Source: Candidatus Pacearchaeota archaeon
GTDB lineage: Archaea > Nanobdellota > Nanobdellia > Pacearchaeales > GW2011-AR1
Direction of reading: 5' to 3'
Assembly (NCBI GenBank): GCA_002688335.1
Contig: NZCQ01000002.1
Span: 1 to 43,189 of the forward strand
Length of the DNA stretch: 43,189 nt
The notes under the pieces were generated by a model. That model ran no database searches. It worked only from the letters and a program-made list of their open reading frames with translations, and was not told where the DNA came from. The first letter of the stretch is position 1; the number at the start of each line of letters is the position of its first letter. The position numbers were made by a program, and so were the translations under genes. Shown here piece after piece: positions 1 through 43,189 of the stretch.

Positions 1-2167
1 CAACAGAAACATTATTATTAACACCGAAAGCTGTTTGAAAAACCTCATAATGTTTTTCTTTCAGTTTAGGAGCTCCAACAACGGTCCCTTCATCACTTAT
101 ATATTTAATAATGCCTTCCAAGGTTTCTCCCTCATATGCCAACTTTCTTAATCCATTTACTACAGAAGGTGCAAGATCTCTTTCCAAATGCCCTCCCCCA
201 GCCAGACCCTTCATCGTTTTTAGACCTAAATTTGGTTCAATTCCCGTACAATCAACATCCATCATAAATCCAATAGTTCCTGTTGGTGCCAACAAAGTTA
301 CTTGAGAATTCCTATAACCGTATCTTTTCCCTAAATCAATAGCTTCATCCCATTTTTTATTTGCCAAATCGATTAAATCATCCAAACCCTCAACTCCCCC
401 AACCCTACTAATTTTATTAGAAGCATCCCTATGCATCTTGATTACTTCTATCATTGATTCTCCATTTTCTTCAAATCCCTCAAAAGGTCCAATTTTTGCA
501 GCAATCTGCGCAGATGTTTTATAAGCATGAGCAGTCATTAATGAAGTAATTGCAGACGCTATAGATCTCCCCTGATCAGAATCATATGCTATTCCATTCT
601 CCATCAACAAAGCACCCAGATCCGTATAACCTAACCCTAGCGGCCTAAATCTATGAGAATTCTCTGCAATTTCCTTAGAAGGGTAAGAAGAAGAATCAAC
701 TAAGATTTCTTGAGCGAGAATAGAACAACTCACTCCTTTTTTGAAACCATCAATATCAAATAGTGGATTGGTACTCCCATCATCTTTTCCTTTAAATTTT
801 GTCAATCTCAATGATGCTAAGTTGCACGCAGAATTATCTAAGAACATATATTCTGAACAAGGATTGCTAGCATTAATCCTTCCAGAGTTTTTGCACGTAT
901 GCCATTTATTTATGGTAGTATCGTATTGTATACCCGGATCTCCATTAACGGCGGCCGCTCTGCACATCACCTCAAGAGCTTCTTCAGCATCTACTGTTTT
1001 CCTTTTATTTGTTAATCTCTTAACAAATCTTTTATCAGGTAGATGCCTATTATCTTTATATTGATCTAGGGGGATCTCCACTTCCTCATCAAATCTATCT
1101 CCCGTCCTAAATAGAAGGTCCCAATCCCCTCCAGAGACAGCGGCCCTCATAAACTCATCAGAAACTCTAACACTATTATTTGAATTTTGTCCATCAACCG
1201 TTTTATAGGCTTCACTTTCTAAATCTCCCGCATTATGGGGAGCCCAACTAGGATTTTTAGATAGCCACAATGCTTTCTTCTCCTCATTAACTTTCCAATA
1301 AACAAACCTATAAAGATCTGGATGATCATCTCTAATTACAACCATCTTAGCAGCTCTTCTTGTTTTTCCGCCAGATTGTATTCTTCCAGCTATTGCATCA
1401 TAAATCTTTAAAAAAGAAATCATACCTGAGGCAGATCCTCCCCCCCTTAAGGGTTCATCATATCCTCTAATTGTAGAGAAATCGGTACCAGTTCCAGATC
1501 CAAACTTAAAAAGCATCCCCTCTTTATAACCATGGGTAAGAATGCTATCCATATTATCGCTTATCGGCTGTATAAAACAAGCTGATGCTTGCGGCCTCTC
1601 ATAAGCATCAATTCGATTCGTCACTTCACCATCAACAACAGCCCAATGAGAAGACCGTTTCTCATCCCCATTAGAATCCTCCCCACGACCCTCTCTAACA
1701 CCATAAACTTCAGATAACCCAACATTAAACCAAACTGGAGAATTAAACGCATGATATTGTCCAACATGAAGATACTTCAATTCATTACCAAGGATCTCAG
1801 CCTCTTCTTTTGATAATATTCCTTGCTTAAGCCCACTATTTGCAATAGAGTCATCCACCCTAGAAACCAACTCTCGAACACCATTCTCACGATATTCATC
1901 TCCATCTCCCTTAAAGAAATATTTACTTCCCACCACCTTGGTCGCAGTATCGCTCCACTGTAAGGGAACCTCAACGCCCTTACCATCATAGATGACTTCT
2001 CCTGTAGCATAATCATCTATCCTAACATCTCTGGTCCCCCACGCAAAATGATCAAAAGGATCCCTACTTTCTTCTACAAAATGTCTCTCGATGCTTAATT
2101 TATCTTCATAACCTTTCCCATTACCACTAGCATCTCCAACCTCAACTTCTTGCTCAACACTCGCCAT
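1..2167 (-). CDS. nrdJ: Class II (adenosylcobalamin-dependent) ribonucleotide reductase, 3' part cut by window edge
   Basis: My own minus-strand translation from the ATG at 2167 gives MASVEQEVEV..DPFDHFAW..KFGSGTGTDFSTIRGYDEPLRGGGSASG..NPCSEYMFLDNSACNLASL..TLLAPTGTIGFMMDVDCTGIEP. The frame stays open to position 2. It is absent from the ORF track only because no stop lies inside the window. Confidence 0.9.
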   Translation of the reverse strand, partial: MASVEQEVEVGDASGNGKGYEDKLSIERHFVEESRDPFDHFAWGTRDVRIDDYATGEVIYDGKGVEVPLQWSDTATKVVGSKYFFKGDGDEYRENGVRELVSRVDDSIANSGLKQGILSKEEAEILGNELKYLHVGQYHAFNSPVWFNVGLSEVYGVREGRGEDSNGDEKRSSHWAVVDGEVTNRIDAYERPQASACFIQPISDNMDSILTHGYKEGMLFKFGSGTGTDFSTIRGYDEPLRGGGSASGMISFLKIYDAIAGRIQSGGKTRRAAKMVVIRDDHPDLYRFVYWKVNEEKKALWLSKNPSWAPHNAGDLESEAYKTVDGQNSNNSVRVSDEFMRAAVSGGDWDLLFRTGDRFDEEVEIPLDQYKDNRHLPDKRFVKRLTNKRKTVDAEEALEVMCRAAAVNGDPGIQYDTTINKWHTCKNSGRINASNPCSEYMFLDNSACNLASLRLTKFKGKDDGSTNPLFDIDGFKKGVSCSILAQEILVDSSSYPSKEIAENSHRFRPLGLGYTDLGALLMENGIAYDSDQGRSIASAITSLMTAHAYKTSAQIAAKIGPFEGFEENGESMIEVIKMHRDASNKISRVGGVEGLDDLIDLANKKWDEAIDLGKRYGYRNSQVTLLAPTGTIGFMMDVDCTGIEPNLGLKTMKGLAGGGHLERDLAPSVVNGLRKLAYEGETLEGIIKYISDEGTVVGAPKLKEKHYEVFQTAFGVNNNVSV

Positions 2168-2168
2168 T

Positions 2169-2600
2169 TTAAACCTCCTTAATTACCTCCTTAAAATCTT
2201 TAATGTCCTTAAAATCCTTGTAAACACTAGCAAACCTTACATATGCAATTTTATCCAACCTCTTCAATCTATTCATCATCATCTTTCCTATCCTCTCGCT
2301 TTTTACTTCTTTTCCTCTTGAAGCAAGTTTTTCTTCAATCTCATTTATTATTTTATCAATCTTATCAATTGAAATTGGCCTTTTCTCGCAAGCCCTCATC
2401 AATCCATTCCTTACCTTATCCCTCGAATATTTTTCTCTCCTACCATCTTTCTTTACAATCATAATCTCCTTTTTCTCGGGCTTCTCATAAGTTGTAAATC
2501 TCTTTTTGCATTTCAGACACTCCCTTCTCCTCCTTGTCCCCTCAGGAGATTCCCTTTTATCCGTAACCTTAGTATTAAACGTGCAAAATACGCATTTCAT
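2169..2600 (-). CDS. nrdR: NrdR-type transcriptional repressor (zinc ribbon + ATP-cone)
   Basis: 143 aa. N-terminal CxxC..CxxC (CVFC..CLKC) is followed by an ATP-cone-like segment (VKKDGRREKYSRDKV..AYVRFASVYKDF). Its stop abuts the nrdJ start, so the two look like an operon. Confidence 0.88.
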   Translation of the reverse strand: MKCVFCTFNTKVTDKRESPEGTRRRRECLKCKKRFTTYEKPEKKEIMIVKKDGRREKYSRDKVRNGLMRACEKRPISIDKIDKIINEIEEKLASRGKEVKSERIGKMMMNRLKRLDKIAYVRFASVYKDFKDIKDFKEVIKEV

Positions 2601-2615
2601 GTTATCTGAGAAGGT

Positions 2616-2627
2616 ACAACATGTTGT
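2616..2627. promoter_or_regulatory. Perfect 12-bp palindrome ACAACATGTTGT just upstream of nrdR; candidate NrdR-box-like operator
   Basis: The palindrome was read directly. It lies 16 nt upstream of the nrdR start on the minus strand. I did not find a second box at the usual spacing of about 31 bp. Confidence 0.25.
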
Positions 2628-2730
2628 ATATTCCCTCTTTTTTATGTCAACTTATTGTATAAGTTACTATAAGAACAACATCAAGTATATAAACATTTCC
2701 ATACCAAATATTGTATATTGAAACAAAACA

Positions 2731-3132
2731 ATGAGGATAATAGGGTCAACAATACAAAATATTGAAGAATCCAAAAAAGGCCTTTTATCAAGAATCGGCA
2801 AAACCTTTATAAAAGAAAATTCCTTGTCAATAAAAAGACGCGATAAAATGGCTTATGATTTTAATTCGATAAATGCGGATGTTTATAGCATGCTTGCAAG
2901 TTCATTAGGAGTTTCGACAACAACAGCCATAGGAATTCTAGCAGTCATAGGAATCTGGTCATTAGTTTGGAAGGGGCTTGCACTCTGGAAATCAGCAAGA
3001 AAAACCCACAAAATATGGTTCATAGTTCTGTTAATCGTAAACACTATAGGAATTCTAGAAATACTCTACATATTCATATTCTCCAAACTTGGAAAGAGAA
3101 ATAAGAAAAACACAACAGTAAAAAAGAAATAA
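2731..3132 (+). CDS. Small membrane protein (DUF5652-like C-terminal half); real start may be the ATG at 2848
   Basis: ORF track. Two hydrophobic helices with the motif WKGLALWKSARK..WF..NT.GILEI.Y, which I remember from small CPR/DPANN membrane proteins. Confidence 0.5.
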   Translation: MRIIGSTIQNIEESKKGLLSRIGKTFIKENSLSIKRRDKMAYDFNSINADVYSMLASSLGVSTTTAIGILAVIGIWSLVWKGLALWKSARKTHKIWFIVLLIVNTIGILEILYIFIFSKLGKRNKKNTTVKKK

Positions 3133-3167
3133 CTAACTAATTTTTTATAAGTCTCCCTTTCTAAAAT

Positions 3168-3305
3168 TCATCCTATCAACTGCAAAACACCAACGATAAG
3201 CAAATAAAGTCCAAGCAAAATCCTGAAAGATCTTGGCCAAACCAATATCAATATCCCTGCAACTATCGAGATAATAGCTGATGCAGTCAAAGTTACACTA
3301 ACCAT
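3168..3305 (-). CDS. 45-aa two-helix membrane peptide (DUF3096-like)
   Basis: My own translation: MVSVTLTASAIISIVAGILILVWPRSFRILLGLYLLIVGVLQLIG. It is below the ORF-track size cutoff. Confidence 0.35.
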   Translation of the reverse strand: MVSVTLTASAIISIVAGILILVWPRSFRILLGLYLLIVGVLQLIG

Positions 3306-3373
3306 TTCTACCTCCACAAAGATATAGAAAAATATATTAATAAGCTTTGCTTATATATATTAAAGGTAAAACT

Positions 3374-3553
3374 ATGGTTATCATGGTTAGACACGGGCCT
3401 GAATACGAAGTAAAGGTTTTCTGCCCCAATTGCGGAACCAGCGATGTAGTCATAGAGCGCACTAACGGATACTTCCGCTTTTTCTCATGCAATCAATGCC
3501 ATCATAACGTAATTCAAAGTAGAATCAATAGGGGGGATATGTTAAGAGGATAA
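3374..3553 (+). CDS. Small zinc-ribbon protein
   Basis: CPNC..(19)..CNQC pattern. ATG at 3374 (the track ORF starts at an upstream TTG). A TATA-like TTATATATATTAAA lies just upstream. Confidence 0.45.
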   Translation: MVIMVRHGPEYEVKVFCPNCGTSDVVIERTNGYFRFFSCNQCHHNVIQSRINRGDMLRG

Positions 3554-3646
3554 AGTATTACCAAACCTATAAAAACAAACTTCCATTTCTAAATATATTA
3601 AACAAAACCTATAATATAAAGTTACCTTGGGAAAGGTTAATTGAAA

Positions 3647-4471
3647 ATGGAACCATATTGGGAATTAATAGAAAGGATAATAAAAGAATCAGACATAGTC
3701 CTAGAAATCTTAGATGCAAGATTAATAGATCTATCAAGAAATGAAAAAGTTGAAGAATTAGTAAAAGAATCCGGAAGACCCCTAATCTTTGTAATAAACA
3801 AAAGCGACTTAATTTCTAAGGAATTCCTCAAGTCACAAATCCAAAAATTAGAAGAATCAGGAGAAGTTATTTACGTTTCTGCAAAGAAAGCAAAAAGCAT
3901 GAGAATATTATTCACAGCAATAAAAAAGATTTTCAAGAAACATGGAAAAAGAGAAGTCATTGAAAGAAAAATAGGAGATCCAAAACTCAAATACAGAGAG
4001 GCTAAAGGAGAAATAGTTGTAGGAGTTCTAGGATATCCTAACGTAGGGAAATCAAGCTTAATCAACGCCCTAGCACACAAGAAGAAAGTTAAAGTTAGCA
4101 AGAAAGCTGGAACAACACATGGAATACATTGGGTAAAAGCAACCGATGATATAAAATTAATCGACAGTCCGGGAGTCATACCCTTAACTAAAGATGATGA
4201 AACTAGATATGGATTAATAGGAGCAAGAGATAGCGAAAGACTAAAAAATCCAGAAGTAGTCGCAATAGCTTTAATAAAACTATTCCAAAAAAACAACATA
4301 AAAGCATTCGAAGATCTTTACAAGATAGAAACAAAAGACAAGAACACAGAAGAAATAATAGAGGAAATTGCCAAAAAAAAGAATTACATGCTTAAAGGAG
4401 AAAGATTCGACGAACACAAAACCTGCTCACTAATAATTAGAGATTGGCAACATGGAAAATTAAAAATCTAA
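3647..4471 (+). CDS. Circularly permuted GTPase of the YlqF/RbgA (MMR1/HSR1) ribosome-biogenesis family
   Basis: The G4 motif NKSD precedes G1 (GYPNVGKSSLINAL) and G3 (DSPG), which is the permuted motif order. ATG at 3647 (the track starts at a TTG at 3641). Confidence 0.85.
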   Translation: MEPYWELIERIIKESDIVLEILDARLIDLSRNEKVEELVKESGRPLIFVINKSDLISKEFLKSQIQKLEESGEVIYVSAKKAKSMRILFTAIKKIFKKHGKREVIERKIGDPKLKYREAKGEIVVGVLGYPNVGKSSLINALAHKKKVKVSKKAGTTHGIHWVKATDDIKLIDSPGVIPLTKDDETRYGLIGARDSERLKNPEVVAIALIKLFQKNNIKAFEDLYKIETKDKNTEEIIEEIAKKKNYMLKGERFDEHKTCSLIIRDWQHGKLKI

Positions 4472-4515
4472 AAAGATATTTAAACCATCCTCCTCTAAAC
4501 AAATAAAAAGAGAAA

Positions 4516-4932
4516 ATGCAATTACTATTACAAGAGTTTTTCAACAAAATCCGCGACCTATCAAAGGGCAAAACATCTCCAATGCTAAAAGCGATTATAA
4601 AACTCACATTTTATTTATCAGTATTAATAATATTGGCCCTAATAATTTTACTGACCTTAAATAAACAATACCTAATAATAAGCGTAATACTGGGATTAGT
4701 AATAATCGGAGAAATATCTCACTATCTAAGAAAATCTAGAGAGAAATCAGCTGGCAAGAAAAAATTAAGAGATAAAAAAGTGGGGAGAAACATAAAACAT
4801 AATCTAAACAAAAAATCAAAGAATAAAAACATGCTAGAAAAGCCCATAAAAAATAAAAACTTATTAACAAAAACAAAGAACATAGATCTACTAAAAACAA
4901 AAAAGATCAAAGCCGTTAAATTAAAAAACTAA
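4516..4932 (+). CDS. Membrane protein with a lysine-rich C-terminal tail
   Basis: ORF track. Two hydrophobic helices followed by a K/N-rich low-complexity tail. Confidence 0.4.
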   Translation: MQLLLQEFFNKIRDLSKGKTSPMLKAIIKLTFYLSVLIILALIILLTLNKQYLIISVILGLVIIGEISHYLRKSREKSAGKKKLRDKKVGRNIKHNLNKKSKNKNMLEKPIKNKNLLTKTKNIDLLKTKKIKAVKLKN

Positions 4933-5045
4933 TTATCTCTGAACTTTTGTACTTCTTTGTTGGAATTGGGAGTTTAGAGAGAGGCTTAACAAAAGCTCAA
5001 ATTGAAAACTTTTGCAACAAATTAAGTGTAAAATGCAAAAGTTTA

Positions 5046-6155
5046 CTATTTAAAATGATTATTAATATATCCAACCAACTTACTCCCTATAAGCTGAATA
5101 GTCGCCGCCCCAGCCCTCATAAAAAACTCTTCAGATTTATTAAAAGTAAGAAAAACAGGTTTGTCTGATTTCAAACAGTTAACCTTAAGAATATTTTTAC
5201 CCTCAATCAAAACCAACTCAAAATTAAGATAGTGTAAATTTTGATTCCCTATATGATCCTTTATTAAGTTAGTAAAATGCAAACTAAATTTATCATTATT
5301 AATAAAATGATCTCTCTCTATTCCAACAATCGATCCGCTATCAGAAACTCCTATCAACAAAACACCTCCAGAGGTATTCAAAAAAGCAGAGATTGTTTTT
5401 AAAACAGATTGCTCAATCCTCCGATCTATTTCATTAGTATGCAAGTTTGTCCTAAGGGTAGACTTAAACTCCAATCTTTCATTCTCTCCTTTCTTAATCA
5501 AACTTAAAATTTCCTCCGGAGAATCGGTTCTCTCTATAAACAAATTAGGATTCTTCTTCTTAAACCTGTTAACTAGATTATCCATTAGCATAAACCTCAC
5601 CCCACTCATATAAACAAAAGCAAACATCGAAGCTATCAAGGCACCAATAAAAACAAGACTCAAACTTGTCATAGCATAGGTATAATCAGCTATTCTCAAA
5701 TCATGTGACAAGAATATCTTAAGATAAAATTTAGACAACTCTGTTAAAGTTCCCAGGGTTAAAGAAATGCTTAAAGAATAAATCATAATAAGAAAATAAT
5801 TAGGCCTAAGTCTACTATTCTTATAAAGAATAATCATCAAAGCAAAACCAATGAATCCCATAGCCAAACCAAAAAATACCTGGATAACCCACCCCCTTAT
5901 CTCCCCCAAGAAAAAAGACAGGATAACAAATACCAACAATACAAACTCCATCTCCCTTGGAACCTCAACATTTACTTTCCTAGACAAGGCAGGAATAAAA
6001 ACCAAAATTAACAATAACAGATTAATAAACAATATCCTCCAAGAACCAGAATAAAAGAAATACCCTATTGAAAAAACCAAAAAAATCTTAATTATCAATG
6101 ACAAAGAAGATTGTATCTTGGCTCCTTCAGACTTCAAAAATTCATAATTATCCAT
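5046..6155 (-). CDS. Multi-pass membrane protein fused to a C-terminal AlbA_2 / Schlafen-like putative nucleic-acid-binding domain
   Basis: About 190 aa of N-terminal hydrophobic helices. They are followed by ENERLEFKSTL..ISAFLNTSGGVLLIGVSDSGSIVGIE, which matches the AlbA_2 signature as I remember it (E..EFK, then N..GG.l.iGV.d.G.i.Gi). Confidence 0.6.
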   Translation of the reverse strand: MDNYEFLKSEGAKIQSSLSLIIKIFLVFSIGYFFYSGSWRILFINLLLLILVFIPALSRKVNVEVPREMEFVLLVFVILSFFLGEIRGWVIQVFFGLAMGFIGFALMIILYKNSRLRPNYFLIMIYSLSISLTLGTLTELSKFYLKIFLSHDLRIADYTYAMTSLSLVFIGALIASMFAFVYMSGVRFMLMDNLVNRFKKKNPNLFIERTDSPEEILSLIKKGENERLEFKSTLRTNLHTNEIDRRIEQSVLKTISAFLNTSGGVLLIGVSDSGSIVGIERDHFINNDKFSLHFTNLIKDHIGNQNLHYLNFELVLIEGKNILKVNCLKSDKPVFLTFNKSEEFFMRAGAATIQLIGSKLVGYINNHFK

Positions 6156-6219
6156 TTTCTCTTTTTAGACAAAAAAACCAATAAACAGAATGATTTAAGG
6201 ATTATGGTAGTTCAGTTAT

Positions 6220-7062
6220 TCAATTAAAACATCCTTCAATTTTCCTTAACAAAACATTGGATAGGTCTTTATTTCTCAAAATAACCACCTCAATTTTATG
6301 GGCCTCTTCGAATACCTCAATTACCTTATCCATATCAATATCCTCAAATTTATTAAATTTATTAAACAAAGATATAACCCTATTATTAAGTTTAGCTGGC
6401 TTAAATATTTGAACAATTAAATCTCCTAAGACAATGAAATCAAAATCCTCTATTTCTTTTCCAGTTCTCACATTAATGCCAATCTTTTTATAGAAATTTG
6501 AACAAAAGGCAGTAATCTGAGAATTGTCTTTAAGAACCATGTAAATCCTCTTTGGATTTATTATATCTCTTAAAACTTTATATTTCTCATTTGAAATGAA
6601 TAACGGCCACCATCCAAAGATCCAGTAGGAATAGCACGAATAATCACCGTGCTCCTTCCTTGTCAAATATTTTTCAATAATCGGCATTAAAAAACTATCC
6701 AAATTAGATAGATTATCAAAAGTAAAAGTTTCAATGGAGTTAATCCCAAAATCCCTCCCAATTAAAGGGTTCTTATTAACATATGAGTTTTCTAAACTTT
6801 TTGAAAGCTCCTTCAATTTCTTAATCCAATCTAGATTTAAACTATATTCCCTATCATTCTTAACCAATACTTGCTTATTACAAAGATCCTGCAAAGACTT
6901 ATAAACTGCCTGAGAAGAGACCTTCATTCGATAATTCTTTTTTATAATATTGTGTATCTTCTTTAATGTCAGAGGCCACTTACTAGAAAGAATCTCCAAT
7001 ATTAGATTCTTAACTCCCATCTTCTCATTCCTAATCAAGAAACTATCAGCACCTTCCATCAT
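6220..7062 (-). CDS. Winged-helix transcriptional regulator with an uncharacterised C-terminal domain
   Basis: The N-terminal segment LEILSSKWPLTLKKIHNIIKKNYRMKVSSQAVYKSLQDLCNKQVLVK looks like a wHTH. Confidence 0.5.
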   Translation of the reverse strand: MMEGADSFLIRNEKMGVKNLILEILSSKWPLTLKKIHNIIKKNYRMKVSSQAVYKSLQDLCNKQVLVKNDREYSLNLDWIKKLKELSKSLENSYVNKNPLIGRDFGINSIETFTFDNLSNLDSFLMPIIEKYLTRKEHGDYSCYSYWIFGWWPLFISNEKYKVLRDIINPKRIYMVLKDNSQITAFCSNFYKKIGINVRTGKEIEDFDFIVLGDLIVQIFKPAKLNNRVISLFNKFNKFEDIDMDKVIEVFEEAHKIEVVILRNKDLSNVLLRKIEGCFN

Positions 7063-7179
7063 TAATCAATACACCATTAGAGTATTTTAAACCTTTTGGT
7101 TGATTTTATCTCTACCAAGAATATATCTTCAATAATGTATATCTTTAACCAATGAAAAACAAGTTGTAAGGAGGTAAAA

Positions 7180-7701
7180 ATGACAGATTCAAACACACAC
7201 GAAGAACAAAGCTATCTTGATGCAATTGTCTCCTTTCTCACAGCACAAGAAGTAACTCACTATGAAACAGAAATCTCTGATGGAGAGAATTTTGTAATGG
7301 GGTATGGAAACACTCCCGAAGAATCTCAAGAAAATGCAAGTGAGCAATGGGATGAATATGGAGGTTCAAATGATGATGAAGGAGATTGCTGTTATTTAGT
7401 CAGCGCATGTCTTGATGCCAAAGAATTGCCAAGAAGTTCGCCTGAAATGAAAGCCATGAAACATTTAACTAAAAGTTTCATATTACAATCTTTCCAAGGA
7501 AGAAGAGATTATATATCTTACAAAAGAAAAGCTCCGGGAATTGTCCAAGCAATAAAAGATAGAAAAGAAGCTCAAGATATATGGGATGGAATCCACAAAA
7601 AATTGGAAACAATAGCATCATCAGTTCATTCAAATAACCTTAGGGAAGGACATAGGTTATACAAGGAACTGGTTTTAGATTTAGAATCAAGATATATCTA
7701 A
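7180..7701 (+). CDS. Hypothetical protein with an acidic N-terminus and a Cys-containing CCYLVSAC motif
   Basis: ORF track. Strong AGGAGGT Shine-Dalgarno 7 nt upstream. Visibly richer in G+C than its neighbours. Confidence 0.5.
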   Translation: MTDSNTHEEQSYLDAIVSFLTAQEVTHYETEISDGENFVMGYGNTPEESQENASEQWDEYGGSNDDEGDCCYLVSACLDAKELPRSSPEMKAMKHLTKSFILQSFQGRRDYISYKRKAPGIVQAIKDRKEAQDIWDGIHKKLETIASSVHSNNLREGHRLYKELVLDLESRYI

Positions 7702-7795
7702 AGAGAATTTTGTATAAACGCGATTTCCAAAGGAAATTTGGTAAAATTCTCTATTAGAAACCGAGAAAAATAGAGTTTTTCAAAGTTTTCTAAAC
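7701..7795 (+). repeat. R1 double-hairpin repeat, copy 1
   Basis: Outer stem AGAGAATTTT/AAAATTCTCT encloses inner stem ATTTCC-AAA-GGAAAT, followed by a second hairpin module (GAAAAA..TTTTTC). It starts at the stop codon of the preceding gene. Confidence 0.7.
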
Positions 7796-7823
7796 ATCAA
7801 ATCTCTTCTTTCTTTTTATTTTT

Positions 7824-8039
7824 TCAAAACAAATAATACAATTGAAACAAAGAACCAATAAACACAAGAATAATCCCTATAACCGCATAAGACTTCTCCC
7901 TACGCATCTTTCTCAATACCCTTTTATCAATTCGTTTCTCTTTTCTGACACTATCATGAACTAATATAACACTAATCCCTAAAATAATCGTGCCAAATGC
8001 TTCAATGATAAAACCTAATATAAATAAAGCCGGTTGCAT
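7824..8039 (-). CDS. Small two-helix membrane protein
   Basis: ORF track; hydrophobic-basic-hydrophobic layout. Confidence 0.4.
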   Translation of the reverse strand: MQPALFILGFIIEAFGTIILGISVILVHDSVRKEKRIDKRVLRKMRREKSYAVIGIILVFIGSLFQLYYLF

Positions 8040-8091
8040 TAAAACATATAACAGAAAATATATTTATAAAACCTCCTTTCCTAGATAGTGA

Positions 8092-8610
8092 ATGAAAATA
8101 TATCTTTCTGGAGATCATGCAGGATTCAAATTAAAAGAGAAAATAAAGTCTTGGCTAAGAAATGAATATGGAAAAAATTTTTACAACTCCCCTGGGTGGG
8201 CGGGTGGGTTGAGAGATAACAGTCGTAAAAATTCTTCTATAGAAATCGAAGATTTCGGACCTCTAGAATATAATGAGAAAGATGATTATCCAGACTTCGT
8301 AATTCCCATGGCCAGAGAAATTGTCAAAAATAAAAATAGTAAGGGTATAATTATCGCAGGATCAGGTCAGGGCGAATCAATAGCCACAAATAAACTAAAA
8401 GGAATCAGGGCAGGATTGTATCATGGAGGAAGCACTAAAATTGTTAAAACAGGAAGGGCACACGATAACATTAACATATTATGCCTAGGATCAAGATTCG
8501 CTAGCGAGAAAGAGGCTAAAAAAGCCATAAAGAGTTTCCTAGAAACTCCATTTAATAAAGGCAGGCACTCAAGAAGACTAAATAAACTCAAACACCTAGG
8601 AAGTAAATGA
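8092..8610 (+). CDS. rpiB: Ribose-5-phosphate isomerase B (LacA/B family) carrying an 18-aa insertion
   Basis: MKIYLSGDHAGFKLKEKIKSWL..DDYPDF..IIIAGSGQGESIATNK.KGIRAG..NILCLGSR..PFNKGRHSRR matches RpiB family motifs. Confidence 0.85.
   Translation: MKIYLSGDHAGFKLKEKIKSWLRNEYGKNFYNSPGWAGGLRDNSRKNSSIEIEDFGPLEYNEKDDYPDFVIPMAREIVKNKNSKGIIIAGSGQGESIATNKLKGIRAGLYHGGSTKIVKTGRAHDNINILCLGSRFASEKEAKKAIKSFLETPFNKGRHSRRLNKLKHLGSK
8178..8231 (+). repeat. 54-nt hairpin-ended G-quadruplex element, copy 1 (inside rpiB, in frame)
   Basis: TTTTTACAACTCCCCTGGGTGGGCGGGTGGGTTGAGAGATAACAGTCGTAAAAA. By my count 48/54 positions are identical to 18467-18520. Confidence 0.85.
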
Positions 8611-8668
8611 AAACATTTAAATATAACCATAATGATAGTTATAATAACCTAAATCAAGGTTATACAAT

Positions 8669-9175
8669 ATGGAATTATTAGATTCTCTAAAAGCAGATAA
8701 GGACTCACGAAAGATTTTTGGAAGTAAAGAATTGAAAATAATTGAAAAGCAATTAATGGGGATCAAATTAACACAATCTGAAAAAAACAGATTATCCAGA
8801 GACATAAGAAAAAAGTTAAGATTCATCAAGGAAATAAATAAATTCAATAAAGAATTTGGATTAAAAAAAGGAAAGATTGTAAGAAACATTATTGAAGATA
8901 CAATTAACATAATTAAAGAAGATCATTCATTCAGAAAGATTAAAAAAATCTTATTATTCGGATCGTACGCTACCAATGAAGCGATTTTCCGCTCAGACAT
9001 AGATATAGCAATTGAGTTTGATAAAATTGATTTAAAAGAAGCAACAAAATTCAGGATTAGAATATCCAAAATAACCTCAAATAAAGTAGATATCCAAGTT
9101 TACAATATATTACCAAAGAGATTAAAAGAATCTATAATTAAACATCATAAAATCTTATATGAAAAGAGCAAATAA
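8669..9175 (+). CDS. Minimal nucleotidyltransferase (Pol-beta/MNT-like) with an N-terminal helical extension
   Basis: The LLFGSYATNEAIFRSDIDIAIEF motif fits the GS..x..DxD signature. No HEPN partner is visible. Confidence 0.7.
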   Translation: MELLDSLKADKDSRKIFGSKELKIIEKQLMGIKLTQSEKNRLSRDIRKKLRFIKEINKFNKEFGLKKGKIVRNIIEDTINIIKEDHSFRKIKKILLFGSYATNEAIFRSDIDIAIEFDKIDLKEATKFRIRISKITSNKVDIQVYNILPKRLKESIIKHHKILYEKSK

Positions 9176-9192
9176 AACATTAACATTATAAA

Positions 9193-9840
9193 ATGAAAAA
9201 CCAAATACTGCCATCAATTATAGCAAACAATCAGACCGAACTAAACGAAAGATTCAACAAAGTAAAAAATCTAACAAATAATTTTCATGTAGACATCATG
9301 GATAATGGATTCGTTAAAAACACATTCATGAACTTTAACTTCAAACTGCCCAGAAAAATAAAGAATAAAAAAACTAACTATGAGGCACACCTAATGATGC
9401 ATGGACACAAAGCAATGCATTGGATTAAAAAAAACAAAAACAAAGTGAATCTGATAATTATCCATCACGAAGCAAATAACTTTAAACCACTCCTAGCTCA
9501 TTTAAAAAAGCAAAAAACAAAAACAGGCATAGCTCTAAAACCCTCAACATCTATCAATAAAATAAAAGAATATCTAAATGATATAGATCAAGTTCTATTG
9601 TATATAGCATCAGGACTAGGAAATTATGGGGGAAAATTTCTTCCATCAATGCTAAATAAAATAAAAAGATTAAGGAAATTAAAACCAAATTTAGACATAG
9701 AAGTTGATGGTGGAGTAAACAATAAAATAATTAAAAAACTAAAAAAAGCCGGAGCTAACAAATTTGTTATTGGAAGTTATTTGCAGAACAGCAAGGAGAT
9801 CAAAAAAGATTTTGATGGGTTGAAAGGACTTATTAAGTAA
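9193..9840 (+). CDS. rpe: Ribulose-phosphate 3-epimerase
   Basis: ILPSIIA..FHVDIMDNGFV.N near the N-terminus and EVDGGVN..AGAN.FV.GS near the C-terminus. Confidence 0.8.
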   Translation: MKNQILPSIIANNQTELNERFNKVKNLTNNFHVDIMDNGFVKNTFMNFNFKLPRKIKNKKTNYEAHLMMHGHKAMHWIKKNKNKVNLIIIHHEANNFKPLLAHLKKQKTKTGIALKPSTSINKIKEYLNDIDQVLLYIASGLGNYGGKFLPSMLNKIKRLRKLKPNLDIEVDGGVNNKIIKKLKKAGANKFVIGSYLQNSKEIKKDFDGLKGLIK

Positions 9841-10117
9841 AATTAAATCTATCATAATCAAATTTTCTATGATCTATCGCAGTAAGTTGAACTTCATTTT
9901 TATCAAGGACAATTTTAAAAATCAGCCTTAGCTTTCCAGTAATTCTTGTTGATTTATATCCATGAAGATTTCCAGAAAGCCTATCTCCCACTGAATGAGG
10001 ATTCTCTTTTAATCTTTCAATTTTCCTATCAAGAGCTTTCACAAATTCTCCATCTTTTCGATGTTTCTTAAACTGCTTAGAAAACTCCTCGGTTACGGAG
10101 ATTTCCCAATTCATCAT
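9833..10117 (-). CDS. RelE/ParE-superfamily toxin
   Basis: 94 aa and basic, with a 4-bp ATGA overlap with the upstream small acidic ORF. The core LRLIFKI..V.L.AI.HR is typical of this superfamily. Confidence 0.65.
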   Translation of the reverse strand: MMNWEISVTEEFSKQFKKHRKDGEFVKALDRKIERLKENPHSVGDRLSGNLHGYKSTRITGKLRLIFKIVLDKNEVQLTAIDHRKFDYDRFNFT

Positions 10118-10317
10118 ATATCTAGAACAGAATTAATCTTATGAACCCTTCCTTCTCTAACATCCTCTTCGCTTTTTTTAATCTGATCCAGAGTATCAGA
10201 ATTAGATAAAACAGCAATTGTCTCCATCACTTGCTTCAATTCTTCTTTTGTCACCATTGTTTCTTCTATTTTCCTCAATTGATCTACGATCTCCTCGTCT
10301 GATATTTGTGTTTCCAT
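10114..10317 (-). CDS. Putative antitoxin partner
   Basis: 67 aa, acidic, translationally coupled to the toxin. C-terminal SEEDVREGRV motif. Confidence 0.5.
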   Translation of the reverse strand: METQISDEEIVDQLRKIEETMVTKEELKQVMETIAVLSNSDTLDQIKKSEEDVREGRVHKINSVLDI

Positions 10318-10398
10318 TTACTATCCAAGAATAAGATGATTATAAGGTTTATGGTTACATTTAAAAAAACTCTTCTACTTATATGGGAAAAGGGGAAG

Positions 10399-12222
10399 AT
10401 GATTTCAAAAAGACTTCAAGAAGCGGCAAATGTTCTAAGAGCTGATGTTCTTAAAATGACAACTGCAGCGGGAAGTGGCCATCCAACCTCATGCCTATCA
10501 GCAGCAGAAATCATGGCCTGTTTATTCTTTTATGAAATGAAATACGATATCAAGAGTCCTAATAATCCAGATAATGATGAATTCGTGTTAAGCAAAGGTC
10601 ATGCAGCACCAGCCCTCTATTCAGCCCTATACCGGGCAGGCTGTATAAATCACAACCTTTTATCCCTAAGAAAGTTTACAAGCAAACTTGAAGGGCATCC
10701 GATGCCATCTTCACTAAAATGGGTCAAAGTCGCAACAGGAAGTTTAGGACAAGGACTTTCCGTAGGATTGGGCATGGCTCTGGCAGCGAGATTACAGAAA
10801 AGAGAATTCCACACATATGTATTACTAGGAGATTCTGAACTAACAGAAGGCTCTATATACGAAGCATTACAGCTAGCTAGCTATTACAAACTAAACAACC
10901 TAACAGCAATAGCAGATATAAATAAACTAGGCCAAACAGGAGAAACAATTGAAGGCCATAATATTAACAACTATAAAAAGAGATTTGAGGGTTTCGGTTG
11001 GCAAGTAATCACAATAAACGGTCATGATATAAATCAAATACTAAGAGCATTAAAAAATTCCAAGAAAACCAAAAAGCCTACATTGATCTTAGCCAAAACG
11101 CTAAAAGGAAAAGGAGTAAGCTTTATAGAAGATAAAAATGGATGGCATGGAAAAGCATTAAGCAAAGAAAAACTAGAAAAAGCATTAAAAGAAATCCCAG
11201 AAACAGATTTTCCAGAATTTAAGATAATAAAACCAAAAAAAACAAATCATAAATTTAAGATAAAATCCTTCAAGAAAAATAACTACCACAAAAATAGAGA
11301 CATTGCAACAAGAGAAGCGTACGGTAGAGCATTAGCGAATCTAGCTAAATCAGATCCCAGAATCTTGGCTGTTGATGCTGAAACGGGAAACTCAACATTC
11401 TCAAACCTAGTTAAGGAAAAAACTCCAAATCAATTCATACAAACATTTATAGCAGAACAAAATATGATTGGTGTTTCAACAGGACTATCAATTAAAGGAT
11501 TCAGAACATTCCCAAGCACGTTTGCAGCATTCCTAACAAGAGCATTTGATCAACTAAGAATGGCCTCAATTTCAAGAGTAAACTTAACAATTTGTGGAAG
11601 CCATGCAGGGGTTTCAATAGGCGAAGACGGAGCAAGCCAAATGGGACTAGAAGATATAGCCATGTTCAGAAGTCTAAGAAATAGCAATATTTTCTATCCT
11701 AGCGATGCAATATCATGTGACAGATTAACAAACACATGCTCAAGACTAAAAGGAATAAACTACATCAGAACAACAAGAGCCAAAACCCCCATAATATACA
11801 ACAACAATGAAAAATTCAAAATCGGAGAATTCAAGATACTAAAAAAATCCAACAAAGATCAAATAACCCTTATAGGATCTGGAATCACCTTACACGAATC
11901 ATTAAAAGCCCATGAAAAACTGAAAAAGAAAAACATAAACAGTGCTGTAATCGATCTTTATTGTATCAAACCATTCAACCACAAAAAACTAATAGACTTC
12001 ACAAAAAAACACGGAAACAAAATAATAATAACAGAGGACCACCATTACGAAGGAGGGATCGGAGAAATGCTAAAATCGGGTCTTATTGATTCTGGAATCC
12101 AAATTAAACATCTAGCTGTAAACAGACTTCCTCATTCAGGTACAACGGAGGAGCTACTTGGATTTGAAGAAATAGATGAATATAGCATCATAAGAAATGC
12201 TATAAAGCTAACGAGAAAATAA
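10399..12222 (+). CDS. tkt: Transketolase (full-length, fused N- and C-terminal halves)
   Basis: AAGSGHPTSCLSAAE, LSKGHAAPALY, GSLGQGLSVGLGMA, GDSELTEGS, EQNM.G...G, GEDGASQMGLEDIA. Start set at MISKRLQEAAN; the track ORF begins further upstream. Confidence 0.9.
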   Translation: MISKRLQEAANVLRADVLKMTTAAGSGHPTSCLSAAEIMACLFFYEMKYDIKSPNNPDNDEFVLSKGHAAPALYSALYRAGCINHNLLSLRKFTSKLEGHPMPSSLKWVKVATGSLGQGLSVGLGMALAARLQKREFHTYVLLGDSELTEGSIYEALQLASYYKLNNLTAIADINKLGQTGETIEGHNINNYKKRFEGFGWQVITINGHDINQILRALKNSKKTKKPTLILAKTLKGKGVSFIEDKNGWHGKALSKEKLEKALKEIPETDFPEFKIIKPKKTNHKFKIKSFKKNNYHKNRDIATREAYGRALANLAKSDPRILAVDAETGNSTFSNLVKEKTPNQFIQTFIAEQNMIGVSTGLSIKGFRTFPSTFAAFLTRAFDQLRMASISRVNLTICGSHAGVSIGEDGASQMGLEDIAMFRSLRNSNIFYPSDAISCDRLTNTCSRLKGINYIRTTRAKTPIIYNNNEKFKIGEFKILKKSNKDQITLIGSGITLHESLKAHEKLKKKNINSAVIDLYCIKPFNHKKLIDFTKKHGNKIIITEDHHYEGGIGEMLKSGLIDSGIQIKHLAVNRLPHSGTTEELLGFEEIDEYSIIRNAIKLTRK

Positions 12223-12268
12223 TGCAAACAATAAAAAGACATTTAAACAAATAAAAACTCTATTAAGT

Positions 12269-12520
12269 ATGAAAGAAGAGGTTAAAATAAAAGAAGTAAA
12301 TCCCACATTGAAGTTTTTATTATCAAACAATAACGTAGTTATAAATTTGCTTCTTCTAGGCTTTTCATTCTTACTAATAATAATGATCCCAATTATGGCC
12401 TTAAAAGATTGGTTAAAAGAAGAATTAGTTGTAGATATAATATTGATGATTATAGGTAGTTTCCTAGGAGCAGGATTACTAAAATATGGATTAAAAAAAG
12501 AGAATGGCACAGCAAAATAA
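12269..12520 (+). CDS. Small membrane protein
   Basis: ORF track; two hydrophobic helices. Confidence 0.35.
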   Translation: MKEEVKIKEVNPTLKFLLSNNNVVINLLLLGFSFLLIIMIPIMALKDWLKEELVVDIILMIIGSFLGAGLLKYGLKKENGTAK

Positions 12521-12650
12521 ATCACCAATAACAGCATTCATAGGGGCATTTGTAGGATTAATCACATTTGGTATGATTAATACGAACCTATCAATATTAG
12601 GGGCTATAGTCGGAGCGTTTATAGGTTACGCTTTAGGAAAAGAATGGTAA
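12504..12650 (+). CDS. 48-aa glycine-zipper-like membrane peptide
   Basis: My own translation: MAQQNKSPITAFIGAFVGLITFGMINTNLSILGAIVGAFIGYALGKEW. Confidence 0.3.
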   Translation: MAQQNKSPITAFIGAFVGLITFGMINTNLSILGAIVGAFIGYALGKEW

Positions 12651-12651
12651 A

Positions 12652-12822
12652 ATGACAAATTCAGATTTAATAAATAAAAATTGGGACATATTATTATTCC
12701 TAATAATAATAATAATTAGTTTTATCATTTCTTCTTTCTATAAAGATTACTTTTGGATATTTATAACACTAGTAGTCATTTTGTCATCCATAATTCTTAT
12801 AAAAAAAATGAAGGAAAAATAA
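12652..12822 (+). CDS. 56-aa membrane peptide
   Basis: My own translation: MTNSDLINKNWDILLFLIIIIISFIISSFYKDYFWIFITLVVILSSIILIKKMKEK. Confidence 0.3.
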   Translation: MTNSDLINKNWDILLFLIIIIISFIISSFYKDYFWIFITLVVILSSIILIKKMKEK

Positions 12823-12831
12823 CCCAATAAG

Positions 12832-13677
12832 ATGGTACAAATATTCTTAGACAGTGCAATATTAGAAGAAATAAAATCACTAAAAAACATAGGATTATTA
12901 GACGGAGTTACAACAAATCCCAGTTTAATCAAAAAGGCTGTAGATCAGCTAAAAAAACAAAACAAAAAAATAAGTATTGAAATTTATATAAGAAAAATTC
13001 TAGAAACCTGCAATAAAAAACCTGTCAGTCTTGAAGTAATTGGAACAAATCTCAAAGAAATGGTTGAGGAAGGAGAAACTCTCTATAAAAAATTCAAGAA
13101 ATATGGTAATGTTTACATAAAAATTCCAGTAAATCCATGCATGGAAGATAAGTGTACTTTAGGAAGTGATGGAATCAAAGCTATAAAAGAATTATCCAAA
13201 AACAAAATCCCGGTAAACTGCACATTAATCTTCACACCAGAACAAGCACTTTTAGCAGCCAAAGCAGGAGCAAAATTTGTTAGCCCATTCATGGGAAGAG
13301 AAGACGATTATATAAGAGAAATAAATAGGGTAAAATTCAAAAAAGAAGATTACTTTCCTAAAGAAGGATACAAAAAAGAGAAGAAAACACTAGAAGATAA
13401 TGGAATTATCTCAGGCATAGATTTAATAAAAAAAACAATTGAAATATTCAAGAAGAACAAAATCAGATCTAAAGTATTAGCAGCTAGCATAAGAAGCAGT
13501 AGACAGTTCAGAGAAGCTCTAAAAGCAGGAGCAGACATCGTAACCCTTCCATACAAAATCATTATCGAATCACTTAATCATCAAAAAACAATTGAAGGCA
13601 TGAAAAAATTCACAAAAGACATCGTTCCTGAATATGCGAGATTGATAAAGAAAAATGAAAACAGCAAATATAAATAA
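12832..13677 (+). CDS. tal: Transaldolase / fructose-6-phosphate aldolase family (TalC/Fsa type) with insertions
   Basis: MVQIFLDSAILEEIK..GLLDGVTTNPSLI, IKIP, VNCTLIF..QALLAAKAGA.FVSPF.GR. Confidence 0.85.
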   Translation: MVQIFLDSAILEEIKSLKNIGLLDGVTTNPSLIKKAVDQLKKQNKKISIEIYIRKILETCNKKPVSLEVIGTNLKEMVEEGETLYKKFKKYGNVYIKIPVNPCMEDKCTLGSDGIKAIKELSKNKIPVNCTLIFTPEQALLAAKAGAKFVSPFMGREDDYIREINRVKFKKEDYFPKEGYKKEKKTLEDNGIISGIDLIKKTIEIFKKNKIRSKVLAASIRSSRQFREALKAGADIVTLPYKIIIESLNHQKTIEGMKKFTKDIVPEYARLIKKNENSKYK

Positions 13678-14608
13678 AATGAAAAACTACTATGAGATGA
13701 AATCATTCACTCTGAAAGACATTCCAAATTTAGACACTTGTGTTTTAGGAGCATTAGAATTACTAAACAGAGAGAAAGTCCCCAAAATTAACATTCCCTA
13801 TAAACATCCACTTGTTGTGGGATCAGGAAATGCAGAAGCAACAGGCAAAATATTATTCCACGATAAAGACGCTATATTCGCTAACGAGAGCAATCTAAAA
13901 ACAAAGATAAAAACAAAAGGAATAGATGGGATAGTAATCATCTCCGCATCAGGAAGCAAACATGCTCCAATAATTGCTAAAAAAGCTAAGCAACATAAAA
14001 AACACATAACACTCATCACAACTAAAGATCATTCTCAAACAGAAAAATATCTAGACAAAAAACACAGCCATGATGAATTCATTTTCCCAAGACAAAGAGA
14101 ACCTTATACCTATAACACTTCCACCTACTTAGGAATGATTCTAGGAAAAACAAAAGAAAATCCAAAAGAAATTTACAATTTTATTAAAAACAAAATAGAC
14201 AAGTTAAATCTAAGTAAACTAAGGACATACAAAAGATTCTACCTAATCATCCCACCAAAGTTCAGTTTGATAAAAAGAATGTTTGAAGTTAAATTCATCG
14301 AACTATTCGGGAGAGAGATTGCAAGAGACATCGAAACAAGTGAATATATAAAACATGCAACAACCGTTATCCCAAGTAAAGAACTATTTATCAGCTTCGG
14401 AGAAAAAAACACCCATTATGGCAAAAAAGAAAACCGACTTTACATTCCATTACCAAAAAAAGCAGACTTCGGAACCATAATAGCCATAGGATATTATATA
14501 ATTGGAAAAATACAATCTCACAATCCTTATTTCAAAAAGAACATAGAAAAATATACAAAAGAAGCTAGCAAAGTCTTTAACACAAGGATAGGGCCGATAG
14601 TGGAATAA
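13655..14608 (+). CDS. SIS-domain sugar-phosphate isomerase-like protein (possibly an archaeal PGI/PMI-like enzyme)
   Basis: The segment VVGSGNAEATG..GIVIISASGSKHAPIIAKKAK..ITLITT resembles a SIS fold signature. It sits in the pentose-phosphate cluster. The start may instead be the ATG at 13679. Confidence 0.4.
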   Translation: MKTANINKMKNYYEMKSFTLKDIPNLDTCVLGALELLNREKVPKINIPYKHPLVVGSGNAEATGKILFHDKDAIFANESNLKTKIKTKGIDGIVIISASGSKHAPIIAKKAKQHKKHITLITTKDHSQTEKYLDKKHSHDEFIFPRQREPYTYNTSTYLGMILGKTKENPKEIYNFIKNKIDKLNLSKLRTYKRFYLIIPPKFSLIKRMFEVKFIELFGREIARDIETSEYIKHATTVIPSKELFISFGEKNTHYGKKENRLYIPLPKKADFGTIIAIGYYIIGKIQSHNPYFKKNIEKYTKEASKVFNTRIGPIVE

Positions 14609-14697
14609 TAATCAATGAAAATAATTAAAGGTAAGAAAGATAAATTAGAAGAAATAGGAAGTCAATTTATACTAGACGCTATAGAAAAAACTCTAAA

Positions 14698-15651
14698 TTA
14701 GAGAATGTCTAGATCATTTTCCTTGAATCTCGAATAAACTTCTTTCGCACCTTTTTCTTCACAATATCTTTTTAATCTAAGAACATAATCGTAAACAGGA
14801 TCTTTTTCACCACTAGCAGAATATCTTAGCAGATCTGATTCGTTAAATCCCAATCTTTCTATATACTCACTAAAGAATTTTTCAACTAATGCATGAACTA
14901 CGCCCTCTCCTATTTTTTTAGATTCTCTATAGATTTCATGTTCCTTAGGAATATCTCTTCCAAAAATATTTGATGCGTATAATTCCTGATTTAATCTTTG
15001 AACTAAATTCGTTCTTTCATATGGCTTGACAATACAATGGAATATTTCTACGATTGGTATAAATAATGCACCAACAACTTCATCGCAGGAGGTTAGTATC
15101 CCTTTATTTTCTCCAACAACTTCATAACCATTTCCTTCAATAAATCTCCACCCCTCTTTATTAAAATGGATTCCCTTATTCCCCTTAGAGATCTCCACAT
15201 TTTTTATTAGTTCTGACCAAAAATGATTGCCTCCGTTATAGTAATAATCCGCTCCCAATACCACATTAAATGTATATGTCACCGCCACTGGAATGAGACC
15301 TCCATCTCTTGGAGATAGGGGAGTATCTCGACCAAGTGCATCAATTCTTATTTGGTACTCTGCATCCTCCCCAACATACCTTAAAAACTCATCAAGACTA
15401 TCCTGGACCCTCTCTTGATACATTTTAATTACATTACTATCAATTTCAAGAGGAGTAAAATTAATATCCGAATAATAATTAATTGTAACTTCATCTACAG
15501 GATCTTCAACATTATTTCTAAAGTGAGTAAATAATTTTATCTCATCCTCAAAACTATGACTATTTCCTTCCCCCCTCAGAGATTCATTCCTAATTGGGTC
15601 CCTTAGCGGAGGTGTTATGTTTTCTCTATAAAACGAAGCAAATTCTAACAT
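14698..15651 (-). CDS. Hypothetical protein (orphan), antiparallel insert in the pentose-phosphate cluster
   Basis: 317-aa ORF with no motif I recognise. Visibly higher G+C than the flanking genes. Confidence 0.5.
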   Translation of the reverse strand: MLEFASFYRENITPPLRDPIRNESLRGEGNSHSFEDEIKLFTHFRNNVEDPVDEVTINYYSDINFTPLEIDSNVIKMYQERVQDSLDEFLRYVGEDAEYQIRIDALGRDTPLSPRDGGLIPVAVTYTFNVVLGADYYYNGGNHFWSELIKNVEISKGNKGIHFNKEGWRFIEGNGYEVVGENKGILTSCDEVVGALFIPIVEIFHCIVKPYERTNLVQRLNQELYASNIFGRDIPKEHEIYRESKKIGEGVVHALVEKFFSEYIERLGFNESDLLRYSASGEKDPVYDYVLRLKRYCEEKGAKEVYSRFKENDLDIL

Positions 15652-15801
15652 TTTGGATCCTCCAGAGGTTTATTTCTCTATAAAATGCACATAGAATGAG
15701 TTTATAAAACTTACTACATGTATTAATTTTATAATAGTAACATATATTCACATTAAACTTATAAGAACAAACATCTTTACCATAAAAACAGGTTCAAGAA
15801 A

Positions 15802-16689
15802 ATGAAACTAGGATTCATAGGACTGGGTAGAATGGGTAGTAACATGGTTCTAAACCTCCTAGACCATAAACACAAACCAGTTGTCTATAATAGAAATTCT
15901 AAAATCACTAAAAAATTTGAGAAAAAAACACCAACCTCCTACTCTTACCAAGAAATGATTTCCAAACTTCCAAAAAGAAAGATAATCTGGTTAATGATCA
16001 CATCAAAGGCAGTAGATTCCATAATAAAAGACCTAATCCCTTTTCTAAAAAAAGGAGATATCCTAATCGACGGAGGAAACTCTTACTTTAAAGATTCCAT
16101 AAGAAGACATAATCAACTAAGAAAACACAAAATATATTTTCTTGATGTTGGAACTTCTGGAGGCATTGAAGGAGCAAGGAATGGTGCATGCATGATGATT
16201 GGAGGAGAAAAAAAGATATTAGAACTAACAGAAAAATTATTCAAAGATATGTGTGTAAAAGATGGTTATGGATATATGGGAGAATCGGGAGCAGGACATT
16301 ACGTTAAAATGGTTCATAATGGAATAGAGTATGGGATGATGTCAGCAATAAGTGAAGGAATTGAAGCAATTAACAAAAAAAAGAACAAATTCAAAACAAA
16401 TCTAAATGAGGTAACCAAAGTCTATAGTAATGGAAGCATTATTGAAGGCAGGTTAATGAGCTGGACAAGAAAAGGAATGAAAAAACCATATTTCAAAAAC
16501 ATTAGTGGAAAAGTTCCAAAAGGAGAAACCGAGAGAGAAATGGAAGAGCTCACGAAGATAGCTAACATGCCAGTCCTAAAGCAAGCTATCAAAGAAAGAA
16601 AGAAGACAAGAAAAAAACCAAGTGAATTTGGGAAAATAATAAGTGTTATGAGAGATGAGTTTGGTGGACATAAGTTTAGTAAGAATTAA
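15802..16689 (+). CDS. gnd: 6-phosphogluconate dehydrogenase, short (YqeC/Gnd-like) form
   Basis: MKLGFIGLGRMGSNMVLNL (NAD(P) Rossmann motif), GGNS, GTSGG, GAGHYVKMVHNGIEYG. Confidence 0.85.
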   Translation: MKLGFIGLGRMGSNMVLNLLDHKHKPVVYNRNSKITKKFEKKTPTSYSYQEMISKLPKRKIIWLMITSKAVDSIIKDLIPFLKKGDILIDGGNSYFKDSIRRHNQLRKHKIYFLDVGTSGGIEGARNGACMMIGGEKKILELTEKLFKDMCVKDGYGYMGESGAGHYVKMVHNGIEYGMMSAISEGIEAINKKKNKFKTNLNEVTKVYSNGSIIEGRLMSWTRKGMKKPYFKNISGKVPKGETEREMEELTKIANMPVLKQAIKERKKTRKKPSEFGKIISVMRDEFGGHKFSKN

Positions 16690-16710
16690 GAAATGTAAAT
16701 AGTATAGCCA

Positions 16711-17049
16711 TTAAGATATCCTCCTATCTGGATTTCTCTTGATAGCATCTTTATATTCATCATAAGTCATCCAAAAACTCTCACTACACTCTAAACAATG
16801 AAAATCGACCTCTGAACTATTTTTATCTAATAACCACTCAACCTCCCTTGATTCACAATCTGGGCAAATTAATTTTTCACCTAACTCCATCCAATCAACA
16901 GAATGCCCAACCCTTGTAGGATCTATATCTCCGCTCTTAAATCCTTTAATCAGATTTTCAATTTCTTCAGATACATCATCCGAAATTTCTTCTAATTCTT
17001 TAACAAATTCGTCGGAAAATTCTACCTTCCATTTCTTTTTTTCTTTCAT
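16711..17049 (-). CDS. Hypothetical zinc-ribbon protein
   Basis: CPDC..(18)..CLEC pattern with an acidic N-terminal half. Confidence 0.45.
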   Translation of the reverse strand: MKEKKKWKVEFSDEFVKELEEISDDVSEEIENLIKGFKSGDIDPTRVGHSVDWMELGEKLICPDCESREVEWLLDKNSSEVDFHCLECSESFWMTYDEYKDAIKRNPDRRIS

Positions 17050-17062
17050 TTCTTAAATTCAA

Positions 17063-17235
17063 AATCATCTGAGTAATCAGGAGACCACACCTTAAAAGGT
17101 GTGAGATTACTCTAGATCCTAACCAATGAAAATCAAGTAGATTTTCGTGGCCCTCAAAATCGTAGATTTTGTCGGAAACAAGGGCCTGTAACAAACCACA
17201 CCCTCTATGTGGTGGCCCATTGTTTTTTTGATGTT
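17063..17235 (-). repeat. R2 two-hairpin element, copy A (candidate ncRNA or cis-regulatory leader)
   Basis: Its reverse complement aligns with 36929-37098. The two share AACATCAAAAAAACAATGG, ACCACA..GGTGTGGTTTGTTACAG, TAGGATCTA.AGTAATC and GATTACT.AGAT, with compensatory stem changes. Confidence 0.7.
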
Positions 17236-17236
17236 C

Positions 17237-17485
17237 TTATTGATCACTCTTATGATACAAATCTAAAACATATACTACGCTCTTATCCCTTAAGTAAGCA
17301 TAAGACAACCTGAATGGTTTTGCATATAATTCTCTTGTTTCTTTCCTATTATGTTGCATTGGTTTCCCAATTTCAGGATATTCAGATATTTTCTTAATTT
17401 GGTTTATTATTTTTTCCCTTAACAGATCATTCTTGATCTTGGAGAATGTTTTAGCAAAATTTTTATCAAAACGCACCTCTACCAT
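17237..17485 (-). CDS. RelE/StbE-family toxin
   Basis: 82 aa, basic. It overlaps the upstream acidic ORF by 7 nt. FRLSYAYLRDKSVVYVLDLYHKS is a typical C-terminal core. Confidence 0.7.
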   Translation of the reverse strand: MVEVRFDKNFAKTFSKIKNDLLREKIINQIKKISEYPEIGKPMQHNRKETRELYAKPFRLSYAYLRDKSVVYVLDLYHKSDQ

Positions 17486-17661
17486 TTATTCATTTCTTCT
17501 AAATTTTCAGAATCCATACTAAGGTACTCTCCAGAATCTATCCTACTCTGTGCTTCTTCAGTCCTTCTTGCAAACTCTAAATCTTCCTTGAACCTCTCAA
17601 ATTCCACCCTTAAATTCTGCAATTCTAGATTCATTTTCTCAAGAGAAGGTCCTTGTTCCAT
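17479..17661 (-). CDS. Putative antitoxin
   Basis: 60 aa, acidic and helical, coupled to the toxin. Confidence 0.5.
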   Translation of the reverse strand: MEQGPSLEKMNLELQNLRVEFERFKEDLEFARRTEEAQSRIDSGEYLSMDSENLEEMNKW

Positions 17662-17708
17662 AACAAAACATGCCCTAATAATTTATATAGTTTTGCATAA
17701 TCTAAGAT

Positions 17709-18455
17709 TCACTTCAATCCCTTACAAAAATCATAAGCATCATCCTTCGGCTTATATCCCACAAGCTTCTTAGTAAAAGACAAATCCATATACTTCTTCT
17801 TATTATCCGAACTTCCACTCAATATTCCATATCTAACACTTTTCGGAGCAACAATGCACTTATGAATTAGCTGAGTCATATCTCTTTGACTTATAACATA
17901 ATCATAATTATCTCTATTCAAACAAACTTTTTCTCTTAAATCATCAGAAACATAAGCGCCAATTCTTATAGCCAAACAAGACAGGTTATATTTTTTTGAA
18001 AAAACATAACAAAGAGATTCTCCAAAAACCTTAGAAGCTCCGTAAAAGCCAGAAGGCTTAGGTGCATGATCTTCTCTCACTCTTTTCCCTAAAGGATATC
18101 CCCTTATCGCATGAACACTGCTTGCATAAATAACTCTTTCACATCCAGCCAATCTTGCAGCCTCAAAAACATTGTATGCACCAATTATATTGGGAGCTAA
18201 AACCTCATCAAAACTTGCACTAGGATCAGATTCCGCAGCCAAATTAACAACAACAGAAATGCCCTTCATAGCTTTCTTCAACCTAGCAACATTAGAATAA
18301 TCAACAACCCTGACCTCATATCCTTCAATCTTTCTTTTCTTTCTAGAACCAATTACAACACCATAATAACTCTTATAATTTTTCTCATAATCCTCCAAAA
18401 TCCCGGGACCAATCCTTCCAGTAACTCCTAAAAACAAAACCTTTCTTTTAACCAT
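17709..18455 (-). CDS. NAD-dependent epimerase/dehydratase (SDR) family protein
   Basis: MVKRKVLFLGVTGRIGPG (Rossmann motif GxxGxxG) and YGASK (YxxxK). Start set at the ATG at 18455, which has GAGGT upstream. The longer track ORF reads through the G4 repeat. Confidence 0.8.
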   Translation of the reverse strand: MVKRKVLFLGVTGRIGPGILEDYEKNYKSYYGVVIGSRKKRKIEGYEVRVVDYSNVARLKKAMKGISVVVNLAAESDPSASFDEVLAPNIIGAYNVFEAARLAGCERVIYASSVHAIRGYPLGKRVREDHAPKPSGFYGASKVFGESLCYVFSKKYNLSCLAIRIGAYVSDDLREKVCLNRDNYDYVISQRDMTQLIHKCIVAPKSVRYGILSGSSDNKKKYMDLSFTKKLVGYKPKDDAYDFCKGLK

Positions 18456-18466
18456 CTTACCTCTTA

Positions 18467-18520
18467 TTTTTACAACTCTCCTGGGCGGGTGGGCGGGTTG
18501 AGAGATTACAGTTGTAAAAA
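18467..18520 (+). repeat. 54-nt hairpin-ended G-quadruplex element, copy 2 (intergenic, 11 nt upstream of the epimerase start on the opposite strand)
   Basis: TTTTTACAACTCTCCTGGGCGGGTGGGCGGGTTGAGAGATTACAGTTGTAAAAA, with perfect 11-nt terminal inverted repeats. Confidence 0.85.
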
Positions 18521-18724
18521 TTACACACATTACAAATAAAGAATAATATTTAAATGTAATGTGAACCAATTTACCTTCAAGCTAACCTTTTCAAAAAAGA
18601 TATTACTCCATCGTTTTTTTGATTTATCAATTACCAAAAACTTTAATGAAGCAACTAAGCGGAGCTAGTTGCGAAACATAAAACAAATCAACAGCTTTAA
18701 AAAATCAAATCAACTTTCAATAGC

Positions 18725-18880
18725 ATGCAAAAAGAAATAAGATGCAAGGATTGCAATAAAACATTCGAGGTGAATCCCAACGCTAGATATCCTAGGAAAT
18801 ATTGCGATACTTGCAGTAAGGAAAGGAAAGAGGCCTACGCCAAGATCGGTGAAATAAAGTTTGAAGATTGTGAGGATTGA
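18725..18880 (+). CDS. 51-aa zinc-ribbon peptide
   Basis: My own translation: MQKEIRCKDCNKTFEVNPNARYPRKYCDTCSKERKEAYAKIGEIKFEDCED. Confidence 0.35.
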   Translation: MQKEIRCKDCNKTFEVNPNARYPRKYCDTCSKERKEAYAKIGEIKFEDCED

Positions 18881-18897
18881 ATGCGCCATGGGAGAAT
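18879..18897 (-). repeat. 19-bp perfect direct copy of the tRNA-Gly 3' end (att-like)
   Basis: GAATGCGCCATGGGAGAAT is identical to 19735-19753. Confidence 0.8.
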
Positions 18898-18930
18898 GAG
18901 CTATTTTGGGTTGGTTAGGGGTATCGATAT

Positions 18931-19200
18931 TTAATAAACTCTGCCCCTATAATTTGCCGTATCAATGAATATTTTATCTTCAACAACTTCAAAAATATAT
19001 CTTATCTCTCCAATTCTTATTCTATATCTATTTTTACTTTTTCCCTTAAATCTCTCAATATCTAAGCGCAAATTATTATCTGAATTAAAGTCTTTTAATC
19101 TTCCTAATTTTTCCCTTACTTTTTCAGCATTAGGCAGTTTATTTATAAATTGATTAACTTTTTTAAGAATTATAATTTGAAACATTTTAAAGAGGTTCAT
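18931..19200 (-). CDS. RelE/ParE-family toxin
   Basis: The YRIRIGEIRYIFEVVEDKIFI core is typical. It is preceded by a small acidic ORF. The start may be the ATG at 19185. Confidence 0.65.
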   Translation of the reverse strand: MNLFKMFQIIILKKVNQFINKLPNAEKVREKLGRLKDFNSDNNLRLDIERFKGKSKNRYRIRIGEIRYIFEVVEDKIFIDTANYRGRVY

Positions 19201-19369
19201 AATCTTCTAGATTTCTAGGCTCATCTAATGAATCTCCGTGTAGCCCTTCAAGTTCTGCTTGTTCTTCATCTGAAAGGAATGGAATTGATCCACCATTAGC
19301 TTCTCTAACAGTTTCCAAAATAAATTCCTTTAGTTCCTTCTTACTACTTGGTAAAGATTCTTGTTCCAT
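19187..19369 (-). CDS. Putative antitoxin
   Basis: 60 aa, acidic, immediately upstream of the toxin. Confidence 0.45.
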   Translation of the reverse strand: MEQESLPSSKKELKEFILETVREANGGSIPFLSDEEQAELEGLHGDSLDEPRNLEDYEPL

Positions 19370-19423
19370 GATTAGAATAACCTTAGATGGTATTTATATA
19401 TTTTGGTTCGAAGAGAGGTATCG

Positions 19424-19669
19424 TTATCTTTTTTGTCTAGGCTCATAAAACACTCCAACACTATAATAACTCCTATAAGAATTTCTTTCTATAGAGATAG
19501 TATGGCAACAAATAGCAAAACTCTGAAATTGGCCTTCAACTTTATATCTTTTAAATAAACCTCTTGCATTTACCCCCTTTGAGTCACAAGACGCGTTTAC
19601 ATCTATAATTATAAAATTTTGTTCTTCGTTAACGGCCTTATGATAAGTTAATCTTGGATTACTAAACAC
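19424..19669 (-). CDS. Hypothetical protein
   Basis: ORF track only. Confidence 0.3.
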   Translation of the reverse strand: MFSNPRLTYHKAVNEEQNFIIIDVNASCDSKGVNARGLFKRYKVEGQFQSFAICCHTISIERNSYRSYYSVGVFYEPRQKR

Positions 19670-19737
19670 CAGGGTAATTTACTACATAATTATCTTTTAA
19701 ACCTTTCTAAAATTCGATTCTCCCCGTGAGCATCGAA

Positions 19738-19808
19738 TGCGCCATGGGAGAATCGAACTCCCGTCCTGTGATTGGCAACCACATGTTCTACCACTAAACT
19801 AATGGCGC
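19738..19808 (-). tRNA. tRNA-Gly (GCC)
   Basis: Folded by hand: GCGCCAT-TA-GTTT/GAAC-TGTGG TTGCCAA TCACA-GGGAG TTCGATT CTCCC-ATGGCGC-A. No CCA is encoded. Confidence 0.9.
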
Positions 19809-19861
19809 ATATTTTTACTGAGAAATTCCTATTTAAATAAATTTGCATTAAACAGATAAAT

Positions 19862-21004
19862 TCACAAAACCTCAACATTAATATCTTTCAAAGAATCCCT
19901 AATAGTTCCAAGAATCTTCTCTTCATCTTCCCTTAATTTATCTAACCTCTTTTCTTCTCTTAACTCATCAGCCTTCAAAGCCTCAATATCTTTTTCTAAT
20001 CTTTTAATACTCTCCTTCAAATCAGAAGTCAAATCTCTCTCTAGCTTAAAACTATCAAGCTCTTCCCCCATATTAATCAATTCCTGAATATTCTGAATAA
20101 CAAGATTCTTATTATTCAAAGAACTAACAAGATTCTTCAGGATCTCTCCCTTATCCTTATCAAAAGCTCTATCAAAATTCCCTCTATATTCTTTAACAAT
20201 TCCCATTTCAGTTCTATTCTCATGCCAAATTTTAGCAAGTAATTTAAAATCAATCATCCCTCTCAACATAATTAATTTAGAACTTAACCTATCCTTCAAA
20301 TTATTATAATTTTTATTGCTATCTTCCCATTCCTTAAACTCATCACTACTCTCAATCTTAGCAATATCATTCCCATTTTTCTTAATTTCTAATCTCAATC
20401 CCTCCGATTTATTCCCTATCCCCTCAATCTCCTCGTTAGTATTCCTAATCAAATATCTAACATCTTTTAATTCTCCCAACTTTCTCTTAACATCAGAAAT
20501 TACATCAATGCGCTCAAGCAATCCTTTATTTTCTTCTTGAAGTCTATCCAATTCTCTAAAGAAATCTCCAGCACTTTTCCCTATTACAGCAACCTCCTTT
20601 CCAATTAAAAATGTCAGTTTTTGATAACTCTTTCCTGTTCTCTTATCAAAACCTTCAAACAAACTGTCAATACTATCTCTACTTAATTCTCCCAAATCTA
20701 ACAAGCCCTTCATCAACTGCTCTAAATTAAAAATATAGTTCTCCAGATTTCCTTTAACAATGTTCTTAACTCTATCTTCAGTTTTTATCTTTTCCCAATC
20801 AATATTTCTCAACCCTTGAATCCCCCTCTCAAACCCCTCAGTTAGTTGACTAATTCTCTCCCTGACAGAAGAAAAATAATGGTTTCTATCTTCAGAAAGG
20901 ATCCCAATTTCATCCTCCATCCAAGAATCTAACTCACCTACACCTACCTTCCTGACTTCAACAATTTCTTCTTTCTTCTTCCTAAATAAATCCCAAAATC
21001 CCAT
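19862..21004 (-). CDS. Coiled-coil protein
   Basis: 380 aa, rich in E/K/L heptad-like sequence. No catalytic motif seen. Confidence 0.5.
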   Translation of the reverse strand: MGFWDLFRKKKEEIVEVRKVGVGELDSWMEDEIGILSEDRNHYFSSVRERISQLTEGFERGIQGLRNIDWEKIKTEDRVKNIVKGNLENYIFNLEQLMKGLLDLGELSRDSIDSLFEGFDKRTGKSYQKLTFLIGKEVAVIGKSAGDFFRELDRLQEENKGLLERIDVISDVKRKLGELKDVRYLIRNTNEEIEGIGNKSEGLRLEIKKNGNDIAKIESSDEFKEWEDSNKNYNNLKDRLSSKLIMLRGMIDFKLLAKIWHENRTEMGIVKEYRGNFDRAFDKDKGEILKNLVSSLNNKNLVIQNIQELINMGEELDSFKLERDLTSDLKESIKRLEKDIEALKADELREEKRLDKLREDEEKILGTIRDSLKDINVEVL

Positions 21005-21083
21005 GTAAAATAATATAAACCACAGGTTTTATATCTAATTATTTTATCAATACCTATTACCTCCCACATATTATTCCACCTAA

Positions 21084-21452
21084 TTAAAGATACTCGCTCA
21101 AAACCTGTTTAACTCTCTCACTATCATTAAACAAATCCTCTTTCCCAAAACCCTCTACAGCCCCATGCTCCATAGCCTCATCCATTTTATCTTTATAATT
21201 AGTAATCAACATTACAGGAATCAAAACATTCTTATTCTTAATATAATCTATCAACTCCAGGCCATTTCTCTGATCTCTACCAACCCTATTAACTAAAACT
21301 AAATCTACATTATCCAATTTAGCAATTCCCCCATCCATCGTCTTTATATCTTCGACATCAGCATTAAAATTATTCTCGATAAAAGATTTAATCTGAGGTC
21401 CATCATAATCACAATTCCCAACCAAAATTACTTTTTTATTTAATTCTTCCAT
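21084..21452 (-). CDS. CheY-like receiver-fold protein lacking the canonical phospho-acceptor Asp (pseudo-receiver)
   Basis: KKVILVGNCDYDG..VDLVLVNRVGRDQRNGLELI..IPVMLIT. The position that is usually D reads N (DLVLVN). Confidence 0.5.
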   Translation of the reverse strand: MEELNKKVILVGNCDYDGPQIKSFIENNFNADVEDIKTMDGGIAKLDNVDLVLVNRVGRDQRNGLELIDYIKNKNVLIPVMLITNYKDKMDEAMEHGAVEGFGKEDLFNDSERVKQVLSEYL

Positions 21453-21453
21453 A

Positions 21454-21771
21454 TTAAAAATTACCCCAACTCCATTTAGGCCTCTCACCAGCCCTATAAC
21501 AAATAAAAATTAAAATCGCAATCGAAGCGATAAGTTTAAAGAAAAACCATGCCAAATCCTTGTTAGTCGGAGAAGAAATTGACGCAAGTTCTAAGCCAGT
21601 ATAAACAATAAACAAAATAAAAGCCAAGGTTACAATCCACCCCTCCACCATCACCGGAGTCCAACCCCATCCAAAAAGCTTACGCTTAAACCAATAACCT
21701 TCAGGATTATCTCTCAAATAATCCAAATACCTTCCAAACATTGACTTTCTCATAGATAAAATTAGAAGCAA
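21454..21771 (-). CDS. Small membrane protein
   Basis: YWFKRKLFGWGWTPV motif followed by two helices. Confidence 0.45.
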   Translation of the reverse strand: MLLILSMRKSMFGRYLDYLRDNPEGYWFKRKLFGWGWTPVMVEGWIVTLAFILFIVYTGLELASISSPTNKDLAWFFFKLIASIAILIFICYRAGERPKWSWGNF

Positions 21772-21801
21772 CCATTAATATAGTTAGCGATATAGACTAC
21801 C

Positions 21802-21833
21802 AAGAATCGAACTTCCGACTTCTTGGTGTAAAC
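21802..21833 (-). repeat. Partial, degenerate copy of tRNA-Val (T-arm to anticodon loop)
   Basis: AAGAATCGAACTTCCGA (17/17) and GGTGTAAAC match 22553-22584. No acceptor or D-arm is present. Confidence 0.7.
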
Positions 21834-21897
21834 TAATTAACCATAAAAGTTACTTTTTTAGATAATCGTTCTTGATAAGTTTTGTTACAAAATGTTT

Positions 21898-22533
21898 TTA
21901 CACACGATCTAGTTGCTCATTTATATTACCATAATTTAATTCAAATCCATACACTGCTTTAAACTTGTCTTGAAATTCTTTCTTTGAATTAATACTCATA
22001 AGAGACTTAATTAGTTCTAAGATCTTTTGCTTTCCAAATTTTTCTACTAGAAGTTTAACTACAAACCCTGACTCTTTATATACTCCCGGACCACTTTTCT
22101 CATAATAATCCAGAAATTCACTAAATTCCTTTGGCTTATTTTTTGTTTCATCTTGATCAGATAAATAAATAGCCATTCCTTCCCACAACCAATCAGGCTT
22201 ATTTTTAAAACCAGAAATAACTTGAAAAAATGAGTGTGCCAATTCATGTTTGATGGTTTTAGAATACTCTTCCTCAGAAAATTTGTGACAACTTTCTTTT
22301 TCATAATTCTCCCTATCTAACATATAAACATCAGCCTTATTAACAAATCCAACAACCCAATCTTCTGTCTTTTTACCAAGTATTTTATCTATTGTTACCC
22401 TATTTTTAACTAAAAATATTCTAGGCTTATTAAATTCCCAATTTAATTCAAAGAAATTGCCTAATTCACTTATGGCTTTCTTATAATCTTTTTCTATTTT
22501 CTCATCATCAATGTATTGTATAGAAAATGTCAT
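21898..22533 (-). CDS. Putative zinc metallopeptidase (HExxH)
   Basis: IKHELAHSFF motif. Start trimmed to MTFSIQY because the longer track ORF overlaps tRNA-Val. Confidence 0.5.
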   Translation of the reverse strand: MTFSIQYIDDEKIEKDYKKAISELGNFFELNWEFNKPRIFLVKNRVTIDKILGKKTEDWVVGFVNKADVYMLDRENYEKESCHKFSEEEYSKTIKHELAHSFFQVISGFKNKPDWLWEGMAIYLSDQDETKNKPKEFSEFLDYYEKSGPGVYKESGFVVKLLVEKFGKQKILELIKSLMSINSKKEFQDKFKAVYGFELNYGNINEQLDRV

Positions 22534-22542
22534 CTTAAAACA

Positions 22543-22613
22543 TGGGCGTAGGAAGAATCGAACTTCCGAATCCTCGGTGTAAACGAGGTGGTTTGCCACT
22601 AGCCTATACGCCC
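22543..22613 (-). tRNA. tRNA-Val (TAC)
   Basis: Folded by hand: GGGCGTA..CCTCG TTTACAC CGAGG..GGAAG TTCGATT CTTCC TACGCCC A. The D-stem has one mismatch. Confidence 0.85.
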
Positions 22614-22725
22614 ATAATAAATTAAGAATGAGTGGCTTTTTAAGGCTTTTTATTTGAAATAATGTTATTATTAGAAAGTAATTAATAATGATAAGGTTTA
22701 TAAAGGATTTAAATGAGAGATTAAT

Positions 22726-24024
22726 ATGAATAAAAAACTAACTACGAAAATAGAGGAAGCTCAAGAAGTTGCATTGGAACTTGAAAAATTAGGAGAGTTT
22801 AGTAGAGATAATAGTTTTTCTCCTCCAAAAGTTTATGAGGAAGCAGTCTCAAAAATGGAAGATATTGTAAGTTCCCTTAATGATTATATAGAGCCTAAAA
22901 CAAGAGGTGAATTAATTGAATCTGAACTACGTAGAAGATTAATTGGTGAAGCAGCTGAAATTGAGAAAAGATTAAGTGGTAAATTAATAGATTTTGATTC
23001 AACTTTAAGATTATATGGAATTCCGCAACAAGATATCGATGAACTTGAACCCTGGCTTCTTAAAAACAAAGATAAAGTACTTGAAACTGTCGAAAGGCTT
23101 TACCGAAAATTTGAAGGAAGTAATAATTCTCATTTAGGTCTTGATATTTGGCCCGTAAGAAGAGAAATTGAAAACTTTGCCTCATCAAGCATTACGAGAT
23201 TTCATAAGAAATTAGGAAAATTTCTGCAAGGATTTACACAAATTGGAAATTATTTAAGAGATATTAACGCTGTTCCAACTAGTGAAGCTAGATCCTATTT
23301 TAATTTTAATACAAACGAACTTGCAATAGGAATTGAAGCAATATGTAAAAGAACAAAAGAAGGATTATTAAAACTTGATCATAAACAATTAATAAGATTA
23401 TATGGTCATGAAGGAATGGGGCATGCATTAAACTTTATTTTATCAAGATGTGAAGACTTACCTCACTTTTTATCCAAAGAATCAAGTTTTGTTGAATCAA
23501 CAGCAGAGTCAGTTGCTCAATTTTATGAAAGACAATTGCTTGAAGATATAAAAGATTCCGATGAATTACAGAGAGATCTTGAGATTGCACATCTTTTTGA
23601 GGAGATATATCAAGATTCTAGTGATAAGGAATATGTGGATAGATATGGGTTAAAACTAACTCAATATGCAACAAGGGTTTTGGCAGATAGATCGCTTGGA
23701 GATCATAAAGATTCAAAAGTTATAGATAAAAGAAAAGGATTAATTAAAAGAGTTGCATTGTATAGAAATCATGCAACATATATAGTTGAAAATAGTCTAG
23801 ATCATTATGATTCACAAGGAAATTACTCAGAAGCAGCCGTTTCTGAATTACGATATTGTGCAAATCCTGTAAGAAGAGCACTAGATATATTCACCAATGG
23901 GGGAATTGAATATAAAGCGGAAAGTAGAGATACAATTGATCAAGCTTTATTAACAGGATTTTGGACTTCAAAAGGATTCGTTGATAATGCCAGAATTATT
24001 GCACAGAAAAATACCAAAGAATAA
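22726..24024 (+). CDS. Hypothetical protein with a metallopeptidase-like HEGMGH segment
   Basis: ORF track. YGHEGMGHALNF is HExxxH rather than the canonical HExxH. Confidence 0.45.
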   Translation: MNKKLTTKIEEAQEVALELEKLGEFSRDNSFSPPKVYEEAVSKMEDIVSSLNDYIEPKTRGELIESELRRRLIGEAAEIEKRLSGKLIDFDSTLRLYGIPQQDIDELEPWLLKNKDKVLETVERLYRKFEGSNNSHLGLDIWPVRREIENFASSSITRFHKKLGKFLQGFTQIGNYLRDINAVPTSEARSYFNFNTNELAIGIEAICKRTKEGLLKLDHKQLIRLYGHEGMGHALNFILSRCEDLPHFLSKESSFVESTAESVAQFYERQLLEDIKDSDELQRDLEIAHLFEEIYQDSSDKEYVDRYGLKLTQYATRVLADRSLGDHKDSKVIDKRKGLIKRVALYRNHATYIVENSLDHYDSQGNYSEAAVSELRYCANPVRRALDIFTNGGIEYKAESRDTIDQALLTGFWTSKGFVDNARIIAQKNTKE

Positions 24025-24068
24025 CATTTAAATACAAAACAACAATCATAATATATAAGTAAAATAAA

Positions 24069-25871
24069 ATGACAAACCCAAATAATCCAAATGAACCAAC
24101 AAGTCTTGATGATAAGAAATATCAAAATCCTGAATTAAAAAATGTCCAGGTCCCTCAATCCCCAAACCCTCAAGAAAGCAAAGAGATGCAAAAAGTTCGA
24201 GAGAATATTGAGAACTTGAAAAAACATATTCTAAAAAAATACAAATTCATTACAGGCATTGGAATAATCCCCCCTCAAGCAGCAGAGATGTTTGATGAAG
24301 AAAACAACTTAAACGAAGAGGAGAGAAAACAAAAACCAATGCACCTATTAGTAGTTCTTCCAGATGATAAGGAAAAAGAATTCAATAATGTAAAACTAGA
24401 AATAATCAAAAAAGTAAAAGAAGATAAGCTAAAGGTCTGGTTAAATATTTTCTTAGAAACGGACCTATGGGAGATCTGTCTTGACAGTAAATACAACATA
24501 ATTGAAGCTATTGGAATGTCATATCCAATCCATGATAAAGGAATCTTAGGATCATTAAGAGTTGCCCAAATACACAAATCACTTGTTCTAAAAAAATTTG
24601 AGAAATATGTTTATAGTTATGTCATTGGAGGAAGCCTAGTCCGAGGAGAAGCAATTAAAACATCAGACGTAGATGTCTACATAATCATAGACGACACTGA
24701 TGTAAAAAGAATGCCTCGCTTAGAATTAAAAGATAAGTTAAGAAACATCATACACAGCTATGTAATGCAGGCAGGAGAGCTTGCAGGAGTTAAAAACAAA
24801 CTATCCCCCCAAGTATACCTCTTAACAGAATTCTGGGAAGGAGTTAAAGATGCAAACCCAATTTTCTACACCTTCTTGAGAGACGGAGTTCCAATTTACG
24901 ATAGAGGAGGGTTCTTGCCTTGGAAATTACTTCTTAAAATGGGGAAAATCAAACCAACTCCAGAATCAATTGACATGTTTATGGGGATGGGGGACAAAAC
25001 AAAAGACATGGCAAAAAGAAGGCTTCTAGACATAGTAATAGGAGATATTTACTATGGAGTTTTAACGCCAACTCAAGCACTTTTAATGCTTTATGGATTA
25101 CCTCCAACAAACCCTAGAGAAACAGTTGAAGAAGTGAAAAGAATCTTTGTAGATAAAGAAAAGCTATTAGATAAAAAACACTGGGAAATCTTAGAAGAAA
25201 TAGTAATCAAATATTTCAAAGCTTATGAGCACGGCAAAGTGAAAGAAGTTACTGGAAAAGAAGTTGACAAATTAATGAAGGGAAGCGAAGAATATCTAAA
25301 AAAACTAAAAGAAGTAAGAACAGAACTCGAGAAAAGAATGACTGAGAAAACATTCAAAGAAATTTATGAAAATGTGTTTGAAATCCTAAAGAATCAATTT
25401 GGGAAAAAGGCCGAAACATCTTTAGTCAAAGAATATGAAAAAGAAATAGTAAATAAAGCTAAAGGAAATCCAAAATTCATCCATACATTAAATGAATTGA
25501 TAAACACAAAAAAGAACTACAAGAATAAAAAAGCCCCTAGTAAGTATGACTTCGAGAGATTAAGAAAAGACAGCGTATACCTAGTACAAGAATTAATTGA
25601 ATATGGCCAAAGAAAAGATCTAGGATTATTACAAAAAACAAAAGTAGTCCTAACAAGCAAGGGAAAACACCATGATTTGTTCCTAACTAAACCAGCATTC
25701 TTAGTAGAAGAAAAAGGAGTAAAAAAGATCGAAGGTGGTAAGATAATGAACTCTGACGTTAATGAAATGAACAAAATCTTATCAACTTACAAGGGCGGAA
25801 GAGTTGTTCTCCAAGACGAAGTTCTAAAAGCACTAGAAAAAGAACTAGGTGATTTTGATGTTAGTTTTTAA
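24069..25871 (+). CDS. Large nucleotidyltransferase-domain protein
   Basis: VIGGSLVRGEAIKTSDVDVYIIID (Pol-beta NTase signature), followed by about 350 aa of helical sequence. Confidence 0.6.
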   Translation: MTNPNNPNEPTSLDDKKYQNPELKNVQVPQSPNPQESKEMQKVRENIENLKKHILKKYKFITGIGIIPPQAAEMFDEENNLNEEERKQKPMHLLVVLPDDKEKEFNNVKLEIIKKVKEDKLKVWLNIFLETDLWEICLDSKYNIIEAIGMSYPIHDKGILGSLRVAQIHKSLVLKKFEKYVYSYVIGGSLVRGEAIKTSDVDVYIIIDDTDVKRMPRLELKDKLRNIIHSYVMQAGELAGVKNKLSPQVYLLTEFWEGVKDANPIFYTFLRDGVPIYDRGGFLPWKLLLKMGKIKPTPESIDMFMGMGDKTKDMAKRRLLDIVIGDIYYGVLTPTQALLMLYGLPPTNPRETVEEVKRIFVDKEKLLDKKHWEILEEIVIKYFKAYEHGKVKEVTGKEVDKLMKGSEEYLKKLKEVRTELEKRMTEKTFKEIYENVFEILKNQFGKKAETSLVKEYEKEIVNKAKGNPKFIHTLNELINTKKNYKNKKAPSKYDFERLRKDSVYLVQELIEYGQRKDLGLLQKTKVVLTSKGKHHDLFLTKPAFLVEEKGVKKIEGGKIMNSDVNEMNKILSTYKGGRVVLQDEVLKALEKELGDFDVSF

Positions 25872-25921
25872 CATCCGGTTGTAGCAATAAAAATTAAAAA
25901 GGATAATACCTTGTTAACTCA

Positions 25922-26224
25922 ATGAATAAAATTCTCAAAATCAGCGGATTAACTTTAATCTGTTTATCTTCTTTTACAGCCGGTTGGTTTGGTAATTCAT
26001 ATTTCTCAAGAAGCGTAGAAGGTGAACAAAATTCCTCACGCATACCTCAAACAGGCTATAACCTAATAATTAATACTCAAAGAGAAAATGAGGAAGAAAA
26101 AACCACCATTTATTCTCTAGATTACATAGATTGGGTTAGTCAAGAAGGATCTGGATTTGATAACCGAGAAAGAGAATTTCACGGTTGGATAGAATACGTT
26201 CCTCCAAAGATTGTAGGGAGATAG
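25922..26224 (+). CDS. Small secreted or membrane-anchored hypothetical protein
   Basis: N-terminal hydrophobic helix. Confidence 0.4.
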   Translation: MNKILKISGLTLICLSSFTAGWFGNSYFSRSVEGEQNSSRIPQTGYNLIINTQRENEEEKTTIYSLDYIDWVSQEGSGFDNREREFHGWIEYVPPKIVGR

Positions 26225-26265
26225 GGCTTCCAAAACTTTAAAAACCCTCAACTTCTTGAAATAAC

Positions 26266-26517
26266 ATGGCTAAAGTTATACAATTTAGACGAAGTAGGAA
26301 AAAAATACATGAGAAGCATTACATCTTAGATGTGGATACAAAAACTCCTGAAGAAGCAGAGAAATTCGTTGGCAAAAAGGTAACTTGGAAAAGTCCCGCA
26401 GGGAAAGAAATCGAGGGTAAAATCAGTTCATCTCACGGAAACAAGGGCTTGGTTAGAGCTATTTTTGAAAAAGGGCTTCCAGGTCAAGCAAGAAATGATA
26501 ATGTCGAGGTAAAATAA
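26266..26517 (+). CDS. rpl35ae: Ribosomal protein L35Ae (eL33)
   Basis: 83 aa, with GKKVTWKSP.GKEI.GKI...HGN.G.VRA.F..GLPGQA as the family pattern. Confidence 0.8.
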   Translation: MAKVIQFRRSRKKIHEKHYILDVDTKTPEEAEKFVGKKVTWKSPAGKEIEGKISSSHGNKGLVRAIFEKGLPGQARNDNVEVK

Positions 26518-26669
26518 GATGTGCGAAACTTTTTATGATGAAAATGGGAAGAAATACAAAGTTAGCTGCGGAAATACTCATGAAACATTCCAAACACCCA
26601 GCCCACTAGAAAGTAAGGTAAGTTATTCACCTAAATCAGAAGGAGAGTACAGATTAGCACCTTAACAAA

Positions 26670-26942
26670 ATGTCATACGATATTCAACCACAAAGCAGAA
26701 TTGAAAGTTACAGATCTGATCAACTTCCAAGCAGAGGAGCCTACAGAGAACCGCTATTACCAACAAATCATACCGGCCATGATTATTTATCAAATTCAAC
26801 AACTAACTCACCTCATTCCGCATACCCATCAATTAAAGAAAATAGAGGGTCTTATGGAGAGATGCCTAGGGAAGAAACAGGAAATATGATCTTAAGAAAA
26901 TTCCAGCAGTTGAGCACTCGTTCTCCAATCCTAAACAATTAA
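26670..26942 (+). CDS. Hypothetical protein
   Basis: ORF track only; low-complexity, polar. Confidence 0.3.
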   Translation: MSYDIQPQSRIESYRSDQLPSRGAYREPLLPTNHTGHDYLSNSTTNSPHSAYPSIKENRGSYGEMPREETGNMILRKFQQLSTRSPILNN

Positions 26943-26944
26943 AA

Positions 26945-27487
26945 ATGGCATCAGCAAGAAAAGCATCATCATATTCGAAAAGAAAACCAGTTATTAATAC
27001 TCGAAGATCCAGAAAACAGCAGAAAAGTTACATAAAAGCAGTGCCCCCCCAAAAAATCGTAAAATTCAACATGGGAGATTACAAAGGATTCGAGGACAAC
27101 AAATACAAAATCAAAATGAGCCTTGACGCTGGAGACAACATCCAAGTAAGAGATCTTGCCCTAGAAGCAATAAGACAGTCACTAAACAAAGATATGACTA
27201 AACTAATACAGAAAAACTTTTTTCTTAGATGCAATGTTTATCCTCATAATATTTTAAGGAACAATAGAATCTTCTCAGGAGGAAGTAAAGGGGAAAGAAT
27301 TCAAACAGGTATGAAAAACAGCTTCGGAAGCCCAGAAGGCAGAGCAGCCATAGTGAAGAAAGGTAAACCAATTTTCACACTTTATTACAATGGTAATGAA
27401 CACATTCCAAAAGTAAAAACTTTCTTCAAGAAAGTAAAACCAAAACTTCCTGGAAAATCAATTGTTAGTTTTGAGAACTTGAAGTGA
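26945..27487 (+). CDS. rpl10e: Ribosomal protein L10e (uL16)
   Basis: The basic N-terminus and the segments ..KIVKFNMGD.. and ..RMRGAFGKP-like (GMKNSFGSPEGRAA) give an archaeal L10e layout. Confidence 0.8.
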   Translation: MASARKASSYSKRKPVINTRRSRKQQKSYIKAVPPQKIVKFNMGDYKGFEDNKYKIKMSLDAGDNIQVRDLALEAIRQSLNKDMTKLIQKNFFLRCNVYPHNILRNNRIFSGGSKGERIQTGMKNSFGSPEGRAAIVKKGKPIFTLYYNGNEHIPKVKTFFKKVKPKLPGKSIVSFENLK

Positions 27488-28037
27488 TTATCTAACCTTC
27501 TTTCTCTTTTCCGGCTTTTCTATTCTTTTCTTTTGACACTTTAAACAGTAAGTAACCTCTCCCCTTAAGGAAAGTCTTCTCTTGCCCTTACCCCTACTAG
27601 ACTTACCAAATCTCCTACAAGTCCCATGAATAGATCCACGACCATAAGAGGAACAAAACTCAATCAGATATCTATTTCTAATTTTTACCCCTCAGAAATT
27701 TATTACCTATGAAGTTCTCTCTTTATCACCACCACAATAAAAACTATTTTGATATTAATACAAGAAACATACAGAGAAGTAAACAAGAAATTTCCATATA
27801 GAACTCCTGAGTTTAATTCTCTCATTGATTTAAAAAAGGCTTGGCTATAATTTAGTCATTTGAGCAATTCTCCTTGCCTCTTCTCTAGCTTCAGGATCAT
27901 TCTGTAATTCTTTTAAGATCTCAACAGCAGCTCTTCTATCATAACCTTGATTTTCTTTCCCTACTTGTTCTGTAATCTGTCTTTCCATCACAGTATTTAG
28001 AAGAAGTCAGATATTATAAGGTTTTAGGTTGTGTCGG

Positions 28038-28054
28038 AATCCCTCCGGGCAAGA
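28038..28054 (-). repeat. Partial direct copy of the tRNA-Tyr 3' end
   Basis: AATCCCTCCGG(G)CAAGA versus AATCCCTCCGGCAAGA at 28498-28513. It lies between 9-bp direct repeats AGGTTTTAG (28019-28027 and 28071-28079). Confidence 0.6.
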
Positions 28055-28088
28055 GATAAACTAAATCATTAGGTTTTAGATCTTAATC

Positions 28089-28457
28089 CTACAAAGACTT
28101 TTGATCACCAGATATAGAAGGCCATCTTATTGTTAATACTGTAGAATCTTCTAATATTTCTGAAGTATGATAGATATTTGAATCCCAAAATGCATAATCT
28201 CCCTCTTTTGATAAAACGATTTCCTCATCATCCTTTGGAAATTTAAGAATCATTTTTCCTTTAATAAGCACCGAGATGGTTTTTGCAATCTTATTAGCTG
28301 CAACAGTTGGCTTTACTTCACCTTTAGAATGAACAGCCCATCTGACCTCAAAATTATGGCTTTGAAATGGAGAATCTTCCTGCATAAAGTGACCAATAAA
28401 CCACCCTCTTTTCTCCGAATCTTTTTGATGATTCAGATTTCCAGTTTCTATTTTCAT
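28089..28457 (-). CDS. Cupin-fold protein
   Basis: About 120 aa with a beta-rich pattern: GWFIGHF..FEVRW..H..G..K..L.KG.. ..GDYAFWDSNIYH. ATG at 28457. Confidence 0.55.
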   Translation of the reverse strand: MKIETGNLNHQKDSEKRGWFIGHFMQEDSPFQSHNFEVRWAVHSKGEVKPTVAANKIAKTISVLIKGKMILKFPKDDEEIVLSKEGDYAFWDSNIYHTSEILEDSTVLTIRWPSISGDQKSL

Positions 28458-28499
28458 AGCATTATATCTCAGCAGCACTTATATAATTTTATATAGAAA

Positions 28500-28571
28500 T
28501 CCCTCCGGCAAGATTCGAACTTGCTTTAAGCGGTCTACAGCCGCCTGTAATAACCATTATACGACGGAGGG
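28500..28571 (-). tRNA. tRNA-Tyr (GTA) with the archaeal/eukaryal C1:G72 pair
   Basis: CCCTCCG..GGCGG CTGTAGA CCGCT..GCAAG TTCGAAT CTTGC CGGAGGG A. Confidence 0.9.
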
Positions 28572-28651
28572 TTATATATCCCTAACCTCGCCCATATAAA
28601 AACATATGGCCCGAAGGTTAGAGGGTTAATTTTCAGAATAAGACACACTAT

Positions 28652-30025
28652 TTAAAGTTTTTCAGGTTCATTAATATAAAAAGATCTATTTGAACTAGTC
28701 TCTTTAACCTTCCCATCCCTCTCATAAACCGCATTAGCATTCGGCAGCTCAAACCTCCCAACAACCCCAATCTTAGAATAAATTATATAAGTAAATATCC
28801 TAGACTCTCCATTATTCAAGGAATCTATGTTCCACTCAAGTCTCCGGTTATTCAAATCAATACTATCTGGCTTAATAGCCCCAAACTTATCGTACAACTT
28901 AACTAACTGAGGCAGCTTATCTACAACCCTTATCCTCTCCACAAAATTCTTAGCCTTAACAATAACAGAAACCTTTAATGCAAACTCTCCCCCCTTAGTC
29001 TTAACAAAAGAAACTTTCTTCCTCAACTCCAAATTTCTATAAATAGACTTTCTAATAAAATAAACTCCAAGAAAGATCAAAATCAAGATGATAAAAGGAT
29101 AAAACCAATTTGTCTCAATTCTCAAATTCAGCTCATCTCCAGGAATCAACTCCTTCTCCCAATAATAAACTCTCTTAAAACCCTCCGAATCTATCTTATT
29201 AGGGTTTATACTATAAGTAGTAAACAAATAAGAAATAAAATTCTTTTCCAATTCATAATGAGCTGTTTTCCTCACATTGCCAACATTCTTCTTCACAAGA
29301 TCAATCCTACGTACTAAAAATCCCCCATTACTCTCAGAAGATTCTATATTTTCTTGCTCTAGAAAATTAATCTGAGCTTCAACATTATCAGACTTACCAT
29401 CTAAAGATACCTTAGAGTTCATCAAATATTTCCCAGCATTAAGTGATCCTATAAATTTCTTATCAAAATTCAAATCGACCTCTTTTATCTCCTTAGGCTC
29501 AAAAGAAATAGTCTCTTCCACATCAAAAAAAGCAGAAGTAAACTTGAAACCCACATTATCAAAACCCTTATTCAAATTATTCTTTAATAACAAAGATATC
29601 TTATCCGAGCCCGGATTAATATTCTCCGGAGTTATAGAAAAAATAGAATCAATCCCGATTATCCTCATGGAGAGACTATTCTCGCTAATCTCGTTCTTAG
29701 AATTCTTAATCTTATAAATAAAATTCAATGGCAACTCCCTTTTTTGTCTTAAAGATTCTTGAGGAACAACATTTATCTTCATCTTTCTCTCATCTCCAGA
29801 ATTCAATACAAAAGATTCCGGACTAATATCCACCCCCACTAGAGAATAGATCTCAAAATCCCCAGAATCATCCAGATTAGTAATGCTCAATTCAAAAACC
29901 GCCGGCTCATTTAGTTCAAGAATAAAGCTATCCTGAACAGGAACGCTCGAAACTTCCAGATTCATAGATAAAGCAAAAGGAAGAAGCAATAAACCAAATA
30001 GCAATCCAAAAACTCTTTTTTCCAT
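28652..30025 (-). CDS. Secreted/surface protein with an N-terminal signal peptide and one TM helix near residue 320
   Basis: MEKRVFGLLFGLLLLPFALS signal-like N-terminus, beta-rich repeats, and the helix FYPFIILILIFLGVYFI. Confidence 0.55.
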   Translation of the reverse strand: MEKRVFGLLFGLLLLPFALSMNLEVSSVPVQDSFILELNEPAVFELSITNLDDSGDFEIYSLVGVDISPESFVLNSGDERKMKINVVPQESLRQKRELPLNFIYKIKNSKNEISENSLSMRIIGIDSIFSITPENINPGSDKISLLLKNNLNKGFDNVGFKFTSAFFDVEETISFEPKEIKEVDLNFDKKFIGSLNAGKYLMNSKVSLDGKSDNVEAQINFLEQENIESSESNGGFLVRRIDLVKKNVGNVRKTAHYELEKNFISYLFTTYSINPNKIDSEGFKRVYYWEKELIPGDELNLRIETNWFYPFIILILIFLGVYFIRKSIYRNLELRKKVSFVKTKGGEFALKVSVIVKAKNFVERIRVVDKLPQLVKLYDKFGAIKPDSIDLNNRRLEWNIDSLNNGESRIFTYIIYSKIGVVGRFELPNANAVYERDGKVKETSSNRSFYINEPEKL

Positions 30026-30123
30026 GAAATATCTTTATCCACAATAATTTATAAGCATATATATAGAAAAAAACATACTTAGAAGGGAGTTTAAAATTAC
30101 ATTATTTCAAGGGCCTCTACAAA

Positions 30124-30627
30124 TTAAAAGTCATGCAAACCTTCCAAGGTCAAGAATGATTTCGCTTGCTCTATAAACTCGCTAACTTCTTCAAAAACCC
30201 TATCCTCATATCCCTTAATTCTCTCCTTTATGATATATTTGTCATATATTTCCCTCAAACGTTTAAAAAACATATTTTCCCATTCACCATTAACATCCTT
30301 CATCAGAGAAGCCGAGAAAGTTACCTCTAAAGTACCAGAATCCATGGAAACTTCCTGCCCATTTTTCTTAACCTGAACCTTCTTCATACCTAAGATTATC
30401 CAATCAATCTTTATCTCTATCCCAAAGTAATTAGATAAATCGCTAGTAGCCACCCAGCCTATTTCAACTTCCTTAGAATCTCCCTTAGTTTTCTCCAGAT
30501 ATCTAGCCTCATGTAAATCATAACCAAAATCAACAATAGTCACATATAAAAACTCATAAAAATCTTTAAAGTTAAAAATACCAGATTGTTTTATCTTTCC
30601 TTTATAAACACTATCTTTTTCAGCCAT
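30124..30627 (-). CDS. Orphan protein, tandem paralog B
   Basis: MAEKDSVYKGKIKQSGIFNFKDFYEFLY.. is clearly paralogous to the upstream gene. Confidence 0.55.
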   Translation of the reverse strand: MAEKDSVYKGKIKQSGIFNFKDFYEFLYVTIVDFGYDLHEARYLEKTKGDSKEVEIGWVATSDLSNYFGIEIKIDWIILGMKKVQVKKNGQEVSMDSGTLEVTFSASLMKDVNGEWENMFFKRLREIYDKYIIKERIKGYEDRVFEEVSEFIEQAKSFLTLEGLHDF

Positions 30628-30653
30628 ATTATAATTCACAAACAATAAAATAA

Positions 30654-31154
30654 TCAACGTTGACCTTCAACTGCTAAGAATGATTTTGCCTGTGCGATCG
30701 CTTCTTTAATCTCTTCGAAAAGCTTAATTCCATAATCATCTATCCTCGACTTAATAATATATCTATCATAGATTCCCCTCAAAAACTTCCAAAACGGAGC
30801 ATTTTCCCACCGATTCTCCCAATCACGCACAAGAACAGAATCAAATTTTATCTCTAAAGTTCCAGAATCCATACTAACCTCTTCCCCTTCTTTCTTAACC
30901 TTAACTTTCTTCATCCCCAAAATAAACCAATGAGCAGAGATCTCAAAACTAAAATAATCCGAAACCTCCTTAATAGCCGTCCACTTAATCTCAACATCTT
31001 TAGAATCTCCCTTAATCTTCTCAACATATTTCTTCTCAATAATATAATAATTCTCATCAACAAGATAATCATATAAAAACTCATAAAAATCTTTAAAATT
31101 AAAAATACCAGACTGTCTAATCTTTCCCTTGTATATCCTATCTCTCTCAGCCAT
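30654..31154 (-). CDS. Orphan protein, tandem paralog A
   Basis: MAERDRIYKGKIRQSGIFNFKDFYEFLY..ILGMKKVKVKK.G.EVSMDSGTLE.. with GAGGT upstream of the ATG at 31154. Confidence 0.55.
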   Translation of the reverse strand: MAERDRIYKGKIRQSGIFNFKDFYEFLYDYLVDENYYIIEKKYVEKIKGDSKDVEIKWTAIKEVSDYFSFEISAHWFILGMKKVKVKKEGEEVSMDSGTLEIKFDSVLVRDWENRWENAPFWKFLRGIYDRYIIKSRIDDYGIKLFEEIKEAIAQAKSFLAVEGQR

Positions 31155-31168
31155 AACAACTACCTCTC

Positions 31169-31267
31169 TAAGAACCTTATATATTTGACATTTGCGAAGC
31201 AAATCGCATATAAAGTTCTTCTTAGAGAACGAGAAAAACGGAGTTTTTCAAAGTTCTCTTCATAAAC
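31169..31267 (+). repeat. R1 double-hairpin repeat, copy 2
   Basis: Outer stem AGAACCTTATAT/ATATAAAGTTCT, inner stem ATTTGC-GAA-GCAAAT, then AGAGAAC-[GAAAAAC GGA GTTTTTC]-AAAGTTCTCT. Confidence 0.7.
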
Positions 31268-31303
31268 AAAACAAAAAGCATATTTAAATATGTTGATTTA
31301 AAA

Positions 31304-31807
31304 CTAATCCCTACAATCCCGGCAAACCAATCTATCATCAACACTATACAAAAGATCAAATTTCTCGCATTTATCGCATATTCCTTCTTTAATGACATTC
31401 CCTACTTCCTTTCTTTCATATCCTTCTTTAGCAATCTCAAATAATTCCGGCTGAATCCTCAAAACATCTTTCAAAGTTAAAATACCAATAACTTTCTTCT
31501 TAATAACAACCGGCAGTCTTCTAAATTTAGACCTCCTCATAGTCCTAACAGCATCATGAATATCTGCTGAAGGCCTTATAGTTGTTATCTTCCTTGTACA
31601 AATATCCTCAACCACCACATCCTTCAAATCTCTCTTCTTACTCAAAGCCCACATAACATCCTTCTCCGTTAAAATTCCCTTCAGAATTCCTCGATCTTGT
31701 AAAATCAAACTACCCACCCTCTTTTTAACCATCAAATCAACTGCAGAAAGAACAGAGATATCTGGCCTAACAGAAATAAATGAACGCGCCATAACATCTC
31801 CTACCAT
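31304..31807 (-). CDS. CBS-domain pair protein with a C-terminal zinc ribbon
   Basis: Two CBS-like units (VGDVMARSFISV.. and ICTRKITTIRP..), then CDKC..(13)..CRDC. Confidence 0.75.
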   Translation of the reverse strand: MVGDVMARSFISVRPDISVLSAVDLMVKKRVGSLILQDRGILKGILTEKDVMWALSKKRDLKDVVVEDICTRKITTIRPSADIHDAVRTMRRSKFRRLPVVIKKKVIGILTLKDVLRIQPELFEIAKEGYERKEVGNVIKEGICDKCEKFDLLYSVDDRLVCRDCRD

Positions 31808-31960
31808 TATGCCTAATTTTATTCCACTTTTCACCAATCAATTAAGCTAAGCAAACTTTTATAATTATCGAATCCACATAATAATATACTCAATAATATA
31901 TTTTACAGAATATATATTTACACTTAAAAATATTTAAAAGTCAAATCACTAAGTAATTAT

Positions 31961-32235
31961 ATGAACTTAGAAAAAGCTAAAAATTGCATAGATGTAAGGA
32001 GGAAATATAAAAAGTATAGGGGAGAAAAAATAGGATTCATAAGAAAAGATTTCCCAAATAAATTCTACAAACGTGGAGAAGTTATCCTATTCAAAAAACA
32101 ATCTGACGGGTTTTTCACAGTTCAAAAACCCATTTCAACAAGAGAAATGAGAAAAACAAAAAGAAAGGGTTGCTTAATAACAAGCATCGGAATGACAACA
32201 GGAGTTCCCAAGAGTTATTTAGGGAGTTTTAGAAA

Positions 32236-32239
<4 letters not shown>
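31961..32239 (+). CDS. Small basic hypothetical protein, translationally coupled to the thermosome gene
   Basis: 92 aa. Its stop overlaps the thermosome ATG (ATGA). Confidence 0.4.
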
Positions 32240-33852
<1,613 letters not shown>

Positions 33853-33877
33853 GATTAGTTAATCATATTAATTAAAA

Positions 33878-34264
33878 ATGAAGAATAATAACTTAGAGTT
33901 AAGATTTGATCTCTTTGGATTCATATCATTATTTTTGACTTTCATTTCGTTATTATTTGCGTTCGGATTGTCATTAGAATTTATGATCCTATCTCTAGGG
34001 GTATTTTTATTAACAATTGCTTCATATTTATTCCTATCAATTAAAACATTAATTAACATCCAAGGCAAAGAGATAAAAAAGACAAATGAAAAGATTAATA
34101 TATACAAAGACATATATGACTTAAAAGCAAAGGTAGATCTGTTATTTAACATGAAAAAAAGAGGAAACATAGATTTGACTGAAATATTAATGAGGTTGAT
34201 TCAAATAGGAGCAATCGTATTCGCAGCCTACATAATCCTAAAATCCTTAGGAATCCTACAATAA
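33878..34264 (+). CDS. Membrane protein
   Basis: ORF track; three hydrophobic helices. Confidence 0.4.
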   Translation: MKNNNLELRFDLFGFISLFLTFISLLFAFGLSLEFMILSLGVFLLTIASYLFLSIKTLINIQGKEIKKTNEKINIYKDIYDLKAKVDLLFNMKKRGNIDLTEILMRLIQIGAIVFAAYIILKSLGILQ

Positions 34265-34276
34265 AAATAACTGAAC

Positions 34277-34831
34277 ATGAAACTAGCTAAAACCACAATA
34301 TTTATAATAGTCATAGCAATTATTGCATTGATACTAATTAACATGAACATGGAAACAACAAACACAAATAATCAAAAAGTAAAACTTGAAACAAATCATG
34401 GAGATATAGCCATAGAACTATACAATGATATGCCGATAACAACAAATAATTTCATAAATCTAACAAAAAAAGGAACATACAACAATGTAATCTTCCATAG
34501 AATAATTCCAGACTTCATGATCCAAGGAGGAGATCCAACAGGAACAGGATACGGAGATCCAAACATCCCAAACATCCAAGACGAATTTACTCACGCTGGA
34601 GGAAATAAGAACAACCGAGGAACAATCTCAATGGCAAACGCAGGGCCCAACACAGGAAGCAGTCAATTCTTCATCAACTTAAGAGACAACAACTTTCTAG
34701 ATGATAAACATCCAGTATTCGGAGAAGTCATCGAAGGAATGGATATTGTTGACAAAATAGTAACCTTACAAAGAGATGCTAACGATAGGCCCTTAGAAGA
34801 AGTTAAGATAATTAAAGCGAGCTTGATCTAA
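34277..34831 (+). CDS. Cyclophilin-type peptidyl-prolyl isomerase with an N-terminal membrane anchor or signal
   Basis: FHRIIPDFMIQGGDPTGTG..GTISMANAGPNTGSSQFFINL..HPVFGEV. Confidence 0.9.
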   Translation: MKLAKTTIFIIVIAIIALILINMNMETTNTNNQKVKLETNHGDIAIELYNDMPITTNNFINLTKKGTYNNVIFHRIIPDFMIQGGDPTGTGYGDPNIPNIQDEFTHAGGNKNNRGTISMANAGPNTGSSQFFINLRDNNFLDDKHPVFGEVIEGMDIVDKIVTLQRDANDRPLEEVKIIKASLI

Positions 34832-34851
34832 ATAAACTTAATAAGAATAAT

Positions 34852-35028
34852 ATGACATCATCAGATTTTCTATATAGTATGAATTCCAATTTGGAAGAAG
34901 TTCGCCAAGAAAGAAAAACATTAAGATCAAAAATACAACAACAACTAAGAGAAATATCTGAACAAGAGTTAATTGCCGCGTTAGATCCAGAAAAATTTTC
35001 TTATAAAAGAAGTGCGCCATTTCACTAG
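34852..35028 (+). CDS. 58-aa ORF ending at a TAG, after which the same frame stays open for 60 more codons
   Basis: My own translation is MTSSDFLYSMNSNLEEVRQERKTLRSKIQQQLREISEQELIAALDPEKFSYKRSAPFH, then TAG. It continues EYYDRKLEGITIFLNNILGELKLRVIYNIHGIGEYSRSFNGPDIEDLFSKINQSSYDPNP to a TAA at 35209-35211. Confidence 0.3.
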   Translation: MTSSDFLYSMNSNLEEVRQERKTLRSKIQQQLREISEQELIAALDPEKFSYKRSAPFH

Positions 35029-35231
35029 GAATATTATGACCGAAAATTAGAAGGGATTACCATATTTCTAAATAATATCCTTGGAGAGTTAAAATTAAGA
35101 GTAATATATAATATACATGGAATAGGAGAATATTCAAGGTCATTCAATGGCCCAGATATAGAAGACTTATTCTCTAAAATAAATCAAAGTAGTTATGATC
35201 CGAACCCTTAATTATTCCACTACCAAAAACC

Positions 35232-35438
35232 TTACAACAATCCCAACCTATACAAACCATAACCAACCCACAAAACAAGAACTAAATACAACAAACTCCA
35301 ACCCTTAACCATTGGGAACCACTTACTCAAACCCTTAAAATTCTTCTTATACCATTTAGCACAACAATAAGTCGCAATGTTCGCAAACAAGCTATCCAAC
35401 AAAACCAAATAAAATATTACCCCCTCTATGCTAACCAT
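35232..35438 (-). CDS. Small membrane protein
   Basis: Two helices flanking CCAKWYKKNFKG. ATG at 35438. Confidence 0.4.
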   Translation of the reverse strand: MVSIEGVIFYLVLLDSLFANIATYCCAKWYKKNFKGLSKWFPMVKGWSLLYLVLVLWVGYGLYRLGLL

Positions 35439-35570
35439 AAACAGTCTAATCAATCAGCATATTTAAATGTTGTCTAATTAGCTCCATCCATAAACTAAAT
35501 TCTATCCATAAAGTGTCTATAAAGTCATATCAATAATAATTCTCATATAGTCGTGATATTAGTGAATAAA

Positions 35571-36083
35571 ATGAGTAAATCACAAAAAATAGAGGATAGA
35601 AAGAAAGGTGTCAACTTAATTAAAGATGGATGTGCTCTTATTGACACTAGCAGTAGAACAAAAATAGTTAAAGAAAAAAGTGTGTTAGCATTAGTTTCTA
35701 AAGATTTTAATTTTACCATAATGATTCATTCTAAAGAAAAGAAAAAAATACTAAGGAGGTTATTGAAACATAATAATGAAAATAGATCTTACCACATTAT
35801 GCACTCTGTAAAAATATATTATGCAATAAAAGACTATATTGACATATGTCCTGCATTTTACATTTGTTGTGAGGGATTTAATAAGGGTTTGCTTAAACAT
35901 TACCTTAAGAAGATTTTTAATAATAAATATCATGAAAATAAAATAAACATTTTAATGTCTTTAAAGCCCCTATTTGGTAGAAAAAACATAGCAGATAGAA
36001 CTGCATGGGATGTTAACAAGAAAGGGAAAAAACCCACAATGATCTTAAAAGAAAAACATTTTGAGAAACTGCACCTCTTATAA
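35571..36083 (+). CDS. Hypothetical basic protein
   Basis: ORF track, with the ATG at 35571. I recognise no motif. Confidence 0.4.
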   Translation: MSKSQKIEDRKKGVNLIKDGCALIDTSSRTKIVKEKSVLALVSKDFNFTIMIHSKEKKKILRRLLKHNNENRSYHIMHSVKIYYAIKDYIDICPAFYICCEGFNKGLLKHYLKKIFNNKYHENKINILMSLKPLFGRKNIADRTAWDVNKKGKKPTMILKEKHFEKLHLL

Positions 36084-36344
36084 CAAGAATCAGGAGAAAG
36101 GGATTGCCCGAACCTTGAGTTCGGCTACATATAAAAATGTAGGTTCCTCAAGCATCCTCCATCAAATTCCCGCTACAATAATAGTTATGCGCACATATAT
36201 ATAAATGTTTGTGCAGTTCAAAACTTGTAGAACCAGGGGACATATGTCTCCTGGTTGAATCGGTTATTTATACATAAATTTTAGGCCTCTTCGCTAATCC
36301 CATTGATAATGTATAAATCCATATTAGTATTTTGCTACCCATAT

Positions 36345-36515
36345 TAAAGAGACACTCACTTTTCCACAGATACTAAAGAGAACTTTGCATAATTGACATT
36401 TCCGAAGGAAATCACAGCAAAGTTCTCCAAACATTAAGTAAGATGAATTACAGGAGCTAACAATATTTCTAGCGAGGAAATTTGACGAAGTCAATTTCGA
36501 AAGCTGATTTATTAA
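36345..36515 (+). repeat. R1-related structured locus, copy 3 (candidate sRNA)
   Basis: AGAGAACTTTGC..ATTTCC GAA GGAAAT..GCAAAGTTCTC, plus a downstream hairpin GAAATTTGAC GAA GTCAATTTC. Flanks are homologous to 38662-38920. Confidence 0.55.
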
Positions 36516-36662
36516 ATCAATCTGAAAAATTATTTAAATTATGGAAAAAGAATCAAAAGTTCCATAAAAAACCTGTAATCCGCTTTCAGTAGTAATTATC
36601 ATCCAAAATCTTTAAAAACCGATTAAATTTCCTTAACGTAAGTAAACAACCATATTTTAAAA

Positions 36663-36881
36663 ATGGAAGAAGAAATGACAAATAATGAAATGGTTTCAGA
36701 AGAAACTTCTGAACCAACATCTGTTGAAACAACTGAATCAGAAACATCTGATGCAGAAGCTGAAACAACACCAGAAGATGCAACAGCAGATACAGAAGAA
36801 ACAGAGGAAGAAGTAGAAGAAGCCCTTAGTGATGGGGACGATTCTATTGAAACAGATCCCTCTGAAGAAGATTCAGAATAA
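36663..36881 (+). CDS. Extremely acidic 72-aa protein (E/D/T/S-rich)
   Basis: ORF track. It is low-complexity, so its coding status is uncertain. Confidence 0.35.
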   Translation: MEEEMTNNEMVSEETSEPTSVETTESETSDAEAETTPEDATADTEETEEEVEEALSDGDDSIETDPSEEDSE

Positions 36882-36928
36882 ACTCGTTTTTATCTAACTT
36901 ATTTTTATTTATTATTTTATTTATTTTT

Positions 36929-37098
36929 AACATCAAAAAAACAATGGCGCACCACACCTTAAAATCTCAATAACTTTTAGTTCTTGATGATCATACAGAT
37001 CCTTGAGGGGTGTGGTTTGTTACAGCGCCTTGTTTTTAGGATCTACAGTAATCACCACACTCTGAAGAGTGTGGTTCTCTCAGATTACTGAGATAATT
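36929..37098 (+). repeat. R2 two-hairpin element, copy B
   Basis: See copy A. The lower stem is GGCGC/GCGCC here versus GGGCC/GGCCC in copy A. Confidence 0.7.
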
Positions 37099-37142
37099 AA
37101 TAAGAACTCCAAAAGAGAAGTGTTTAAATAATTTGGAATATT

Positions 37143-37628
37143 ATGAAAAAGATGAATATCTCCGATTCATATCAACCACTACTTCAGACAATATCTTTAT
37201 GTGCGATTATCCAAACAGCTGCCCTAAAAGCAAGAGCAAACTCCTTAGAGAAATACATACCTGTTGCAAAAGACAAAGCAGACATCTTAGAACTAAATCA
37301 TTACTTTGATGATAACGGAAAGAGAGTTTTTGATCAAATAATTCTCTGGAATTGGCATCATTCAGAAGGTGAACATCATGTATTTGCATGGAGATTTGCA
37401 AAACAACCCGGGCAAATTCCTCAGAGAAATTGGAGCAAGAACAACTATACAATTCAATGGCTCGACGGAAAAACTCTAAGATATGTTGAAAGTGATTCCC
37501 AAAGAGAAACCTGGACGCAATACGATCCAGAGGTTCATGACAGAACATTCTTCAGACAAAGTCAAAGAAGGGAATTAAGTAGAATGAGATGCCCTCCAAA
37601 AAAACCAGGAAATCCAAACAGAAACTAA
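37143..37628 (+). CDS. Hypothetical protein
   Basis: ORF track. Visibly higher G+C. No motif recognised. Confidence 0.5.
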   Translation: MKKMNISDSYQPLLQTISLCAIIQTAALKARANSLEKYIPVAKDKADILELNHYFDDNGKRVFDQIILWNWHHSEGEHHVFAWRFAKQPGQIPQRNWSKNNYTIQWLDGKTLRYVESDSQRETWTQYDPEVHDRTFFRQSQRRELSRMRCPPKKPGNPNRN

Positions 37629-38587
37629 CCCAACTCAATTATGGCCTCATTATTCCCCTCATTCAATTCTTCAATCTCATCATCTATATCAATAATAAAC
37701 TTAATTGATTCAGGATTTCTTCTCTTTAATCTAAGATTCTGAGTTCTCAAAGTTATTCCAGCACCAAACCCAATACTCTCAATCTCCCTTATATCAATAA
37801 CATCACCATTATCTAAAATAGTCAAAACAATATTATCTGCATCAACAACACCAAAATTCTTCATGGTCAAATTAAAATCTAAATACCTTCCCCTTTTCAC
37901 AGCATTAAAATCCTCAAAAAGCAAATCAGGCAAATTAGGCAAAGCATAAATTCTGTTCAATTCATCTATCAAACCTTCATCTAACTTTTGACTACAAGAA
38001 GTAAGAAAAGGGTACATAATGCTTCTCTTATCATCTGAATGATCAAACCCTAACACATGCAATATCTCATGCACCTCAACATTCGGATAATCACATTTAA
38101 TAGATTTCTTATTATCAAATAAGTAAATGATGCCTTCAACAATAACATAAGACTCTCCAGATTCAATGATCTCCTTAGCTCCCCCCTCCCCAGCAATAAA
38201 ATACTTCTTACCAGAACCAACATTAACTTTCTCCTCAGAACAAATCACCTCAACATCTCCCCCAAACTCAACCTCCTGAAATCTCAAAGCAGAAACCCAC
38301 TTTTCTATCTCATCAAAAGCCCGAATCATTCTAACCACCTGCTCACCACTACACTCGTCTTCAATATCATAACTTATTGTCCTATGATTAAACCTCATAT
38401 TTGAATAAAATTGCTTAACCTCTCCAATCTCAACACTGCCATCTCTCTCAGCTATCCTAACCTCCAAGTTCTCAGCCTCTCCAGGAATATTCATATATAG
38501 GAAATAAACTATAATAAACAAAACAATCAAAAACATAAATCCAAAAAGAATTTTAGATAAAAGACTCTGAGATAATTCGTTATTCAT
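37625..38587 (-). CDS. Membrane-anchored metzincin (matrixin-like) zinc protease
   Basis: HEILHVLGFDHS (HExxHxxGxxH) followed by SIMYP (Met-turn). N-terminal TM helix. Confidence 0.75.
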   Translation of the reverse strand: MNNELSQSLLSKILFGFMFLIVLFIIVYFLYMNIPGEAENLEVRIAERDGSVEIGEVKQFYSNMRFNHRTISYDIEDECSGEQVVRMIRAFDEIEKWVSALRFQEVEFGGDVEVICSEEKVNVGSGKKYFIAGEGGAKEIIESGESYVIVEGIIYLFDNKKSIKCDYPNVEVHEILHVLGFDHSDDKRSIMYPFLTSCSQKLDEGLIDELNRIYALPNLPDLLFEDFNAVKRGRYLDFNLTMKNFGVVDADNIVLTILDNGDVIDIREIESIGFGAGITLRTQNLRLKRRNPESIKFIIDIDDEIEELNEGNNEAIIELG

Positions 38588-38661
38588 CAATCCATAAATT
38601 AAAAAACTTATTTAAAACTATCATCAGGGTTTACTACTAACAATATAATCCCCACTTAGGG

Positions 38662-38900
38662 TTAAGACTCACACATTCGAAAACAGATCATATCTCTCTA
38701 AAGAGAACTTTGCATAATTGACATTTCCGAAGACTTCAATTTCTTTGAAGTTGAATGTGTCAGGAATTTTAATTCCTGAGGAAATCACAGCAAAGTTCTC
38801 TCTTAGAGGAGTTTGAAATTGCATTATTTCAAAGTTCTCTAAAGGTAATTGTAGACATTTCAAAACGTTAGCGAAGGAACTTGGCAAAGCCAGTTCCGAG
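38662..38900 (+). repeat. R1-related structured locus, copy 4, with a 47-nt two-hairpin expansion in the inner loop (candidate sRNA)
   Basis: AGAGAACTTTGC..ATTTCC GAAG[ACTTCAA TTTC TTGAAGT..CAGGAATT TT AATTCCTG]A GGAAAT..GCAAAGTTCTCT, then a second module, then GGAACTTGGC AAA GCCAGTTCC, ending in a T5 run. Confidence 0.6.
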
Positions 38901-38994
38901 AGCGATTTTTCAACTACTCCCTTAAGGGAGAGTGAGCGATTTCATTCCCCCACTGGATGGGTTAATGGGCCTTAGTTGAAAAAATTACATCCAT

Positions 38995-40503
38995 TCACTC
39001 ACACATAGCCAAAGCCTCAATCTCTGGGATATAAAGCTTCTTTTCATTCAAATCTTTGTAAGACTTAGAACCAGTAGCACTAAGAATTTCTTTAAACTCT
39101 TTCTCCAGATTAACTGCATAATTCTTAACTCTCTCTGCCTTCTCCTCAATATCCAATCCCTTCTGCAAACCCGGATTCTGCGTAGTTATTCCAACCGGAC
39201 AAGTATTTTTATTGCACTGTAAGGCCTGTATACAACCTAAAGCAAGCATAAACCCTCTCGCAGTATAAACAACATCAGCTCCCAATGCTAAGGCAATAAT
39301 CTGCTTCCCGGGATTAATCAACTTTCCAGATGCAACAATCTTCATCTTGTCCCTCACTCCCCCCTTAACTAAAATATTCTGAACACTTCTTAATGCAGGA
39401 AACAATGGAACACCTACATCATCCATAAAACTCTTAGGAGCAGCCCCAGTACCTCCTTGACTGCCATCAAGAGCAACATAATCTGGAAAAACATTTTGTA
39501 ATTTCATTTCCTTAACTAAATCCGTGAACTCGCTTTCATCCCCCAAACACAGCTTCATTCCAACAGGCAATTGAGAAACATCTTGAACTCTCTTAATAAA
39601 CTCAACAGTTGTTTTAGCATCCTTACATTCAATATGATGACTAGGACTTACAACATCTCTCCCCATAGGAACCCTCCGCAATGAAGAGATTTCTCCAGTA
39701 ATCTTTTCTTTTGGAAGAAGTCCTCCCTTACCAGGTTTAGCCCCTTGAGAAAACTTTATCTCGATCATCTTAATCTGAGGATTCTCAGATAACTTTCTTA
39801 ATTTATACTCGTTCAAACTTCCATCCTCATTCCTAACTCCAAACTTAGCAGTCCCCATTTGAAAAATAATATTTGGACCCTCCATTAGATGATATTTAGG
39901 ATATCCTCCCTCCCCAGTATTAATAGGAATTCCTGCCTTCTTAGCCCCTCTAGCCAAGGCCCTAACAGCACTCTCTCCAAGAGCTCCAAAACTCATAGCA
40001 CTTATCATAGCAGGCTTATTTATTGCATAAATATTACTAATTCCACGCTCCTCACCAAAAACAACTTTATAGCCCCCATACCCGCTAGAGGGGAACATTG
40101 AATGCCGAATCTTAATCTCATGTTCATTAAATTCATTTTGAGATCCAAATGAAGAAGTAGAATCTTCATTCTTACTTTTACTATAAACTTCTTCTCTCTC
40201 AGTTCTATTAAATGGCCTCTCCTCATTATCGCTCAAATAAAGATACTGTCGGAACTCAGGACCAATTGACTCAAGCATATAACGAAGCTGTCCAATAATT
40301 CCAAAATTTCTCAGCACAGCATACTTAACTTGAAAATTCATCAGATAAACATTAACCAAAAAAAGCCCACCAAAAACAACAGATCCTATGTGATACCACT
40401 TAGAATTCCTAACTCCAAAAAAGATAAACAAGGCTGCAAGCAGAGGTATAACAACATTAGTCACTGCAGCTATCTTATGAAGATTTATCGCTAGTCTCGG
40501 CAT
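38995..40503 (-). CDS. FMN-binding glutamate synthase (GltB domain 2)-related protein with N-terminal TM helices
   Basis: GEGG, FSQGAKPGKGG.LP, LDGSQGGTGAAP and GKLINPG motifs. Confidence 0.85.
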   Translation of the reverse strand: MPRLAINLHKIAAVTNVVIPLLAALFIFFGVRNSKWYHIGSVVFGGLFLVNVYLMNFQVKYAVLRNFGIIGQLRYMLESIGPEFRQYLYLSDNEERPFNRTEREEVYSKSKNEDSTSSFGSQNEFNEHEIKIRHSMFPSSGYGGYKVVFGEERGISNIYAINKPAMISAMSFGALGESAVRALARGAKKAGIPINTGEGGYPKYHLMEGPNIIFQMGTAKFGVRNEDGSLNEYKLRKLSENPQIKMIEIKFSQGAKPGKGGLLPKEKITGEISSLRRVPMGRDVVSPSHHIECKDAKTTVEFIKRVQDVSQLPVGMKLCLGDESEFTDLVKEMKLQNVFPDYVALDGSQGGTGAAPKSFMDDVGVPLFPALRSVQNILVKGGVRDKMKIVASGKLINPGKQIIALALGADVVYTARGFMLALGCIQALQCNKNTCPVGITTQNPGLQKGLDIEEKAERVKNYAVNLEKEFKEILSATGSKSYKDLNEKKLYIPEIEALAMCE

Positions 40504-40580
40504 AATCTGAAATAATATTATTGCTTAATAAATCTTTGTATAATATGATCGGATCATCATATAAATCTCTATCAGTAAGG

Positions 40581-40590
40581 TTTAAAAATA
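40581..40590 (+). promoter_or_regulatory. TATA-box-like TTTAAAAATA about 27 nt upstream of tRNA-Asp
   Basis: Its position relative to the mature 5' end fits archaeal promoter geometry. Confidence 0.4.
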
Positions 40591-40611
40591 CTCCAATAAT
40601 TACTAAAGCAT

Positions 40612-40683
40612 GCCCCGGTAGTGTAGTGGTTATCACTCGACCCTGTCACGGTCGCGACCCGTGTTCGATTCACGGTCGGGGCG
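40612..40683 (+). tRNA. tRNA-Asp (GTC)
   Basis: GCCCCGG..CGACC CTGTCAC GGTCG..CCGTG TTCGATT CACGG TCGGGGC G. Confidence 0.9.
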
Positions 40684-40810
40684 TATAGAGGGCCAAAGGC
40701 CCTCTACTATTCTCGGTGATATCGGACTAGAATACAATTTATGATATGTTCGATTTGAGCAATCTGATTTTGTGTAAATACCAAAAAATAACAAAATCAG
40801 ATTGGGAACA

Positions 40811-40821
40811 GGTCGGGGCGT
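40811..40821 (+). repeat. 11-nt direct copy of the tRNA-Asp 3' end
   Basis: GGTCGGGGCGT is identical to 40674-40684. Confidence 0.5.
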
Positions 40822-41045
40822 GTTACCATCTTGGCACATAATTATTTTAATAACGCTAGAATTACTCACTCATGCCTTAGATTATCTATTAGATATCAGA
40901 AATGATATAAATTTTGGGTTAACATCAGTTTCCTAAAATTATGTGTAAATGAACTATTTTAAAGTAGGACATATGTCTCTAGGGTCTACAACTTTTCCAT
41001 AATCCACAACATTTATAACTCTTCAATTCTCAACTTACTTAGAAA

Positions 41046-41135
41046 ATGCCGCGTTCAAGAGTTACAAGAAAAGTCAAAGCAAGAAGCAAGCGAGCTCAAA
41101 GAAGAAAGGTCAAACAGAAGAAAGGAAAAAGTTAG
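41046..41135 (+). CDS. 29-aa very basic peptide
   Basis: My own translation: MPRSRVTRKVKARSKRAQRRKVKQKKGKS. A TATA-like TTTATAA lies about 30 nt upstream. Confidence 0.25.
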   Translation: MPRSRVTRKVKARSKRAQRRKVKQKKGKS

Positions 41136-41175
41136 CTTTATAATCTATCAATACCTCTAGTCATCAGGTGAGAAA

Positions 41176-41721
41176 ATGGGAGTAAAAGCTAGAAGATATT
41201 TATCACTTCTCTTAATATTCATAATAATTCTAATTCTATTAATAAATTACAATGCTGTTGAAAGCAGCATCCTTACTTTCTTAGAGGGCCAAATCTCCAC
41301 ACTGGGCTATGTAGGAATATTCATAACTGTTTTCTTCCTAGAGCTTGTCCCACAACCAATAGTCAGCCCATTACTCCCAATGATAACAGGAATCTATTTC
41401 GGATTTAACTACCTCAACTTACTCTACATAGTACTAATCTCTTCAATAATATCAAACTACACAGCTTATTTCTTCGGAAAAATATACGGAGAACCAATTG
41501 TAAGATTTTTCATGAATGAAAGAAACTATCAAAGATCTATAAGATGGTTCGACAAACACGGAAAAATAGGAATAACTCTCCTAGCCTTAACCCCCCTTCC
41601 TTACTTCCCAGTCATAGGGGGCATCTTCAAGATGAAATTACATGAATTCACATTATTCGCAATAATTCCAAGAATACTCCATTTCATAATTTTCTCATAC
41701 ATCATACTACTGGCCATCTAA
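41176..41721 (+). CDS. DedA / VTT-domain membrane protein
   Basis: FFLELVPQP, a YFFGK.YG-type motif (YFFGKIYGEP), and PLPYFP. Confidence 0.7.
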   Translation: MGVKARRYLSLLLIFIIILILLINYNAVESSILTFLEGQISTLGYVGIFITVFFLELVPQPIVSPLLPMITGIYFGFNYLNLLYIVLISSIISNYTAYFFGKIYGEPIVRFFMNERNYQRSIRWFDKHGKIGITLLALTPLPYFPVIGGIFKMKLHEFTLFAIIPRILHFIIFSYIILLAI

Positions 41722-41756
41722 ATTAAATATATAAACTATAAAACACAATAAAAACA

Positions 41757-42014
41757 ATGAGATTAAAAAAAAGACAAAAAATCTTAATTGCAATAGTCCT
41801 AATCATAATCCTCGCCCTATTTCTCTTCTCAATACTAAACATAGCAACATTCCATAACCTAGATGACTTAAAAGAAGCTAGGAAAGCTTGCCTAAGCTCA
41901 AACATAGGAAATAAATGTTCTTTTGAACTCAAAGAAGAAAAAATAGAAGGAATTTGTAAAACAATTAAATTTGGCAAGGTAATCTGTAAACCGGCTCCAT
42001 CCCAAATTAATTGA
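41757..42014 (+). CDS. Small membrane-anchored Cys-containing protein whose last codons and stop lie inside the IS left end
   Basis: ORF track. The IS inverted repeat starts at 41993. Confidence 0.4.
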   Translation: MRLKKRQKILIAIVLIIILALFLFSILNIATFHNLDDLKEARKACLSSNIGNKCSFELKEEKIEGICKTIKFGKVICKPAPSQIN

Positions 42015-43186
42015 ACCCAATTAATTTGTTAATTCTAATAAGAAAAAGGAGGTAATGATATGGGCAAGCCGATTACTCGGCTCAACCCAAAGATAGAATC
42101 TTCAATCCAGAAGACCTTTCTTGAAAAAGCTATTGGACTTCTATTATCGATTGCAATGATTTTACCAGATCAAGCGATTGTAAAACGAGGTCCTAAGCCT
42201 TATGATTATAGGAAAGTGTTAGTTATATGTGTTTTGAGAGTTCTTTTGAGGAAGACCTATGCTGATTATGAAATTGAGATGAGAACCGATAAGCGAATCT
42301 GTGATCCTCTTGGGCTCACAATCCTTCCAGGAAAGAGTACTCTTCAAAGAGGGATGAATAACTTCACAATGGATTTGCTAAGAGAGTTTAACAAACTATT
42401 AATCCAGAAATGGATTAATAGAAAGCTAGACGTTCTAATCGATGCTTCGGGGATTAGGATCGTTGGTAGAAGCATTTGGTATTCACTGAGAATAAAAGAG
42501 AAGATTTCCCGTCGAGAATGTGATAAAATTCACCTTGCAGTATGTAAAGACACGCTACTTGTTTTGAACTGGTTTATAACTGAAGGAAGGAAACACGACT
42601 CCCCATTCTTTAGAAGATTGTTAGCCCCATTCAATTGGTTAGGTGAAGTGTTAGCTGATGCGGGTTATTTATCTAGGAAGAACTATCAGTTTGTAACTGA
42701 TAGAAAAGGTGCAGCGTTCATTCCATTTAAGAAAAATTCTACTGGCAAACCTAAAAGCTATCCTGCTTGGAAATGGGCTTTTAACTTATGGAAAGCAGTT
42801 CCAATGATCTTCAAGGGAATTTACAATCAGCGATCAAAGGTGGAGATGGTATTTTCTGTTTTGAAGAAACGCTATGGAGATCAACTCTATAGTAAGGGAG
42901 CTTATCGAAGACGGAGAGAATTCGCCTTGAGGTTACTAGCTTATAATACCAAACTAGTAATTTGTTTAGAATATGCTTTGGAGAATAATCTTTCTTGTTG
43001 GGTTCGAGCTAAACAGTGATAATATGGTCTAAAAAGGGAAGCTTACTAGCCGTAGCTCTGATAGATTTTGCATTAATAATACTAAGGGAGATTTCAGCTT
43101 GGCAAAGCCTGCTGAAATTAACAATAGAATTCTAATTTTGAGAAAATTAGCTAGAATTGTTATGAGATTTTATTTGGGATGAAGCC
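41993..43186 (+). mobile_element. IS5/IS4-superfamily insertion sequence with imperfect terminal inverted repeats
   Basis: The left end GGCTCCATCCCAAATTAA matches the reverse complement of the right end GGCTTCATCCCAAATAAA (43186 backwards). A single DDE transposase gene lies inside. Confidence 0.75.
42060..43019 (+). CDS. DDE transposase (DDE_Tnp_1, IS5-like)
   Basis: DASG.., ADAGY.., then NQRSKVEMVFSVLKKRYG (conserved E with a K/R signature). AGGAGGT Shine-Dalgarno upstream. Confidence 0.85.
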   Translation: MGKPITRLNPKIESSIQKTFLEKAIGLLLSIAMILPDQAIVKRGPKPYDYRKVLVICVLRVLLRKTYADYEIEMRTDKRICDPLGLTILPGKSTLQRGMNNFTMDLLREFNKLLIQKWINRKLDVLIDASGIRIVGRSIWYSLRIKEKISRRECDKIHLAVCKDTLLVLNWFITEGRKHDSPFFRRLLAPFNWLGEVLADAGYLSRKNYQFVTDRKGAAFIPFKKNSTGKPKSYPAWKWAFNLWKAVPMIFKGIYNQRSKVEMVFSVLKKRYGDQLYSKGAYRRRREFALRLLAYNTKLVICLEYALENNLSCWVRAKQ

Positions 43187-43189
43187 CTG

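Follow-up and report, generated by a model that had tools for sequence, protein, structure and literature searches.

A short palindrome recurs three times within 53 kb of the genome of a marine Candidatus Pacearchaeota archaeon. The three sites are unrelated: one lies inside the gene for ribose-5-phosphate isomerase B (rpiB), one in the 5' leader of an epimerase gene, and one in an intergenic palindrome. We consider it probable that these copies represent a short, structure-defined family of dispersed palindromic repeats (MITE/REP-like) carried by one marine Pacearchaeota population, with the rpiB copy being tolerated as a loop of the protein. We would class the element as a new family within a kind already known in bacteria and archaea, the short dispersed palindromic repeats. 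According to the record of the RpiB protein the source is a Pacearchaeota member of the Tara Oceans metagenomes. The window, by which we mean the whole stretch of 43,189 nt that was analyzed, has an average G+C content of approximately 33%. The features discussed are listed in Table 1.

Table 1. Features of the repeat element and of the genes in which, or next to which, it is found
Feature	Position	Strand	Remarks
rpiB (ribose-5-phosphate isomerase B), 172 aa	8092..8610	+	Pfam PF02502 (LacAB_rpiB), E = 9e-39
Copy 1	8178..8231	+	In frame inside rpiB; encodes residues 30-47, FYNSPGWAGGLRDNSRKN; covariance model R1, 86.9 bits
Copy 1 left arm, TTTTTACAACT	8178..8188	+	Partner is 8221-8231
Copy 1 G core, GGGTGGGCGGGTGGG	8194..8208	+	Canonical G3N1 G-quadruplex motif on the rpiB sense strand
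Copy 1 right arm, AGTCGTAAAAA	8221..8231	+	One mismatch versus the left arm
NAD-dependent epimerase/dehydratase gene, 248 aa	17709..18455	-	Pfam PF01370
Copy 2	18467..18520	+	Intergenic; perfect 11-12 bp arms; covariance model R1, 87.7 bits
Copy 2 G core, GGGCGGGTGGGCGGG	18483..18497	+	
Neighbouring hairpin, CACATTACA ... TGTAATGTG	18526..18563		Encloses TATA-like TTTAAATA (-, 18554-18547); directly adjoins copy 2
Copy 3	18362..18419 of contig L039 (window-equivalent ~50421-50478)	+	About 7 kb beyond the window end; covariance model R1, 33.3 bits

Copies 1 and 2 are direct repeats on the same strand, 10,289 bp apart, and are identical at 48 of 54 positions. Five of their six differences (positions 13, 20, 24, 28, 41 and 47) are C/T transitions. 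The full common stretch measures 57 nt (8177-8233 and 18466-18522) and is the second-strongest repeat in a self-blast of the window (blastn E = 1e-14). The resemblance is not one of chance. The arms of these two copies, TTTTTACAACT and AGTTGTAAAAA, are 11 nt long, perfect in copy 2 and with a single A/C mismatch in copy 1; pairing reaches 12 bp when the flanking A...T is included, and the inverted ends overall comprise 11-13 nt. Between arms of about 12 nt each lies a centre of about 32 nt which is G-rich on one strand (GGGYGGGYGGGYGGGTTG). The element as a whole is 54-58 bp long, has terminal inverted repeats in all three copies and possesses no ORF of its own. The original prediction had described a hairpin-ended 54-nt repeat in two places on the same strand, with inverted ends that are perfect only in the second; coordinates, identity and arms were all reproduced when read directly.

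Copy 1 is unchanged in a second assembly from another submission (ERZ5402580, 99.98% identity over 14.6 kb) and therefore is not an assembly artefact. No presence/absence polymorphism of the copies was seen between assemblies.

The third copy is located on a contig of the same organism (L039) that was reached through the IS transposase of the window and continues for 10 kb beyond its right end. Nhmmer with copies 1 and 2 as the query finds it with E = 0.0015. A covariance model with a 12-bp stem (R1), built from copies 1 and 2 only, recovers it in 64 kb of sequence (E = 1.4e-5) and marks four of its arm pairs as compensatory. The original prediction had proposed a search for further copies, and this one, although divergent, is such a copy. 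Copy 3 reads CAATTTTATTCT-TACCCAA-GGGTGGATGGGCGGG-TTGCAAGACCAG-AGAATAAAATTG. Its 12-nt arms (CAATTTTATTCT and AGAATAAAATTG) are perfectly complementary to each other and differ in sequence from those of copies 1 and 2. The spacing from core to 3' arm is the same 12 nt, and the core, GGGTGGATGGGCGGG, departs from the copy 2 core in a single loop base and in a G-to-A change, the second G tract being GGA instead of GGG. This copy is identical in three independent assemblies, is found about 80 nt upstream of a minus-strand PKD-domain gene, and is nested within a longer palindrome, CTTTTACACATA...TATGTGTAAAAG (DNA fold z = -5.5). A relaxed G-core pattern matched four sites in all of the Pacearchaeota DNA fetched. 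Three of these are the copies described here, each with arms that pair over at least 12 bp at the same spacing, an arrangement found around approximately 0.1% of random sites.

The rpiB reading frame is intact, and in an alignment of this RpiB with 17 homologues all of the invariant catalytic-motif residues of the family are kept. The lengths of the other 102 matches agree with those of the 17 that were aligned; together the 119 other RpiB homologues listed measure 142-167 aa, mostly about 150, versus 172 aa here. As had been stated from the frame, copy 1 adds 18 codons without a stop, and its excision leaves ...NEYGKN|SSIEIEDFG. Extra residues between helix 1 and strand 2 occur in this RpiB alone among the 18 sequences. 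The Thermotoga maritima protein (1O1X) aligns to residues 2-23 and 49-167 and is also without the insert, residues 24-48 being represented by two residues in this solved structure. These comparisons support the view that the rpiB copy is a lineage-specific in-frame insertion, absent from 17 of 17 aligned homologues and from solved RpiB structures, a point that the original prediction had proposed to test by aligning orthologues. The site which it had given, between helix 1 and strand 2, agrees with both the homologues and 1O1X. The size does not: the gap versus the homologues is 23-24 residues while the element supplies 18, and 5-6 extra residues (YGKN..SS) are therefore not accounted for by the element. 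Since the nearest RpiB homologue among the matches listed is only 65% identical, and no empty site is at hand, the insertion is read from distant homologues.

AlphaFold2, run on that alignment, returned a confident RpiB fold (mean pLDDT 84, with 111 residues at 90 or above). Residues 29-47 are the only internal segment with a pLDDT below 50, and no secondary structure is predicted for them. The best reading of this model is that copy 1 is tolerated as a disordered surface loop of RpiB. Based upon the topology of the Rossmann-like fold, this helix-to-strand loop would face away from the active site. Three of the six frames of the element are open, and an in-frame survivor in a permissive loop is thus an unremarkable outcome of selection against insertions that disrupt.

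Upstream of the epimerase gene (- strand), copy 2 sits between a TATA-like box and the Shine-Dalgarno sequence. The start codon of this gene is the ATG at 18455-18453, with the Shine-Dalgarno GAGGT at 18463-18459 (- strand). The end of copy 2 is 11 nt upstream of the ATG, and the TATA-like TTTAAATA, on the - strand, is some 25-30 nt upstream of the far edge of copy 2. Epimerase orthologues in relatives have 247 aa as against 248 aa here. The ENA gene call for this locus (17709-18530) runs through copy 2 and is an annotation artefact. The C-rich strand of copy 2 is the epimerase sense strand. Copy 2 would form most of the epimerase 5' leader, the C-rich strand appearing in the mRNA and the G-rich strand serving as template. 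The region of the hairpin which directly adjoins copy 2 has a DNA fold z of -3.3 to -3.8, and it is uncertain whether this hairpin belongs to the element.

The only IS in the window (41993-43186) is of the DDE_Tnp_1 type with 18-nt terminal inverted repeats (GGCTCCATCCCAAAT...). Within 53 kb, that is, the window and its 10-kb extension, we found neither an IS or transposase with ends matching the element nor a gene for a tyrosine, Y1/HUH or RAYT-type transposase. TTA flanks copy 2, and no matching target-site duplication was found at copies 1 and 3; the T5/A5 ends blur the boundaries. Because the arms differ yet remain complementary and no consistent target duplication is seen, we infer that it is the folded hairpin which is recognized, as in REP/RAYT or IS200/IS605-type systems. 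The genome also holds at least one other small intergenic repeat family bearing terminal inverted repeats which, along with the IS, indicates that it is colonized by small mobile DNA. That the present element is itself mobile we likewise infer.

A survey of 8,220 archaeal genomes revealed MITEs of 50-800 bp in approximately 20%, with DPANN among the densest, and about 11% of the archaeal copies are intragenic (PMC11602168). With archaeal MITEs thus catalogued, the suggestion in the original prediction that no archaeal counterpart is known was too strong. Like MITEs, including those of DPANN, the element is small and non-coding, has terminal inverted repeats and is mostly intergenic with a minority of copies inside genes; its size is at the small end of the 50-800 bp described (PMC11602168). 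With three copies in 53 kb it would be dispersed as they are. Unlike them, it displays no consistent target-site duplication and has no parent IS with matching ends in the 53 kb. Furthermore, its arm sequence varies between copies while complementarity is kept, which suggests recognition of shape.

REP/BIME elements (RAYT, IS200/IS605-like) are likewise single, short, imperfect palindromes defined by structure and lacking target duplications. A strand bias would be expected for these, and here three of three copies are on one strand. REPs, at least those treated in one account (PMC3733652), possess a conserved GTAG or CGTC head, and they are extragenic, neither of which is true here. The element ends (TTTTTACAACT / AGTYGTAAAAA and CAATTTTATTCT / AGAATAAAATTG) have neither head, and within the 53 kb we came across no RAYT-type gene.

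Rickettsia palindromic elements (RPEs) are also palindromic, occur in frame in unrelated housekeeping genes as well as between genes, and once translated give additional peptide segments that the fold of the host protein accommodates (PMC10969869), to which the rpiB copy, one of three, would correspond here. They differ in being bacterial, approximately 100-150 bp long and present in tens of copies, with a conserved peptide and no G-quadruplex core, whereas the present element is archaeal, 54-58 bp long, in a gene in one of three known copies, and without sequence similarity to them. In-frame, fold-compatible insertion does appear to hold for the rpiB copy, and the original likening to RPEs is a fair analogy, although an analogy only. 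Among bacteria in-frame MITE fusions have been called "not unusual", the Rickettsia RPEs being the extreme case (PMC10969869).

The AT-rich mitochondria of yeast contain mobile GC-rich hairpins of 32-42 nt (PMC4478555). These GC clusters (e.g. GC42) are G+C-rich hairpin repeats of 30-60 nt scattered, as is the element described here, in a very AT-rich genome, and in the GC42-type clusters too substitutions are mostly at unpaired positions (PMC4478555). By analogy they are the closest match in size and genomic setting, but they are organellar and eukaryotic with GC-rich stems, whereas our element has AT-rich stems, is G-rich in the loop only, and has no sequence similarity to them. Related hairpin elements of fungal mitochondria occur within coding genes. 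Our literature search found no description of an archaeal repeat element with a G-quadruplex (G4) core.

The motif GGGNGGGNGGGNGGG occurs exactly twice in the window when both strands are searched, with 0.00 expected (100 shuffles). When loops of 1-4 bases are allowed between four tracts of G3+, the same two sites and no others are recovered, in agreement with the original observation that the window has no other 4xG3 run, and 181 kb of related archaeal DNA gave no match. At a threshold of 1.2, G4Hunter also marks numerous G- or C-skewed stretches elsewhere in the window and is not discriminating here; the claim of uniqueness rests on the explicit four-tract patterns. Among parallel G4s, the most stable are those formed by motifs of the (G3N1)4 type, with single-base loops. 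This is the class to which the cores of copies 1 and 2 belong, while copy 3 is without the motif and, one of its G tracts being broken, has no canonical G4.

ViennaRNA with its G-quadruplex term predicts an arm-enclosed G4 for copy 1 (-42.6 kcal/mol) and copy 2 (-50.4 kcal/mol), as against -15.5 and -14.4 kcal/mol, respectively, without that term. For copy 3 it predicts no G4, despite the perfect stem. A C-rich run directly 5' of the core is able to pair with it, and in duplex DNA the complementary strand is a competitor for the motif; folding here is a prediction of the energy model. The modelling points to a strong G4-forming potential in two of the three copies.

A recount of the differences between copies 1 and 2 agrees with the original one: three of six are at loop bases (T,C,T versus C,T,C), and all twelve guanines are kept. 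With six random differences, all three loop positions would seldom be hit (P = 8e-4), whereas leaving every G untouched would be no surprise (P = 0.20). The interpretation placed on this pattern, conservation of structure rather than of sequence, does not stand as it was worded: it drew on two copies only, copy 3 has GGA, and T,C,T versus C,T,C could arise by slippage, from one or two register shifts in a GGGT/GGGC array. The G4 core is a striking sequence property of which the significance is unproven, and selection for a G4 is not established.

One might nevertheless suppose that the hairpin-capped G4 is a cis-acting element of transcription, translation or replication which the host has selected and kept at each site for its structure. 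The loop bases and retained guanines would fit such a role, as would the lack of G3N1 motifs elsewhere in the window or in some 200 kb of relatives, the strongly predicted stem-enclosed G4, and the placement of the G-rich strand on the same strand in all three copies. [quoted passage not shown] We regard this explanation as unlikely. Copy 3 has a perfect stem around a broken G tract; the possible slippage would account for the loop changes in one or two events; and the relatives show no conservation. There is also no common functional position, the G-rich strand being the sense strand of a CDS in one case and the template strand, 11 and about 80 nt from start codons, in the others. The orientation of the three copies has a P of 0.25, and the GC skew of the + strand is negative throughout. 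We are equally doubtful that the identity of the element lies in a helix-capped G4 as such, with the G4, or an i-motif on the opposite strand, being recognized by the mobilizing factor or retained by the host as a roadblock or regulator. If true, it would place a translated G4 on the sense strand of the gene for an essential pentose-phosphate enzyme in a DPANN archaeon of reduced genome.

A little less likely again is a single local duplication or gene conversion of about 57 nt between rpiB and the epimerase leader, with the third copy a coincidence. There are just two close copies, 10.3 kb apart on the same strand, and neither a target duplication nor a transposase was found. Copy 3, however, was significant with a model blind to it, and in it the rare G core and a 12-bp stem are spaced as in the other copies. 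In addition, the copied unit is exactly one self-contained palindrome, which would be unexpected from segmental copying, and copies 1 and 2 have diverged by 11%.

It is highly improbable that the 18 residues are never made, whether through excision of the rpiB copy from the RNA as a bulge-helix-bulge intron or through a byp-like bypass in translation. Bypassed hairpin "byp" elements do exist in yeast mitochondria, copy 1 is a compact hairpin within a CDS, and an A_AAA_AAT run is found just upstream of it, but copy 2 sits outside any gene and Rfam gives no match. Such removal is not needed, the element being in frame and stop-free. An archaeal bulge-helix-bulge intron was rejected since the arms form a continuous helix of 12-13 bp with one mismatch, without two 3-nt bulges spaced 4 bp. 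We would attach equally little weight to copies 1 and 2 being attL/attR-type sites which bracket a 10.3-kb integrated or invertible segment. They are direct repeats, and the enclosed pentose-phosphate genes are rearranged with respect to relatives and interspersed with toxin-antitoxin pairs; yet these housekeeping genes are linked to rpiB in relatives too, no integrase is present, a third copy lies elsewhere, and one "att" would be in frame in the middle of an intact rpiB.

Several known classes of repeat were also considered and rejected. As an integron attC site, ACAAC / GTTGT in copies 1 and 2 is only partly like the RYYYAAC / GTTRRRY core sites and is absent from copy 3, and there is neither a cassette array nor an integrase. 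The differences between copies are C/T transitions and are not A-specific, unlike those of a DGR template/variable repeat. An archaeal origin-recognition box is contradicted by the copy inside a CDS and by the absence of orc1/cdc6 nearby, an intrinsic terminator by the lack of a T-run after the hairpin, and derivation from the IS of the window by the unrelated ends. A CRISPR repeat was likewise rejected.

Beyond this organism the element was sought in several collections. The exact pattern GGGNGGGNGGGNGGGTTGAGAG gave 16 matches among 185,579 species-representative genomes, all of them bacterial, none archaeal, and from GC-rich taxa where named; this pattern is too strict for cores such as that of copy 3, and the source genome is outside that collection. 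JGI metagenomes yielded only five poly-G sequencing artefacts with ACAACT..G4..GTAAAAA. Three scans of viral contigs (core, terminal arms and relaxed core) returned only chance matches, these being a non-G-rich hairpin and GC-rich phages, and blastn against phage and plasmid collections revealed no copy. At the protein level, a single query made by joining the translated frames of the element (the three that are open plus four with stops) returned only the same RpiB from 5.8 billion proteins, and a 30-residue RpiB segment had no match among 1.84 billion representative proteins. Neither the G-core motif nor a covariance-model match was present in contigs from four further lineages of Pacearchaeota, some from the same samples, which came to about 340 kb, roughly 200 kb of it non-redundant. 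Rfam at gathering thresholds identified only four tRNAs in the window and left the element unmatched; at relaxed thresholds the best score for the three copies was at most 22 bits, versus gathering thresholds of 36-90. Copy 3 was found within the organism, and the other genomes and metagenomes searched were negative.

Based upon the dispersed-repeat explanation that we favour, the family would have spread by copy-and-insert events into A/T-rich sites, with a trans-acting factor recognizing the shape of the hairpin and no fixed terminal sequence, and copies would persist at harmless places. In rpiB the element would be transcribed and then translated straight through, this copy presumably having survived because it adds 18 codons in an open frame to a loop situated across the Rossmann-like sheet from the active site. 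At the epimerase gene, copy 2 would have lengthened the mRNA 5' leader from about 14 to about 68 nt. The cores of copies 1 and 2 would be expected, in rpiB mRNA or as single-stranded DNA, to form a very stable three-tetrad parallel G-quadruplex with the arm helix as a cap. The predicted G4 would then be a property of the element, and one that may slow polymerases or ribosomes.

If this reading holds, the rpiB copy would be a clear archaeal case of a palindromic repeat read through as protein in a housekeeping enzyme, a phenomenon known mainly from Rickettsia, and very small DPANN genomes too would tolerate such insertions in core metabolism. The arms, variable yet complementary, hint at a mobilization mechanism which reads the shape of DNA. 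The element misleads gene callers: in one public annotation the epimerase ORF was extended through copy 2. Interest would rise sharply if the G tracts were preserved across many copies with varying arms, and the G3N1 core, in a genome otherwise without such motifs, may provide a test case for the effects of G4s on archaeal transcription and translation.

On either side of copy 1, the hairpin-ended 54-nt repeat that lies in frame inside rpiB, the gene sequence itself is partly complementary (8165–8177 and 8232–8241; TATGGAA / TTCTATA), and pairing of these flanks lengthens the hairpin by approximately 7 bp. Because of these complementary flanks, and of the 5–6 extra RpiB residues which the 18 codons of the repeat leave unexplained, the original insertion in rpiB could have been longer than 54 nt.

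A further family of dispersed repeats, intergenic, approximately 100 nt in length and separate from the 54-nt repeat, occurs in the window, with one copy situated some 300 nt upstream of rpiB. Its ends resemble terminal inverted repeats (AGAGAACTTTG...CAAAGTTCTCT), and it looks like another MITE-type element.

Repeated segments and insertion sequence of the window
Feature	Coordinates	Remarks
~100-nt repeat family	7698–7791, 31165–31259, 36373–36427, 38698–38841; partial 30078–30119	intergenic
tRNA-Val gene, partial duplicate	21802–21833 vs 22553–22584	91%
tRNA-Gly gene edge, partial duplicate	18870–18897 vs 19726–19753	93%
Short repeated segments, inverted	17063–17235 vs 36929–37098; 36200–36285 vs 40932–41017	74–93% identical
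Tandem paralogous genes (two)	30124–31202	177 and 182 aa
Insertion sequence	41993–43186	DDE_Tnp_1 transposase gene 42060–43019

The partial duplicates of the tRNA-Val and tRNA-Gly genes may be integration scars; those of the tRNA-Gly edge bracket a ParE-type toxin-antitoxin pair. The two tandem paralogues share 69% DNA identity across approximately 500 nt, and one of them gives a weak, sub-threshold match to the YTH domain. The insertion sequence is bounded by 18-nt terminal inverted repeats (41993–42010 and 43169–43186), and a transposase identical to its own is carried by 19 contigs from many Tara samples, in some of which it is adjoined by an IS91-type Y2 transposase. Approximately 3 kb past the right end of the window, on a contig of the same organism (L039, 13382–15373), a GTPase gene is split by an intein which possesses a LAGLIDADG homing-endonuclease domain.

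In relatives, the genes for epimerase, 6PGD, GPI, rpiB and rpe stand together as one compact pentose-phosphate operon (contig L031, 7872–11082). In the window, the pentose-phosphate genes are scattered across 10 kb (8092–18455), some of them inverted, and between them lie a nucleotidyltransferase as well as toxin-antitoxin pairs of the ParE type. The public ENA gene prediction for the epimerase (17709–18530) lengthens its ORF by 25 codons upstream, across copy 2 of the 54-nt repeat. Small repeats of this kind lead to inflated ORFs in the annotation of AT-rich MAGs.

Follow-up and report, generated by a model that had tools for sequence, protein, structure and literature searches.

The two structured elements present in the window, i.e., the 43,189 nucleotides of Candidatus Pacearchaeota DNA analyzed here, are best explained, with a probability of about 0.7, as copies of a multi-copy, non-coding and non-autonomous interspersed hairpin repeat of DPANN archaea, comparable to the REP/BIME or BOX repeats. 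The DPANN hairpin repeat constitutes a new family, of a kind (REP/BIME- and BOX-like repeats) that is already known. It is highly probable that the family is selfish or semi-selfish, and from its distribution we infer that it is mobile. A previous sequence-only reading had described the two copies as a gene-linked structured RNA; this is unsupported, because the element is a multi-copy repeat in random orientation, and homologous loci occur without it.

As described in that reading, the reverse complement of positions 17063-17235 and the stretch 36929-37098 can be aligned over the blocks named there, while the ends had to be moved by a few nucleotides to those given in Table 1, since the boundaries ATC...AT are set by about 40 further copies of the family. 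The compensated stem of hairpin 1 reads GGGCC/GGCCC in copy A and GGCGC/GCGCC in copy B, and that of hairpin 2 reads CACACC/GGTGTG and CCACACTC/GAGTGTGG, respectively. The two-hairpin structure with covarying stems is real: folding z-scores versus dinucleotide shuffles were -5.5 for copy A and -6.8 for copy B, and the predicted hairpins form in each. Two 28-nt arms are 93% complementary. Exact matches to the 19-mer AACATCAAAAAAACAATGG and to the 17-mer GGTGTGGTTTGTTACAG occur twice each in the window, as compared to chance expectations of 0.18 and 0.03 matches, respectively, allowing up to 3 mismatches. With the covariance model R1, which was built from module A alone, copy A obtained 67.3 bits (E 3.7e-13, span 17166-17232) and copy B 78.5 bits over 36932-37045. 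The insertions lie, as proposed, at permissive sites, namely the apical loop of hairpin 1 in copy B and the linker in copy A. The latter insertion splits the T-run after hairpin 1 and contains the mini-hairpins AAAATC..GATTTT and GAAAATC..GATTTTC; similar mini-hairpin modules are present in other genomes. The first AT of unit 2 of copy A is common to this unit and the TAGGAT closing unit 1. A candidate third copy on the minus strand, recognizable as ATCAAAAAAACGATGG plus AGTAAT, is not significant, having 3 mismatches to the 19-mer and a model score of 14.7 bits (E 1.1).

Table 1. Positions, strand and organization of the hairpin repeat copies and of further short repeats in the window
Feature	Position	Strand	Organization	Basis
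Element copy A, complete, 166 nt	17067..17232	(-)	Hairpin unit 1, linker with two mini-hairpins, hairpin unit 2	Sequence, alignment to copy B, family boundaries
Copy A, hairpin unit 1 (module A)	17176..17232	(-)	ATCAAAAAAACAATG-GGCC-ACCACA-loop-TGTGGT-TTGTTACA-GGCC-CTTGTTT	Covariance model R1
Copy A, linker insertion, 54 nt	17122..17175	(-)	Two mini-hairpins	Sequence, predicted fold
Copy A, hairpin unit 2 (module C)	17067..17117	(-)	ATCTAGAGTAATC-TCACACC-loop-GGTGTGG-TCTCCT-GATTACTCAGAT	Sequence, alignment of marine-type module C
Element copy B, complete, 163 nt	36932..37094	(+)	Hairpin unit 1 with nested loop insertion, hairpin unit 2	Sequence, fold, model match
Copy B, apical-loop insertion of hairpin 1, 42 nt	36965..37006	(+)	Degenerate mini-hairpins	Alignment to copy A and locus L113
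Copy B, hairpin unit 2 (module C)	37041..37094	(+)	Diverged paralogue of unit 1	Model match
Possible degraded left-end remnant	18585..18626	(-)	ATCAAAAAAACGATGG plus AGTAAT	Statistically unsupported
Third short repeat family	7698-7791, 30086-30119, 31165-31259, 36373-36407, 38698-38841			

A search of the whole window with Rfam 15 at gathering thresholds returned four tRNAs and nothing else, and for both copies hits at E values of up to 10 were noise, so that no known RNA family matches the element. Likewise, no description of the hairpin repeat was found in the literature on MITE or REP elements of DPANN archaea, Woesearchaeota or Pacearchaeota. A Woesearchaea genome with a high density of MITEs has been reported, with nothing more specific (PMC11602168), and the repeat is not mentioned in PMC12306157 and PMC13343696.

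Scanning one genome per prokaryotic species for the 16-mer core GTGTGGTTTGTTACAG yielded about 80 single matches, mostly bacterial, plus 22 loci from three DPANN MAGs, i.e., 16 copies on 15 contigs of Nanoarchaeota C20_maxbin.123, six contigs of Pacearchaeota WB01no4_31_21, and one contig, with a single copy, of a Woesearchaeota MAG. Many copies in the DPANN MAGs are located less than 200 nt from a contig end, a pattern characteristic of repeats at which assemblies break. Nineteen further contigs were retrieved from JGI and Tara metagenomes by a gapped-pattern search, and in 253 kb of DPANN loci the covariance model detected about 57 forward-strand matches, which represent 42 distinct sequences. 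The family thus occurs in MAGs of Nanoarchaeota, Pacearchaeota and Woesearchaeota as well as on marine and other JGI metagenome contigs, and the genome-wide census, by disclosing more copies in several DPANN genomes and on many metagenome contigs, indicates that it is not private to the genes of the window. The window derives from Tara Oceans marine metagenomes. Its thermosome gene identifies the organism as an archaeon, and the closest named homologue of one of the window proteins is from a Pacearchaeota archaeon.

Among 80 non-DPANN loci (bacterial and other) matching the 16-mer, the covariance model recognized one true copy (L080:940-1092, 65.9 bits), which carries mini-hairpins nested in the loop and is located on a 3-kb contig assigned in binning to a CPR bacterium, Candidatus Dojkabacteria. 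The contig probably belongs to a DPANN archaeon and was mis-binned, cross-domain presence being the alternative. Viral carriage of the repeat found no support, as IMG/VR viral contigs contained no true copy when searched with a 14-mer or with the gapped pattern. Two contigs were sampled without selecting for the repeat, and each of them, the 43-kb window and a 26.7-kb Tara contig, contains two copies; extrapolation from these two contigs suggests dozens of copies per DPANN genome. Since DPANN genomes are very small and streamlined, the presence of a structured repeat on both unselected contigs is a useful observation in itself.

The basic hairpin unit of about 55-75 nt comprises ATC and a lower arm rich in A, then a short, variable stem and ACCACA(N)-loop-(N)TGTGGT, followed on the 3' side by a conserved bulge, which in unit 1 is TTGTTACAG, by the return arms and by a final AT. 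Module A, which is present in all copies, consists of ATCAAAAAAACAATG, a stem of 3-5 nt, ACCACA(N), the loop, (N)TGTGGT, the bulge TTGTTACAG, the return stem and CTTGTTTTTAGGAT. All copies are closed by module C, a long hairpin; its lower stem has an entirely different sequence from one subfamily to another (CTAGAGTAATC / GATTACTCAGAT; TTAGAAAAAAT / ATTTTTTCTAAAT; GCTCGAGAATTGAAAAC / GTTTTCAATTCTCGACAT) but pairs in every case. As the module A model matched module C of copy B from end to end (37041-37098; 30.8 bits, E 1.7e-4), the two hairpins are diverged paralogues. A standard element corresponds to module A plus module C, the two being separated by 0-3 mini-hairpins, the 5' arms of which are rich in A and the 3' arms rich in T, and up to three elements occur in tandem, so that the 30 complete copies are mosaics of 92-216 nt. 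Mini-hairpins nested in the apical loop are found in copy B and at loci L113, L062, L089, L050, L056 and L080. The units are joined head-to-tail in such a way that the AT of TAGGAT doubles as the AT of the ATC of the next unit; in the array of three tandem elements at L089, two successive junctions read ..GACAT-CAAAAAA.. (hyphen at the junction).

Terminal inverted repeats beyond AT(C) were not found in the 30 complete copies: the left end, ATCAAAAAAAC, and the reverse complement of the right end, which is ATGTCGAG, ATCTCAGT or ATTTAGAA, have only AT(C) in common. Target-site duplications were not detected in these copies either, direct matches between the two flanks amounting to 0-3 nt, which is the chance level for AT-rich DNA. 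At the left junction, only AT is invariant. The invariant AT at both tips is conceivable as a 2-bp duplication, yet it is paired in the terminal hairpin and is common to the internal junctions. The possibility that further copies would reveal a plain MITE, as considered in the sequence-only reading, is borne out only in that such copies exist; their stems covary, and neither target-site duplications nor terminal inverted repeats are present.

For module A, 96.2% of the pair cells in 22 distinct sequences are standard, as compared to 38-55% when the 3' partners are slid, and two-sided changes occur in 9 of 22 pairs; the observed values were not reached in any of 500 shuffles. In the marine-type module C, compensatory change was observed in 8 of 18 pairs. 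Copies from different genomes diverge by compensatory substitutions, as exemplified by the closely related strain L113, which is 98.4% identical to the window over 1.25 kb and shows a double change from A-T to G-C in the closing stem (AAACGATGG..CCTCGTTT in L113 versus AAACAATGG..CCTTGTTT in the window). Within a genome, on the other hand, copies are identical: the module A sequences of 14 copies from C20_maxbin.123 agree except for the last base, and their flanks are unrelated. Identity within the genome in unrelated flanks suggests a recently amplified or homogenized repeat rather than a set of independently maintained regulatory RNAs.

The ratio of G.T to A.C mismatches in the stems is 14:6 in the curated set and 17:15 in a larger, model-fitted set that includes degenerate copies, and so leans mildly towards the strand common to both copies (minus for A, plus for B) as the one that carries the fold. 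The random orientation relative to genes and the lack of conservation in the left flank make a promoter-driven RNA unlikely, and selection on the folded DNA strand seems to fit the data better. Alternatively, an RNA or DNA function beneficial to the host could underlie the strong conservation of the stems and the invariance of the bulge, which extend over marine and non-marine lineages.

The genomic context was surveyed at about 40 loci, using crude ORF calls. All copies surveyed are intergenic. The upstream gene is on the same strand as the repeat in 17 cases and on the opposite strand in 15, the corresponding numbers for the downstream gene being 17 and 12, and the 22 fully resolved contexts are distributed over (+,+), (-,-), (+,-) and (-,+) with 7, 4, 5 and 6 cases, respectively; the orientation relative to the flanking genes is random. 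The genes downstream of copies A and B, which had been regarded as unrelated orphans, are indeed unrelated to each other, but they are not orphans: for the 112-aa Zn-ribbon protein encoded after copy A, 25 homologues other than itself were found, with identities of 56-67%, and for the 161-aa protein encoded after copy B, 95. None of the examined loci of these homologues in other organisms contains a copy of the element. The distance to the downstream ATG, previously given as 25-45 nt, is 17 nt for copy A, i.e., for the Zn-ribbon gene, and 48 nt for copy B, and copy A starts 4 nt, rather than 3 nt, past the stop codon of the ParE/RelE toxin gene.

In the window, about 660 nt (17050-17708), holding an antitoxin gene, the ParE/RelE toxin gene and element A, part an epimerase gene from the Zn-ribbon gene, whereas in the Pacearchaeota genome GCA_016181895.1 (L261:1749-2851) the epimerase and Zn-ribbon genes overlap (ATGA), with no toxin-antitoxin pair between them and no element detectable by the covariance model. 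When L113:1-360 is compared to window positions 36600-36931, homology starts no more than about 12 nt from the left end of copy B; upstream of the element, L113 contains a different gene, coding for 80 aa, the TGA of which overlaps the first AT of the element. Two contigs from the same samples, L255 and L256, stop just before the copy B junction. A search for an empty site in a near-identical strain, made by exact-protein look-ups of flanking genes, retrieved nothing beyond the same strain and L113. Genes of NTase/HepT-type toxin-antitoxin systems are enriched among the neighbors of the copies.

At four loci (L086:4154-4288, L115:84-200, L128:277-394 and L132:6262-6376), the terminal AT of the repeat together with the following G forms the ATG of the downstream ORF. 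At L086, moreover, a TATA-like TTTATATAAA abuts the left end of the repeat, the whole of which would then be 5' UTR.

At two loci of Nanoarchaeota C20_maxbin.123 (L008:1-360 and L041:1-200), the repeat directly adjoins the gene of a DUF772 (IS5/IS1182-like) transposase, which has the N-terminus MVYIKSNPEQTILLPTDMR. In both cases the insertion point is after ..TTTTTTCTGCAC, which is the same position of the repeat in two different copies. The insertion sequence has its own conserved end, GAGGYTGTGTCACAATTA, and homologous copies at L103 and L107 lack the repeat, indicating that it inserted into the repeat. With its ends unrelated and its L103 and L107 copies free of the repeat, it was ruled out as the parent. 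The recurrent insertion point suggests that the IS5/IS1182-like element may have a target preference for the repeat; some bacterial insertion sequences show a target preference for REPs. The transposase of this insertion sequence is the only one linked to the repeat, and the flanking DNA that was sampled yielded neither an autonomous partner nor a candidate transposase. Specifically, tblastn searches of about 250 kb of flanking sequence with an approximate IS608 TnpA query and a Pfam scan of 58 neighboring small proteins, both weak tests, did not reveal a Y1/HUH transposase. A DDE_Tnp_1 (IS4/IS5-type) transposase gene is located near the right end of the window (42060-43019, plus strand); the sequences on either side of it show no relationship to the hairpin repeat.

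REP and BIME elements are mobilized by the RAYT Y1 transposases, the genes of which are typically flanked by REPs. Like these elements, the DPANN repeat is a multi-copy, strictly intergenic, imperfect hairpin with a conserved sequence tag and covarying stems, organized in multi-hairpin mosaics devoid of terminal inverted repeats and target duplications, expected to have terminator or mRNA-stabilizing side effects, and subject to IS insertion, here by the IS5/IS1182-like element at the same point in L008 and L041. However, its unit is longer (55-75 nt, as compared to 20-40 nt for REP), its units are arranged head-to-tail instead of in the alternating orientation of REP/BIME, and in place of a GTAG or CGTC tag it has the conserved motif ACCACA..TGTGGTTTGTTACAG and an ATC start. 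Its host is an archaeon, and no RAYT was found in about 250 kb of flanks by the weak tests mentioned. The BOX elements of Streptococcus pneumoniae (boxA-boxB(n)-boxC) share with it conserved first and last modules, a variable number of short middle ones, a length of about 100-200 nt, strong folding, an intergenic location and a mobilizing enzyme that is not known. There is no sequence relationship, though, and in the DPANN repeat the first and last modules are paralogous hairpins, and mini-hairpins also nest in apical loops.

The ends of IS200/IS605 elements and of PATEs (e.g., of Haloquadratum; PMC3119063) resemble the DPANN repeat in that two similar hairpins lie subterminally and point the same way, while inverted termini and target duplications are absent; a short sequence is fixed at the left junction and right tip, here AT, and would allow tandem insertion. 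A two-base target would be unusually short, the PATE type having a conserved left target of 4-5 nt, and no TnpA or TnpB is linked to the DPANN repeat. Classical MITEs (Correia/NEMIS, RUP, Sulfolobus SM1-SM4) are likewise small, non-coding, amplified in the genome and intergenic, and can carry terminator- or promoter-like signals, but differ from it in their terminal inverted repeats and target-site duplications; moreover, no insertion sequence near the DPANN repeat proved to have matching ends and thus to be a parent. As it lacks what defines a canonical MITE or a strict REP, the repeat is best described as working like both while being a member of neither.

To account for these features, we propose that the repeats are spread or homogenized as DNA by a trans-acting enzyme that would recognize a folded single strand, the recognized feature being a hairpin in which the bulge and the base of the stem are conserved, as in REP/RAYT or at IS200/IS605 ends, and AT possibly being the junction or target. 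Recognition of a folded single strand would explain that pairing is kept together with an invariant unpaired motif, that inverted termini and target duplications are absent, and that the junctions have a fixed AT. A mechanism specifically involving single-stranded DNA is put forward as a tentative possibility; it is rather doubtful that the hairpin unit (ACCACA..TGTGGT, the TTGTTACAG bulge and the AT junctions) is the substrate of a DPANN single-stranded-DNA recombinase or transposase. If it were, repeat and enzyme would form the archaeal equivalent of the REP/REPIN-RAYT partnership of bacteria, maintained over the long term across Pacearchaeota, Woesearchaeota and Nanoarchaeota, with the repeats shaping the turnover of gene cassettes (toxin-antitoxin pairs, synteny breaks) in reduced genomes. 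When transcribed, a hairpin situated between A7 and T5-7 could act on either strand as a hairpin-plus-oligo-U stop or as a protector of the mRNA end; transcription termination by the repeat may thus be incidental.

Termination might instead be what is selected, if the repeat were a host-domesticated terminator, insulator or mRNA-end stabilizer with a transcript-level function, the copy number reflecting need. Hairpins with A- and T-runs would then halt the archaeal RNA polymerase at the oligo-U tract or shield mRNA 3' ends, in both directions, in genomes that are very compact. Archaeal transcription terminates at oligo-T, and REP and BIME elements of E. coli have terminator or mRNA-end stabilizer activity; consistently, the A7-hairpin-T5/6 arrangement is conserved, so that both strands end in a hairpin and a T-run, and the stop codon of a co-oriented upstream gene is mostly 5-61 nt away (several up to about 200 nt, a few farther); copy A lies 4 nt past the ParE stop codon. 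We nevertheless consider this explanation unlikely, because in 6 of the 22 fully resolved contexts the flanking genes diverge and need no terminator between them, because at L086, L115, L128 and L132 the repeat abuts a start codon and so belongs to a 5' UTR, not to a 3' end, and because the invariant bulge, the common AT junctions, the nested mini-hairpins and the within-genome identity are left unexplained. The hairpin followed by T7 that ends the opposite strand, correctly noted in the sequence-only reading, might also point to a small-RNA gene running from the module C side to hairpin 1 and T7. This is very improbable, as there is no conserved promoter beyond the right end, where flanks are unrelated, the middle part varies by modules, and the excess of G.T mismatches in the curated set mildly favors the other strand. 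A promoter and terminator scan used bacterial-type models, which are uninformative for an archaeal host.

The original proposal of a cis-acting structured RNA, such as a leader or a riboswitch-like element controlling the next gene downstream, agrees with the covariation of the stems, with the stable fold and with the co-orientation and proximity of both window copies to a downstream gene, but it is largely refuted by the distribution and is the least probable of all readings: the roughly 40 loci show no orientation bias, downstream genes are unrelated from locus to locus, the examined homologues of the 112-aa and 161-aa genes lack a copy, copies within a genome are identical and break contigs, the module content varies, and there is no Rfam family. 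Slightly better than this and the small-RNA gene, albeit still a very slim prospect, is a recombination site bounding movable gene cassettes, either a folded site similar to integron attC or a substrate for homologous recombination from copy to copy, by which neighboring genes such as toxin-antitoxin pairs would be shuffled. It would account for the start of the L113 homology (98.4%) next to the left end of copy B with another gene upstream, for the contigs from the same samples ending just ahead of that junction, for the toxin-antitoxin pair adjoining copy A and missing from the related genome, and for the enrichment of NTase/HepT-type genes. However, the copies are scattered and do not form arrays beside an integrase, attC-type R'/R'' core sites are not evident in the sequence, and a lone synteny break may also be due to an ambiguous assembly or to ordinary homologous recombination among the repeats.

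A mobile interspersed repeat, the reading preferred here, has practical consequences, although it does not involve a new biological principle. In annotation, the hairpins will be taken for riboswitch-like RNAs, and the repeats fragment MAG assemblies; with respect to genome dynamics, they coincide with a synteny break and an inserted toxin-antitoxin pair; as mobile elements, they point to a mobilizing activity in archaea. The hairpin repeat is also usable as a marker of DPANN lineages.

The window contains further repeated sequences. A second repeat is present in two direct-orientation copies (8177-8233 and 18466-18522; 89% identical), each a 57-nt hairpin (ATTTTTACAACT...AGTTGTAAAAAT) around four G-tracts (GGGNGGGNGGGNGGG), which in an AT-rich genome represent a potential G-quadruplex. 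A third short family, composed of CTAAAGAGAACTTTGCATAATTGACATTTCCGAAG and its inverted partner GGAGTTTGAAATTGCATTATTTCAAAGTTCTCTA, occurs in several intergenic regions (Table 1), two of its copies being 100% identical. A 32-nt fragment (21802-21833), located about 750 nt from the intact tRNA-Val gene, is 91% identical to part of this gene (22553-22584) and may represent a duplicated attachment site that an integrated element left behind. On the minus strand at 30124-31837, there are three adjacent paralogous genes of 177-182 aa, two of which share a 300-nt stretch with 73% identity (30321-30620 and 30848-31147).

Follow-up and report, generated by a model that had tools for sequence, protein, structure and literature searches.

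R1, a probable family of non-autonomous foldback MITEs in Nanoarchaeia-type DPANN archaea

The sequence analyzed here, the window, is a stretch of 43,189 nt deposited at NCBI under the name Candidatus Pacearchaeota archaeon (assembly GCA_002688335.1, contig NZCQ01000002.1, positions 1 to 43,189). It carries a thermosome gene, ribosomal protein genes, and four scattered tRNA genes, and has a G+C content of about 32%. Based on this name and on Tara Oceans contigs that carry the thermosome sequence and are near-identical to the window, the host is a marine DPANN archaeon. The order of a 457-aa gene, two paralogues, a CBS gene, the thermosome gene, and a Peptidase_M10 gene is kept at three loci of relatives, L140, L142, and L143. 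The paralogues (30124-31154) are tandem genes of unassigned function that encode about 166-177 aa and are 73% identical in DNA over 300 nt. Relatives keep the pair together with the adjacent 457-aa gene, as does a groundwater Woesearchaeota MAG (L032), there with three paralogues.

Within the window lie four copies of a palindromic repeat, R1, together with R1 remnants and an insertion sequence (IS). Their coordinates, with target-site duplications (TSDs) where present, are as follows:

5006-5044, no strand assigned: hairpin AAACTTTTGCA...TGCAAAAGTTT between convergent genes, a possible distant or degenerate R1 relative, weakly assigned (covariance model E of about 0.1-0.3)
7699-7794, plus strand: R1 copy 1, double unit, with TSD TAAA at 7699-7702, core at 7703-7790 (hairpin 1, 7703-7751; hairpin 2, 7757-7790), and TSD TAAA at 7791-7794
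30079-30121, plus strand: decayed R1 relic of hairpin-2 type that shares 85% identity with hairpin 2 of copy 4
31170-31258, plus strand: R1 copy 2, decayed double unit (hairpin 1, 31170-31220; hairpin 2, 31225-31258)
36374-36431, plus strand: R1 copy 3, single unit (hairpin 1 only), core at 36378-36427
38699-38843, plus strand: R1 copy 4, double unit, with TSD TAAA at 38699-38702, core at 38703-38839 (hairpin 1, 38703-38800; hairpin 2, 38806-38839), and TSD TAAA at 38840-38843
38733-38779, plus strand: nested insertion of 47 nt, with two mini-hairpins, in the inner loop of copy 4
41993-43186: IS with a DDE_Tnp_1 transposase gene (42060-43019) and 18-nt inverted ends, GGCTCCATCCCAAATTAA / GGCTTCATCCCAAATAAA

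The original prediction had described four R1 copies in one orientation; their positions, arms, and shared hairpin or double-hairpin architecture were borne out in the sequence, and all four are on the plus strand. A repeat search of the window recovered both predicted modules: module 1 as a four-copy family and module 2 as two groups, one of which added a fifth, decayed piece at 30086-30119. Using a covariance model built from related double hairpins, only the four R1 sites were found in the window at E<0.01. Similarly, the exact 11-mer AGAGAACTTTG occurs five times in the 43 kb, each time within an R1 copy. The compensatory change claimed for copy 2 can be read from the sequence: copies 1, 3, and 4 have ATTTCC/GGAAAT as their inner stem, and copy 2 has ATTTGC/GCAAAT. 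On folding of each copy, the hairpins formed on either strand, with z-scores of -2.4 to -7.1. The shared plus orientation of the four copies has a chance of 1 in 8 and is not significant by itself.

The copies differ in preservation. The left TSD of copy 1 contains the stop codon, TAA, of the ORF at 7180-7701. Copy 3 is flanked by TAAA on the left (36374-36377) and by CAAA on the right (36428-36431), one mismatch apart. Copy 2 is without a recognizable TSD (CTCT vs TTCA at its flanks); its terminal G has changed to A, with compensation within hairpin 1 (AAGAAC/GTTCTT), and its hairpin-1 arms have mutated to TTATATAT/ATATAA. The 47-nt insertion of copy 4 is missing from a homologous, near-identical element in L143, and the relic at 30079-30121 sits between two minus-strand genes. 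The three intact window copies share a single flank type, TAAA, and the TSD is thus not independent evidence within the window alone.

Other repeats and gene arrangements were observed in the same DNA. A 57-nt repeat, 89% identical between 8177-8233 and 18466-18522, has a perfect, G-quadruplex-like G3-N1-G3-N1-G3-N1-G3 motif between inverted ends of 11 nt (ATTTTTACAAC/GTYGTAAAAAT). The former copy lies in frame within rpiB and adds 19 codons (NFYNSPGWAGGLRDNSRKN); the match to Pfam RpiB picks up again only at residue 47. The latter is just upstream of the likely true start (MVKRKVLFLGVTG...) of a minus-strand ORF (17709-18569). The G-rich core had no copies in 144 collected loci. A hairpin family that we call R2 consists of AGCGAR, a 9-10-bp stem with a bulged T, a GAA/AAA loop, and GARAGC; its stem sequence varies between copies and the pairing is kept:

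36470-36510: R2 copy in the window
38870-38905: R2 copy in the window
43090-43125: R2 copy in the window
18975-19012 of L143: R2 copy
11696-11732 of L143: R2 copy

R1 copies 3 and 4 are each followed, after 40-60 nt, by an R2 copy; one more R2 copy lies within the IS, and those of L143 are about 30-40 nt upstream of promoter-like AAAGTTTAAAA boxes. Upstream of Peptidase_M10, all three syntenic relatives have a tRNA-Asp gene, adjacent to it in L140 and L142 and separated from it by a small ORF in L143. The interval between these two genes in the window holds R1 copy 4, an R2 hairpin, and a Glu_synthase-domain gene (38995-40503). The regions compared were as follows:

38591-40684: window
13963-14130: L140
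13039-13200: L142
11505-12005: L143

This comparison suggests that the Glu_synthase region is a lineage-specific insertion beside a tRNA gene. Scanning metagenomes with the Glu_synthase protein, whose gene adjoins copy 4, returned distant relatives only and gave no empty site for copy 4. Elsewhere, 32 nt at 21802-21833 match the 3' half of the tRNA-Val gene (22542-22614) with 91% identity. They gave no tRNA call by ARAGORN or Rfam and could be a tRNA fragment or an att-like remnant. Finally, a G+C-richer segment of a 1-kb intergenic region (36950-37090) has long-range complementarity, GCGCACCACACC...GGTGTGGTTTGTTACAGCGCC, followed by CACCACACTCTGAAGAGTGTGG. It may be an unannotated structured RNA, and it had no Rfam match better than an E of about 2.

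We scanned 185,579 species-representative genomes with the pattern AGAGAAYTTTG-N20-50-YAAARTTCTC. At least 119 loci matched, of which at least about 65 lie in MAGs of Woesearchaeota, Nanoarchaeota, and similar groups. Seeding the family by its arm pattern makes this breadth and the copy numbers lower bounds, biased towards these arms. The R1-family loci listed include Nanoarchaeia, one Aenigmatarchaeota MAG, and MAGs labelled 'Methanosarcinales'; several MAGs yielded more than one locus among the matches listed. A covariance model of 32 double hairpins matched DPANN loci only, with one weak exception, among the matches listed. On inspection, the bacterial and viral arm-pattern matches had no double-hairpin architecture, and a viral origin was rejected, as none of 13 IMG/VR pattern matches had the architecture of the element.

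Members of the family share the arms GAGAAYTTTG...CAAARTTCTC. The basic unit is a core of 45-90 bp with terminal inverted repeats, 5'-GAGAAYTTTG(M)...(K)CAAARTTCTC-3', around a variable loop in which nested insertions are tolerated; loop insertions of 47-110 nt are common. The commonest mobile form comprises two tandem units with a 2-3-nt joint, about 88 bp in total, in which hairpin 1 has C-type and hairpin 2 T/G-type arms. A typical element reads TATA-GAGAACTTTGAAT-(about 22 nt)-ATTCAAAGTTCTC-TTA-GAGAATTTTGAC-(about 15 nt)-TTCAAAATTCTC-TATA. Overall, the cores span 45-140 bp, are non-coding, and lie outside the listed ORFs except for stop codons in their first bases. Among the matches listed, those nearest to the window copies make up a subfamily in which the loops are of the GCATAATTGA type and hairpin 2 is long. 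One family member lies beside a gene indel: the pdxS-pdxT operon of a Nanoarchaeia MAG (L020, 3025-4531) is absent at the syntenic position of L027, about 6526, and the right-hand breakpoint is within about 4 nt of the edge of the element.

Bounded elements were taken as every cluster with a left and a right arm at no more than one mismatch (n = 73). All 73 have terminal inverted repeats of the GAGAAYTTTG / CAARTTCTC type. Identical 4-nt direct repeats lie outside the core GAGAA...TTCTC in 54 of the 73, and the next 4 nt outward match in none. These TSDs were TATA (32), TAAA (8), TTTA (5), TGAA, AATA, and TATT (2 each), and TTTT, TAGA, and TTCA (once each). The insertion target is an AT-rich 4-bp sequence, mostly TATA, TAAA, or TTTA (roughly TNNA). 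Non-palindromic TSDs make up 22 of the 54, and none of these match as inverted repeats; those flanks therefore cannot extend the inverted repeat. Single-hairpin R1 units likewise carry TSDs and are polymorphic.

Evidence for mobility also comes from comparisons within and between genomes. At L009 (3033-3119), the sequence is TATA-element-TATA, and the orthologous L096 has a single TATA between flanks that are about 81% identical. The empty site is a 6-nt spacer between two convergent genes, and the pair is the one clean filled/empty comparison for the family (n = 1). In MAG JACPJQ01, near-identical copies occur at three loci (L076, L087, and L119) on two contigs; two are identical and the third is off by a single base. 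A hairpin-1 unit in L143 is about 92% identical to those of copies 3 and 4 (4 of 51 nt differ, by eye) and lies at a non-orthologous site, in DNA whose thermosome sequence is only about 73% identical to that of the window. The syntenic relatives L140, L142, and L143 have no element at the position of copy 2. Two further loci, L016 and L113, carry 92%-identical elements in a common intergenic region whose flanks are 68-70% identical. Their TSDs differ (AATA vs TATA) and their positions are offset by a few nt, so these elements look like independent, repeated insertions rather than conservation in place. The reading of copies 3 and 4 as ends of a composite transposon (2.46 kb, TAAA outer flanks) was rejected, since both copies have flanks of their own and relatives carry the enclosed Peptidase_M10 gene in synteny.

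Based on the inverted repeats, the 4-bp TSDs, the filled/empty site, the near-identical copies, and the empty syntenic sites, the R1 repeats probably form a non-autonomous MITE family of foldback type that belongs to the Nanoarchaeia-type DPANN archaea. The original prediction had named, as one outcome that would count against it, that the copies were the ends of a known IS or MITE with TSDs and no transcription. In essence this is what we found, as to the TSDs and the filled/empty site; the family itself is not a previously named one.

R1 elements often lie at gene ends. In a 31-element sample, all but two fall outside simple ORFs of at least 90 aa, and upstream ORFs often end within the first 17 nt of the element, which hold TAG, TGA, and TAA in three frames. 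A TATA duplication followed by the terminal G also creates a TAG stop codon. For co-oriented upstream ORFs, 9 of 13 end no more than 10 nt from the edge of hairpin 1 or inside it. Copies are often exactly at gene ends because the targets TAAA, TAGA, and TGAA contain stop codons and the spacers are tiny. In the window, copy 1 appears to have landed on the stop codon of the ORF at 7180-7701.

The original prediction had read the preserved pairing as selection on a folded RNA or ssDNA. The pairing itself was confirmed despite drift of the primary sequence: in an alignment of 32 members, 95.5% of the cells pair, five pairs (16 cells) are changed on both sides, a figure equaled by none of 500 shuffles, and all pairing measures exceed the shuffles and slid controls. 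A structured RNA family, either 3'- or 5'-UTR hairpins or small RNAs such as post-stop stabilizers or terminators, would account for this covariation and for the stable folds. It would also fit arm position 7, which is C in hairpin 1 and T/G in hairpin 2, with the partner arm changed accordingly, such that each hairpin is held in register. The proximity of hairpin 1 to the ends of co-oriented ORFs and the better conservation of the elements relative to flanking genes are further points for an RNA. Nevertheless, we consider this reading quite improbable. Folding energy has no strand asymmetry: among 31 elements whose orientation could be assigned by a motif rule, the plus strand was more stable in 13 and the minus strand in 18 (p = 0.67). 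Orientation relative to neighboring genes is mixed. Rfam 15 at gathering score returned only the four tRNAs in the whole window, and a search of 36050-39000 (copies 3 and 4) at a permissive E-value gave sub-threshold matches that all had an E of 1 or more. Moreover, the TSDs, the filled/empty site, and the identical dispersed copies indicate spread by insertion, the target sequences account for the closeness to stop codons, the apparent conservation between L016 and L113 reduces to two separate insertions, and the loops accept 47-110 nt of inserted DNA. Readings as H/ACA, C/D-box, K-turn, SECIS, or BHB-intron RNAs were rejected: the boxes and bulges are missing and the 'pocket' is too asymmetric. 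Judged from the sequences, the compensatory changes in R1 do not show a structured RNA gene. R1 pairing does reach past the terminal repeats into the inner stems, that of hairpin 2 covarying by eye, and the arms are kept across orders. Together, these features exceed what transposase binding alone needs, which leaves room for some structural or host selection.

Two DNA-based alternatives concern how the elements move. IS200/IS605 elements have subterminal hairpins, lack terminal inverted repeats and target duplications, and insert 3' of a fixed tetra- or pentanucleotide. The original prediction had pointed to such a Y1 enzyme, and R1 could in principle be a set of ssDNA hairpin elements moved by HUH/Y1 proteins, namely IS200/IS605-derived PATEs or REP/BIME-like repeats with RAYT. 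Indeed, the pair of similar, directly oriented hairpins resembles those at the left and right ends of IS200/IS605, conservation extends to pairing rather than sequence alone, and the lone filled/empty junction also fits insertion 3' of TATA without duplication. We regard this as very unlikely. The flanking 4-mers vary between copies and match within each, which is a staggered-cut duplication; the inverted repeats are terminal rather than subterminal; single-hairpin units carry TSDs and are polymorphic; and no Y1 gene lies near any copy in the flanks of the collected loci. We attach a similarly low probability to R1 being a site-specific recombination site, attC-like or dif-like, that bounds exchangeable gene cassettes. 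Three adjacencies suggested it: a hicAB-type toxin-antitoxin block between two direct R1 copies in L005, the pdxS-pdxT indel that abuts a hairpin-1 edge, and copy 4 beside the Glu_synthase gene that relatives lack there. In addition, the junction CAAAGTTCTC-TTA-GAGAATTTTG resembles a recombinase core site. However, the L005 copies have their own TSDs (TTTA and TGAA) and thus represent independent insertions, most copies stand alone between housekeeping genes, and no integrase lies nearby in the collected loci. The three adjacencies may arise since permissive intergenic spots collect both kinds of insertion. An attC site has R''/R' cores RYYYAAC/GTTRRRY, extrahelical bases, and a place in ORF-attC arrays next to intI. 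The R1 arms, AGAGAAC/GTTCTCT, misfit this consensus, being purine-rich where attC is pyrimidine-rich, and the R1 stems are mostly perfect. It is possible, though unlikely, that R1 elements mark hot spots of gene-block exchange.

If R1 is a MITE family, a DDE-type transposase supplied in trans would move it; the terminal inverted repeats and a TSD of fixed length that differs between copies point to a staggered-cut enzyme of this type. The palindromy could be kept in two ways. Both arms would have to fit one transposase, and template switching or gene conversion within the palindrome could copy a change from arm to arm in a single event. With these two processes, RNA-level selection would not be needed. 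The terminal G-to-A change of copy 2, which is compensated in its hairpin partner and not at the distal end of the element, fits template switching. Among about 70 DPANN loci, no autonomous element with R1 ends was found. Likewise, a search for left and right arms spaced 0.5-4 kb from each other between equal flanks gave only trivial pairs of neighboring elements in the collected DPANN loci, candidate autonomous intervals in L091 and L065 were rejected as containing ordinary genes, and the protein families recurrently next to R1 copies in the collected loci include no transposase or recombinase. The IS of the window (IS5/IS4-type) was rejected as a parent: its ends, GGCTYCATCCCAAAT, are unrelated. 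A near-identical contig from another sample (L001) stops at the left edge of this IS, as expected for an assembly-breaking repeat.

The local promoter motif, (A)AAGGTTTAAAAA / TTTAAATA, is located about 25-30 nt upstream of tRNAs and of leaderless or short-leader genes. A promoter reading of R1 was rejected, as the mutated arm of copy 2 is the only part of R1 with this motif. The minus-strand sequence of this arm, ATATATAA, is 22-33 nt upstream of the ATG at 31154, the start of a 166-aa gene. In relatives, a promoter-like box ends about 30 nt upstream of the ATG of the orthologue. In the window, a similar box, ATATTTAAATAT, is at about -130, and copy 2 fills the gap to the gene. Copy 2 thus seems to lie between the ancestral promoter-like TTTAAATA box and the ATG, where it would form a structured leader of about 100 nt, or its ATATATAA arm would act as a new TATA-like box. 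Having lost its recognizable TSD and its terminal G, copy 2 is probably immobile now. More broadly, the foldback units might have been recruited as gene-boundary modules, in which stop-codon hairpins end or stabilize transcripts and TATA-type sequences are provided at both ends. We judge this unlikely; if true, selection on the fold of such modules would explain the near-invariant arms and pairing across Nanoarchaeia orders.

The genomes of DPANN archaea are very small and densely packed with genes, and their mobile DNA is poorly known. The data presented here document a probable DPANN MITE family with defined ends, a 4-bp TSD, and a target of TATA/TAAA type that is found in several orders. 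For annotation, labels such as sRNA, terminator, or CRISPR-like repeat should be avoided for R1 hairpins, and R1 explains why many DPANN ORFs end within a conserved palindrome. The copies could also be used as strain-typing markers. R1 further serves as a warning that a functional RNA should not be inferred from compensatory changes in a palindromic repeat alone. The question raised is which transposase moves R1 and whether it is still present.

Several known systems share features with R1. IS5-family elements (IS5/IS427/IS1031) and Tourist-type MITEs have GAG ends and AT-rich duplications of 2-4 bp, and the R1 ends, GAG beside an AT-rich duplication in this 2-4-bp range, presumably resemble those of the IS5 family as defined in ISfinder. 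In contrast to that family, no IS5-type transposase with matching ends was found for R1, and the ends of the window IS (DDE_Tnp_1) differ. Correia elements (CREE) of Neisseria and R1 both have ends that read TATAG..., and we know of no cognate transposase for either. Both are non-coding and multi-copy, have terminal inverted repeats and an AT-rich duplication, insert beside genes, can act as sources of promoter sequence, and fold into hairpins in transcripts; Correia elements are about 100-155 bp in size (PMC10969869). They differ in that Correia elements are bacterial, with 26-bp repeats and a 2-bp TA duplication, whereas R1 is archaeal, has 11-14-bp repeats and a 4-bp TSD, usually occurs as a tandem foldback pair, and is found in several orders.

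ERIC sequences, also called IRU, provide a second parallel. According to Wilson & Sharp in 2006, they reportedly show compensatory changes and were long debated as functional RNA vs mobile DNA. Like R1, the ERIC sequences of Enterobacteriaceae and Vibrionaceae are imperfect palindromes conserved in sequence across families, with lineage-variable copy number, variants lengthened by internal insertions, and sites that are intergenic or in 3'-UTRs (PMC10969869). ERIC is a single 127-bp palindrome of bacteria, whereas R1 consists of modular hairpin units with documented 4-bp TSDs. In archaea, MITEs have been described in Sulfolobus, the haloarchaea, and a few other groups; like R1, Sulfolobus SM1-SM4 and the MITEs/PATEs of Halobacterium and Haloquadratum are short, non-autonomous, and located in intergenic DNA (PMC10969869). 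The known archaeal MITEs are each confined to a lineage, and for most of them a resident IS can be named as the source (IS200/IS605 in the case of PATEs), whereas R1 is a DPANN family, has no parent among the collected loci, and is common to Woesearchaeota, Pacearchaeota, and Nanoarchaeota MAGs. A 2024 MITE census reports one Woesearchaeal genome with 105 MITEs per Mb and describes no family in its text (PMC11602168). We found no description of the R1 family in the literature compared, which included the text of this census. On this comparison, R1 is best read as an undescribed MITE family whose closest behavioral analogues are the Correia and ERIC elements.

Follow-up and report, generated by a model that had tools for sequence, protein, structure and literature searches.

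A coding-poor island of about 1 kb in a Candidatus Pacearchaeota genome is very probably a mosaic, a junkyard around one real gene and not a single functional unit, and the IS481-like transposon family behind one of its repeats, R3, is probably promoter-targeting. The island covers positions 36084-37142 of the window, by which we mean the whole stretch of 43,189 nucleotides of contig NZCQ01000002.1 that was analysed. The host is a tiny marine DPANN archaeon, and its 1.04 Mb assembly is a 72%-complete metagenome-assembled genome.

A full copy of the IS481-like family is found on contig C7 at about 16446-17408, flanked by a 15-bp duplication. Its transposase of 288 aa carries the Pfam domains HTH_32, rve and rve_3. 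The best NCBIfam model is NF033577 (IS481) with E = 4e-54 and 184 bits, which differs from established IS481 members in being below the curated cutoff of 224 bits, while IS3 reaches 83 bits. Inverted repeats of the form TGT[GA]N-N8-GACATATGTC are present at both ends, and a 950-bp copy as well as MITEs of 236-257 bp are accompanied by duplications of 15-16 bp, several of them perfect (16/16). The element is like the IS481 family in having a single transposase of ~290 aa with an HTH and an rve-type DDE domain, TGT-starting inverted repeats, a long target duplication, a length of ~950 bp and short non-autonomous derivatives sharing its ends. It differs in that the subterminal core GACATATGTC is itself palindromic. 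Target duplications in the IS481 family are 4-15 bp, and the 15-16 bp seen here are therefore at or just past the upper limit. The inverted-repeat signature was present in 34 of 201 genomes of the order, whereas a control pattern gave no matches.

In the island, R3 (36226-36301, plus strand) is a terminal MITE fragment of probable IS481-like origin, which was aligned with the copies at 40932-41017 of the window and on contigs C7, C9 and C74. The inverted repeat TGTAG-N8-GACATATGTC occupies 36226-36248 (plus strand) and is followed by the conserved subterminal sequence TTATTTATACATAAATTTTAGG..GCTAATCCC. The 26-nt near-palindrome described in the original prediction is located here, at 36231-36256, and is complementary at 24 of its 26 positions; its core GACATATGTC occurs at 16 sites in the genome where about one is expected. 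Judged by these alignments, the palindrome appears to be the inverted repeat of R3 and as such part of an IS481-like IS or MITE end, and it is expected to bind the transposase. The right end of R3 was found neither in the island nor in the whole assembly and is lost or decayed, and a second copy of the 16 bp adjoining the R3 end (36210-36225), the segment duplicated by the family on insertion, is likewise absent from both. Because R3 consists of a left end with ~76 nt of homology and lacks both the right end and a second target copy, we call it a putative fragment rather than an intact MITE; this assignment is based on the ~76 nt of homology together with the spacing rule described below. A TATA-like TTATTTATAC had been noted directly downstream of the palindrome. 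The sequence is present at 36264-36273, where it belongs to the conserved MITE interior, but the TATA box at the fixed spacing is another one, at 36196-36205 on the opposite strand.

A TATA match was defined as at least 7 of 8 positions agreeing with TTTAWATA at offsets 21-24 from the element end. Such a match was present at 30 of 73 distinct ends in the genus and at 24 of 60 ends from 11 genomes of other genera. Pooled, this amounts to 54 of 133 distinct ends having a TATA box 21-24 nt away, compared to 1.9 expected. With a background of 0.35% per offset we obtain P = 2.6e-63 for the pooled ends, a value to be read with caution, since the genomes are related and full independence of the ends cannot be assumed. 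All 20 insertions that could be linked to their duplication within a genome, coming from 10 genomes, have a TATA box on at least one side, and either element end may face it. The promoters adjoining the elements serve tRNA-Ile, tRNA-Met, the proteasome alpha and beta genes, and leaderless ORFs.

In this genome the dyad motif occurs at a fixed TATA distance at 11-12 sites, before housekeeping genes. Dyad symmetry combined with such spacing would also be expected of an operator or upstream activating site of a dimeric factor, with a regulon of tRNAs, proteasome and other genes and no transposon end involved, and a repeat-bound HTH transposase could incidentally affect the adjoining promoter. We nevertheless regard an operator as highly unlikely. 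The motif comes in pairs that enclose either a transposase gene or ~230 bp of conserved sequence, with direct duplications of 15-16 bp on the outside, and in the relatives identical copies are located at many contig ends; these copies, together with the duplications and the transposase gene, led us to abandon the upstream activating site. Further points against a regulatory site are that the TATA box is faced by only one of the two ends, and that the 21 nt separating element end and TATA box are not conserved. Finally, the motif is absent from 32 of 49 genomes of the genus, which is odd for a regulator of housekeeping genes.

With the palindrome taken as a transposon end, the proposed mechanism is as follows. 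The IS481-like family would make a staggered cut of 15-16 bp with the promoter-proximal edge 4-5 bp upstream of the TATA box, and the host promoter including the BRE would therefore be left intact. Whichever way round the element is inserted, its end would thereby be placed 21-22 nt from the TATA box. We infer that promoter choice lies with the transposase, which would recognise the BRE/TATA DNA directly or attach to TBP/TFB already bound there. A more specific version, which we put forward tentatively and consider rather doubtful, is that the transposase docks on TBP/TFB or its DNA bend at active promoters, and that the leftward TATA box next to R3 marks a live promoter, either of a structured RNA of ~95 nt devoid of ORFs or of an RNA antisense to the upstream gene. 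If this were true, the IS481-like transposase would be the archaeal DNA-transposon counterpart of the Ty3 integrase docking on TFIIIB, a factor which contains TBP and a TFB-like subunit.

In the literature we found no archaeal case of insertion directed to TATA boxes; the only elements for which we found promoter-targeted insertion reported are those of the bacterial TnGBS type and retroelements of yeast and amoeba. TnGBS, ISLre2 and ISKra4 insert 15-17 bp upstream of the -35 box of sigma-A promoters, and their insertion spares genes as well as promoters (PMC3942029). The IS481-like family follows the same strategy of a fixed distance from the promoter. The bacterial elements differ in using Mutator-like DDE transposases, a superfamily unrelated to the rve/IS481 enzyme, and in targeting sigma-A promoters instead of archaeal BRE/TATA promoters; furthermore they insert mostly in one orientation, whereas here either end may be next to the TATA box. 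Two Ty3 reports describe the element of budding yeast as being positioned at the core promoter by docking on TFIIIB (PMC8632968, PMC6101501). Ty3 and the amoeba TRE elements share with the present family an rve-type integrase, insertion within a few bases of a fixed core-promoter point, and a gene-dense genome. Ty3 is an LTR retroelement found at Pol III transcription start sites, in contrast to a DNA transposon upstream of the TATA box, and the parallel is functional only, contact of the transposase with TBP/TFB being hypothetical here. Membership in the TnGBS group or among the LTR retroelements was rejected, and the likeness in promoter targeting is a functional analogue only, because we are dealing with a DNA transposon whose rve DDE transposase is IS481-like.

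Promoter targeting of this kind is a possible route to how a transposase recognises the archaeal core promoter. In uncultured DPANN genomes, promoters can also be located computationally from TATA-spaced insertions, and insertion that spares promoters may explain why active transposons are tolerated in very compact genomes.

The leftward TATA box TTTATATATA at 36196-36205 (minus strand) is an 8/8 match at offset 21, i.e. exactly 21 nt from the end of R3, and so obeys the spacing of the family. The promoter predicted from it would be, or would have been, active, with a predicted transcription start near 36175. The stretch downstream of it (36084-36195, minus strand) is ORF-free apart from ORFs of 4 and 21 codons read from the sequence. 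It contains the hairpin GCCCGAAC..GTTCGGC of the original prediction, found at 36106-36125, and a second hairpin CTACAT..ATGTAG at 36125-36142. The stretch is unique in the genome save for one 23-nt match. Nothing recognisable was found downstream of the leftward TATA box: 36084-36195 has no Rfam or tRNA match, and a search with 36060-36225 in 48 genomes of the genus gave no homologue, only chance-level matches. The predicted leftward transcript has a fold energy of -32 kcal/mol and a marginal z = -1.76 compared to shuffles. A box C/D RNA (UGAUGG ... CUGA) was considered and rejected, as there are no internal C'/D' boxes, the length is wrong and Rfam gives no match. Possible interpretations of the stretch are a small RNA specific to the strain, an RNA antisense to the upstream ORF, and what is left of a promoter whose gene has been lost.

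Using a gene threshold of 80 aa on the whole assembly, 36084-37142 is the fifth longest of 850 internal gaps, the median gap being 87 bp. When the acidic ORF described below is counted as a gene, the left part of the gap (579 bp) ranks 16th of 930. The coding-poor island had thus been recognised correctly; all elements that had been named in it are present, at coordinates right to within a few bases. It is also a local synteny breakpoint dense in conserved hairpin repeats, in agreement with the earlier statement that it is no ordinary spacer. The repeat map of the island comprises an R3 segment (36200-36300), R1 (36373-36427), R4 (36457-36505) and R2 (36915-37103), and the copy numbers of R1, R2 and the palindrome core in a genome search are far above chance. 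Taken together, these repeats appear to be scars of at least four kinds of miniature mobile DNA. Successive insertions would have left the R1 MITE, the R2 two-hairpin repeat, the R4 hairpin and the truncated R3 MITE, and the island as such would be ordinary genome litter.

R1 is a solo-hairpin MITE of 51 nt, found where it had been predicted at 36378-36427 (36374-36431 on the plus strand with its TAAA and CAAA flanks). The 51-nt unit, GAGAACTTTGC...GCAAAGTTCTC, is non-coding and has terminal inverted repeats, and it gives ~35 matches in 1.04 Mb. In one relative, copies at 96% identity are found. Full two-hairpin copies and other solo copies have perfect 4-bp target duplications (TTAA, TATA, TTTA, TTCA and others), while the flanks of the island copy, TAAA and CAAA, match at 3 of 4 positions. 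The predicted R2 copy at 36932-37094 (plus strand) is a dispersed two-hairpin repeat whose hairpin 1 carries an extra 47 nt in its loop; the copies on contigs C33 and C35 have this insert too. About 10-15 copies of R2 exist in the genome, in modular long and short forms having two hairpins with covarying stems. R2 is REP/BIME-like in having multicopy palindromic units in intergenic DNA. R4 (36470-36505, plus strand) is a 36-nt hairpin repeat, TAGCGAGGAAATTTGAC GAA GTCAATTTCGAAAGCT, with three copies in the genome. The ends of R1 and R2 show no peak and no fixed distance relative to TATA boxes.

Like the Correia elements, the Sulfolobus SM MITEs and REP/BIME sequences, R1, R2 and R4 are short, hairpin-forming, multicopy, non-coding and mostly intergenic, and R1 shares with prokaryotic MITEs the terminal inverted repeats and a 4-bp duplication. 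They differ from these in being new sequence families, in DPANN archaea only, and R2 and R4 differ also in that no target duplication was identified for them.

The original prediction had interpreted the island as an accessory RNA-based locus, in which R1, R2 and the hairpins would be structured small-RNA genes transcribed from the TATA-like box. The R3 interior does carry a conserved TATA-like box, and the stems show compensatory differences between copies, ATTTCC/GGAAAT versus ATTTGC/GCAAAT in R1 and GGCGC/GCGCC versus GGGCC/GGCCC in R2. Paired changes are, however, equally expected in DNA hairpins or inverted repeats of mobile elements, and the repeats behave as mobile DNA: R1 copies have target-site duplications and are nested inside other repeats, and repeat copies are dispersed in unrelated contexts and are found at contig ends. 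The searches for known RNAs also argue against RNA genes. At gathering thresholds Rfam gave only four tRNAs in the window and only tRNAs on six other contigs, at E up to 10 it gave nothing relevant in 35000-39100, and in the island ARAGORN detected neither a tRNA nor a tRNA half. The one hairpin stretch that is unique is unconserved in the 48 relatives, with the marginal fold score given above. We therefore consider an RNA locus very unlikely, and mobile DNA remains our interpretation of the repeats. Hairpins and compensatory stem changes in repeats do not alone indicate RNA genes, and some caution is warranted in this respect.

The one real gene of the mosaic is, on comparative grounds, most likely the ORF at 36663-36881 (plus strand), which encodes a hyper-acidic protein of 72 aa. 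In line with the original claim of a single ORF, it is the only one of at least 60 aa wholly inside the gap. The frame reported to be open on the antisense side exists as an ORF of 65 aa (36586-36783) and covers only the first half of the acidic ORF. The suspicion that the acidic ORF may not be coding is refuted, because its position, orientation, start and promoter are all conserved in relatives. In 21 of 31 M10 loci of the genus, a hyper-acidic ORF is found convergent to the M10 protease gene with position and orientation kept, and the orthologues range from 39 to 92 aa, the length varying through repeat expansion.

The promoter of the acidic gene (36573-36647, plus strand) was delimited by aligning the upstream regions of 11 orthologues and is conserved in these 11 genomes. 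It is made up of a dyad remnant (36573-36596), a BRE/TATA element CTTTAAAAAC (36610-36619) and an initiator-like box (36638-36647), all on the plus strand, and is possibly regulated. Archaeal RNA polymerase terminates at oligo-T runs, and the T-rich tract previously pointed out, found at 36882-36931 (plus strand), in which a run of five T occurs three times, probably serves the gene as an oligo-T terminator. The acidic gene would thus have its own promoter (TATA at 36610-36619), end at the oligo-T tract and lie tail-to-tail with M10 in most relatives.

The acidic protein is E/D/T/S-rich, with 44% Asp+Glu and zero basic residues, and has no family match in Pfam, PHROGs, PADLOC or NCBIfam. AlphaFold2 gave an essentially coil model (pLDDT 62, pTM 0.15), which is a weak test as one sequence was used, and the protein is predicted to be intrinsically disordered. 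A resemblance to DNA-mimic proteins had been proposed; the strong negative charge is there, the confidently predicted fold is not, and the basis of the idea is thus charge alone. Classical DNA mimics are folded scaffolds, and a scaffold of this type was rejected for the acidic protein on the coil-like model of the single sequence, a weak test, and on orthologue lengths and repeats that differ greatly. Prothymosin-alpha and DSS1/Sem1 are small, acidic and disordered, and Ocr and ArdA are DNA-mimic proteins. The acidic protein is like all four in its small size and very high negative charge, and like prothymosin-alpha and DSS1 in having no predicted fold, in which it differs from the classical mimics. 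It has no sequence homology to any of them, and the aromatic anchor residues carried by DSS1 are absent. From composition, our guess would be a polyanion binding basic partners. The small-protein inventory of these archaea may thus gain a gene for a hyper-acidic disordered protein of a kind that may go unannotated.

A further alternative is that frameshifts or sequencing errors conceal regular genes in the gap. Some room for hidden genes is left by the stop-free stretches in 36084-36662, which reach 69 codons, and by the 72% completeness of the metagenome-assembled genome. We consider such genes extremely unlikely, given that tblastn of all ORFs of 35 related M10 loci against 34832-37142 had a best E = 0.04 and revealed no gene remnant in the island. 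Moreover, the repeats and the acidic-gene promoter account for much of the gap. Which gene lies upstream of the acidic ORF varies from relative to relative, and thus no specific gene is expected there. Just 3 of 18 relatives have a zinc-ribbon gene before the acidic ORF, and this genome has none at all; the island has therefore replaced no conserved neighbour.

Both flanking ORFs had been described as orphans, and neither has a match in Pfam, PHROGs, PADLOC or NCBIfam save for a weak one to phrog_28596 for the upstream ORF. This description does not hold, as the downstream ORF has ~95 metagenomic homologues and the upstream ORF weak paralogues. The start of the downstream ORF, originally placed at 37143, is most likely at 37152, giving a leaderless gene of 158 aa from an uncharacterised family (37152-37628, plus strand), with the TATA box TTTAAATA at 37123-37130 (plus strand); the database copy is likewise 158 aa. 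On its far side follows the M10 (matrixin-type) metalloprotease with a CARDB domain (37625-38590, minus strand), the conserved convergent neighbour of the acidic gene. A comparison of synteny with related genomes bore out the suggestion of a variable region: none of 48 other genomes of the genus has the 37152-37628 gene, and the spacers that separate acidic ORF and M10 in the relatives lack R2. R2 and this foreign gene would accordingly have been inserted between the acidic gene and M10. The best metagenomic homologue of the 37152-37628 gene has 60% identity and is found in bacterial-type gene contexts, and the gene was probably acquired horizontally.

The region at 36084-37142 lies on contig C2 of a genome of 1.04 Mb (80 contigs, completeness of 72%, GC content of ~33%), where TATA-type promoters and leaderless genes fit the expectation for an archaeon. 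All elements listed for this island in the original prediction were found in the sequence, i.e. two hairpins (36106-36125 and 36125-36142), a near-palindrome of 26 nt (36231-36256), the sequence TTATTTATAC (36264-36273), a copy of the hairpin MITE R1 (36378-36427), an acidic ORF of 72 amino acids (36663-36881), a T-rich tract (36882-36931) and a copy of the two-hairpin repeat R2 (36932-37094). A hairpin of the repeat R4 (36470-36505) is present in addition. With a crude gene model of non-overlapping ORFs of at least 80 amino acids, the island gap of 1059 bp is the fifth longest of 850, the median gap being 87 bp. When the acidic ORF is taken as a gene, the gap on its left is 579 bp and ranks 16th of 930. 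A second gap of 721 bp without an ORF of at least 80 amino acids is found just upstream (34832-35552, 22nd of 850), and the stretch from 34.8 to 37.7 kb is gene-poor as a whole.

The island is an ordinary pile-up of repeats around a genuine small gene for an acidic protein. Only one of its components stands out, namely the end of an IS481-like element that targets promoters. The proposed accessory RNA-based locus is unlikely, as neither a family match nor conservation was found and as the repeats clearly behave as mobile DNA. A tblastn search with the ORFs of 35 related M10 loci gave no support for genes hidden in the gap by frameshift errors.

The core of the palindrome, GACATATGTC, is found at 16 sites in the genome where ~1 is expected. 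At 11-12 of these it is part of the layout GACATATGTC-N8-[GC][CT]AC-N21/22-TATA, which precedes the genes for tRNA-Ile, tRNA-Met, the proteasome alpha and beta subunits and others. In relatives, many contigs end 30-120 nt from an identical copy of the palindrome, as is typical of a multicopy element. One full IS481-like element is present on contig C7 (~16446-17408), where two copies of the core bracket an ORF of 288 amino acids with the domains HTH_32, rve and rve_3. The best NCBIfam model for this transposase is IS481, at 184 bits and thus under the cutoff of 224. The element is flanked by a direct repeat of 15 bp, TGTTTGTTATACGGG, and was inserted 6 nt ahead of the tRNA-Met TATA box; its right inverted repeat includes a single N. 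Duplications of 15-16 bp, some of them perfect (16/16), also flank a 950-bp copy found in one relative and MITEs (236-257 bp) of several genomes. Because of the contig-end copies, the bracketed transposase and the direct duplications, the palindrome belongs, as its subterminal part, to the inverted repeat (TGT[GA]N-N8-GACATATGTC...) of an IS481-like insertion sequence. A purely regulatory site upstream of genes, an operator, was our first reading of the palindrome; it was dropped since the same three observations contradict it, as does the absence of the motif from 32 of the 49 genomes of the genus.

The inverted-repeat motif is also carried by MITEs of ~250 bp, four of them in this genome, two with R1 nested inside. 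Palindromes of 36 bp, in which left and right inverted repeats overlap in the 10-bp core GACATATGTC, were found at C7 7722-7757, C31 2889-2924 and C46 2938-2975, all without target duplication, and in another genome (G054, locus L080), there with 12-13 bp duplicated. Either these are MITEs of minimal size or they arose by deletion, through recombination at the palindromic core. An exact GACATATGTC is also present at 35841-35850 within the upstream ORF of 170 amino acids, coding for D-I-C-P and with no inverted repeat around it; a genome of this size is expected to contain one by chance, and this may be that one.

The position of the element ends relative to TATA boxes was evaluated on two sets, with any sequence that matches TTTAWATA in 7/8 or more positions counted as a TATA box. 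The set of the genus comprises 73 distinct ends (17 genomes), and TATA boxes start at offsets 21, 22, 23 and 24 in 8, 15, 3 and 4 of them, respectively, and at other offsets in ~1 each. A second, independent set (60 ends, 11 genomes from other genera and families) gave 7, 12, 2 and 3. Taken together, 54 of 133 ends have a TATA box at offsets 21-24 versus 1.9 expected from the background of all SYACA sites of the genome (0.35% per offset), and no comparable peak was seen for R1 ends (212) or R2 ends. Counting intact copies and contig ends joined via reverse-complementary duplications, all 20 of 20 within-genome insertions (10 genomes) have a TATA box at a distance of 21-24 nt on one side or both, and the box may face either end of the element.

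Between element end and TATA box the spacing is conserved and the intervening sequence is not. It follows from the spacing and the duplication length that the duplicated 15-16 bp stop 4-5 bp upstream of the TATA box. BRE and TATA box remain with their own gene, and the tRNA or ATG follows at normal distance. As selection alone would not yield a register of one base, we infer from these sequence patterns that the IS481-like transposase selects a promoter-proximal target. Recognition would occur either by reading of the DNA or by docking on TBP/TFB. The closest described cases are TnGBS, ISLre2 and ISKra4, whose insertions lie 15-17 bp 5' of -35 boxes in bacteria (PMC3942029), and Ty3, which integrates at TFIIIB-bound promoters (PMC8632968, PMC6101501); our literature search found no report of TATA-directed insertion in archaea. 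A further IS481-like MITE fragment is found in the window beside tRNA-Asp (40932-41017, minus strand), where the end faces the TATA box TTTATAAC at offset 22, pointing rightward on the plus strand.

In the island, the IS481-like fragment R3 has its terminus TGTAG at 36226 and is homologous to the MITE family as far right as ~36301. The 'TATA-like' TTATTTATAC is present as described, but it is conserved MITE interior. Beyond the terminus, the sequence on the minus strand is CTACA - 16 nt - AACA - TTTATATATA, a TATA match of 8/8 at offset 21, from which R3 is taken to have inserted in front of a putative leftward promoter, whose start is predicted near 36175. Downstream of this TATA box there are only two hairpins and micro-ORFs of 4 and 21 codons, after which the 3' part of the upstream gene is reached in antisense orientation. 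The stretch is unique in the genome, lacks conservation among 48 relatives and folds only marginally better than shuffled sequences. Possible readings are a small or antisense RNA specific to the strain, or a promoter whose gene was lost. As neither the right end of R3 nor the second target copy was found, the island copy is a decayed fragment.

The coding capacity of the acidic ORF had been doubted since its antisense frame is open as well. The antisense ORF has 65 amino acids and covers the first half of the acidic ORF. An open antisense frame is expected from the GAA-rich composition and is no argument against coding. Of the 49 genomes of the genus, 40 have an orthologue of the neighbouring metalloprotease gene M10 (37625-38590, minus strand; Peptidase_M10 and CARDB domains). 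At 21 of 31 fetched M10 loci, an Asp+Glu-rich (38-80%) ORF of 39-92 amino acids is found in convergent (tail-to-tail) orientation to M10, on the other strand. The sequences are of low complexity and evolve by repeat expansion. Common to 11 orthologues are the start ATG-GAA-GAA, a BRE/TATA element aaagg-TTTAAAAAC ~44-52 nt 5' of the ATG (TATA element at 36610-36619 in the window) and a TAATTAAAT box close to the expected transcription start. This position and orientation, with the common start and promoter, overturn the doubt, and on such comparative evidence we regard the acidic ORF as a real gene.

Most of the 11 orthologues also have an upstream dyad TGTCACTC-N7-8-AGTGAAT, a candidate operator which, if confirmed as such, would imply that the gene is regulated. 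It is found ~15-20 nt 5' of the BRE/TATA element, at 36573-36596 in the window, where the copy is degenerate, and at orthologous positions in 10 relatives. The AlphaFold2 single-sequence model of the protein has almost no secondary structure (pLDDT 62, pTM 0.15), and no match was found in any family library searched; the protein is therefore read as a putative disordered polyanion. As to the suggested DNA mimic, it is the charge that fits. Our best guess, at low confidence, is that the protein binds or buffers very basic partners.

By alignment ends, the gap between acidic ORF and M10 is ~90-400 bp in most relatives versus 831 bp in the window; by ORF coordinates, the spacer is 24-299 bp in three relatives versus 744 bp. 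The extra DNA consists of R2 and the gene at 37152-37628, which has its own TATA box (37123-37130). The gene was not found in the 48 other genomes of the genus and has ~95 metagenomic homologues, the best (60% identity) on contigs of marine metagenomes, where the neighbours (e.g. PilZ, Peptidase_S8, AMP-binding enzyme) are of bacterial type. It looks like a horizontally acquired insert, probably transferred from a bacterium to DPANN. The database copy of the protein has 158 amino acids and translation therefore probably starts at 37152, in which case the mRNA would have no leader. The stop codons of this gene and the convergent M10 overlap.

R1 has ~35 matches in the genome. Full copies are two-hairpin units of ~91 nt with the ends GAGAAC...GTTCTC and perfect 4-bp duplications; the first hairpin (51 nt) also occurs alone with duplications, e.g. 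TTCA on C17 and C20. In the island, R1 is present as this single hairpin, between TAAA and CAAA. Its insertions seem to favour 4-bp targets with the pattern T-N-N-A. Copies nested in IS481-like MITEs were seen at C74 8685-9031 and C9 10955-11303, and in the C74 copy the TATA-like box of the surrounding MITE (the TTATTTATAC equivalent) is the insertion site of R1, with a TATA duplication. R4 has three copies. R2 consists of two hairpins with covarying stems in long and short forms; neither a duplication nor a constant position relative to TATA boxes was seen, and the 47-nt loop insert of the island copy is common to two other copies. In the short forms at C52 21345-21395 and C17 ~17440-17540, the 5' half of hairpin 1 is joined to the 3' half of hairpin 2, and these look like deletions between the repeated CCACAC/GGTGTGG stems.
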